The notes under the pieces: model-generated
What the model saw: the letters and a program-made list of their open reading frames with translations, nothing else
Databases searched by the model: none
What the model was told of the DNA's origin: nothing
Program-made: the position numbers and the translations under genes
In this document: piece by piece, positions 1-37,335 of the stretch
Layout of the letters: every line of letters begins with the position of its first letter
How positions within the stretch are numbered: position 1 is the stretch's first letter
NCBI GenBank assembly: GCA_049999805.1
Contig: JBNGIO010006013.1
Location: 1-37,335, forward strand
DNA length: 37,335 nucleotides
Source of the DNA: Folioceros fuciformis
Lineage: Eukaryota
Direction of reading: 5' to 3'

Positions 1-576
1 TGATTGCTGCGGAGCTGAGCTCCCTGCGCAACTAGCGGGGGTTTTGCGCTAAGTCTTCCTCAAGTGAGAGAGCTTTGGCTTGCCTCTCCGTCGCGCTAGT
101 GGTCCACCCTCAGGGGCCCTTTTCAGTTGGAAGGGAGCTGCCTTAACGCCGGGCTTGCAACAGACCTGCCTTGCTGACCTTGAAGTAGAAAACGGCGGCG
201 CTGCGTCTGCATTTGTATGGGACGGTGTTTTGTACCCTTGCATGGATGATCTCTTACTTTTTCTGTAGTTTGCTTTGCTGATTCTCAGCGGGGTGTCTGG
301 AGAAGGTATCATTGAGCCCTAGTCCCGTCACCTGGCAGGTGGTGGTGGTAGGGATCATTTTTATTGCAGAGCGCTCTGAAGTATTACGTGGTGGCCTGAG
401 CCCTTATGTATGCGGGGAAGGGTCCTTAACCTTCAGAGACTGGTTGGGGTGCAGGACGCCTGGGCATTGTCAGCTTCCTTTTCCCGTCTGCCCGTTGAGC
501 ATGTTCCATCGCACTGTAGGCCAAAGCATATTCGTTGCTTATGGATGGTGCGAGCTAGTGACCGTCTTCCTCACTC

Positions 577-676
577 NNNNNNNNNNNNNNNNNNNNNNNN
601 NNNNNNNNNNNNNNNNNNNNNNNNNNNNNNNNNNNNNNNNNNNNNNNNNNNNNNNNNNNNNNNNNNNNNNNNNNNN
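577..676. other. Assembly gap (100 N)
   Basis: Run of exactly 100 N. It hides the 5' end of the CK2 alpha gene. Confidence 0.99.
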
Positions 677-2955
<2,279 letters not shown>

Positions 2956-3441
2956 GGCTGCGGTCTGGATTTGCCGAAGCCCTGAAGTAAATGGGGTCTT
3001 CGACTCCATGAGGGCTTTCAAATGGAGGGGGTTGGCCGTGATTCTTTGGGTCTTTATCTCGTGGATCAGCTAAGGTGGTCTACAGTTGTGGCGGGCAGAT
3101 CTGGACTTGGCCTGGAGTCATGGTAGGAGTGCCTAGTATCTACTTGTATGAGTAGGGTGGAGGGTGGAATCCTGGACGTATTTGCAGCTTCTCCTTGCCC
3201 ATGTGTGGTGCTGTCTTTAGCTGATATGGATATAAAGAGGACCGACTTGACCTTGTGAGTGAAACTGGTTCAGCTGGCTCGGTTCGTTGGATTAATGGTG
3301 CAACTGTCGATTTCAAAAGTTCTTGGTTCTGACTTTCAGTTTAGAACGGTCCCAAACACTGACGACAGTGGACGCTGCGCCGGTAATGCCGCAGCGTTGT
3401 GGACGTGAGTCCCCGATCGTTCTCGGGGTACATTCCCGACA

Positions 3442-5870
3442 ATGGGTCTCGTGCAAGGCCAGCAGGTTGGGCTGGGTCGATGTCCTTGAGGTGCATGGCT
3501 GATGGCCTGGAGGGTGGTGGGGACGGTTTGTGTTGGTTCAGGTGGATGGGCAGTTCCAATGCGCCCTGGGCGGATGGAGAAGCATCGGTCGATTGCACTG
3601 GCTGCTGAGGACGCTCTTGTTGCTTCTCGTGATTCTGTTTATCGCCGTATCGTTTGCCATCCACCGTTACGGTTACGGAGAGGTGAGTCCACAGTGTGGA
3701 GCTGAAGGTCCGTGTGCTGCGTTTCATGACTGTCGGGACATTGGACGATGTGCTGAGCCTGTAGCCCACTTGCGTTGAAAGCACCAGCAAGTCTGGAGAT
3801 GGCGATCTCAGAGTTTTCTGCCTGGTTGGGGCTCCACGAGCTGCAGGGTGGGTAGCTCTTTACTACCAACTTCCTCCTGCAAGAGCAAACGCGACAGCGC
3901 CTTTACAATTTGCGCACTCTCTCCAGTTGGACGGCACGACCTCCCGCTTGAGTCTTCCGTCGGGGATTGTGGAGAAGACTTCCGACTTGGAACGAAGACC
4001 ATTGTGGGGCAAGAACCGGAAGCAGGTGCGCCACTGACTCCTGCGCACCAACCCTTGTTACATCTGCGCGATGCTCTTCTCACCTACTCTTATGGCGGGA
4101 AGCAGGAATTTGAAGGTGTCCGCAAGAGCCTATTAGCCATGGCAGTCGGGGTCAAACAGAAGGGCACCGTCGATCAGATTGTTCAACGGGTACCTTCTCC
4201 ATTCATCTCTACCTTGTCAACAAGTTTTACTGTGCGCATGACTCCGGGCTGTCATTTATTCAGCTGCCAGTTGATAATTTGCTCCGTGCTTGGCAGTTTC
4301 CGTTGAGCGATTTCACAGTGATGTTGCTTCACTATGATGGAGTGGTGGATGAGTGGAATCACTTGCCTTGGTTTAACGATGTTATGCACATTGTGGCTCT
4401 GCACCAAACGAAGTGGTAGTTTCTGGCAACCTCCGTGGCCCTGCCCCTGCCCTGCTAAGTATTCGGTCAAGTGCACATCAATGGGGCCTGATGGATGTGG
4501 ACAAATTGTAAACAGGTGGTTTGCCAAGCGTTTCCTCCATCCAGATATCGTGGCCCCTTACATGTACATTTTCCTGTGGGACGAGGATATCGGGGTCCAG
4601 AACTTTCAGGCAGGCAGGTACGGTCTTCAAGTCGTGGGTATTGGTACTAGTTGCAATGAGTTCCCAAGTTACGTCCTTAGCTGTATCGAGGTTTGCTCGT
4701 TGGCGTGTGCGGTAGCGTTGTGCAGAATCTTCACGTAATCATGGTCTGCAAGGTTGATTCTAGAAGTCTTATCTGTCAGCGCAGATATGTGTCCATTGTG
4801 AAGGAAGAGGGCCTGGAAATCTCACAACCGGCCTTGGATCGCAAAATATCCGAGATCCACCACGGGATCACAGTCCGGAATCCCAGAGTTAGAGTGCACA
4901 GGTAAGATATGCTGGGATGCTCCCAAGTCCTTCAGTATAGTCATACATTGACGATAAGATTCTCCAGCGTTGCGCAGGAGGGTGTATAAGTACCGTGGAA
5001 ATGGTCTCTGCTGGGAAAATAGCACTTCACCTCCCTGCACTGGGTAAGCTTATCCCCACAATTGCTTTTCACTCGGTCCACGTACCAGTGTACATTATCA
5101 GATGTGCTTCTGTTGATAGATGGGTGGAGATGATGGTGCCTGTATTTTCTATAGAAGCATGGCGATGTACGTGGCACCTCATACAGGTAGTAAACTTACT
5201 GATGACCAACGATCGCAAGTTTTTGTGTTTTCTGATCATTTTTGTCGGACGTTGTGCAGAATGATCTCATTCACGGCTGGGGCCTCGACATGAAGCTTGG
5301 CTACTGTGTTCATGTAGCACCCTTACATTCTTTCATTTTCAAAATCATGGTAGCGGCATGGAAGCTAACCATAATGAGCTGTTGGCAGGGAGACAGGACT
5401 GCGAAAATCGGAGTTGTAGATGCTGAATATGTTGTCCACCTTGGAGTCAGGACATTGGCAGCAACAGATGTACGTCATGCCACCTTACCCTTTGCAAGGT
5501 TGCTGTGGTCTTTCATCCTCAAATGCTTTCTGCAGTCTGTAGGATCGTTGGACGAGGCAGACAATCTCGAGGGTCAGAATGACGAACGACTTGAGGTAAC
5601 GCCGCCTAAATTCGAGTGTATGAAGACCAGGCTGTAACCATTCAGAATTTTCTCTTTGTTGCAGGATTTAGGAGGAGGGAGGATTGTAGATTCCAGAGTC
5701 AAGGTACTGCTATGAAAAGCTTGCTGTCGTCATAAAGCTTTTGATTTTCCATTAACCTACCGTGGCGATGCCAGATAAGAAAAAGATCGTACAGGGAATC
5801 GCATGTTTTTCACGAGCGTTGGGTACAAGCGGTGGAGAAAGATGATTGTTGGACAGACCCATACGTGTAA
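3442..5870 (+). CDS. DUF707 family protein (plant 'lysine ketoglutarate reductase trans-splicing related', glycosyltransferase-like) with N-terminal TM anchor, multi-exon
   Basis: Exon peptides: LLLLLVILFIAVSF (TM), KSLLAMAVGVKQK, FTVMLLHYDGVVDEW, HQTKWWFAKRFLHPDIVAPYMYIFLWDEDIG, EGLEISQPALD, STSPPCTGWVEMMVPVFS, NDLIHGWGLDMKLGYC, KIGVVDAEYVVHLG, RWVQAVEKDDCWTDPYV* (TAA 5868-5870). The first exon (ATG 3442) is tentative. Confidence 0.9.
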
Positions 5871-7069
5871 CCGCATTCCAGGGCGGAGTCTATCTTAACA
5901 GCTAGTCAAATTGATGCTTTGCTGAAGGCTCTGTCGGAAACTCTTCTGCGTGCTTCGAATCTCATTTGTGGTCTGCCGAACTTTGTGGTCTGTGGACTTT
6001 GCATTCTTATTTCTTTCCCGAACACTTGTATGAATTTGTATGTAACATTGGATATGACATAGGTCTCTCGTCCCGGGGCCCCAGCGTCAAGAGTGGTCAT
6101 CCAGGAGAACTGACTTGGTCTGATACCACATCCAGAACTGTAGAAAAGGGTTTGGATTCGGACGACGTTGATCGCCTATCCTAGGATCCTTCCACGAAAA
6201 GTCTTCTCCAGGAAAATGGTCATCGAGATCGGTTTCACTTCCATTGGTCTCACCAGCCCGGGGATCTCTTTTGCCACCGAAACGTTGGTAGAGGGTACTG
6301 GTCCATCCTGACCATGAGTGTCGGAGGCTGCTTCTTCCAGGGCCAAATGGACATTCTGCCCCAAAACAAATGGAACACACGCAAGAAGACATGAACGAAC
6401 TGGTGAGCTACATCTGCGAGGATCCAGAACAAGGCATCCGAGCCAAGCACTTCCGTGGCGATGTGCCAGCAAGCAGTCTCCTCCTTGAGTTTGTCGACAT
6501 CGTTTACCGTGCTGAAAATGTTGAACACAAGCCTGGCTGAATGGTTTTCAATAAGCCCTAGCGGAACACTGACAAGGAAGGTACGAGAGTCCAGAAGCCC
6601 ACAGTTCTGTACAGGCCTTGTTCAATCGGGCTCCCGATGCTGGAGTCGTTCAGCGCGGAGGACAGCTGAGCTTGGTACGCTGCAAGCATGAGAAGGCCTA
6701 CAAGCTCACTCACTGTGGCCGGGATCTCAATCACAGATGTGAGGAGTCACAGTAATGTCCTCGAGGGAATGTGTCTGTCTTGGCAAGCCCTCTGGCGTAG
6801 AATGTCCAGGCCACAGCAACAACTGTGAAGCAAGTTACCAGCATCGTGGTGCACCTGTAAGATGAAGGGGCGCACCAGTGAGGGGTGAGCCCATCTATCA
6901 CCCTAAACCATGATGGGAGATTGAATTCTGGTGATCCACCACCTGTTGTTCATCTTCGGTGGTACATGTGGATGCTGATAGGATACAGATATCCATCAGA
7001 ACCTGTCAACTCCAGCCTCAACCAGTCGGTTAGTGGAATTGACACTTCCTTGCAGAGAACTCCTCTGTC

Positions 7070-8418
7070 TCACGGTCGATCGTTACAACTGCAAGAACCA
7101 GCTGCAAATCGATGGACACGGTATCCATCTCTAACAGCAATGTCTCTCTTCTCAACCCTTGACATGATCTGCGTGGCACCGTGGCAGTCACCACACACGC
7201 GTAGATTTTTCGTTACCAGCAGAGGTGTGGCACCGGGAGTGTTCAAGAGACCATACGCCAGAGCTAGTCTCTCAGCATGCCCGCAAAGCGCCTCTTCCTT
7301 TTCCTTCTCAGACAGTGACTTCAACACCAACTTCGTTTGTGGAACATGGCCCCCTTCCTCCTTTACACGGACGTTCATGCTCTCTGCTTCGAACGAAATT
7401 AAAGCCCGTCGTGCATCTTCCAGTTCCCAACGTTTTACATACATGTCCACCAGTCAGGTGCCAAGAAATAAATCAGGAGCAATGCCACTGTGCAAGTGCA
7501 CTTTCCTGCCAAACTCCAAGTCGGTTGAAAATGCGCAAGCTTGAAGAGCAGCTGCAAAAACGAGCGAATCTGCCTCCACCCCTGAGGTACGCATTTCAAG
7601 GTACAGTTGCACGGCATTACTAGGCTTCCCATGCTTAGCACATGCGGAGATAAAGGAAGACCACATGAAGGCATCTGGTTTTCCTACCCTGGTGAACACA
7701 TCCATGGCCTCTTGTAACCGACCTTCGCGTGCATACATGCGAAGCATATGGTTCCCCAAATATGTATCTGACTCGTACCCAAGATTGACCGTGAGATCAT
7801 GAACTTGACGCAGCACAGCCAAAGCCCTCTTAGCTGCAGACAGTTTGAGCACAGTACACAGCACACTGAGGAACAGCCTGTCTGCGCCAAGGATTTGACA
7901 GTGCCTCAGTCAGTTTCCTTTGGTGACTTCAATGGCTCACGGTTATGGTAGTTACTACAACCATTTCTGATTCTGCGGACCTGACGGGATGACGACAGCG
8001 TAACTTGGCGGGAGATGTACCATGACCCATCTGCATATCCAGAGCAATCAGCTGCTCGCCCACTCAAACTGGATTGGAAAAGTTGTTCAGCCAGAGGACC
8101 TCGCCGGAGCCCTCACGCCGGAAGTCAGGCGAACGGGAGCTCTTCGTATCTCTCCTGTTGTCCCACCACATGGTAGGCTCCACAAAAAATTGTTTCCACA
8201 AGAGCTCCTGTTCCTGGCGACGACCATCTAGAAAGCTGCTCCCCAGCCACAGCACTTCTCGGAAGTGCTGAAGGCCTTGCACTATCGTAGATCAAGCGTT
8301 CATTGTTCGCCAGAAATTTACTCCCTGAGGTGAGACGAACAGGAAATCTTTGGAGATTCCCTGTACACCCATCCATTGGATGGGTCCAGAACAGATCCGG
8401 TTGCCATGATGCAGCCAT
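7070..8418 (-). pseudogene. Pseudogenised, internally deleted paralog of the PDF-PPR-DYW:KP gene at 10931-13324
   Basis: Starts MAASWQPD (cf. MATIWQPD) and retains WKQFFVEPTMWWDNRRDTKSSRSPDFRREGSGEVLWL. It has frameshifts and in-frame TGA stops (approx. 8064 and 7454). The L-S-P-L-S motifs are joined directly to the distal DYW:KP part (HAERLA, CGDCH, ending CSCNDRP*). Confidence 0.9.
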
Positions 8419-8725
8419 CTTCCAGGCGCCCCGCTCGGGACATGAGTCGCACAACGAACTATGCAGACCGTAGCAGAATGCGTGGGAATTGTGAAGGACC
8501 AGCGAAGCGTGCAGATTCGACATCACCCTTCGCAAGTGCAAAGCACAAGCTTTAGGAGATGCGCGAATAGGAAAATTATCAGGAATCGTGTCCTACCCAC
8601 GAAGACTGCCTCCGTATCACTCTTTCCTCCATGCATGACATACGCCGAGCAAAAGAAGGCGACGGAACGGTGCATTGGGGCTCTAAGAGTGGGTCGGTCT
8701 AGAGATTAATACGCTTTGCTTAATC

Positions 8726-8810
8726 AGATTGGTAAGCTCTATTAAGCAGATTGGCAAGTTCTATTAAGTAGATTGGTAAGTTCTATTAAGTAGATTGGTA
8801 AGCTCTATTA
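8726..8810. repeat. Tandem repeat, 22-bp unit x ~4 (agattggtaag(c/t)tctattaag(c/t))
   Basis: Near-identical units start at 8726, 8748, 8770 and 8792. Confidence 0.9.
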
Positions 8811-9139
8811 GTAGTAAAATTTTCATTCGAGTTAGATAACGTTGACAAGGTTGCATGGACATGTGACAAAGTTTGTATGGACGTGTCGTGTTTATGTTGG
8901 GTATGGATAGTGAATATGTTGGGTGGCTAGGGCCTTCTGCGAACCATTAAGGATACCATTGTTACCATTGTGCACTTTATGCCGTTCACCCACAATCGCA
9001 CTACATTATACCATAAAGGATCTTTTCGATTTTACAGTCAAGGAGCTTTTCTTTTTTTTCTTGGATAGGGTGGTCTACCCACCTCCATCTTTGGAGGCGC
9101 TGTTTTGGACAGCTTATGACCATTTTCAAGATTCAATTT

Positions 9140-10190
9140 TGTCTCCAGGATCCTTTGAGTGGTTTTTTAGAGCTTTTTATTCTTGTAGTTGTTGTGGTTA
9201 GGGCTAAGGTTCCCAATTAAATCTCACAAGTTTGGTGCATAGTAGGCTACTAGCTTTGGAAAAGCTACATGAAGGGTGCACTTTATGGCTATGAGGGAGA
9301 TGCTTTAAGACCGGATTAGCCATATTATTGCTATTCAACTTCGTGAACGCTTCCATGTACATCTTGCACTCCACTAATTTGGGCTTGCAATCCTAAGTGA
9401 GTGCGAATCTTACAACCCTCGATATTGAGGCCGCCCTCAAGTCACATCCTTATTAGGTGGCTTTATAAGTTGATATTGAGAATGATTTCAACACTAGAGG
9501 CTGTACAAGTTGATATTGAGAATGATTTCAACACTACTAGAGGCTGTACAAGTTGATATTGAGAATGATTTCAACACTACTATAGGCTGTACAAGTTGAT
9601 ATTGAGAATGATTTCAACACTACTATAGGCNNNNNNNNNNNNNNNNNNNNNNNNNNNNNNNNNNNNNNNNNNNNNNNNNNNNNNNNNNNNNNNNNNNNNN
9701 NNNNNNNNNNNNNNNNNNNNNNNNNNNNNNACTAGAGGCTGTACAAGTTGATATTGAGAATGATTTCAACACTACTAGAGGCTGTACAAGTTGACATTGA
9801 GAATGATTTCAACACTACTAGAGGCTGTACAAGTTGATATTGAGAATGATTTCAACACTAGAGGCTGTACAAGTTGATATTGAGAATGATTTCAACACTA
9901 TTTCTAAAGTCACCATCTTCTTGGAGGTAAGGAGCACATGTACCAATTGGCTTGTCTCATTCCATTTGTTCACTCTTTGTATGGCTTGCTACCTAAGCTT
10001 TATTACCAACAAAACGTGGTTATCGAGGGGGTCTCAATTTTTTTATTCAACAACAAGGCACGGGAATCTACTAAGGGGTGCTCTTTTTGCAATGACACAT
10101 GTTCTAGCTTTATATTCTACTGCCTTAGCATATTCGGAATGAGGAATGCATTTTTCTATATATGGCCGATGACACCCATTTGAGACATAA
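9140..10190 (+). mobile_element. Degenerate non-LTR retrotransposon reverse transcriptase remnant, CRE-clade-like
   Basis: Frameshifted and stop-interrupted peptides occur in RT order: SRLLALEK, H*FGLAILSECE (cf. HQFGVA..GGCE), VDIENDFNTISK (cf. D..NAFN.I.R), TRHGNLLRGALFA (cf. GxRQGDPLGxxLF), YMADDTHL (YxDD). Boundaries are approximate. Confidence 0.7.
9467..9900. repeat. Minisatellite, 43/40-bp unit gaggctgtacaagttgatattgagaatgatttcaacact(act)a, interrupted by a 100-N gap at 9631-9730
   Basis: About 4 copies are visible on each side of the gap. The true copy number is unknown. Confidence 0.95.
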
Positions 10191-10464
10191 TCAAAGCATC
10201 CTTTAATCTTTTCTCCTTAAAGCTCTTTAAGATGGGATTGAGGATAAGTTGTCTTAGTGTAGGCCTACACTTAGATAGCTTAAGGGCCAAACCCTCTTCA
10301 AGCATTACTCACTCTCTTCAATATTAAGAGGGGGGACATCTGTCTCCTCATAGGGTCACTAAGTCAATTCTTAATTCCAATAAGACTACTCAGCACCCTT
10401 GACAAGATTGTCACTAAGTCCCTACCACACAAGTTGGATTATCACTAGGTCCCGACCACACAAG

Positions 10465-10567
10465 TTGGTGCCATTACTTCATGGCTGCTTGGTGCCATTA
10501 CTTCATGGCTGCTTGGTGCCATTACTTCATGGCTGCTTGGTGCCATTACTTCATGGCTGCTTGGTGC
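10465..10567. repeat. Perfect tandem repeat, 24-bp unit ttggtgccattacttcatggctgc x4 plus partial copy
   Basis: Units start at 10465, 10489, 10513 and 10537, with a partial copy at 10561. A ~31-bp imperfect duplication precedes it (10412-10468). Confidence 0.95.
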
Positions 10568-10930
10568 TGTAGCATGGGATTTCACTTAAAACAGGTGCAT
10601 TTTTATAACCTTTGCTGATCTAAGAATCTAAGTGGTGGATCCACAAGGACCAAATTCCGGCAGTATTCATCTCTTGGACTTTCAGAAGGCCTATGGAGGT
10701 GCATGCCGCTATATGGCTTTGGCTTATTTTCCACTGACTTCTGTCAATGGAACATAATTATAACTACTTCAGCCGCGGGATAACAATTATAACTGAGGAT
10801 GCTGGTCCAAGGTTGCAGAGAAAGGCGACCCTTTGCTCGCTTTGCCATAGGCCAATCCATCTCCAAAGGTCAAATGGCGGCAGTCTTCCAGCCTACACAC
10901 ATGAAGGGAGGGGCTAATTCTTCGTCACTG

Positions 10931-13324
10931 TCATGGTCGACCTTTACAACTGCAAAAACCAGCAGCAAATCGATGTACACGGTAGCCATCCTTTACGACA
11001 ATGTCTCTCTTCTCAAGCCTTGACATGATCTCCGTAGAACTGTGACAGTCACTGCACATGCGTAGATTCTTTGTTACCACCAGAGGGGTGCCACTCGGAG
11101 TGTTCAAAAGACCAAACGCCAGGGCTAGCTTCTCAGCATGCCCGCATAGCATATCTTCCTTTCCCTTCTCCGACAGGGGCTTCCACACCAATTTTGTGTG
11201 GGGTACGTGGCCTCCTTCTTCCGTCAGACGTGCATTCGTGCTCTCTACCTTCAGCGCAAGATCATCTCTTCTGTCTCCCACCAAAAATGTATGTACCTGC
11301 GTCTTCACCTCAATGGTAGCCAGTGCAGGTTTCTTACTAGCTCTTGCTTCCATTCTCTGTGCTTCAATCCTCTCCACGTCGGTCCACCTACCTGCATCTG
11401 CATAGGTACTGGCCATGAGCACATAGGCAGACGCTCGCTGGGGGTCCAGTTTAACAAGGCTTTCAAAACACCGAATCGCCCTCTCTATATCCCCGTGACT
11501 TTTGCACGCATTCAGCAAAGACGTCAATCCCACAACATTACGTCGCCCCTCACATGATAAGAGCACGCTCTCCGCCTCATCCAAATGGCCGGCACGTCCT
11601 AGAAGGTCAACCACGCAATTATGATGCTCAGTCGTAGGTTTCAAGCCATGCTGCTCAGCCATGGAATGGAAGTGCTTAAGACCCTCAAGCACCAGCCCCC
11701 CGTGGCTGCATGCTACTAAAAGGGAAGTAAAAGTAGCATTATCAGGCTGAATACCCGCAGCTAACATCTCCTCAAAACAAGCTAGTGCTTTGTGAACTTC
11801 GTCGCAAGTACCATACCCAGATATCAGGGCATTCCATGTCACCACATCTTTAATGCGCAAGCTGTCAAAAACCCGGCGTGCATCTTCCAATGCGCCACAT
11901 TTTGCATACATGTCCACCAGGCAGGTGCCCACCAGTGGCTGGTGTAGCATCCGTCTTTCCACAATCTGCGAGTGCAGCTGCCTGCCTCTCTGTAAGGCAC
12001 CAGTGCTTGCACAAGCCTTCAGAAGGCAAGAAAAGGTAACATGGTTAGCCAAAATCAGGCCCTCCTGTTCCATCTGTTCATACAGTAGAAGTGCCTCCTG
12101 ACCAAGCCCTTGCTGTGTATATCCAGCAATCAAGGCATTCCATGTCACCACATTCTTTGAGGCCAAGCTGTCAAATACCTGGCGTGCAGCGTCCAGTTCG
12201 CCACATTTTGCATAACCACCTATAAGGGCCGTCCATGTCACTACATCCTTCGTAAGCAAGCTGTCAAAGGCCCCGCGTGCATGTTCCAGGTGGCCACATT
12301 TTGCATACATGTCCACCAGACAGTTTCCAACAAACAGGTTGGGAGGAATGCCACTGTGCAATACGTCAACGTGAACTTTCCTCCCAGATTCCAAGTCGCC
12401 TGCAAATGCACAAGCTTGAAGGGCAGCTACAAAGACGTGATTATCTGCCTTCACTCCTGAGCTACACATCTCATGATATAATTGTATGGCCTCCTTCGGT
12501 TTCCCATGTTTAGTATGGGCGGAGATGATGGAGCCCCACATGAAGGCATCCGGGTTGCCTACCCTAGTGAACACGTCCTTCGCCTCTTGTAGCCTACCTC
12601 CACACACATACATGCGCAGGAGATGGTTCCCCAAGTATGCATCCGAATCGTACCCGAGTTTAACAGTGAGGTCATGAACTCTCCGCCCTACAGCCAGATT
12701 CTTCTTGTCTCCACAGAGTTTCAGCACGTTATAAAACAAAGAGTGGGAGATAACGGAGTCTGTCTGCACCAAGGATTCCAGGGCTCCAACGGCCTCCGAA
12801 AGTTTCTTCTGCTGACATAACGTGCTCACAGTTGCAGCCGTTACGACGCCCATTTCCGATCCCATATCCCTGTCAGGTTGATGCATGTCCGGAGAGCTCG
12901 ACTTGCAAGGGCAGACATCATGATCCACCTGCATATCCAAAGCAGCCAGCTGCTCATCCACCCAAGCTGGCTTGAACATGCTGCTTAACCATAGGACCTC
13001 GCCGGACCCCTTGCGCCGAAAGTCAGGCGAACGGGAGCTCTTCTTATCTTGTCTGTTGTCCCACCACATGGTAGGCTCCAGAAAAAATCGCTGCCACAAG
13101 TGCTCCTGCTCCTGACGACCACCATCGCTGGAAAATCTGTCCCCACCCACGCAATTTGTGAGAAGTGGAAGTGCTGGGCTCCTTACACTTGTGAGCCTGG
13201 AGACTTGGCTGTTCGCCGAGGCTTGAACCCCTAAAATCAGGTGAGCAGGAGATCCTCGTACAATCCCTGGACGCACACCAATTTGTTCGGTCCACGACGG
13301 GTCCGGCTGCCAGATTGTGGCCAT
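10931..13324 (-). CDS. Intronless PLS-class PPR protein with E1/E2 and DYW:KP (GRP-type) domain, candidate organellar U-to-C editing factor, carrying an N-terminal OSB-type PDF motif
   Basis: 797-aa ORF with about 13 PPR motifs (P-L-S-P-L-S-SS-P-L-S-P2-L2-S2), then E1 and E2. KKPALA replaces the PG box, followed by HAEKLA, CSDCH and terminal CSCKGRP. Residues 76-130 read LWQRFFLEPTMWWDNRQDKKSSRSPDFRRKGSGEVLWL..PAWVDEQL. Confidence 0.95.
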   Translation of the reverse strand: MATIWQPDPSWTEQIGVRPGIVRGSPAHLILGVQASANSQVSRLTSVRSPALPLLTNCVGGDRFSSDGGRQEQEHLWQRFFLEPTMWWDNRQDKKSSRSPDFRRKGSGEVLWLSSMFKPAWVDEQLAALDMQVDHDVCPCKSSSPDMHQPDRDMGSEMGVVTAATVSTLCQQKKLSEAVGALESLVQTDSVISHSLFYNVLKLCGDKKNLAVGRRVHDLTVKLGYDSDAYLGNHLLRMYVCGGRLQEAKDVFTRVGNPDAFMWGSIISAHTKHGKPKEAIQLYHEMCSSGVKADNHVFVAALQACAFAGDLESGRKVHVDVLHSGIPPNLFVGNCLVDMYAKCGHLEHARGAFDSLLTKDVVTWTALIGGYAKCGELDAARQVFDSLASKNVVTWNALIAGYTQQGLGQEALLLYEQMEQEGLILANHVTFSCLLKACASTGALQRGRQLHSQIVERRMLHQPLVGTCLVDMYAKCGALEDARRVFDSLRIKDVVTWNALISGYGTCDEVHKALACFEEMLAAGIQPDNATFTSLLVACSHGGLVLEGLKHFHSMAEQHGLKPTTEHHNCVVDLLGRAGHLDEAESVLLSCEGRRNVVGLTSLLNACKSHGDIERAIRCFESLVKLDPQRASAYVLMASTYADAGRWTDVERIEAQRMEARASKKPALATIEVKTQVHTFLVGDRRDDLALKVESTNARLTEEGGHVPHTKLVWKPLSEKGKEDMLCGHAEKLALAFGLLNTPSGTPLVVTKNLRMCSDCHSSTEIMSRLEKRDIVVKDGYRVHRFAAGFCSCKGRP

Positions 13325-13720
13325 CGTTCAGGGCCCGCCGGCGGAGGATGAGGCGCACGACAAACCATGGCAGGACGCCTAGGTATTGCGCATGACCGCA
13401 CTACCTTTGAACGGCAGGCAGTGAAGTGACGAGTTGACACGCGGTCTACCATGGCTGCCAAAGAGATTCTCATGCCTTCGGACCAAGTATTAAGCAAATA
13501 ATAGACATCATGCCCCTGGCCAATCTTAGCCGCTCTTCCCCCTGAGTTTGCGGTGGTGCTCTGCTTTATCCCTTCCTGATGGCATTCCGCTGTCAAGATG
13601 CTCTGCACTCACGTCTGATGCTCTCAGACATTGCGCACGGAACGACATTGCGATTCAAAATGGTCATCTCGTGCTCGCGAGCCTCTGTCCATTTGCGGTT
13701 TCCCCACGCCAGGGCGTCGG

Positions 13721-14189
13721 GCGGTCCTTGCCACAAGATGTCATTTTAACCGAGCTTTGTTTCCGTCCTCGGGACAGCCTAGCTTTGATACTCTCGGTCC
13801 AGTACCGAGCGGGGACCGCGCCTTTTTTTCCACTCCCTTCATTATATACAATAAATATTAAAAATGATTAAAACCAATAATATAAATATATAAATTTAAA
13901 TGTCTGGTATATTCTACTATGGAGACTACTTTTTCGTGGCTTTAACAATACCATTCCATTTATATAAATGTCTGATATATTCTACTGTAGAGATCGCTTT
14001 TTCCTGGCTTTAACAATACCATTCCATTTAATGCCTATTTTGAACCGTTGGAATCGTCGGTCCCCAGGAAAAATGGGGACAGAAGCTTAGGACCGAACTT
14101 TTTACTAGCCTCAGTCCCCAATTTTTTTTAACATATGACAGGATCGGGACCAAGCTCGGGACATGGTCAAAATGACACCCAAGGACTGC
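13721..14189. mobile_element. Possible MITE-like degenerate inverted-repeat element
   Basis: Left end gcggtccttg..tgtcattttaaccgagcttt is approximately inverted at the right end (agctcgggacatggtcaaaatgacacccaaggactgc). Inner ggggaccg/cggtcccc also pair. The AT-rich core has a ~68-bp tandem duplication (13898-14030). No TSD identified. Confidence 0.45.
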
Positions 14190-14471
14190 TTAGCTTTATT
14201 GAGGACGTTCTTATCTGACAGAATAAATAGTCCTATATTTTATTTAAAGACATATGAGAGATCCATCTACCTAAAACTTAGGAGACAAATCCCGGAGCTC
14301 CGGGCCGAAGCCTTCAACGAGACCCATAAAGCTCAACACTGCAGAAAACCGAAAAACCTATGGTGGATTTGATGATAGATATAGCTAACAAAAAGAAATC
14401 CTATTTTAACTTTTTCATTAGCATTAGGAACCCAAACCTTTAATATCTAGGAGGAGCATGGTTTATGAATG

Positions 14472-14637
14472 TGACACGATTAGGATCGACTAAATTCTAT
14501 TGTGCTTGTGAACACGATATGTGTCACAGCCGCGCGAAGCGGGTACAACCGTAATACCTGTTTAGGCATTAGGCATATTAAGTCTTTAACTAACCTAAAT
14601 ACTGGACCCTAAATATATAATTATTTATATTGTTTCA
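14472..14637 (-). repeat. 3' LTR of copia element, adjacent to the PPT (cctgagtgggag on minus, ~14638-14649)
   Basis: Matches 20344-20509 with 5 mismatches in 166 bp. Confidence 0.95.
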
Positions 14638-15124
14638 CTCCCACTCAGGAGTTAGGTTAGGTCTAGCTGTATAGCTTGATAATTATTCCTATATAAACTA
14701 AATAGACGCCCTAAGAAACTTCAACTAGTCATAGAAACGCCTAAAGAAACTTGTCGCCAGAGGAAAAGCTATCCAAAAACACTCATCTCCTTCCCTTTGT
14801 GGCCAGGCCACAGCCGTGAATGGCTGATCCGCGCGAGCCTGCCTGCCGGGCATGGCCGCGACCTAGCTGGTGTTGATCGCTGCACGAAGGCGCCGCCGCC
14901 CGTTGATGGTGATGCCCGCGCCTGCGCCGTTGCTTGGTGATGCACTCTCAGTTCCCTCCTTCATCTTCACGTCGCCGCCGGCTACTGCTGCTGGAGGCGC
15001 CCAATCCAGCTGTTGTTGGATCATTAGAGCTAGACGCTACCGCGCCAGCTAAGCGTGAGCTTGAGGCGCTTGCGCTGGCTGCTGAAGTGATCACGCTGCC
15101 TGCTCCACCTGTTGAATCCAGAGA

Positions 15125-18100
15125 CTAGAACGTGTTCCCTAATGCTAATTGGAGCCCCATTCCGTGCGCATGCTGCAGGTGCTTTGCCTTGCTCAATGCT
15201 TTTGTGAGGACGTCCGCCGTCATCAGGTTCGTTGGACAGTACACCACCTGCACCAGTCTGTTTGCCACCTGCTCCCTAATAAAATGATGCTGCACCTCCA
15301 GGTGTTTGGTTCTAGCATAGAAGCGCGGGTTCTCTGAGAGTGCTATGGCACTTTGGTTGTCGCAACTCAAGCGCATTGACAGCTGCTGTGGAGAATCGAG
15401 CTCAGCCAAAGCTCCGACTGCCCAGACTGCCTCCTTGCAAGCCTCTGTCAAGGATTTGTACTCTGCCTCAGTTAAGGACAGAGCCACTGTTGGCTGGCAC
15501 TTGCTGCTCCAGGAGATGGCACCTCCGGCCAGAAGAAACACAAAACTTGAGATGCTACGGCAACTGTCCTGGTCCCTGGCCCAATCAGCATCGCTGAAGG
15601 CCGTGAGAGTAAGTGCCCCAGCGGAACCTCCTTCGTAGAGCAGTCCCCAATCCTCCGTTGCCTTGATGTATCTGAATAGCCGCCTCATTGCTTGCCAGTG
15701 AGCCATTGCTGGATTCGCGAGAAACTGTGAGAGCATGCCCACGGCAAATGCAAGATCTAGACGGCTTTCCAACATCAGGTACATGACGCTCCCACTGAGT
15801 GAAGCATATGGGAACTCTGCCATCAGGCGCGCCTCTTCAGCTGTCAACTCCGGCTCTCCAACTTGTGCTCTATATTTCACATTCTGTTCACGTGGTGTAG
15901 AGATAGGTTTGCAGCTCTGCATCTGGAACCTTGCCAGGATTTGACGAATATACTTTGCCTGATGCAAAAAGATCCTTCGTCTTCGTCTGTCACGACTGAT
16001 CTGCATGCCTAGACAGAATGCCAGAGGGCCTGCATCTGTCATTTTGAACTCTGATCTCAATTGACGTTTCAGCTCCTCTATCATTGCTACAGTGTTTGAC
16101 ATTATTATTATGTCATCGACATAAATGGCTAGAGCTAAAAAATTCCTTCTTCTTGCCCTTCATCGTGTAAACGTTAGAGTCAGCATGCGTAGGGGTGTAG
16201 CCATGTGATAGGAGGAAGTGGTGAATCCTAGAGAACCATGCTCGAGGACTTTGTTTCAGTCCGTATAGGGTCTTCCTCAGCTTGCAGACTTTCTGGTGAG
16301 TGCCCTCTTCTGCTGTCAGGCCAGGAGGACACTCCATGAAGATTTCCTCATTTAGCTCTCCATATAAAAATGCTGTAGTTACATCTAGCTATTCCAGTTC
16401 GTAGTCATGAATGGTGGATAGGGCCAAGAACAGTCTTAGAGTGCTCATTTTGACGACTGGACTGAAGGTGTCTGTATAGTCAACTCCTTGAACCTGAGAG
16501 TAGCCTTTTGCTACTACACGACCCTTATATCTAGCTATGCTGCCATCAGCATTCAACTTTATTTTAAATACCCATTTACTCCCAACAGCCTTCCTACCTA
16601 GAGGAAGTTCAGCTAGCTGCCAGGTTTGGTTCTCCTTAAGTGATGCTAGTTCGGATGCAATAGCTTGCTTCCAATGCTTTGCATCCGGGCATGATAGAGC
16701 CTCCTCATAGGTTTGAGGTTCAAACAACTCTGTAGCAGCTGCTAGACAGTATGTTAGATTTGACTTGGAATGTTTTACATCCTTGGGGTGCCTCCAGTCA
16801 TGGACCTTGTATAGGTCTATCTCGCCTGCGGTTGTACGAACATGGTGCTCCCTTGGTGGAACTGGAACACTAGCAGGCTTCTTCTTACGCTGCTGTGTGC
16901 CCGAGGTGGGCACATGCTGATAATTGGAAGGGGTAGTGAACAGCTCCCCAGGTGAGACCACTCCTTCTATGTCAAAGTCACCAAACACAATTGACTCAGT
17001 TTGCTCGCTGCTGACTGGCCGTGTTGGCTGTTGTATTGCTGGAGTTGCAGGTGCTTGCTGAGGGATCGGTGCTGCAACTGGTGCCCCAGCTTGTGGTGCA
17101 GGCACTGCAGTTGTAGGGCCTGCAGGCTTGAACAGTCCTTCTTCCATTTCATCATCTGACTTGGAAATCAAATCAAATGTAGCTGCTCCCACTGAGTCAT
17201 GTGACTCAACACCTTCTAAAAATATGACATCCCTGGAATGTGTAACAACCCTGGTACGTCGGTCGATTACTTTGTACCCTTTGATGCCATTCGTAAATCC
17301 GATGAATATGCAGGAGATTGATTTGGGCTCAAACTTCTTCCTAAGGGTCTTGTGAATGTGGACGTACACAGGTGACCCGAAAACCCGCATGTGTGAGACA
17401 TCAGGCTTGGTTCCTGTCCAAACCTCGTATGGAGTCTTGCCCTCTACAGTTGAGTGCTCAATGCGGTTCTGTATGTATGTGGCATACGCCACTGCTTCCA
17501 CCCAATAGCTTTTTGGTAAGTTTGCATATGCTAACATGCTAGATGCTGAGGTTTCCAATGCTTTGTTCTTATTTTTTGTGACTCCATTTTGCTGAGGAGT
17601 CCTAGCGTTGGTAAGCTGTCTAGCTATGCCATGCTGGCTGCAGAATGCTTGGAATTGACCTGAACTGTACTCGCATCCGTTATCCGTACGCAGGGCCTTC
17701 AAGGTCTGACCAGTCTGCTTCTCTGCCCAAGCCTTGTATTCAGTGAAGCATTCTAGGGTTGAGGACTTGAGCCTCATGTAGTATACCACAGTGAATCGAG
17801 AAAAGTCATCAATAAAGGTGATGTAATAGGCCTTGCCTCCTAGCGAAATAGGTAGAGGCCCACAAAGATCACTGTGTACCAGCTCGAGCACCCTGGTTGC
17901 TCTCTCAGCTGGTTCAGATGGGAAAGATGCACGGTGGTGCTTCCCAATCACGCACGCTTCACATACTCCGAAGTCAGACAAGATGTCTAACTGTAATCCA
18001 CGCACCAGGTTATTTTTATGCATTCTTACAAGTTTCTGGAAGTTGAGGTGTCCCAGTCTTAAATGCCACAAGTATGTTAGCGAGGGCTTAACCAAATGAG

Positions 18101-19440
18101 CTGATGATGTGGTAGAGTTTGCCTGGTCCTTCTTCACATCAAGGTGGTAAAGATCATCAGCCCATAGTCCTCCAGTGGCCATTAGCTTTCCCTCGGCAGT
18201 CTCCACAACACATTTGCGACCACCAAAACAGATGAAACAACCAGATTCATCGATTTTGCTCGCAGACACAAGATTCTTCGCCAGGCCTGGTACGTACAAG
18301 ACTTCAGGAATTTCCAGATGCTGATCTGGATCAAGATCCAGCTGAATGGTACCTTGTCCTTCGATTTTGTGAGTTGTATCATCTCCTAAGCATACGTATA
18401 TGTCCCCTTGAATTGGCTGCAGATTAGTGAAGTAGGAGTGATGGGGGCTCATGTGTTGGGAGGCCCCGGAATCTATATACCATGCATGTTCAGCCTTCAA
18501 TGCATAGCAGGTGACCACTAGTGCTGAAACACCCTTGTCATGTGCAGCTTCTTGTGATTCATGCTGGACACATGCTGTAAATGCCTTGGAGTACTTCTTC
18601 ATCGTTGCAGCCAGGTTGCCTCCTATGTGGCTGCTTCCTGACTCGTTCGCCAATCTTTTTCTGCAGACCTCCCATGTGCGGTTTGGGATTCCAAAGTAGC
18701 CACATGGTGGCTTAGCTCTGGCTGAATTTAATGAGGTTGGCCGAGTTGGGAAGCCTCGGCCACGGCCTCTCCCTCTAAAAGTTGGCTTGCCTCTGCCTCT
18801 GCCTCTTGCTGTACCAAATTTGTTGGTGAAGAGGGCTTTGTCCCTTGCATCTATGGAAGATGTGGCCATCTTCCTACGATTCTCCTCGGTAAGCATCATG
18901 GAGATTACACGGTTAACCGTGATAGAAGCTACGTTTTGAAGGGACTGGACAACATTTGTCCAACTTTTGGGCAACTGAGACAAGAGAATGACTGCCATCA
19001 CCTCCTCGTCAAGTTTAAAACCAAGTGCTGTGAACTTGGTCTACCAGCTTTTCCAAGTAAGTACAAATTCTGCAACATTATCCATTTCCGCCATCCTTAA
19101 TCCCACAAAAGATTTTAGAATGTGGGTTTTGAGCATAAGATCAACTGCATCATAGAGTTCTAACAGTTGCTTCCACAGTGCTGCTGCAGATGTTATAGAG
19201 CCCATCAAAGTGGCGATGTGAGAGCTCTTGACGCTCATGGTGAGCAAAGTTCTGGCTTGCTGATTAGCAGCCTTCCAGTCTGCAATTTCATCGGTCGACG
19301 CTGTGGCTGGCGGTTCAGGTTTAACAACTTCTGCTCCTACATACTCCCCAAGGTTCCTAGATTTTAATAATTCTTCCATTCTGAATTTCCATTGACTGAA
19401 GTTCTGACCATCAAACTTGTCCTCTTTGGCCAGGGCGACA
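15125..19440 (-). pseudogene. Copia gag-pol polyprotein, disrupted
   Basis: Motifs: gag FDGQNFSQWKFRME; protease WYIDSGAS; integrase LWHLRLGH/CEAC/HSDLCGP/RTDNG; RT YGLKQSPRAW and YVDD; RNase H FSDADWA/EAEY/CDNQSA. TAG stops at 19041 and 16389, and a frameshift in the T-run near 16140. Confidence 0.93.
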
Positions 19441-20327
19441 GGTGCTCAGGGCTATTGGCCTGCCATTGACCTGACTAGGGTGATTTAAGGAAGTGGTTGG
19501 AACCTGACTTTGCAGTAAGGGGAAACTGAAGGTGAACACCCTACTTCTAGCCACAACTCTATGCTAACATTTTCTGAGAAGCAAAATTCTGAGTGTGGTT
19601 GATGTAGGATATGAGCCGTACAGGAGTTTAGATAGCAAGAGCATGGGCAGATAGGTTGTTGTAGGAACAGCGATTCTAACGACTCAAAGACTAAGGCTTG
19701 AATGCTGTTTGGATTTGTAGGTAAATTTATGATGAAGGTTGAGGAGGTAGACATAGCTACTTAAAGGTAAATATCTGAGATATCTACTAGACTCCAATCA
19801 TACTCTTCTGTAGGATGGACGCCCTGAACCATATTTGTCGCCATTAGTTCCAGAATGATGCACAGCCTGATCTAAACTTGTTTCCATCTATTTCCAGGTG
19901 CAAGCGATTCTTGGTAGTTCCTCTCACACCGGCGCTCATACTCTGTGATGCTCGCCAGCCTTAGCGCACGTCTGGCCAGGCGCTCTCTTTTCTACAAGCC
20001 AGGCATGATGCACCAAAGGTTGCACTACATTGCTCCTGGAGTGCATTTGTGTGCAGGTTTTAGTGTTCCATACTTGGCTGATCTGCAAAAGAGAGGTCAG
20101 CCTGGTCGCTGCGCTCCAAGAAGAAAGATAAAATATGACGTTGCTTTCAATCCTAGTGTCTGGGAGAGCAGTTTGCACAAAGCATCTCCCAAAACTGCTC
20201 CCGGACCGCTACTGGCGCGCCTCCTGACCAAAAATCGTTGATCAAGAACACAACTTCTCCATACTCCGTGAAAGAATATAGATCTTGTGCGTGCGGCGCG
20301 ACTGCAGGCAGGTCACGTCACCGTGAA

Positions 20328-20343
20328 CATGGCTCTGACACCA
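20328..20343 (-). promoter_or_regulatory. Primer-binding site (tRNA-iMet type)
   Basis: The minus strand reads TGGTGTCAGAGCC directly after the 5' LTR, one mismatch from canonical TGGTATCAGAGC. Confidence 0.88.
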
Positions 20344-20509
20344 TGACACGATTAGGATCGATTGAATTCTATTGTGCTTGTGAACACGATATGTGTCACA
20401 GCCGCGTGAAGCGGGTACAACCGTAATACCTATTTAGGCATGAGGCATATTAAGTCTTTAACTAACCTAAATACTGGACCCTAAATATATAATTATTTAT
20501 ATTGTTTCA
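20344..20509 (-). repeat. 5' LTR of copia element
   Basis: 166 bp, TGAAACA..TGTCA on the minus strand, flanked by the GAATG TSD. Confidence 0.95.
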
Positions 20510-20814
20510 GAATGTTGGGTTTCTCATGTAATTAATTTTTAATGTATACCTTTTTCCTCAAGTATACCAATTATATGTCGTAGTAAAAAAATGACCAAAA
20601 AAAACCATAAAAGATAATTTAGAGACAGATAAGAGAGGGAAAAAAAAAACTCAACGTGCAATGACTTGGGGCCTATCAAGAAGCCATTAGGTCTTGGGTC
20701 TAGCCTGCTCCAAGGACTGGGTGGTTTAACCTTGGATTATAAAATTAAGCAAGAGATTATGAATTGACTTGGTTTAAGATGATGTGAGTAAGGTTTCAAG
20801 CCTTCTTTAATTTC

Positions 20815-20975
20815 TTCAATCGCTTAACTAAGATTACAAGGCTGGAAAACAACACAACTCTTACATGTTTTCAATCACTCACCTAAGATCACAAGGCCAG
20901 AAAACAACACAACTTCAACATTTTTTCAATCACTCAACTAAGATTACAAGGTTGGAAAACAACACAAGTGTTACA
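20815..20975. repeat. Diverged 55-bp tandem repeat x3
   Basis: ttcaatc..ctaagat(t/c)acaagg..gaaaacaacacaa units start at 20815, 20870 and 20925. Confidence 0.85.
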
Positions 20976-21199
20976 AGCCTCAGGATTAATGACGTGTGGC
21001 AAGATAGAGCAATATACATGCTATGGATAGGCAAGATAGATGTTGTAAGAGCAAGACCCTAAACTCTAAGGACAAGCTTGTGTGGGTGCAACATTGTTTG
21101 TTTTGAAATGTGTCCACACATGAAATTCTACGAAGGCATCAAACAATTGTCATGGCTAAGTGCTGCCCACCCACCTCCGCACTTTCAAGCACCTATGCG

Positions 21200-21710
21200 A
21201 AGGTGAGGGATGACTTTCTGATGCGTAAAGACATTGCAAATGTAGCTACAATAAAGACATTGCAAATGTAGCTACAACCATAGCGAAGCATGTTTGAAAG
21301 TATGATGCCAATGATAATACTAGTGTAGATATGTGGGTGCAAGTGAATGCAAGGTAGGTGTTCTACATGTCATTGGAGGGAGAACCTTTTTGTCTTAGCT
21401 TCCAAACATCGTTCATGTTGGAAGCTTGTGTGAAGCATGGACATAATAAATGCTTGGTTATGGACTCAACCTTCGAGGTCACCAAATATAAGTATAAGAT
21501 GTTTACAATGGTTGCTTTTGATGATCATTTTAATGATATACTAGTGGCTTGGGTACTTACCAAGGAAGCAACCACATATGCTCTTGTGAGGTAGATGGAT
21601 GCATTTCAAAAACCAGTTGTGGAAAGGAAATCAGATTGGCGACCTTCAGCATTTGTTGTTGATGACTATGCTGCAGAGATACAGGCTATTCGTTTAGTAT
21701 GGGAAAGGGA
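21200..21710 (+). mobile_element. Mutator/MULE DDE transposase remnant
   Basis: The frame reads through stops: FQTSFMLEACVKHGHNKCLVMDSTFEVTKYKYKMFTMVAFDDHFNDILVAWVL..WRPSAFVVDDYAAEIQAI (cf. MULE MDxTFxTN..TLxVFD..GVPVAW..FxVD). Contains a 26-bp duplication at 21226-21277. Confidence 0.75.
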
Positions 21711-22259
21711 TGTGGCTGTGCTTTTGAAGTTCAAACAGGCACGAAGGCCAATTGGGGAAGTGTGGAATTCATCGGAAATATGTGGAAAGGAAAGTACCTG
21801 TGAATGTCATGGCTCTATTGCCACAGCGGTGGCTTTCTGTGTGTTGGACAGTAGAGATGCAGCCTTGGCCTTGGTTAGGCAACCTTGTGCTTGCGATGCT
21901 TCATGTGTGCTAGTCCCGCGAATTTCCCAACATTTGGGTCCACCATTTTCCTTTTGCAGCATCGCGGGCACGGGGTGCCTTTCCACCTCCGTGGGGTTGA
22001 ACCAAGTTGCTCTACAACAACCAATCGGCAATTGCCATGACACACAACCCTATCTTGCACGCCAGGACTAAAAACGTGGAGATCCAGCATCATTTCATCT
22101 GTCATAGAGAAGAAGGTTCTTTTACAGTATGTCAATACAAGTGAGAATACCTCAGACCTCCCTTTAAGCTGGTCCAATCGGCCCTTCATGGGTTGGAGAG
22201 ATATCTTGATGCAATGGTAACAGCTTAGGAGATATCTAGCTTGGTCCAAATTGCCAGAT

Positions 22260-23870
22260 ATAGAAGGCTACCCACAACTTCACTATTGGGCCTCCTCTAG
22301 AGTTGAAGGGCAATCATCCATGGATATCTTCTCACTAGATGCGATGGGAGTTGAGACAGGCTTGGCATCCTTCAATTTAAATCTTTCGAGCAACTGATCA
22401 ACATAGTGTTCTTGATATATGAAGGATGAGTTGTTTGCAAGGTTGAGTTCAAACTGCACTCCGAGGGCAAATCGAAGGGGTCCCATGTCAAATACTTCGT
22501 ACTCCTTTGACAGCAGCTTTTTGCTTCTTGTATTGTAGCAAGGTTGTTCCCAAAGATAAAGTTGTCATCAACATATAGGGTGATGATGACAAGCTTGCCT
22601 TGTTCTTACAGGACATAAACGCTGGTATTAGATGGTAGTGAGGTGAAGCTGCATTTCTATCAAATGGCAGCGAGGTGAAGCCGCATTTCTTCAAGTACAA
22701 GTCGACCGTCTCGTTCCACACTTGTGCTTATTGCTTTAAGCCGTATACAGACTTGAGGAGCTTGCATACTTTGGAGTTCTCATTGATGAAGCCTAGCGAT
22801 TGTAGCATATAGATGTCTTCATGTAGAGTGCCGTATAAAAATGTTGTTTTAACATCTACTTGGTGTATATGCAAGTGATGATGAGCTGTACAGGCTAGCA
22901 GTATTTGGATTGTGGTTGCTTTAACCATAGGACTGAAGAGTTTATTCTCTTCATAATCAAAGCCGAGTACCTGGGAAACCACGAGCTACCAATTTGGCCT
23001 TATACTTGGATACTATACTATCTAGATTGAGCTTCCTGCAAAGAGTCTACTTGCAGAATATAGGCTTTTTACCAGCAGGTAAGTCTATGAGCTTCTACGT
23101 TTTATTGGCAGTTAGAGAGTTGCACTATGACTTGAGTGTTGCGGTCCATTGAGGTGTATTAAGTGCCTCTTGGATGTTGGCATGGACATCTTGCATCTCT
23201 ATTGCAAAGAGAGCGTGATAAAGGGCAAGCTGAACTGGATCATTATCAAGGGCTTGTGCTGGTGGTAGCACATCTTCAAGTGGAATGGTCGTATGACAAG
23301 AAAATGACTCTCTAGGAACAAAAGGTGGATTCCTCCATAGGTGACTTGGTGGTTGATTGCATGTAGAACGCCTTAGAGGTTTGGGTTCTAGAACAGGTAC
23401 GGGCTCTAATTTTGGATTGAGAGGTGTAATTGGTTGTGAAGGAGGTGGTACCTGAGGTTGTACTTGTGCGTGTGGTAGTGCTTGAATGACCTACTGAGGA
23501 CGAGGCTGGACTGGCTGTTGGGTTGCTGGTTGTTGTAGCTGCAACTGGATTTCCTCTTGAGCTTGGAGCTTGTCTTCATCATAGAGTGTTTTCCCCCTCA
23601 AGGTCGAGAGGGGAATCCGAGTGAAGGAAATTTGGCATGCTAGAGGTAGGAAGAGGAAACGAGAGGGAAGCTAGGTAGGAATTAAGTAGCAAAGATTCAT
23701 GGAAATGAGCTCTATGGGAAAGAATTACCTCATGGGTGATAGGGTCCAAGAGGTGATAGGCCTTGGATAGGTCCGGGTACCCGATAAAGAGGAGTTTTCT
23801 ACCCTTATCGTCCCACTTCTTCCGGTTCACATTAGGGATATGAGCAAATGCGGGGCTACCAAATATTGGT
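22260..23870 (-). mobile_element. Second, older Ty1/copia remnant (integrase C-terminal region plus RT), no LTRs seen
   Basis: Peptides: IFGSPAFAHIP..RKKWDDKGRKLLFIGY; GFDYEE..FSPMVKATTIQILL; QVDVKTTFLYGTLHEDIYM; VCKLLKSVYGLKQ; LGVQF..YQEHYVDQLLERFKLKDAKPVSTP. Many stops and frameshifts. Confidence 0.88.
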
Positions 23871-24960
23871 GTGCTGTCTTCAGCGGCCCTGCTGTTTGGA
23901 GGGTTGTCTGCCCCTAGGCATAAGGTGTTTTTGGAGGCCATTCGAGCGAAGGCCATGAAGGAGATACCGGGAAAGTGGAGCGAGGTGCCTCATGTGCAAC
24001 GAAAGGTTCTATGCGAATCTATGTGGCAGGAGTTCCCAGACCTCTCCATCAAGATAATGGTTTCGAGGTATTTCAGCCAGTACACCAGTAGTCGAAACTC
24101 CCGATATGTGGAAGCGGCCAACACTTGTGCGATGGAGGAGAAGTGAGTCGGGAGGCCGCGATCACAGCAATTCCAGCCACCGATGGCTGATAACAAGGTA
24201 TGGCAAGACATCCAAACATGGGCCCGTGTTGAGCTCATGCAGCACGACAATTTTTGCCTTCAAAGGGACAACTCGCTGCAAAGGCATGCTTGGAAAAGGC
24301 CGATGGTGAGGGGCCTAATGACTTTGGTAGATGCAGGTGCGGCAAGAAAGGATGGATTTTCAAATTTCAGCAACAGCATGGAAGAGACCTAACTACAAAA
24401 GAAGTGGAATTTGGAGCTCTACGCCCACTGAGTGAAATATATGAGTTGTGGAATGTGCAAAGGAAAGGTATGTCTGTCAGTGCATTCCTTTCTGCTATGA
24501 AAGCCTAGAAGGTAGGCAACAACAGCATCGCACGAAGTTTGAAACTGAGAACCCAGACCAGTCTCTTGGGAACATGGTTGATGACTAGCCAAGAGAGGAC
24601 CAAGGTATACAAGCTACAACCCCACCCCCCTCCCCCCTCCTCCTTGACCCAAATTTTATGCATCGCTGCAATCGATGGGTGTAGAAGCTGTTTGCATGTT
24701 CTCATGCCCACCTACAATAGGAAGAACTAATGAGGACGTCACTAACCATGCAAATGTTGCACGTAGGGAGGCTGAGGATGCTATCGAAGACCTGGGCCTC
24801 CATAGAAATTCGCTTGTGATCCCACCCCTCCATATGAACTATCCGCAGACCCCACAAGAAGCACGTAAGTGGCATTGGATTGCTCAGCAAGGAAGAGTAC
24901 CTAAATGGTTTCCGCATAAGCCCTCTCCGTCCCACTTGAGGGGGTGCCTAAAAGCTTAGT
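23871..24960 (+). mobile_element. Degenerate coding remnant, possibly a CACTA/DNA-transposon accessory ORF
   Basis: Broken ORFs (KWSEVPHVQRKVL..EFP; GKKG..KFQQQHGRDLTTKEV) abut the copia fragment at a sharp junction. The family assignment is a weak resemblance only. Confidence 0.3.
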
Positions 24961-25340
24961 AGCTAGCCCTCCATGACAAGGCCACTCCACTAGCTCTCTT
25001 CACCATTTGGAGGCAGAGTTTCTCCATGTCTGAGTTTGGGGACTCTTCCAATTTTCCGGCATTGCGCCGGAGGTCATGTGACTCGCGGGCTAGAGATGCC
25101 AGCAGGCACTGAAAGGGAAGTAGAGTACCAGCTGAACATGAGGATGTGTGACGGAAGCCATCGCGAGGGGAACGATGAGCTCGGGATTAGGAGGGAGGGG
25201 GAGTGTTGCGACATAGCGCAATGCAGGAGTTGGTGGATCCGAGCTAGGGAACGTTTCACAAAAATGCCAGGAAAATAATGCTTAAGTTTCAATTTTCACC
25301 GTTAGGCGGGTTACATTGTACAGCATCAAGTGCTCAGCAA

Positions 25341-25614
25341 TTACACAAACACATTTGTAAAAATACCTTGATCCATTGATGCAAATTCATTTGCTCTAGT
25401 GGTTTCTTTAAGTATAATGCCATTTGCAACGTCATGTTTTCGATGGCTAATGAGTGTAGGTTTCTTCTCGCCCGATGTAGTTACACGAACACACTTGTAA
25501 AAATACCTTGATCCATGGATGCAAATTCATTCGCTCTGGTGGTTTCTTTTAAGTATAATGCCATTTGCAACGTCATGTTTTCGATGGCTAATGAGTGTAG
25601 GTTTCTTCTCGCCC
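25341..25614. repeat. Direct tandem duplication of ~133 bp
   Basis: 25341-25473 and 25481-25614 differ by only a few substitutions and one indel. Confidence 0.92.
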
Positions 25615-27067
25615 CCATCGTAGGTAGGGATTAGCCTGGTACACCGCTCTTGGATGCTTGCAAATGGATACCCAATGGGCATTAAGGTTGGCACGTGTGT
25701 CTGGGTAGGCCCCGCACGCCAGCTACATGTACCTTTATGTTCTTGCCCGTGGCCATAGCATGGTAAGTCATGCAGCATCGAACGGGTGGCCACAACCGTT
25801 TTCAACACGGGACATGAGAAACCTGGACCAGTAGTTATTATTTATTTACAAGGTACTAATAATATTTGTTTACTACTAACGTGCGCAATGCTAAAAAAAA
25901 CGTGAGTTGAAACTGGAGTTTGAAAGCGAGCGTTTTCAATGAAACCTTGTCTCCCAGGTATGGAAAGCCGGGTATGGAATTGGAAAGCCGGGTATAGAAT
26001 TGCAACAAACTGATGTTGCTATGTCGCATATGTGCATATGAAGTAAAGGACATCGTGTCGCGCGTCCGCACGGGTGTGACCGTATGTGTCGATGGGAAAG
26101 CCCCTTGGATACCACCCGAGAGGAATAGGTTTGTATTGTCGATTCGTCGACGTGGTTGTCACGAGACTGGGCTTACAGTCTGCCTTGTCGAGACCGCGCA
26201 CTCTCACAACCCACCCACAACTATCTTGAAACTCTTCTGTCAGCAGGCACTCTCAATCTCTCTCTCCTTCCGAGTCATGAGAAGACGTCGTATCTTGTGG
26301 CTTCCCAGTAGAGGTGGATGCCCACAGGACATGACTCATTGTGCACATCCTAAGTGGGCAGCGCTAATCTACACAATGGTCAGCACCAACGGGGAGCAGC
26401 TCGTGGACAGGGAAGGAAGGGAAGGTAGCGCATATGCGATCCATGCACACGGCGTTCAGACTGGCGATGAGGGCTTGGATTGGATCAGCCTCTTTCACCA
26501 CCGACCGATGCGTATTTCTCAAGTATTGTTGGCTGTCAGAATGAAGTGAACTTGACGACTGAACGTTCGTCTGTATTTGCAGGGCCCTGCACGTTGAGTT
26601 CGCATCAGCTTTCGATGTTGATGCGGAGCAGGTAAGAGACTTGGCGGGAGCGAGAGGTCTCTTGCTGCCTTTTGAACAGATTCCCGAACTTTTGACAACT
26701 TAGTAGTTGAGAAGGACAGTCGCCGACCAATCGAGGGACTTCTGAGAAGGACCTTCAAAGGATAACCCAGATTACTTCAAGCAGTACACGAACTTCAGTT
26801 TATCCTACCAACACTGAGATGCACCCACGTAGCCATCATGCAAGATTTCCTCTCTATCCTGCAGGATTTCCTCTCTATTTTTATTTGGGAGAAGGAAGGA
26901 AGTATTCCAATCGAGGTCCTGCTATGGAAATATTGACTACTTCCACTGCCCTACAGCAGTAACGTTAGATAACTTGCAGCAATTCCAGGCCATAGACTGA
27001 ACCGCTGGCTGAAGAGAGTCTCTGCAAAACTCATCCGCCCAATATGTCGGCTCAACCACCTAGTCCA

Positions 27068-30000
27068 CTACTTGCCACTTATCTTCCAGCCGTGCTGAGC
27101 AGCAACACGTTCAAATGCCATCTTCGCCTCTGCAGCCGAGTAGGACTGACCTATTGCAGCCCTGTCAATCTGACCTCCCCCTTCAATGAGGGAATTAACA
27201 ATCTGCACTAATACCATCTCAAAAGAAAAAGCAGGATTCCATCCACTCTCTGTAAGGAGCTCCATGCAGATACTTCCACCAACTGTTACGTGTCCTGTGT
27301 GGAAAGCAAATCTGGGATAAACTACACGAATGAAAGGCGGTTGAAATGGAAACCGACCTGGAAAGGTTACTTCGAGCAAAACATGAGCCTCCTCAACCTC
27401 CCTGCGTCCACCCCAATCACAGAGGTCCTCGTGTAAAGGATAGGCCTTGAAGAGTTGTTTGCCCAGACGGACATGCCAAGTATAAAAATTAGACTCGTCA
27501 GGAATCACTACGGAGATGTTACTCAGAAAAGTCGCCGCTGCACCTCCAGATGAAGACGCCTTTAACTTCTCTTTGTGAATCTCTTTGAGGATGTTCCTGT
27601 GTTCTTTAATGATGGCTTGAGTTGCCATTACAGTTCCCTCGCTTGCTCGCCACTTTTTCTGGTCTTCCACACTTTTTGCAAGCTGTGCTCTTCCGTTGAG
27701 CTTGTTGAGTGAATTTTCATCTGTAAGGCAAATGTCTTCCTCCAAAATCTTTAGGGCAGTTGAACGTTGCTGTTCCAGCTGTGACATGTGCTTTTTACGA
27801 TCAGCCAGCTTGAGATCTTGCAAATGAACAAGCAAGTCCACATCTGCCACTCCACGTGCTCCGTGTGATAGGAGCAGGTTGAGCTTACTTGGAGCTACCG
27901 AAGTGATTCCTGTAATTCCTGGGATACCGATTGTTTCACTCAGTAAGGTGGTGCCTGTAATCTTGTGTCCCATCATCGTCTTCCTGTCGCCAGGTCTGCA
28001 GACGAGCAAGTATCGTACTATTACGTTATCTTGCAATGTTGGCGGCACAACATGTATGTTCTCCGAGCATTGTGAAGAGCTCCCAATCACCACTTCACAA
28101 ATAGCCATCACACAGAAAGGCCACTCCAAGGTTCCCCCAAATTTCAATAGTTGAGTTCTATTTTCGAACTTATTAGCCATCGAATAAGAAAAGGAGAACT
28201 CGAAGGTATCAGCTAGATAAATACCCTGTCCAAATGAATCACCAGATGACATGTAGACTGTCCTGCTCATAGATCTGAGCCCGTTCCTCAGTATCGAATA
28301 CCAGTTACAGAGGCTGCTCCCATGAAAGGCAAAGAAAGATCCCCCAGCCGTCTGTCGAAGCTTCTGAAAAGTTTCTTCCTTCTCTGGGGAGTCATGAACC
28401 ACGACAAATTGGTGAGTCACCACGTCACGATCAAAAGGAAGCATTTCAGACTTCTCTAAGCTACGAATGGATACCCTGTTCGTTGACAAAATGAATCTCA
28501 GCAATTCATAGGACACATTGAGATCCTTGAACATAAGATTCTTCACGTACTTGCCATATGAGATATGGTCTGTACATTGAGAATATGCAAGCGTCTGTCT
28601 CAAAGGGACATGCGCTTCATACGTAGAATATGCAAGCTTCCGCCTCAAAGAGACTTCATCTCTGCACTCCCTCAAAGTGTCAAGAGGTGGGAGTGATACA
28701 ATGATTTGAGCCAATAACTGAAGGTTTTTGTTGGGAGTGGAGAACTGAAGGTTTTTGTTGGGAGTGAGAGTGAACAACTGAAGGTTATTGTTTGGAGTCC
28801 ATTGCTGAAATGAACCCCATGGACGCCATGTCTGAGTAGCTGGTCCTGCATGTTTCCTGTCTCCGTCACTTTGTCGCGTCTTTAAATTAGCATCCATGTC
28901 GGTGAACCAACCAGCACGTCCCCTTAGCCCGTTACCGTCTAAGAAGGAGTTTGGGAATGGCTCAAACACATCACGCCCTGAGACAGCAGCAGCATGTGCT
29001 AGGGCCACTTCCAGCTCGACCACTTGTGGGGATCCCAAAATCTCATGAAATATTGCCGAACCTTGTCCAAGTTCTTCAAATTTGTAGAGGCAAAACTCCT
29101 TTGAACAAGTTCGAAGTCTCCACATGGATGAAGGAAGTGAACACCAGCAGACGGGGCACCAGGTAGGCAGTGCCCTCAACTGGGATCCAATGAAATAGAG
29201 AAGACCAATGAAAGGGTTGGCCATGTCTGCACAGAAATCTAGACACTTGATCATTTGCTCGTTTTGCAGTGGCTCGCCTCTAGCCCCAGTACTTGTTCTG
29301 TAGGCACGATGAGATAGAAAGACTGTCACCAGCTCAGGCAGCAGCACGTCTGTTGCATATCCTTGTGCAGCCTCTGAACCACCCGTATCGTCCTTGTAAA
29401 GCTTGGAGAACTCCTTGTCAACGTAGGAGAAGGGCTTGGTATCGCTTTCACGTTTGTCGGTGGTCCACTGAGGCAACTGTCTGACCAGCACCTGTTGTGC
29501 TAGGAGAGGCTGGGACCGGCTCCGAATGAGATCACAATCAACTTGGAGTAAGCGCCTGTCGAACTGTAGTGAAATATTCAAGGGATCATCAAACGACAGT
29601 CCTAGAGCAGCAGCTACAGCTGCGTCATTAAATAATCCAGGCACCTGCAGCCGCAGATGCACGCTTTCTGCATGAGCGGACATGGAAACCACACAGAACT
29701 TGAGCATGCCCTCATCCATTTCGAATGGAGGCTGGGTTCCTGCTTGGCCTGGACTAGGCCCGTGTGAACCTGCGCGAACATCATCACATATCCGTCGGGC
29801 TTCCCGTGCTGCAGGTGCATAACCTCCACGGTTGGTGTCCAATTCCTCACACTCGAGGATGGGTAAAAGGTCCACAGAGGGGCCCTTCACGGCAAAGTCA
29901 TGTGCATCGTCGTCCTCACCTGGCGCACACCCGCTATCCTCTGAAACATAATCATCGCTACTATAGTCACTCCCAGTTTCACTTCCAAATTGGGATCCAC

Positions 30001-30424
30001 TGCTGGCCCCCTGGATGTCCCTCAACCCTTCCTCGACACTCGGTCTCGGGCTCGGTCTCTTGCCTGATGAGATCACCATCATTTTGAGAAACATATCCAG
30101 CACCTGATGAACAGCCCCTGCCGGGTCCGACCGACACGGAATTCGCTCCAATTTCTCGTTCAGCTGCGTCACGAATCCTTCCTCAGCAGAATCATCAGGG
30201 CTCATAGCGACGAAGCTGCCTTCCCCTTCGTCTCGTCCATCGGAGAAGTGAGACGGCAGAATCAAATGAAACAGCATATCCGCGACGAAGAAGATCAAAG
30301 CCGATTCCGTGGCCTCGGAAAGCCTGAAACCATGCGACGCTGCCTCCTTTGCATGTTGACGCACCCACGACGACCAGACGGCAAAATTGCCTTGCGCTGT
30401 CCCCAGGACTCCACTACCAACCAT
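27068..30424 (-). CDS. Intronless PARP6/8/16-like mono-ADP-ribosyltransferase fused to a C-terminal UBE2Q-like ubiquitin-conjugating (UBC) domain, ~1118 aa from first ATG
   Basis: Cys cluster CPVC..TCSKEFC (PARP6/8-like). ART motifs AFHGSSLCNWYSILRNGL, GQGIYLA, MAICEVV and ENIHVV. UBC reads LLEVTFPGRFPFQPPFIRVVYP..GHVTVGGSICMELLTESGWNPAFS..EAKMAFERVAAQHGW. First ATG is at 30424; the ORF track starts at GTG 30616. Confidence 0.9.
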   Translation of the reverse strand: MVGSGVLGTAQGNFAVWSSWVRQHAKEAASHGFRLSEATESALIFFVADMLFHLILPSHFSDGRDEGEGSFVAMSPDDSAEEGFVTQLNEKLERIPCRSDPAGAVHQVLDMFLKMMVISSGKRPSPRPSVEEGLRDIQGASSGSQFGSETGSDYSSDDYVSEDSGCAPGEDDDAHDFAVKGPSVDLLPILECEELDTNRGGYAPAAREARRICDDVRAGSHGPSPGQAGTQPPFEMDEGMLKFCVVSMSAHAESVHLRLQVPGLFNDAAVAAALGLSFDDPLNISLQFDRRLLQVDCDLIRSRSQPLLAQQVLVRQLPQWTTDKRESDTKPFSYVDKEFSKLYKDDTGGSEAAQGYATDVLLPELVTVFLSHRAYRTSTGARGEPLQNEQMIKCLDFCADMANPFIGLLYFIGSQLRALPTWCPVCWCSLPSSMWRLRTCSKEFCLYKFEELGQGSAIFHEILGSPQVVELEVALAHAAAVSGRDVFEPFPNSFLDGNGLRGRAGWFTDMDANLKTRQSDGDRKHAGPATQTWRPWGSFQQWTPNNNLQLFTLTPNKNLQFSTPNKNLQLLAQIIVSLPPLDTLRECRDEVSLRRKLAYSTYEAHVPLRQTLAYSQCTDHISYGKYVKNLMFKDLNVSYELLRFILSTNRVSIRSLEKSEMLPFDRDVVTHQFVVVHDSPEKEETFQKLRQTAGGSFFAFHGSSLCNWYSILRNGLRSMSRTVYMSSGDSFGQGIYLADTFEFSFSYSMANKFENRTQLLKFGGTLEWPFCVMAICEVVIGSSSQCSENIHVVPPTLQDNVIVRYLLVCRPGDRKTMMGHKITGTTLLSETIGIPGITGITSVAPSKLNLLLSHGARGVADVDLLVHLQDLKLADRKKHMSQLEQQRSTALKILEEDICLTDENSLNKLNGRAQLAKSVEDQKKWRASEGTVMATQAIIKEHRNILKEIHKEKLKASSSGGAAATFLSNISVVIPDESNFYTWHVRLGKQLFKAYPLHEDLCDWGGRREVEEAHVLLEVTFPGRFPFQPPFIRVVYPRFAFHTGHVTVGGSICMELLTESGWNPAFSFEMVLVQIVNSLIEGGGQIDRAAIGQSYSAAEAKMAFERVAAQHGWKISGK

Positions 30425-31295
30425 AGCGACTGACTCGCCCTGCTGGCTGCGCGCAACGCTGCGCAATCCAGCTCTCCTCTTGATTCTGTTTGCCCTCTCC
30501 TCTCGATCAAATTCCTTCACCTGGACACCTACCTCGGGGTATTCCCTCCAGCTGCAGCTGCAGAGCTGGAGATTGACCGTCCGACCAGGCCCCCGAATGG
30601 CAAGCACGCTGCTCACAAACGCGCGCGTCCGACAGCCAATCGAACAAATTCCGCTACATGCGAGTCAGCAGAGTATGCAGATACCACCAAATAGGGAAGA
30701 AAAAAAGAAAGGAAGGAAAGAACGGAGGAGTAATCCAAAGCAACAAGTGCACGACGCTAGATTAGTTCTCCAAATCTGGAAAAGTGAACACGCACCTAGA
30801 GAGGGCAGCGTCAGCGTCCACCCCAGAGTAGAGAAGCGGAGACGTCGTGTCGGACGAGCTTTCAGACGACTTAAGACAATTTTTGTGGTTAAGAATATGG
30901 AGGGTCCGTTAGAAATGTTATCAACGGCTCCACAAAACAGCTGCACACGACAGCTCAAAATGGGAAAACACTCAGCTCTCATCTCCAGAACATGAAAATA
31001 GTGATACATAACTAGCCGTCAGGACCACACCATACCCTCTCCTGCATGAAGGCATACGTGTACCGCGCACACTTGTACTGTACATACCTGCTTACTATGC
31101 AATACAAAAACGAGAGATCGTTGGAAGGAGGAGAGGAGGCGACAGAGCAGCCAGCTGTCTGCGGGTGGATGCAGCCAAGTCACAAGTCGGTGCTGGTCAC
31201 GATCGCCATGCAATGTCGATGAAGCTGACAAAAGATGCGTGAAGCGTCCCCACGCTCCGACACTGTGAACCAGCATCCCACTAGACTGACCCGGA

Positions 31296-31330
31296 GCCGG
31301 GTCGGGGTCGGGGTCGGGGTCGGGATCGGA
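31296..31330. repeat. (GGGTCG)n hexamer microsatellite
   Basis: About 5 imperfect copies in the intergenic region between the divergent PARP-UBC and LanC-like genes. Confidence 0.8.
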
Positions 31331-31855
31331 TGTTTATCCTCTTGGCCTTGACGCCAGTGTTGCCCCCTGCCGTAGTAGTTGTACGGAGTTTTTGTTGTTG
31401 CTGCTGCTGTTGCGGCTTTGAACTTGGCGGAGTCGCTGCTGGGTCGCCATTGGTGTTGCGTGTGCCGCCGCACCGTTCACCGCCTTCGGCACACCACCAA
31501 AGTGCAATTGCAGTTGCAATTACGCAGTGTCGGGGTGAGCCAGTGCTTTTTGGTTGCAAGTTGGGATTAGGCTGGGCAATCGGAATTAGGTAAGGCTGTT
31601 GGCTCTTTCTCACAAGCCTTGGGAATGGGGGCCAAGGGTGGTGGTAAGAAGGTGCTGCTGTCTCGGCTAGGCTCAATAATTGGCAGCATTGTGGGACACT
31701 GTCCGGAAGAACAGGAGCGTTGCGGGTCCCAAGGTGGATGCATATCTTGAAGCCTGAGGCCTCCTGCCCGGGGCGATAGAGCTTGTGCGCGTCTGCTGTG
31801 CTGCCGAAGCCGCTTCCGCTGGGCTTGGCGCCGGACCCATTTCAGCCTGCCCGCA

Positions 31856-34002
31856 ATGTCGGACCGCTATTTCTTCAACGACTTGCAAGATTACGACCCC
31901 AATCTCGCGCAGCGGGATGCGGTGGTCGGCCTGTCTAAGGAGGAGCAGGAGGACTTGCTGATGCTGCGGACCGTGGAGCCTATTGTGTGCCCGCCCATCA
32001 TGAACCAGACTGCGTTTCGAGACGGCATTGCGCCCACTGCGGACATGTTTCTCAAGGCCGGCCTCGCGCTCAAGGAGAAGGTTCGCAGTCTCCTATTGTC
32101 CTCACGTCCCACTGCTGCCGGGTCAGGAGTCGAGCATAGCGCCCTTGCCTTGCCTTTCCTTTCCCTGCCTTGCCTTATCGAGCAACCCGTAGATGCTTCA
32201 GACTAGGCTGTGGGAACATGTTGGCATGGGAATCCTGAACACTCTGCACACGAGGGATTCCTCTATTTAGACTAGGGTTTCTTTTGGGAATTAATTCTTG
32301 TGCTCTTGCATTGCTGTCTTCTTCTCCTTGCCCTGCCAGAGTTTTGCTTTCCAAATTTGGAGCCTGGCGGAGGCTTTCTAGGACAGCGTAACATAAAGTG
32401 CAGATTGTGTTCTTCCCAGATTAAGCAAGCTACGTGGTCACGTACCGTCGGTCGTGTGGGTGATCCTACCATGTACACTGGAGTTCTCGGGACTGCCTAC
32501 CTGTGCTGGAAAGCGTACAAGATGGCTGGGCATGAACCGGATCTTGCCTTGTGCACAGAAATTGTGGACTGCTGTACTGCTTCTGCGAGGACTATGAAGC
32601 AGTAAGTTGTCTAATTCTGGCAACAAGTCTGTGGTGCCGGATTTTTGCCTGTCCTTTCGAATGTCTGTCTGTCTTTCAGCGTGGAAGGATCAAGGTTTGG
32701 CTACTTGGGGTATGCAGGCATGTTACATTCCTCTGTGGTCAACCAGGAATCTACGCTCTTGGAGCAGCGGCAGCAGCTTGCAGAAATGACAAAGAACGGA
32801 TACGATTTTACTTGGACCTGTTCAACGAGGTGAGCTCGCTTGCTCCAGCTCTTGTCAGTCCTCGAGAACCTAAGGTTATCATGCAAGCAAACTATTCCAC
32901 AGCGTATGTTTCTCTTGGGGGTTTCAAGATTTTGCTCCGAGGCAAGTCAAAGATCATCTCTCGTTTTGGCAGGTTGCCAATCAACGAGCGATGGCAGCAG
33001 GTCCTTCGGAAGGGGGCCTGGGGCTCCCTTATGAGCTTCTCTATGGCCGAGCAGGCTTTCTTTATGCATGCCTTTTCATCAACAAATATGTAGGGGAAGA
33101 TACTATACCCTGGAGCGTGACGGTCAGTTTCTCTACCCTCGTTTTATTGAAAATCTCGTTGTTGCATGTGTCACGGCGGGCTTCTTTGAAATCTTTGCTC
33201 CTGCGCCAACGATTTGGACTCGACTGCTTGACAGGGACCCGTAGTGGATGCTATTCTACAAGCAGGACGAGCTGGTGCTTCACAAAATCACAAACGGTGC
33301 CCCCTCATGTTTCAGTGGCATGGCACTCGGTACTGGGGAGCAGCTCATGGTCTGGCTGGGATTATCAATGTCCTACTCTACTTCCCGCTGGCGCCAGAGG
33401 ATGCAGAGGATGTGAAAGCCACGCTGCGATATATGATGAACAACCGCTTCTTTCCCAGTGGCAACTATCCATCTAGCGAGGGGAATAACAGGGATAGACT
33501 TGTGCATTGGTGTCATGGTGCCCCCGGAATCGGATTGACTCTATGCAAGGCGGCGGAGGTGACCACCTTCAAACTCTGTTTAACTTGAAGGTGCGTGGCA
33601 GTCCAGTTTGTCCGGATGTACAATGTTGTACTGATGTGAAGTGGTGCTCTTCGTGGTCAGGTTTTCGCCAAGGATCAGGACTTCCTACAAGCCGCCATCG
33701 ATGCTGGTGACGTGGTGTGGAACAGGGGCCTTCTGCGGCGGATCGGTCTGTGCCATGGTGTGTCTGGCAACACGTATGTGTTTCTAGCTTTGCATCGGTT
33801 AACAGAGGAGGAGCGACATAAGCATCGGGCCAGGGCATTTGCAGGCTTCATACATGACCATGCACATCAGTACATGGCATCCGGTGCCATGCACGGGGGA
33901 GATCATCCCGAGTCCTTGTTCGAAGGTCTTGCCGGAACAGCTTGCTTATACCTGGACCTGTCTCAAATTGAAAATGCTAGATTTCCTGGATTTGAGTTGT
34001 AA
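31856..34002 (+). CDS. LanC-like protein (GCR2/GCL1 family), spliced. Exons approx. 31856-32080, 32420-32601, 32718-32829, 32973-33122, 33235-33558, 33661-34002
   Basis: Peptides: MYTGVLGTAYL, VTFLCGQPGIYALGA, GPSEGGLGLPYELLYGRAG, YWGAAHGLAG, LVHWCHGAPG, GLCHGVSGN, SLFEGLAG, RFPGFEL*. Zn-ligand WCHG and CHG motifs are intact. Introns are GT-AG and in frame. Confidence 0.95.
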
Positions 34003-34499
34003 GTCGCTGCCAACAGCAGCTGTCTGAATTGACCGTCCCTTGAAATGAGACGTATCTCCTGGACGGGTTCCACCGCCATGTACAGTATTATGTCTGAACA
34101 TGCAATGCATGTGCCAAGGCTTTGTCAAACGCTTATGAGCACTACATCTCTGATAAACAATGACGTCCGGTGTGATTACGTTCGTTGCACTGGATTTCAA
34201 GCTGCGTAGGAGCTCCCGATCTGGATATCGATTCTTCAGCTTCACTCCAAGCTCGTTAGGTGTGATGTAATCTGTAGGTGATACCGGACACAAGCGTCTC
34301 TAGCGAGGTCGGTGCAGAACGCAAAGAGGGGCAGCAACGCGCAAAGGAGGAGGTCCTGGAGCAGAAGTGTGCGAAGAGAAGGATCACCATCTGCATAAAT
34401 TCTCAGCTAGCTGCTCCATCTCAAACAGCAATCAGCTATCAAACGGCACTGATCTCCAGTTCTCGCGTGCGTAGGATCTGCGGGGACGTCGACACGGAG

Positions 34500-34841
34500 A
34501 TGGCAATCGGAACGGGACGGCCCAGCGGCGTGATTCTCTCGCTGGTCCTCATGGTTGTCTTCGTCAATCGGGCAGCAAGCCAGTCTGACGAGCCCTGTGA
34601 TGAATTCTTACCTATTGCTGTGACTCGGCTCGCGCAATGCATGACCACATCCCTCCCCAATCCAGACCTTCGGGCTTGCTGCGACCAGGTGAGCGATTAC
34701 CTGATGCAACACACCAACGACAACTGCAACACATACGACATTCCCGGATGTGAGTCGTACTGCTCGGAGAACGCCCGGTTCACCGACGCTCCGGAGAAAG
34801 CAGATGCTCTTGGCGGTCCCGCTGCGACAAAGCTTCCTTGA
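34500..34841 (+). CDS. Small secreted cysteine-rich protein (prolamin/nsLTP-superfamily-like), 113 aa
   Basis: Hydrophobic signal GVILSLVLMVVFVNRAAS, then C-x13-C-x12-CC-x14-C-x7-C-x3-C. Similar to the ORF at 36353. Confidence 0.65.
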   Translation: MAIGTGRPSGVILSLVLMVVFVNRAASQSDEPCDEFLPIAVTRLAQCMTTSLPNPDLRACCDQVSDYLMQHTNDNCNTYDIPGCESYCSENARFTDAPEKADALGGPAATKLP

Positions 34842-36352
34842 TCCTCTCTCACTACATGTATCGAGCTCAGCATGGCCGTGAATTCTCCTAGGTAGCTAGC
34901 GATTGTGAAGGATTTGCAGTTGTACCTCTCGATACTTGATCGCCACACGTTGATAGCACTAGCGTTGTTTACCGCACCTGCCTCCGAGCTTGTCTTGAAG
35001 CAATGCCATGTTCACTTTACAAGACATGTGCTGCAATTTCCATCTGTTTGCTAAGAGCTTGGTCTCGCGTGCATCTGTGCCTCTCTCGCGTCCATGTGGT
35101 CTACATTTCTCACGGGGTCTGTGCTTCAATCATCAAGCTCATCGTAGCAGCAGCGATCGTGAAAGTGCATGCGATGACTCGGTGTCAAAGCCCATTTCGT
35201 GTTTCTGTGTCGATCATTGTTAGACAGTGAATCTTGCTCGACATTGAGCATGACGGCATCATCCCAAGAGCGTGGCTTCCCGAGGCACGTCATGCCTCAC
35301 AACTATTCAGCGGAACATCTGGCAGTGAAAATATATATGGTGACCAAATTTTATAGAAAATCAGTTGACATCGTCTTGTCTCCAGGGACGACTGAACCTG
35401 CACCACACGGACGCGGGGACAAGGAGATGAGAGCACGGGATGGGATCTGGGATAGAGCAGGGTGCTCGGGCGGTGTTGATGCTTCCCCACAAGCATGGGC
35501 CATGCATGGATAGGTGACATTACCCTGACCTCATATCATGGCTCAAAGTTCCCGCAGGCCGTGGTTGGTTACAGCATGTAACACACACACAGAGCGGCCT
35601 GCCCAGCGAACTAACAGTCGCTCACCCACATCGTTCGCCCGTCCCTTTCCACTGCAACAGCAACAGCGCGCCGCTCTCTTGGGCAAGAATGGGAAGATGC
35701 CTCACAGATGACACGCCACAAGAGTTGTTGAAGCCCTCTTTTCTGAAGTTGTGTGACGCAGCCGAAACCCCTGATCAGAAGAGCAAGCCTCGTTTTCTTG
35801 CATTTTGGGTGAATATGTGTCTGATTGTACAAATGTAAAGAAGATGCTGACATGGCCGCAGGGGAATGCCTTCGCTGGTGGGAGGAGCACGGCATTTTCT
35901 TCTTCTACGCTAGGAATGACCGCCAAAATAGGTAGTTGCGGGGCTCCCAAACCCTCCTAATAAGCACGAACCCATGCAACGCAGGCCGGGATCGGCCCAC
36001 CCAGAGAGCGAGTATGCACTGGCCATGGGACGATGCATCCGGATCCACAGGGATTGGGGTTGCTAGGGTAGAAGACCTGTGTTACCCATGGACCACGTAC
36101 GGGTTCTGATTTGTCAATGGTTCGTGCTTACAAGATTGACACACCAAGATTGCAGCGGGCAGCATGAAATTTATGGGTAGAAGTTCGGGTGACCTCAGGT
36201 TCGTCATACAAGGAAGCGAGTACTGCATGGACATAAAACCACCTGCCTGCCGAGCTAGCTGCATAGTCCACACTGCAGCTGCAGCCTTGCATCCGAGTCT
36301 CCGAGTCGGCAACCGTGGCATGCCCAGCAGTGCGCTTCTGAGTTTCAAGGCC

Positions 36353-36670
36353 ATGGCTGCACCTCAGCGATGGAATGGAAAGGCCGCCCGATTCGGAGCC
36401 ATAGCGCTCCTCCTGGTGACCAATTTCTTCTACTGCGCCAATACTGATGGCTTTGGAGCCCCGACATGTGCGGACATCTTAACGGCCGGCGCGGGTAGAC
36501 TTCAGTATTGCGAGAACTCTGCACCCGCTCCCGCTTTTGTGCAATGCTGCGAGCAGGTAGGGAGCTGGATGATGGCACAGGCCCAGTTGGGGGGCTGCCC
36601 ACAGCCGATCAACAGTTGCCTTTTCGCGGAATGTCGAACGATTGACATGTGCCAGGTCGGCGCGCCCTAA
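36353..36670 (+). CDS. Small secreted cysteine-rich protein (prolamin/nsLTP-superfamily-like), 105 aa
   Basis: Good start context (gccATGG) and signal FGAIALLLVTNFF, then C-x13-C-x11-CC-x15-C-x6-C-x4-C-x5-C. Confidence 0.65.
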   Translation: MAAPQRWNGKAARFGAIALLLVTNFFYCANTDGFGAPTCADILTAGAGRLQYCENSAPAPAFVQCCEQVGSWMMAQAQLGGCPQPINSCLFAECRTIDMCQVGAP

Positions 36671-37335
36671 GGCCCACGCCGATCCACGGTCCACGGCTTT
36701 GAAAGGGACATCTTCGATTCTGTATCTAGACGTGACCTTTATCTTTTGTGAAATGTTGGCTCGCAAACTTGCACAATTGTAACACAGCCCTTGCTGCCAG
36801 TTGTAGTCTTCTTGGATGTTCTTCACCTTTGTCAATGATCGAGTGAGATTTTGTGTGTGCAATTCGCGGAACATCCGGTCCAAGTACGATCCCCTTCCTG
36901 CCGAGATGAGAGCAATCTAATCTTCATCCTGCAGCTACTGTCACCAATTGATGCATCTGTGCAGTTTGCATTTCCATTTGCATTATGTATCTCGCGGAAC
37001 TGCCCTGCCCGCCTAATTGCTTGCTTTTCACAAACTTGCGGATTTGGGACAAAGCCTCCCTTTCCTTTCTCGGTGAGCAGGTGTAACGGAATGGGGAACC
37101 CTTAACGTGACGGGAACCTTAGACGCAGGGTGTACCGTGTCGAGTGGTAGTTCCGAACTACTCATCTTCCAGTTCAAGTTGAGCGCCATCCTTATCCCGG
37201 ATGATGTATAAAAGAAGTGTGAAGACTTGCGGAAAACTTGCCTTCCTCGATTTTTCAGCCAACGTACGAGTGAGCTCCCGAGGTGTGAAGGCCATGGCAG
37301 GGGATAGAACGAATTGCACGCGGGTAGCCCGATTC

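Follow-up and report, generated by a model that had tools for sequence, protein, structure and literature searches.

Is the segment ahead of the PPR repeats of this editing factor a genuine PDF motif of the OSB type, is the arrangement peculiar to the gene, and what could the motif contribute? The gene lies on the minus strand of the window, by which we mean the whole stretch of DNA that was analysed (37,335 nucleotides).

Domain layout of the intact gene

According to the ORF list positions 10931-13324 (minus strand) form a single unbroken reading frame of 797 aa, and this one frame runs from the ATG through PDF, PPR and DYW. The order in the protein is: disordered N-terminus, PDF motif, linker, PLS-type PPR array, E motif and DYW domain. 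The features and the evidence for each are:

10931..13324, minus strand: intact ORF, 797 aa, coordinates including the stop (ORF list, Pfam, AlphaFold2)
13130..13324, minus strand: N-terminal low-confidence stretch, residues 1-65 (pLDDT <50)
12935..13102, minus strand: PDF motif, residues 75-130, HLWQRFFLEPTMWWDNRQDKKSSRSPDFRRKGSGEVLWLSSMFKPAWVDEQLAALD (OSB-only HMM, conserved columns, model)
12839..12925, minus strand: linker joining the PDF module to the first PPR helix, residues 134-162 (pLDDT <50 at 135-157)
11348..12838, minus strand: PLS-type PPR array and E motif, residues 163-659 (Pfam, modelled helix pairs)
10934..11347, minus strand: DYW deaminase-fold domain, KP/GRP type, residues 660-797 (Pfam, sequence)
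7073..8418, minus strand: pseudogene, a degraded paralogue (tblastn against the window with the 797-aa protein)

Pfam matched PPR (1.4e-61), E_motif (1.7e-11) and DYW_deaminase (3.2e-31). The families found in the array region were PPR, PPR_2, PPR_1 and E_motif (610-672), and the DYW_deaminase match spans residues 705-795. The protein has tandem PPRs, an E motif and a DYW domain with HxE...CxxC, as expected of the PLS-class PPR-E-DYW type. The sequence-only reading had called the DYW domain KP-type, and the sequence has the marks of that type: KKPALATIEV where the PG box would be, GHAEKLA (HAE at 729-731), GDRRDD without HP and the end ...CSCKGRP. CSDCH stands at 757-761. The accessible text of PMC9478123 gives KP, GRP and HAE as DYW:KP features and shows U-to-C activity for designer KP proteins only. 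Compared by eye with the criteria in that text, the protein fits the GRP subgroup of DYW:KP by its sequence.

The full-length AlphaFold2 model has a mean pLDDT of 87.0 and places the start of the first PPR repeat helix at residue 163. The first 70 residues contain 13 Ser/Thr, 6 basic and 4 acidic residues, and we presume residues 1-65 to be an organelle-targeting presequence. For residues 1-160 Pfam gave no family at E<=10, SSB included, and no SSB or OB-fold domain was matched anywhere in the 797 aa. With no SSB-like OB fold N-terminal to the PDF motif, the protein carries the OSB motif without being an OSB.

Homology of the PDF module

The sequence-only reading had described residues 76-130 (window 12935-13099) as an OSB-type PDF motif. 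Its positions and quoted letters agree exactly with the sequence, and phmmer, an HMM built from OSB-like proteins only and the conserved columns all agree with the identification. We searched residues 60-145 against 1.84 billion representatives with phmmer and obtained 624 proteins at E<=1e-3, of which 180 reached E<=1e-10 and 16 reached E<=1e-30. They include a Populus protein named 'OSB1, mitochondrial-like' by its source (E 1e-24) and a Chenopodium protein named 'OSB3-like' (E 1.5e-53), and Pfam SSB (PF00436) was present in 47 of the 136 top matches that were scanned.

The OSB-only HMM, a check that the sequence-only reading had itself proposed, was seeded with the Populus OSB1-like motif and comprises 166 motif copies from 77 proteins whose OB region is OSB1-like. 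It matched residues 75-130 with 71.0 bits (E 2.8e-15 at Z=1.84e9) over model positions 1-55 of 55. When the segment was shuffled 2000 times, 1830 shuffles scored and the maximum was 10.6 bits. A chance or low-complexity resemblance to PDF is excluded by the phmmer results and by this score against the shuffles. In 369 PDF copies outside PPR proteins thirteen columns have a conservation of 85% or more, and the window copy is identical at 13/13, including the Pro-Asp-Phe signature (definition of the motif from PMC6963530) at P100-D101-F102. Each of the same columns is kept in 92-100% of 112 PPR-linked PDF copies, which represent several plant lineages. Most of the invariant residues are aromatic or basic. 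Residues 75-130 are confirmed at the level of sequence as a genuine PDF module, homologous to the motif of about 50 aa in OSB proteins.

The PDF motif lacks any Pfam model. Elsewhere it forms tandem arrays, with as many as 13 copies, and is joined to unrelated proteins, e.g. a kinesin. A search of the ESM Atlas with residues 60-260 returned generic PPR clusters only (0.88-0.90).

Predicted structure of the module

In the full-length model residues 67-133 are confident, with means of 88-95 pLDDT over blocks of 10 residues. Modelled alone with AlphaFold2 the motif had a mean pLDDT of 80.7, with means of 87-93 for blocks of 10 residues over motif residues 11-70, and the modelled fold consists of a helix, two short strands and a helix. 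We therefore predict a small, separately folding module between two disordered stretches. A PDB sequence search with residues 60-145 gave only two matches at E about 1, both to chlorophyll a-b binding proteins and not meaningful. Foldseek of the PDF model against pdb found nothing at E<=0.001, and VIA-align against 48,161 chains reached a best Z of 4.3, with none at or above 5. From the model, the PDB searches yielded no fold relative, from which novelty of the fold does not follow. As there is no clear solved relative, the structure lends nucleic-acid binding no independent support.

The degraded paralogue

As the sequence-only reading had noted, the neighbouring pseudogene has the same PDF block, which reads LWKQFFVEPTMWWDNRRDTKSSRSPDFRREGSGEVLWL with a stop in place of the Trp of P.WV. 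The pseudogene retains the start, the PDF block (about 8037-8204), the first PPRs and the DYW domain, and ends in CSCNDRP. The frame is interrupted by 3 stops and changes twice, and roughly residues 357-690 are missing. The start MA..WQPD..WT is common to the intact protein and the pseudogene. Over residues 76-111 the two are identical at 30/36 positions, compared to 35% for the preceding 68 residues.

Distribution of PDF-PPR proteins

The claim that a genuine PDF motif shares an ORF with a PLS PPR-E-DYW protein held, and the peculiarity of the gene or of the KP type that the same interpretation implied did not. PDF and PPR occurred together in 91 of 341 collected sequences, and 39 of the 91 also had the DYW domain, so that the combination of PDF, PPR and DYW, for which the sequence-only reading had suggested a search, does exist elsewhere. 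Their ends are mostly canonical: DYW or DSW in 36 of the 39, GRP or DRH in the other 3. By a blastp test DYW was absent in 52/91, some of which are truncated models. As many PDF-PPR proteins lack DYW, the module is not bound to editing as such.

Named sources of PDF-PPR proteins were Diphasiastrum (63 clusters), Adiantum, Pteridium, Sphagnum and Calypogeia. Of the proteins 617-1966 aa long that matched a Diphasiastrum PDF motif, 63/63 were PPR proteins, and among the best 150 of the 624 phmmer matches 7 had PPR arrays downstream of the motif. An N-terminal PDF motif was present in 34 of the 120 full-length homologues among the matches listed, and in 0 of the 20 seed-plant homologues included there. 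Each PDF-PPR protein has 1 to 3 copies. A word-index search at near length with the window's PDF region, which is insensitive to a divergent copy, returned 31 candidates, none of them scored. For the motif tree of 290 rows, the AU test used a subset of 52 rows (all 22 PPR-linked rows and 30 others); the filter of <50% identity and <=4 gaps dropped 238 rows.

Judged by these sequences, PDF-PPR is a large and widespread subfamily in non-seed land plants. The best explanation is an old subfamily with 1-3 PDF modules between presequence and first repeat.

Transcript evidence

The search for RNA support for the gene turned up no run recorded as RNA. For run X1, which is RNA only by guess, contigs with 0 differences covered 10538-11042, 11488-11735, 12136-12970 (tiled), 13059-13469 and 13488-13702. 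No exact contig among those listed spans 12971-13058, and no listed piece falls in 9500-10500 or beyond 13842. A Pteridium PDF-PPR protein, P0101, is an ORF from a source named like a transcriptome assembly.

At position 13050, in the PDF core, each run has 40-81 different contigs that show the variant letter, and all of them are at least 90% alike. It looks from this as if those organisms have many similar copies, although the contigs are not countable as genes.

Possible function of the module

We consider it reasonably probable that PDF serves as a single-stranded nucleic-acid-binding accessory in a mature, nuclear-encoded PLS PPR-E-DYW:KP (GRP-type) factor of organelle RNA editing, probably from a hornwort, and holds the factor where RNA emerges. 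Specifically, we infer that the module is present in the mature protein, binds nucleic acid, prefers ssDNA or the nucleoid and has an effect on editing. The N-terminal end of a PPR array faces the 5' side of the bound RNA. An independently folding module rich in invariant Trp/Phe and basic residues, tethered there by a flexible linker of about 25-30 residues, would act as a sequence-unspecific binder of single-stranded nucleic acid. It could grip nucleoid ssDNA, as in OSB1/OSB2, or the adjacent nascent transcript, and this grip would keep the editing factor at the emerging RNA and raise its effective affinity for the target. Specificity would come from the PPR array and the U-to-C chemistry from the DYW:KP domain.

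In the accessible parts of the sources, the AtOSB1 PDF motif suffices for ssDNA binding (PMC6963530), and OSB1 and OSB2 prefer ssDNA over dsDNA or RNA (PMC4166229). Given this preference, an RNA role for PDF is not a given. We found nothing linking PPR editing factors to ssDNA, and in the literature no binding, localisation or editing results for any PDF-PPR protein. Action of PDF-PPR proteins on ssDNA has no support.

A rather unlikely alternative is that in the PPR context the module binds RNA and not DNA, as a clamp 5' of the PPR footprint and a cis counterpart of MORF/RIP. The position at the N-terminal end of the array with its flexible linker fits such a clamp, as do the 1 to 3 copies per protein, which would be expected of an affinity add-on. 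In the sample PDF-PPR proteins come from non-seed plants only (0/20 in seed plants vs 34/120 overall, among the matches listed), and MORF genes are reported in seed plants only in the accessible part of PMC13386178. However, this complementary distribution comes from a small and biased sample, the best 150 of 624 matches. The accessible text of PMC4166229 has OSB1/OSB2 favouring ssDNA over RNA, and the 13 conserved columns do not differ between OSB and PPR-linked copies and thus give no hint of retuning. We regard as clearly unlikely a broader version of the nucleoid anchor, in which an ancient land-plant class of PDF-PPR proteins, anchored to nucleoid ssDNA and editing co-transcriptionally, was lost in seed plants as the trans-acting MORF arose. 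The ssDNA sites named in that reading are transcription bubbles, R-loops and replication or recombination intermediates, and it takes in U-to-C editing.

The tandem arrays of up to 13 copies, fusions such as the kinesin and the tetramer reported for AtOSB2 (PMC6963530, accessible part) would also fit a protein-protein contact or oligomerisation module that recruits the factor to OSB or other PDF proteins. Aromatic and basic residues, however, are typical of base stacking and phosphate contacts, and it is of these that the invariant residues mostly consist. As ssDNA binding is moreover the sole biochemical activity reported for the motif in what is accessible of PMC6963530, we think a contact module very unlikely. 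There is finally the idea that the motif lies outside the working protein: it would be cleaved off with the presequence, precede the true start, or survive as the decaying remnant of an earlier fusion. The motif directly follows a disordered, presequence-like stretch, Met86, Met117 and Met134 are possible starts in principle, and the lack of a run on record as RNA agrees with this. Yet the HMM match begins 11 residues upstream of Met86, so a start there or later would truncate the motif. The strong retention of the columns, complete here and at 92-100% in the PPR-linked copies, argues against a cleaved or untranslated segment, and in the pseudogene too the block was kept far better than the residues preceding it (30/36 over 76-111 vs 35%). 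We therefore regard this idea as extremely improbable.

Significance and comparison with known systems

The sequence-only reading knew of no functional description of the architecture, and the combination of PDF with PPR was likewise missing from the searchable literature. No paper was found that joins the two, well known as both parts are; Gerke 2020, Gutmann 2020 and the supplements to them may bear on the point. As PDF is without a Pfam model, PPR domain surveys miss it, which is likely why the combination went undescribed. A lycophyte genome has dozens of editing-type PPR proteins with the module, for which ssDNA binding is the one activity reported, and the module is also present in the members from liverworts, mosses, ferns and a probable hornwort. 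If ssDNA binding is retained, one can test directly whether organelle RNA editing is spatially coupled to the nucleoid. The module is also a candidate for an editing-helper function in plants without MORF. RNA base editors are being sought among natural KP-type (U-to-C) factors, and an N-terminal affinity module left out of such designs could affect activity.

OSB proteins are plant organellar ssDNA binders with a PDF motif (2006 work, as summarised in the accessible parts of PMC6963530 and PMC4166229). The window protein shares with them the PDF motif of about 55 residues, which matches the HMM over its full length and agrees at the invariant W, P, W.D.R, K, PDF, LW and P.W. OSB proteins, however, have 1-3 PDF motifs C-terminal to an OB fold, whereas here a single motif is N-terminal without OB/SSB; the remainder of the protein is an RNA-editing factor and ssDNA binding is putative. 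With the GRP subgroup of hornwort DYW:KP proteins (Gerke 2020 and Gutmann 2020 as cited in PMC9478123, which in its accessible part also covers designer KP2 and KP3) it shares the PLS array, the E motif and a DYW domain with KP for PG, HAE, no HP and a GRP end. The accessible text of PMC9478123 describes PLS and C-terminal domains, with no mention of an N-terminal PDF motif.

Additional domains are known for Physcomitrium PPR proteins: the N-terminal RRM of PPR4, SMR, PRORP/NYN, OTP51/LAGLIDADG, CBS and SAP (PMC9459714). These likewise join a small extra domain to a helical-repeat RNA reader, and that of PPR4 is also N-terminal and nucleic-acid-binding, but PDF is not among them. Speculatively, the module might do the same job as MORF/RIP, namely raise the RNA affinity of a PLS PPR protein. 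MORF is reported to do so for PLS PPR proteins (Yan et al. 2017, as cited in PMC9478123). Unlike the PDF module, MORF acts in trans, is unrelated in sequence and is confined to seed plants according to the accessible part of PMC13386178.

Results

The PPR gene and its neighbours

We annotated the following features in the window, all of which lie on the reverse strand:

7073-8418, reverse strand: degraded PPR paralogue (pseudogene) with similarity to the 797-aa protein
10931-13324, reverse strand: uninterrupted open reading frame (ORF) of 797 aa, the PPR gene
15125-19001, reverse strand: Ty1/copia-type retrotransposon (Pfam gag, integrase, RVT_2 and related domains), split into two ORFs, 1.8 kb upstream of the PPR gene
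27068-30616, reverse strand: 1182-aa ORF encoding PARP catalytic (7.7e-13) and ubiquitin-conjugating enzyme (4.3e-08) domains

In the 797-aa protein Pfam recognized PPR repeats (PPR 1.4e-61, PPR_2 1.2e-60), at residues 610-672 an E motif (1.7e-11) and at residues 705-795 a DYW deaminase domain (3.2e-31). For its first 160 residues Pfam returned no family, even at E<=10. KKPALATIEV stands at the place of the canonical PG box, HSE is replaced by HAE, HP is missing and the C-terminus is GRP. According to PMC9478123, three features set DYW:KP domains apart from DYW:PG, namely the PG box, the active site and the terminal triplet; Ala in HAE is KP-specific, xHP is absent from most KP domains and the two hornwort KP variants, DRH and GRP, are named by their last three residues. 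As these marks fit, we classify the protein by its sequence as a GRP-type DYW:KP factor, in agreement with the PPR-DYW:KP identity claimed in the sequence-only reading. By the same marks it probably comes from a hornwort.

The OSB-type PDF motif

The same reading placed a PDF motif of the OSB type at residues 76-130, which correspond exactly to window 12935-13099 and have the sequence it quoted. Using residues 60-145 as the phmmer query against 1.84 billion cluster representatives, we obtained 624 matches (E<=1e-3), of which 180 had E<=1e-10 and 16 E<=1e-30. Among the named matches were 'protein OSB1, mitochondrial-like' from Populus (E 1e-24, two PDF copies) and 'protein OSB3, chloroplastic/mitochondrial-like' from Chenopodium (E 1.5e-53). 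A profile built from the best 150 of the 624 matches found 1-13 copies of the PDF unit in each of them. SSB (PF00436) was detected in 47 of the 136 Pfam-scanned proteins from these 150, a count that omits 9 proteins scanned separately and 5 fragments shorter than 130 aa. Pfam has no family for the PDF motif itself.

In order to avoid circularity we made an OSB-only profile, which was seeded with the Populus PDF and built exclusively from 166 motif copies of 77 proteins sharing the OB region of the Populus OSB1-like protein. The sequence-only reading had proposed such an HMM search, and the profile matched the 797-aa protein at residues 75-130 over all 55 positions with 71.0 bits (E 2.8e-15 with a search space of 1.84 billion). 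When the PDF segment was shuffled 2000 times, 1830 shuffles were scored and the maximum was 10.6 bits. Thirteen columns show conservation of 85% or more in 369 non-PPR copies, and the motif is identical at 13/13 of them (W77, P84, W87, D89, R91, K94, P100, D101, F102, L111, W112, P119 and W121); across 112 PPR-linked copies each of these columns is kept in 92-100%, the same as in OSB copies. On this sequence evidence residues 75-130 are a PDF motif of the OSB type in fusion with a PPR-DYW:KP factor, and the observation is real and robust.

AlphaFold2 predicted residues 60-145 (60-row alignment) with a mean pLDDT of 80.7, the 10-residue block means reaching 87-93 over positions 11-70 of the 86-residue segment, and gave the element order helix, two short strands, further bridge, helix. 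Modelling of the whole protein (54-row alignment) gave a mean pLDDT of 87.0; here residues 67-133 form a confident module flanked by stretches with pLDDT <50 (1-65 and 135-157), followed by a helical repeat array at 163-659 and the DYW domain. Fold searches with the PDF model among solved structures returned no clear relative.

Retained in the pseudogene are its start (MA.SWQPD..WT), PDF block and first PPRs as well as the DYW domain, whose last residues are CSCNDRP, with DRP in place of the GRP of the intact protein. It has three in-frame stops, two frame changes and an internal loss of ~330 codons (roughly residues 357-690), and its third or fourth PPR is joined almost directly to the DYW domain. 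As had been noticed from the sequence, the PDF block is shared: 30/36 positions are identical over residues 76-111, compared to 35% over the preceding 68 residues. At the Trp position of the P.WV element the pseudogene has one of its stops.

The evidence for a transcript is weak: among sequencing runs on record as RNA we found none with the PDF-PPR stretch. In one run, whose kind was only guessed, contigs were identical to the window across most of 10538-13702; one includes the ATG and reaches 41 bases into the PDF motif, another runs from the motif end into the linker and PPR region, and no joint excising the motif was seen. At window 13007-13173, the bin of the PDF core, many distinct contigs at least 90% alike were found in 4/4 runs (four coded organisms), with a variant letter at place 13050 in 40-81 contigs per run. 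From this pile-up, the four organisms seem to have multiple copies of PDF-coding sequence.

Distribution of PDF-PPR proteins

In 7 of the best 150 of 624 PDF matches, PPR arrays follow an N-terminal PDF (blastp, Pfam): a 564-aa PPR-E-DYW protein of Sphagnum compactum ending CSCRDYW, two proteins each of Diphasiastrum complanatum and Adiantum capillus-veneris, one Pteridium aquilinum ORF whose source name is like those of transcriptome assemblies, and one Logan contig that has three PDF copies. Of the 120 best full-length homologues listed for the 797-aa protein, 34 have one to three N-terminal PDF copies. These are mostly from Diphasiastrum, with one Sphagnum jensenii protein and one Adiantum protein with a partial copy; all three proteins of the liverwort Calypogeia fissa among the 120 carry PDF. 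The motif was found in 0/20 seed-plant proteins of this list, assigned by name (6 Cryptomeria, 13 'Gb_' entries taken as Ginkgo, 1 Taxus). The Diphasiastrum PDF region as query, searched against proteins of 617-1966 aa, gave 63 matches (59 distinct locus tags, counted from the listing), and 63/63 were Diphasiastrum proteins with PPR Pfam domains.

Pooling 341 sequences, we found a near-complete PDF in 245, PDF with PPR in 91 and DYW as well in 39 (blastp). As the samples are biased (lists of best scores, with isoforms), these counts are no census. DYW or DSW terminates 36 of the 39; the three others are the window's protein with GRP, the Logan protein P0180, likewise with GRP and 54% identical to it, and the Logan protein P0281 with DRH. 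The module always lies between the N-terminus and the first PPR repeat. It is thus not confined to this gene and does not go with the KP type, and the fusion is far commoner than the sequence-only reading implied.

The motif tree (290 copies, 61 columns) was weakly resolved. Its 22 PPR-linked rows can be explained with 6 label changes; shuffled labels needed 21.4 on average and 0/500 shuffles were as low as 6. In the 52-row subset tree 22/22 PPR-linked rows fell into one 28-row group (SH-aLRT 81), which also takes in 5 OSB copies and 1 other. The rows closest to the window's copy were P0006, P0180, P0281 and one 162-aa fragment. Monophyly of the PPR-linked copies was not rejected on this subset (AU test, p 0.247). 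One ancient PDF-PPR fusion would be compatible with the data.

Other PDF proteins were also encountered. P0002, P0003, P0011 and P0012 are made up of 9-13 tandem copies each (13 in P0003, Kingdonia uniflora), far above the 1-3 described for OSBs. P0007, a 730-aa protein of the dinoflagellate Effrenium voratum, has 9 tandem copies, and five named relatives come from the same species; thus the motif, described as confined to green plants in PMC4166229, is not limited to them. In P0043 (Coptis chinensis) three copies precede a kinesin motor domain, and P0044 (Striga hermonthica), named 'Interactor of constitutive active ROPs 2', has three copies; either may be a genuine fusion or the product of gene-model merging.

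Discussion

According to reviews, the PDF motif of AtOSB1 is sufficient for ssDNA binding (PMC6963530), and OSB1 and OSB2 bind ssDNA in preference to dsDNA or RNA (PMC4166229). As the aromatic and basic invariants are kept and an independent fold on a flexible tether is predicted, the PPR-linked PDF has probably kept the ability to bind single-stranded nucleic acid, in a sequence-unspecific manner. On RNA the N-terminal repeats of a PPR array face the 5' side, so the module could reach RNA 5' of the PPR footprint or nearby ssDNA. We favour a role in which it would anchor the editing factor at the nucleoid or the nascent transcript. The main rival is that the PDF acts as an RNA clamp, a cis substitute for the trans-acting MORF helpers. 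This would fit the report of MORF genes from seed plants only (PMC13386178) and the lack of PDF in the listed seed-plant homologues. Beside the favoured anchoring role, the idea that the DYW domain itself acts on ssDNA found no support.

We found no PDF-PPR fusion in print; the original OSB paper, the DYW:KP-defining papers and supplements lay outside the reach of the search, and a prior mention is possible. A review of Physcomitrium PPR proteins gives RRM, LAGLIDADG, SMR, NYN, CBS and SAP as additional domains, PDF being absent (PMC9459714), and the accessible part of a 2026 survey of editing-factor domain fusions has PPR, MORF, RRM and RanBP2 fusions only (PMC13386178). PDF-PPR proteins are no singular oddity, but a subfamily of PPR proteins that is widespread in non-seed plants and apparently undescribed so far.

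Follow-up and report, generated by a model that had tools for sequence, protein, structure and literature searches.

A PLS-class PPR gene with a GRP-type DYW:KP domain, a probable natural factor for U-to-C organelle RNA editing

Does the long open reading frame on the minus strand of this stretch of DNA encode a natural enzyme for U-to-C RNA editing, and is the gene intact? To our knowledge, this rare "reverse" editing stands alone among the pyrimidine transitions in having no natural enzyme of demonstrated activity, and all the U-to-C activity data that we know of come from consensus designs, which are left covalently stuck on the RNA. An intact natural gene of the GRP type would be a concrete protein for testing against those designs. 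A preliminary description of the locus had recognized a DYW:KP domain at the end of the frame and had read the gene as an intact U-to-C factor. We analyzed the window, that is, the whole stretch of 37,335 nucleotides, together with the encoded protein; published work is cited here by PMC accession, for individual passages of each article.

Translation of the window gave an uninterrupted ORF of 797 amino acids, from ATG to TGA, with no internal stop in its 2,394 bases. Its PPR, E and DYW families all lay above the Pfam cut-offs, and the parsed order of the PPR motifs was P?-L1-S1-P1-L1-S1-SS-P1-L1-S1-P2-L2-S2 (Table 1). The nearest relative, P0001, aligned with the protein from residue 28 to the C-terminus, with identities of 72% over the DYW domain and 54% across the C-terminal 600 residues. 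The array has been rearranged, since its chimeric SS motif sits in a tandem repeat (12139-12307, period 93 by TRF, with internal repeats also detected by blastn) and the array is about 150 residues shorter than that of P0001. Judged from its sequence, the locus is an intact nuclear, intronless plant gene for a PLS-class PPR editing factor that belongs to the GRP subgroup within the DYW:KP class. It is a further member of a catalogued family and not a new type of enzyme: DYW:KP genes have already been counted across 22 hornwort genomes (PMC13386178). As one among many surveyed genes in hornwort-type genomes, its worth lies in what can be tested on it and not in novelty. When the sequencing runs X1, X2, X5 and X14 were matched at 85% likeness, a setting too lax to bear on expression, paralogous PPR contigs dominated, and exact pieces of X1 and X2 (the latter being DNA) covered parts of 10600-13795. 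Elsewhere in the window there were a Ty1/copia element 1.8 kb upstream of the gene, long intergenic repeats and an assembly gap; no Pfam family was found in the seven window ORFs of one scan, nor in two of the six of another.

Table 1. Position of the 797-amino-acid ORF, its parts and its decayed neighbour within the window
Feature	Position	Strand	Basis or remark
Decayed tandem paralogue	7070..8541	-	N-terminal part and first PPRs fused to a DYW:KP domain ending DRP
Whole coding sequence	10931..13324	-	PDF-like motif, 13 PPR motifs, E1, E2 and DYW:KP in order
Stop codon of the ORF	10931-10933	-	Translation
C-terminal GRP instead of DYW	10934..10942	-	Translation
DYW:KP deaminase domain, GRP subgroup (aa 664-797)	10934..11335	-	Pfam PF14432, tree, model
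Glutamate aa 765 at the DYW:PG K103 position, GRP-subgroup marker	11030..11032	-	Alignment
CSDCH (CxxCH), two active-site zinc cysteines and His	11042..11056	-	Translation, alignment
Lysine aa 752 (domain position 89), aligned with designer KP Lys88	11069..11071	-	Alignment
HAE, zinc-binding His and catalytic Glu; Ala at the Ser site of PG types	11132..11140	-	Translation, alignment
KP box KKPALA, fits KPAxA, at the PG-box site	11318..11335	-	Translation, alignment
E1 (aa 597-630) and E2 (aa 631-663) PPR-like motifs	11336..11536	-	Pfam E_motif 1.7e-11, motif parse
PPR array, 13 PLS-type motifs (aa 160-596)	11537..12847	-	Pfam PPR families 1e-61 to 1e-25, motif parse
SS motif, 31 aa, chimeric	12152-12244	-	Sits in the 93-bp tandem repeat
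PDF-like motif (aa 68-132), homologous to OSB PDF repeats	12929..13123	-	Profile and pairwise comparison

The final 134 residues matched DYW_deaminase (PF14432) at 3.2e-31, scoring 107 bits where the cut-off is 24, and phmmer placed them against solved structures at E values of 1.6e-34 to 5.4e-27, so the match is not due to chance. The motifs singled out in the preliminary description were all found: KKPALA instead of the PG box, a shortened region after HTFLVGD, HAE instead of HSE, an intact CSDCH and a GRP end. The histidine of CSDCH is one that we take, as is usual, to belong to the second zinc site. Among the aligned DYW domains, strict KPAxA occurred in 21 of 36 HAE rows versus one of 81 HSE rows. 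The spacing from the box to HxE was 65 residues here, 64 or 65 in 26/36 HAE rows and 68 in 61/81 HSE rows; the shortening thus amounts to three residues between the KP box and HAE, matching the loss of xHP. None of the three marks of the DYW:PG subclass (PG box, HSE, DYW or DFW end) was present, which places the domain outside that subclass. All 17 columns that are invariant among 61 aligned KP and PG domains were kept, including H66, E68, K89, C94, C97, H98, H121, C128 and C130 in domain numbering, and nearly invariant sites show two departures, both conservative: position 115 of the domain has K where R is usual, and D116 is followed by G-Y. The Lys88 equivalent was K in 117/117 aligned rows and is common to KP and PG types, whereas the K103 equivalent was non-K in 6/6 GRP/DRP rows and K in the 30/30 other HAE rows. 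These features agree with the published definition of DYW:KP, which includes a KPAxA box instead of the Pro-Gly box (PMC11845758) and the zinc signature HxE(x)nCxxC in which the His is followed by Ala or Cys instead of Ser (PMC9478123, PMC11845758); xHP is absent from most KP proteins, and in GRP proteins K103 of DYW:PG is replaced by glutamate and the C-terminal aspartate is lost (PMC9478123).

The phylogeny gave the same placement. It was built from 79 DYW domains over 137 columns, comprising the 36 HAE rows and the 43 HSE rows that a 75% identity filter left of 81; supports are given as UFboot/SH-aLRT, and the bootstrap was not fully settled, with a correlation of 0.981. The KP-box side separated from the PG side at 100/99 and the domain fell on the KP side, within a GRP clade of six rows (100/98) that is itself enclosed by a GRP+DRH clade of 18 rows (99/82). 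An AlphaFold2 model of the domain reached a pLDDT of 94.8 and a pTM of 0.88. In Foldseek searches it matched 9kfx with a TMq of 0.92 and an rmsd of 1.3, and the DYW domains of OTP86 and DYW1 at E values of 1e-10 to 1e-11. As modelled, the fold is that of a DYW domain and superposes on the solved ones.

A decayed tandem paralogue of the gene was located 3.4 kb away. Roughly 1 kb is missing from its PPR/E region, and it has an in-frame stop at 7454-7456 and carries its N-terminal ORF in a different frame; its DYW domain was the sister of that of the intact gene in the tree (95/86). The decay of this copy indicates that the local DYW:KP family loses members. Together with the internal in-frame rearrangement of the PPR array and the nearby copia element, the decayed paralogue would suit a silent gene, a recent non-functional duplicate whose frame has not yet closed, or a gene whose product binds RNA without catalysis. 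We consider this unlikely, because the 2,394 bases of the gene are open while the neighbouring copy has lost 1 kb, changed frame and acquired a stop, the invariant catalytic and zinc residues are all kept, and the N-terminal motif, the PPR consensus residues and the E motifs are well preserved. The preliminary claim of intactness thus stands, and the adjoining paralogue gives a comparison for the intact gene.

The most probable reading is that the protein is a natural GRP-type DYW:KP factor for U-to-C editing of organelle RNA. It would be imported into a plastid or a mitochondrion, where a specific stretch of about 15 nucleotides directly 5' of a single uridine may be bound by E1, E2 and the 13 PPR motifs, S2 facing position -4. 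That uridine would then be converted to cytidine by the zinc deaminase-like domain at the C-terminus, by means of H729/E731 and C757/C760, the active-site K752 acting as the nitrogen donor that attacks C4 of the base. The target should be predictable because a complete PPR array is present; applying the PPR code to the P and S motifs, with S2 assumed to lie at -4, we read U at -14 and -11, A at -10, Y at -9, G at -7, U at -6 and Y at -4. The predicted direction is carried over from synthetic GRP-consensus enzymes, and the activity of designer DYW:KP proteins that the preliminary description mentioned is indeed in print (PMC9478123, PMC13386178). Two designers derived from hornwort GRP proteins, KP2 and KP3, edited U to C in E. 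coli at 26% and 22%, an activity that the HAA and AxxA mutants abolished (PMC9478123). KP2, KP3 and KP6 all require Lys88 for U-to-C (PMC11845758), and a lysine Schiff-base model has been put forward for the reaction (PMC11332814). As regards turnover, U-to-C editing by KP6 was not reproducible in vitro and the synthetic enzymes remain crosslinked to RNA (PMC11332814), which suggests that full turnover needs some further factor. Passages of PMC11845758 state that, as of that article, activity had been demonstrated for no natural KP protein.

Despite its KP features, an active editing factor of this kind could work from C to U, or in both directions. The protein keeps the full zinc site of a hydrolytic deaminase as well as its glutamate, and single substitutions can switch the direction (PMC11845758). 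Designer KP6 also performs C-to-U editing, with both directions seen in human cells, and the alanine of HAE does not set the direction (PMC9478123); in vitro KP6 edits C-to-U (PMC11332814). However, the domain described here groups at 100/98 with the GRP proteins on which KP2 and KP3 are based, and these two gave U-to-C only, with no C-to-U in E. coli or HEK293T (PMC9478123). Since the lysine required for U-to-C is present as well, we regard a C-to-U or bidirectional factor as improbable and retain the U-to-C reading.

The published restriction of the GRP and DRH types is what suggests a hornwort-like host, as the preliminary description had proposed. Its two premises were located in the literature, namely that DYW:KP proteins are confined to hornworts, lycophytes and ferns and that the GRP and DRH ends mark hornwort subgroups (both PMC9478123, PMC13386178). 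Although the top named match is a fern protein (P0027, Adiantum, 55%), an origin from a fern, a lycophyte or a non-plant that acquired a DYW gene horizontally is very unlikely, given that these ends are described from hornworts while tracheophyte KP proteins cluster separately (PMC9478123), that the named fern rows P0027 and P0042 lie outside the 18-row GRP+DRH clade, and that the rest of the window, with its copia element, intergenic repeats and assembly gap, resembles plant nuclear DNA.

The N-terminal region of the protein carries a further element. Residues 68-132 matched the PDF repeats of OSB proteins at profile E values of 1.8e-36 to 6e-26, and in pairwise comparison those of proteins named OSB2 or OSB3 at 1e-12 and 5e-12; they qualify as an OSB-type PDF motif. 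It was resolved solely by the profile search with the 'longer' lengths. The search with the 'shorter' lengths returned no match for the motif, the ESM Atlas no usable one, and Pfam no family even at an E value of 10. The motif profile retrieved 302 proteins at E <= 0.01, and the PDF-like motif is common to many PPR proteins of non-seed plants. OSB proteins have an OB-fold/SSB-like domain N-terminal to their PDF motifs, whereas no SSB or OB family was found in Pfam scans of the whole 797-residue protein or of residues 1-158. Moreover, the PDF motif is repeated in OSB proteins and here stands as a single N-terminal copy followed by the PPR array. On these sequence comparisons the protein shares the PDF motif with the OSB proteins and is not a member of their family. 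A full-text literature search found nothing that links the PDF motif to PPR proteins, and the fusion of the two may be a less expected item than the DYW:KP gene itself. A doubtful extension is that the motif might be a working nucleic-acid-binding module of the natural PLS-PPR editing factors of non-seed plants, of both KP and PG types. The designer KP enzymes stay crosslinked to RNA and edit poorly. By their description (PMC9478123) they do not carry the motif, and its absence could therefore account for some of this shortfall.

Among known systems, the closest to this protein are the hornwort GRP-type DYW:KP proteins for which PMC9478123 cites Gerke et al. 2020, along with the designers KP2 and KP3, the latter compared by description. 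They have in common with it the KP box, HAE, the loss of xHP, an M before CxxCH, the GRP end and an E at the K103 equivalent, and four GRP-ending database proteins share its clade. The arrays are different: a natural one of 13 PLS motifs preceded by a PDF-like motif in the protein described here, and a synthetic one of three PLS triplets in KP2 and KP3 (PMC9478123). The DRH-type hornwort proteins, on which designer KP1 is based, form a sister group inside the 18-row clade and resemble it in domain length, KP box and HAE; however, at position -3 they keep D and at the K103 equivalent K (11/11 rows), where this protein has G and E, respectively. The canonical DYW:PG factors for C-to-U editing (OTP86 in 7o4e and 7o4f, DYW1 in 7w86 and the synthetic PPR-DYW in 9kfx) have the same fold, with TMq values of 0.75-0.92, and the zinc ligands, the glutamate, the lysine and the PLS-E1-E2-DYW layout are also common to both. 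Yet these factors show the PG box, HSE, xHP and the DYW end, whereas the protein encoded here has KPAxA, HAE, a three-residue deletion and GRP, and the 100/99 split of the tree lies between the two.

The stretch at 10931-11335 proved to be the 3' end of one uninterrupted ORF, which on translation starts with ATG, comprises 797 codons and stops at TGA. Pfam searches of the 797-residue product identified PPR families (PPR, 1.4e-61; PPR_2, 1.2e-60; PPR_1, 8.9e-43), an E motif (1.7e-11) and a DYW_deaminase domain (3.2e-31), the latter with residues 705-795 covering profile positions 1-91 of 93. According to translation and codons checked by hand, the final 134 residues start with a box fitting KPAxA and include HAE and CSDCH, with GRP as the last three residues before the stop codon. 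The KP box, HAE, CSDCH and GRP end named in the preliminary description are thus all present, and its reading of the gene as intact holds as well, the frame being open and all 17 invariant domain columns being kept.

The window also carries a second PPR-DYW copy. DNA at 12267-13369 matched 7401-8463 at 70.7% and 10931-11246 matched 7070-7385 at 82%. This copy is devoid of about 1 kb comprising most PPR motifs, E1, E2 and the domain start; its joined frame contains an in-frame stop and its N-terminal ORF lies in a different frame, while its DYW domain scored 7.2e-34 in Pfam. Local duplication and loss in the family are evident from this decayed tandem paralogue, and the contrast with it indicates that the DYW:KP gene is maintaining its open frame of 797 codons. 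The window resembles eukaryotic nuclear DNA, with an assembly gap, a Ty1/copia-type element and long intergenic tandem repeats. The retroelement bears gag, beta-barrel, integrase, SH3-like and RVT_2 domains and is probably damaged because its reverse transcriptase is divided over its two ORFs. Elsewhere in the window, a PARP catalytic domain (7.7e-13) and a ubiquitin-conjugating (UBC) domain (4.3e-08) share one open frame, an unusual pairing.

Features of the PPR-DYW gene and its surroundings (nucleotide positions in the window unless given as residues of the 797-residue product)
Feature	Position	Strand	Details
PPR-DYW gene	10931-13324	-	
Conserved N-terminal block	residues 68-132 (12929-13123)	-	ahead of PPR array
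13 PPR motifs	residues 160-596		P?-L1-S1-P1-L1-S1-SS-P1-L1-S1-P2-L2-S2
E1	residues 597-630		
E2	residues 631-663		
DYW domain	residues 664-797		
Tandem repeat in PPR array	12139-12307	-	93 bp (31 codons), 80% matches
Decayed tandem paralogue	7070-8541	-	domain ends DRP
In-frame stop of paralogue	7454-7456		
N-terminal ORF of paralogue	8125-8541		
Array between the two PPR copies	8720-8810		period 22 bp
Array between the two PPR copies	9459-9900		period 43 bp
Assembly gap (N)	9632-9730		within the 43-bp array
Array between the two PPR copies	10465-10567		period 24 bp, 100% regular
Ty1/copia-type retroelement	15125-19001	-	two ORFs; 1.8 kb upstream of PPR gene
PARP/UBC frame	27068-30616	-	1,182 codons

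A search with residues 655-797 gave 115 proteins at E <= 0.001 among 473 candidates, which together with the two window copies formed an alignment of 117 rows (36 HAE and 81 HSE). The strict KPAxA box, present in the window protein, occurred in 21 of the 36 HAE rows and in one of the 81 HSE rows. A shortened region had also been noted, correctly: the distance from the box to HxE is 65 in the window protein and 64-65 in 26 of the 36 HAE rows, versus 68 in 61 of the 81 HSE rows. This difference is the missing xHP, reported as absent from most KP proteins (PMC9478123). The 34 database HAE rows ended in GRP (4), DRH (11) or other residues (19).

Phylogenetic placement, suggested earlier as a check, put the domain on the KP and not the PG side. 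The maximum-likelihood tree (IQ-TREE, LG+C20+F+G4; 79 rows by 137 columns) included all 36 HAE rows and the 43 of 81 HSE rows left after thinning at 75% identity. The KP-box side, with 37 rows, was separated from the PG side with 100/99 support (ultrafast bootstrap/SH-aLRT). The window domain grouped with the decayed copy (95/86), both with four GRP-ending proteins (100/98), and the latter clade joined the DRH rows in a larger one of 18 rows (99/82); the fern rows P0027 and P0042 branched outside. The columns are few for the number of rows and the bootstrap did not fully converge (correlation 0.981), and a quick tree recovered identical groups. An independent marker, the column aligned with K103 of DYW:PG, agreed with this placement: the window protein has E, as is described for GRP proteins (PMC9478123), and K is lacking in all six GRP/DRP rows (E, E, E, T, Q, Q) but present in each of the 30 remaining HAE rows. 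The window gene carries all the sequence characters of the DYW:KP class and the GRP subgroup, and on these grounds its product almost certainly belongs to the class. Another database protein, P0039, fell on the KP side with an intermediate combination of class markers: it has a KP box but HSE, and its last residues are TKV.

The 17 invariant columns come from an alignment of 61 KP and PG proteins and include, in domain numbering, H66 and E68 (HxE), K89, C94, C97, H98, H121, C128 and C130. At position 115, a nearly invariant column, the window protein has K in place of R, a conservative change. An AlphaFold2 model built from the 61-protein alignment reached a pLDDT of 94.8 and a pTM of 0.88, with lower confidence confined to the last four residues (block mean 75). 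In Foldseek the model matched the synthetic PPR-DYW/RNA complex 9kfx (TMq 0.92, rmsd 1.3 Å, E 7.8e-16), OTP86 (7o4e/7o4f; TMq 0.77-0.81), DYW1 (7w86; TMq 0.75) and, lower down, more distant cytidine deaminases. Thus, as modelled, the DYW fold can accommodate both the three-residue deletion and the GRP end.

The motif layout was obtained by counting backwards from the DYW domain using the usual PPR motif names and lengths, with S2 opposite nucleotide -4. The fifth/last residue pairs of the P and S motifs are ND (-14), GD (-13), ND (-11), TN (-10), NN (-9), TD (-7), ND (-6) and NN (-4), which by the PPR code would presumably read U, (G?), U, A, Y, G, U and Y, respectively. E1 is thought to lie opposite -3 (PMC9478123). 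The 93-bp tandem repeat spans the S1 and SS motifs; SS, 31 residues long and within the repeat, looks like a P-motif start fused to an S-motif end. Further parts of the array repeat one another at 76-86% DNA identity, and P0001, the nearest relative, has about 150 extra residues of PLS motifs at the SS site. These features together argue for an array remodelled in frame.

Local phmmer located the N-terminal block also in P0001 and P0003 (both GRP), P0014 (DRH) and two HSE-type proteins. A profile from six copies, searched against longer proteins, retrieved 302 proteins at E <= 0.01; the 120 listed were mostly PLS-PPR proteins of Diphasiastrum (lycophyte), Sphagnum (mosses) and Calypogeia (liverwort), with one fern protein (Adiantum), and included proteins named OSB2 or OSB3 by their sources (1.8e-36 to 6e-26). 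In pairwise BLASTP the window N-terminus matched each of the three repeats of two OSB proteins (best E 5e-12 and 1e-12). Judged from these matches, the block is an OSB-type PDF motif, described as a 50-residue motif sufficient for single-stranded DNA binding in AtOSB1 (PMC6963530). It occurred in 121 of 374 retrieved proteins, in 1 to 11 copies, and in PPR proteins usually near the N-terminus (median start of the first copy, residue 72). Pfam has no model for it, no paper in the open-access full text searched joined the PDF motif or domain to pentatricopeptide (PPR) proteins, and neither PDF nor OSB appears in the text of the survey PMC13386178; the fusion may already have been described elsewhere.

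The analysis establishes that the gene is intact, along with its class, subgroup, fold and set of catalytic residues. We consider it likely that the product is a U-to-C editing factor, which would recognize some 15 nt on the 5' side of a single organellar uridine and hold zinc by H729, E731, C757 and C760. KP2 and KP3, designs based on hornwort GRP proteins, are reported to perform U-to-C editing in E. coli (26% and 22%) and also in HEK293T cells, with C-to-U absent, and their HAA and AxxA mutants were dead (PMC9478123). Lys88 is described as essential in designer enzymes, its replacement causing a switch to C-to-U (PMC11845758), and a Schiff-base model has been put forward for the lysine (PMC11332814). 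From this activity and lysine requirement, the window protein would be expected to aminate the uridine through K752. Against full confidence, natural KP proteins had yet to be assayed as of 2025 (PMC11845758), synthetic enzymes reportedly remain crosslinked to RNA and failed in U-to-C editing in vitro (PMC11332814), and the designer KP6 was active in both directions (PMC9478123).

When 1.84 billion cluster representatives were searched exhaustively, 2,366 DYW relatives scored E <= 0.001. Among the 150 listed, 144 were new proteins, some with two HxE...CxxCH motifs, and these motifs were HSE (115), HCE (16), HAE (11) or other (3). Since HAE accounts for just 11, GRP-type representatives are rare in this library, judged from the matches listed. 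The window protein as such was absent from the protein collections searched, the nearest protein showing 72% identity over the domain. DYW:KP proteins were defined in 2020 (as cited in PMC9478123). Their restriction to hornworts, lycophytes and ferns, stated in the preliminary description, agrees with a 2026 survey that confirmed it and counted them in 22 hornwort genomes (PMC13386178); the GRP/DRH ends in hornworts and the designer U-to-C activity, also stated there, both appear in PMC9478123, where GRP and DRH are hornwort subgroups of DYW:KP. The window gene may already be listed in published supplements and is unsurprising to a specialist, its class and subgroup being known. Its value lies in offering a natural protein in which to test an activity that, to date, has been demonstrated with consensus designs only.

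Follow-up and report, generated by a model that had tools for sequence, protein, structure and literature searches.

Does the hornwort Folioceros fuciformis encode, in one polypeptide, both an enzyme that attaches ADP-ribose and one that conjugates ubiquitin, and what would such a protein do? The locus lies in a window (the whole stretch of DNA that was analyzed) of 37,335 nucleotides, in which the original prediction had read a single chain carrying a PARP6/8-like mono-ADP-ribosyltransferase (ART) and a UBE2Q-like ubiquitin-conjugating enzyme (E2). The single chain held up, as one intron-free coding sequence of 1118 aa occupies positions 27068..30424 on the minus strand, to which all protein features given below also belong. 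The frame is stop-free from 30664, with no in-frame Met upstream of the start of the open reading frame (ORF), and 1118 stop-free codons would arise by chance with a probability of ~6e-26 at the local base composition. Contigs of the sequencing run X1 cover positions 26581-29242 and 29216-30626 of the window with 0 gaps and 0 differences, and the C4 motif, the ART, and the E2 lie together on one of them. Two genes or a mis-assembly were therefore ruled out by the single stop-free frame and the gap-free matching contigs. The cover of the ORF was judged from these contigs, which are of the spliced type, since they splice the introns of neighboring genes, and uncovered bins in the run were taken solely as an indication that it is gene-biased. 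In the run search, no run matching the ORF was recorded as RNA, and one run contained 98% of the query words. The second contig adds a probable 5' untranslated region (30425..30626, minus strand), in which no upstream ATG was found on that strand; 30626 is a contig end, and the contigs do not define the true transcript start. In searches of the F. fuciformis genome, the fusion gene was single-copy. A second E2-like match in this genome was identified as a canonical E2.

Residues 10-119 (30068..30397) adopt a confidently predicted fold, and the assignment as an RWD/E2-fold domain is suggestive only: the top rows of a wide structure search were mostly RWD and E2 domains, the best match, Knl1, reached just Z 8.0 (rmsd 3.1, 93 aligned), and Foldseek gave no match to this model at E <= 0.001. 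An acidic linker, disordered according to pLDDT < 50 and sequence (residues 122-198, 29831..30061), leads to a region of predicted alpha/beta secondary structure (residues 203-417, 29174..29818), which two E2-fold rows of the wide structure search spanned at low Z (5.2-6.4). Residues 200-815 were closest to chordate PARP6/PARP8 clusters (0.95). Judging from the model, residues 203-417 are probably a split RWD, as described for PARP6/8 in the accessible text of an earlier study (PMC10450202); PARP8 carries an additional RWD at its N-terminus. The predicted 4-Cys cluster ahead of the ART was found as the C4 zinc-finger motif C423-x2-C426-x13-C440-x4-C445 (29090..29158), which fits the pattern CX2CX9-19CX4C taken from the accessible part of Perina 2014 (PMC4245714). 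C423, C426, C440, and C445 are kept in 148, 146, 147, and 147 of 148 aligned rows, which had been chosen for carrying both ART and E2.

A helical extension and the ART follow (residues 450-812, 27989..29077). The Pfam PARP domain (PF00644) was detected at residues 681-782 with an E value of 7.6e-13, above the curated cut-off, and in the full-chain AlphaFold2 model (pLDDT 77.9, pTM 0.65), residues 450-812 align with residues 3-274 of PARP16 (6w65) with Z 20.1 (rmsd 2.7, 220 aligned). The two expected triad residues H701 (FHGS, 28322-28324) and Y736 (GIYLA, 28217-28219) were confirmed, as was the non-Glu third position, I790 (ENIHVV, 28055-28057), which pairs in an alignment with the Ile of DIWVV in salmonid PARP8. 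H701 is present in 148/148 and Y736 in 147/148 aligned rows, and Glu at position 790 in 0/148. By sequence and model, the ART domain, Glu-less triad, C4 motif, and helical extension (formerly the PfamB_2311 region) place the protein in clade 6, PARP6/8 type. A disordered insertion at residues 503-562 (pLDDT < 50, modeled without strands at this low confidence) is closed by a short in-frame triplication, TPNNNLQ / TPNKNLQ / TPNKNLQ (28708..28809), that consists of three copies of 42 nt with spacings of 27 and 33.

Beyond a long linker helix in the predicted structure (residues 864-910, 27695..27835), the C-terminal domain (residues 930-1113, 27086..27637) could be assigned to the UBE2Q type by matches to solved structures. 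Pfam UQ_con was likewise above its curated cut-off (residues 1017-1079, E 3.9e-8), and the top sequence matches among solved structures were human UBE2Q2 (E 9e-23) and UBE2Q1 (E 6e-21). The E2 model aligns with UBE2Q2 (1zuo) with an rmsd of 1.8 over 162 residues at 35% identity, and UBE2Q structures reached Z 22.3 (1zuo) and 21.0, C-terminal helix included, versus 13.9 for the next E2. The predicted catalytic Cys is C1053 (GSICMELL, 27266-27268). In place of HPN, the protein has HTGH, aligned with HP-N of a canonical E2, and HPN or HPC occurs within the last 170 aa of just 1/148 rows. C1053 and W1113 are present in 148/148 rows, H1045 in 141/148, and H1111 in 146/148. H1045 and H1111 correspond to Y343 and H409 of UBE2Q1 in the alignment to 2qgx, in which His164 is His409. 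The accessible text of a study on the human enzymes (PMC10971424) describes an E3-free assay with E1, in which UBE2Q1/2 transferred ubiquitin to Ser, Thr, glycerol, and glucose; His409 of UBE2Q1 is required to place ubiquitin on hydroxyl groups, sugars included, and Phe is the only replacement reported as tolerated at Tyr343. As a His stands at the Tyr343 place, the case for a complete metazoan YHW triad is weaker. W1113 is at H+2, compared with H+5 for UBE2Q1 Trp414, and the alignments to 2qgx and 1zuo stop at the His, short of W1113. These residues are no signature of the fusion, since stand-alone UBE2Q-like E2s carry them as well (His at C-8 in 120/120, terminal HxW in 103/120). A Pfam scan (E <= 1) detected neither a RING nor a DTC domain in the fusion protein.

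How widespread is this combination? The order ART then E2 was found in 56 of 71 homology-search matches of the query, both domains were present in 121/121 proteins retained from a viral query set, and all ten key residues occur jointly in 136/148 aligned rows. The original prediction of a mostly fungal family with a few non-seed-plant members proved too narrow, as the fusion occurs in streptophyte algae, a liverwort, a moss, ferns, a conifer, fungi, ciliates, and many giant viruses. Its further claim that angiosperms lack this clade agrees with the named matches, among which there was no angiosperm fusion or clade-6 ART, but is unproven, as many matches are unnamed. A barley cDNA-labeled stand-alone E2 (P0261) was rejected as an angiosperm member because it clusters with non-plant rows. 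In the Gonium protein P0069, the E2 precedes a different PARP; this is a separate fusion and was therefore excluded from the ART tree. A Chlamydomonas case, reportedly included in the 2014 work of Perina, may be a separate fusion of the Gonium kind.

The phylogeny did not bear out the assignment to clade 6A, which Citarelli and colleagues defined as "fungal proteins exclusively" (PMC2964712, accessible text). In the ART tree, the Folioceros protein lies inside a 40-row clade with all named streptophytes (SH-aLRT 99), and a group of the query with three fungal-clade rows was rejected (p-AU 0.001; quick tree, LG+G4), so that both fungal origin and clade 6A membership were rejected. The ART and E2 trees both pair the protein with a liverwort protein within land plants, and fungal ARTs cluster with animal PARP8, apart from the plants. 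Virus-like rows form their own ART clade in this tree without a reliable root, and a viral origin of the plant gene is not supported. In the E2 tree, stand-alone E2s intermix with fused ones, and deep branches are weakly settled, so that the fusion may have arisen once or several times. From these sequence comparisons, the Folioceros protein is best explained as belonging to the clade-6 PARP–E2 fusion family, with vertical inheritance within streptophytes.

The architecture as such is already known from fungi (Citarelli 2010, PMC2964712, accessible text) and moss (Perina 2014), and because the gene is an orthologue of the moss protein listed in the accessible text of the latter (PMC4245714), it is no discovery. 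The Physcomitrium patens protein (P0015) has the same C4-HE-ART-UBCc order, H-Y-I triad, and catalytic Cys, shares 34% identity over residues 350-1118, and falls into the same land-plant clade; the Folioceros protein differs in plant lineage, in Asp729 of the donor loop, and in the short triplication. The fungal form, variously called clade 6A, PARP-Ubc, or fPARP2 (described in bioRxiv 10.64898/2026.07.25.740670 and in the accessible parts of PMC2964712 and PMC13720257), shares the RWD-like front, C4, helical extension, Glu-less ART, and C-terminal UBE2Q-subfamily E2 with its Cys, the His at C-8, and a terminal HGW, but is just 24-27% identical in the best local alignments, and around the third triad residue, I790 in Folioceros, fungi carry Tyr or Phe. 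It also has an FPE N-terminal domain and a beta-barrel insertion in the helical extension. In the Folioceros model, the front end is RWD-like at low Z, and residues 503-562 show no predicted beta-barrel at pLDDT < 50, a confidence at which such an insertion may still be present. Human PARP6 and PARP8 have the RWD-C4-HE-ART layout, of which the RWD part is putative in Folioceros, and the H-Y-I triad (salmonid PARP8 is 27% identical over C4-ART), but the animal proteins lack the E2, and the transmembrane tail of PARP16 is missing in the Folioceros protein. Human UBE2Q1/UBE2Q2 are similar in lacking HPN, in the His409 equivalent, and in an N-terminal RWD or RWD-like domain; in Folioceros, however, the RWD-like part is separated from the E2 by the whole C4-HE-ART module, and compared with UBE2Q1, His replaces Tyr343 and the Trp is at H+2. 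The giant-virus proteins of Fadolivirus (QKF94397.1, annotated as 'bifunctional polyADP-ribose polymerase and ubiquitin-conjugating enzyme E2 domain protein'), Indivirus, and Faunusvirus have C4-HE-ART-E2 with the same catalytic residues, but are short (~570 aa), with a short front end and linker and a separate ART clade.

What could such a protein do? We give an even chance to the reading that mono-ART and E2 are both active and mark the same target from one chain. The RWD/C4/acidic front end would bind a partner or the target, and the ART, whose motif is present, would add one ADP-ribose from NAD+ to the target or to itself, with no chain extension because Ile replaces the catalytic Glu. Host E1 would charge C1053 with ubiquitin, and the HPN-less E2, by analogy with human UBE2Q, would discharge it nearby, probably E3-free, with a hydroxyl of a target Ser/Thr or of the fresh ADP-ribose as the probable site of an ester bond, resulting in a paired ADP-ribose and ubiquitin mark. 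The E2 type suggests that a ubiquitin ester on a hydroxyl, ADP-ribose included, should be considered before ADP-ribosylated ubiquitin. A bolder reading, which we regard as unlikely, is that one chain writes ubiquitylated ADP-ribose on its own and without an E3, in that the ART sets mono-ADP-ribose and the tethered E2 with its conserved histidines esterifies ubiquitin to a ribose hydroxyl. MARUbylation by PARP and Deltex, a ubiquitin ester on protein-linked mono-ADP-ribose (PMC12000418; PMC12687431, accessible text), is the chemistry that the fusion might perform; as a separate RING-DTC E3 provides ADP-ribose binding and the His-Glu base in that route, it is a candidate only for how the RING- and DTC-free fusion protein works. 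The function is indeed little studied, as originally stated: the accessible text of a 2026 review calls experimental validation of the fungal form outstanding (PMC13720257), and we found no published report on the activity of any family member. No sign supported the proposed role in defence or stress signaling.

Two other readings also assume a functional protein. Two active but chemically independent enzymes may share one scaffold, with the E2 using an ordinary RING E3 that makes any ADP-ribose–ubiquitin link. This is rather unlikely in our view, but it fits the ART-only relatives in Physcomitrium, Pinus, and Taxus, the Cryptomeria fusion with a decayed ART (20/75 conserved columns changed) and an intact E2, the stand-alone UBE2Q-type E2s common in protists, the variable eukaryotic linker of 80-271 residues, and a Deltex-type WWE-WWE-RING-DTC gene on contig C6274 of the same genome, which could supply the link in trans. 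It is at odds with the joint retention of both centers in plants, ciliates, fungi, and the compact viral forms. Two-chain folding of residues 200-912 with 926-1118 also gave a weak docking signal, 0.34 against 0.00 for the best control (agreement of at least 57% of contacts between runs, partner pLDDT at least 79), on a scale whose mark was reached by 51/78 solved and 2/108 mismatched pairs and on which values of 0.60 or under comprised only 5/78 solved pairs but all 4 passing mismatches. Alternatively, the ART could regulate the E2, by NAD+ sensing or by modifying the E2 or its carried ubiquitin, with ADP-ribosylated ubiquitin, the product named in the original prediction, or an on/off switch as the outcome. 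The neighboring domains, the short viral linker (median ART-E2 gap of 28 residues, versus 96 in eukaryotes), and the auto-modification common in mono-ARTs such as PARP10/14 (PMC12687431, accessible text) are in line with this; the Deltex product, however, once read as ADP-ribosylated ubiquitin, is ubiquitin on the 3'-hydroxyl of ADP-ribose according to the same text, and we consider regulation distinctly unlikely.

The remaining explanations question the protein itself. One half, most likely the ART, could be inactive in the Folioceros copy, leaving a large RWD-bearing UBE2Q-type E2, as might be suspected from the donor loop, in which residue 729 is Asp instead of the Ala of 135/147 other rows and residue 730 is changed from A to S, from the triplication beside the helical extension, and from the Cryptomeria precedent. 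Nevertheless, the Folioceros ART deviates at only 2/75 conserved columns, which equals the median of the 148 rows, and retains H701, G702, Y736, and Y747 together with all four Cys, so that inactivity appears quite improbable. An artefact, be it two genes, mis-assembly, or contamination or recent transfer from a fungus or virus, could be read into the lack of introns, in contrast to the intron-containing neighbors, and into the viral and basidiomycete labels of the nearest ESM Atlas clusters. Against the stop-free frame, the identical contigs, the plant-type neighbors (PPR-DYW, LanC-like, and DUF707), and the land-plant position in both trees, this explanation is extremely improbable.

The preferred reading, two active halves marking one target, concerns a family that is wider than published accounts state: a July 2026 preprint describes the fusion as fungus-only (bioRxiv 10.64898/2026.07.25.740670), whereas we found it in streptophytes, ciliates, and giant viruses. 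Our literature search, which covered the main texts of largely open-access papers, yielded no published giant-virus, fern, or hornwort fusion and no assay; such members may be listed in supplementary files. Hydroxyl ubiquitylation by UBE2Q, together with the recent finding of cellular ubiquitin attached to protein-linked ADP-ribose (PMC12000418; PMC12687431, accessible text), provides a sharp hypothesis for the fusion family that can be tested in vitro, and the ~570-aa viral form, with both catalytic centers retained, and moss genetics make the family practical to study. If E3-free writing were true, the fusion would represent an ancient route, contained in one chain, to a mark for which only Deltex E3s have been credited so far; streptophytes, ciliates, and fungi would have retained it, giant viruses would have acquired it, and in conifers it would be fading. 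Animals would have split this route into PARP6/8 and UBE2Q, possibly still functional partners, and a positive result would hint at a joint role of these poorly understood human proteins.

The minus-strand frame of the fusion gene is free of stops from window position 30664 to 27068, and its first Met at 30424 opens a protein of 1118 aa (27068-30424, minus strand); the chance of a frame this long is about 6e-26 at the base composition of the window. The start is supported by homologues that begin at approximately the same position, and no ATG is present in the 202 contig-covered bases upstream of it. Pfam recovered both PARP (residues 681-782) and UQ_con (1017-1079) above cut-off, and the motifs named in the original prediction were all found (C423/426/440/445, H701, Y736, I790, and C1053), I790 aligning with the Ile of the PARP8 motif DIWVV.

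The AlphaFold2 model, built from a 46-row alignment, had a mean pLDDT of 77.9 and a pTM of 0.65, with residues 122-198, 503-562, and 910-928 predicted to be disordered. Residues 450-812, which span a helical extension and the ART, matched PARP16 (Z 20.1, rmsd 2.7, 220 aligned), and residues 930-1111 matched UBE2Q2 (Z 22.3, rmsd 1.8, 162 aligned); UBE2Q1 scored Z 21.0 and the next-best E2 13.9. When residues 1-455 were modelled alone, residues 12-119 matched mainly RWD and E2 folds, with a best Z of 8.0 that lies within the tool's 'common arrangement' range, and Foldseek returned no match for this model. We read the N-terminal region as possibly RWD-like, which agrees with reports of split and N-terminal RWDs in PARP6/8 (PMC10450202).

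Expression was assessed with a single public sequencing run from one study, X1, which contained 98% of the sampled words and is not listed as RNA in its record. Its contigs, placed on window positions 24000-37335, covered 22 of 30 bins and showed six GT-AG joints (five within the neighbouring LanC-like gene), so X1 behaves as spliced RNA. One contig (26581-29242) aligned with zero gaps and zero differences and thus carries C4, ART, and E2 together, which, with the one stop-free frame, bears out the single chain originally proposed. A second contig (29216-30626) overlaps it by just 27 bases, and contigs do not prove a single transcript; the gene is probably expressed. Separate searches of the genome assembly with the ART and E2 parts each gave the query locus as the sole close match, a second E2 match being rejected as a canonical E2; the gene is thus single-copy by counts that are lower bounds.

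The contig over the fusion 3' end also carries a plus-strand GT-AG joint (26422-26581), and a convergent spliced transcript therefore probably overlaps the fusion 3' UTR; the ORF there (26253-26632, plus strand) had no Pfam family. The neighbours of the fusion gene are plant genes. Divergent to it lies the LanC-like gene (~31860-34002, plus strand), whose five GT-AG introns appear as joints. A PPR-DYW gene with a C-terminal GRP (10931-13327, minus strand) is accompanied by another copy that is broken and terminates in DRP (7070-7909, minus strand); GRP-type DYW:KP proteins of hornworts are described as U-to-C editors (PMC9478123), so the GRP ending suggests a host of hornwort-like lineage. Protein kinase exons, CK2-alpha-like by eye (1-2200, plus strand), a DUF707 gene (~4300-5700, plus strand), a broken copia-type retrotransposon (15125-19445, minus strand), and further decayed retroelement-like fragments (~22283-24500) were also seen. 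Two small Cys-rich ORFs with hydrophobic N-termini (~34500-34841 and 36350-36670, both plus strand), covered by X1 contigs and matching no Pfam family, look like related small secreted proteins.

Conservation was examined in 148 rows, 46 eukaryote-type (query included) and 102 virus-like, a selection for both domains that inflates conservation. H701, C1053, and W1113 were invariant, and Y736 (147/148), H1111 (146/148), and H1045 (141/148) nearly so. The third triad position was Ile in 112 rows, Val in 30, and Glu in none; loss of this Glu is held to restrict clade-6 enzymes to mono-ADP-ribosylation (PMC13720257). Of 75 conserved columns, the query deviates at 2, as does the median row, and both changes fall in the donor loop. 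This pattern argues that both active sites are under constraint.

Human UBE2Q1/2, which are without HPN, transfer ubiquitin to Ser, Thr, glycerol, and glucose and are weakly active on Lys; UBE2Q1 requires Tyr343, His409, and Trp414, Tyr343Phe being the only change that retained activity (PMC10971424, whose main text leaves ADP-ribose unmentioned). In the 2qgx alignment, with positions counted from the catalytic Cys, Tyr343 corresponds to H1045 and His409 to H1111, whereas W1113 stands at His +2 and the UBE2Q1 Trp at +5; the resemblance is real but partial. Among the matches listed, stand-alone E2s have that His in 120/120 and HxW in 103/120, so these residues mark the E2 subfamily and were rejected as a fusion-specific signature.

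A protein search with residues 350-1118 (8000 candidates scored) gave 71 matches, 57 with both domains; 56 had the order ART-E2, 53 of these with the C4 region. Named members came from Calypogeia, Physcomitrium, Ceratodon, Adiantum, Ceratopteris, Pteridium, Cryptomeria, Klebsormidium, Mesotaenium, and Closterium, and also from Euplotes, Protocruzia, Fusarium, and Pleurotus; a profile-free search of representatives added Coleochaete. Among the named matches, which include 20 clusters whose names were retrieved, neither a fusion nor a clade-6 ART came from an angiosperm; many rows are unnamed. Gonium (P0069) has the E2 before the PARP, and other ART-E2 proteins (P0060, P0061, P0066) are devoid of the C4 module, which points to more than one joining of PARP and E2 domains. 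In a conifer set examined with a moss paralogue (P0023, P0057, P0360-P0362, P0045), the Cryptomeria fusion keeps a decayed ART, whereas those of Pinus and Taxus consist of the ART alone (of three Taxus entries, two carry a partial mark), so the fusion is apparently breaking up in conifers; Physcomitrium has an ART-only paralogue.

As the top Atlas cluster was mostly Nucleocytoviricota, we scanned viral contigs, where 97 pattern matches gave 18 loci, 10 of them with ART and E2 in one ORF by BLAST (L004, L005, L007, L008, L011-L014, L016, and L020; 11 ORFs, two in L014). Pfam found both domains in 8/8 scanned. These loci are AT-rich and gene-dense, some adjoining giant-virus genes; a minor capsid protein P9 domain lies nearby in L012 and PriCT-2 in L004. 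The same E2 type occurs unfused in L006, L009, and L010. With one viral protein as the query, 381 matches were obtained, with Fadolivirus, Indivirus, and Faunusvirus proteins among the 120 listed; both domains are already annotated in the Fadolivirus record. Short matches are termed virus-like, since most are unnamed. The giant-virus presence only hints at host-virus conflict, and we found nothing in favour of the defence or stress role originally suggested.

Trees were quick LG+G4 inferences without a true root. The first tree of C4 and ART segments used 85 of 95 rows (9 isoforms, near-duplicates, and unrelated PARPs were left out, and 1 row was too short), 4 further long branches were removed for the AU test, and an enlarged tree took in another 42 rows from the first 45 new representatives. 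The query was sister to an unnamed protein, then to a liverwort protein (SH-aLRT 98), within a clade containing all named streptophytes (SH-aLRT 99); ciliate rows adjoin it, fungal rows join animal PARP8, and virus-like rows stand apart. The E2 tree (107 rows) gave the same land-plant placement (support 96) with unsettled deep branches. Grouping with fungi was rejected (p-AU 0.001), which, with the land-plant nesting, rules out the original assignment to clade 6A. By sequence, the protein is a streptophyte PARP6/8-UBE2Q fusion of a kind already known, and the trees show vertical inheritance among streptophytes; being quick and unrooted, they say nothing on the number of fusion origins or virus-host direction.

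The family combines, in one chain, two jointly conserved catalytic signatures, also in a compact viral form. The ART would MARylate, E1 would charge the E2, and both would act coupled on one target, a reading we consider evenly balanced. Within it, the mono-ART tethered to a hydroxyl-reactive E2 might alone esterify ubiquitin on ADP-ribose, by analogy and improbably without an E3. Such esters on protein-linked mono-ADP-ribose occur in cells (PMC12000418). Deltex E3s are their known writers and ubiquitylate ADP-ribose by bringing the E2 thioester to the 3'-hydroxyl and supplying a His-Glu base (PMC12687431). Folding residues 200-912 with 926-1118 and NAD as two chains, without an alignment and with an output that gives no interface, scored 0.34 against 0.00 for the best control (contact agreement at least 57%, partner pLDDT at least 79). 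This mark was reached by 51/78 solved and 2/108 mismatched pairs, but at scores of at most 0.60 by 5/78 solved pairs and all 4 passing mismatches; the fold weakly suggests an ART-E2 contact. None of the structure matches listed is annotated as a complex of an ART with an E2.

Alternatively, a Deltex-type E3 of the same genome could act in trans. Its gene (contig C6274 ~139070-140760; locus L022 231-1919; plus strand) encodes WWE, WWE, RING, and DTC over several exons, one of which carries IHHKT and matches human DTX3L; one literature search listed no description of a plant Deltex. Its presence, the ART-only relatives, and the decayed Cryptomeria ART all speak against tight coupling of ART and E2.

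In the parts of the literature covered, Citarelli 2010 describes clade 6A as fungal with UBCc (PMC2964712), and Perina 2014 adds moss and Chlamydomonas members, names the C4 motif, and lists in its virus passage four PARPs, none of the fusion kind (PMC4245714). A 2026 preprint (10.64898/2026.07.25.740670) places the E2 in the UBE2Q subfamily and the fusion only in fungi, which Perina 2014 and the present matches contradict. A 2026 review calls its function unvalidated (PMC13720257), PMC13507078 merely names Af-PARP2, and PMC8383183 gave nothing relevant. Literature searches turned up neither an assay of the fusion nor a description of its fern, ciliate, or giant-virus members, some of which supplements may list. 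The value of the hornwort protein lies in the wider range of the family and in a cheap, decisive test of E3-free ADP-ribose ubiquitylation.
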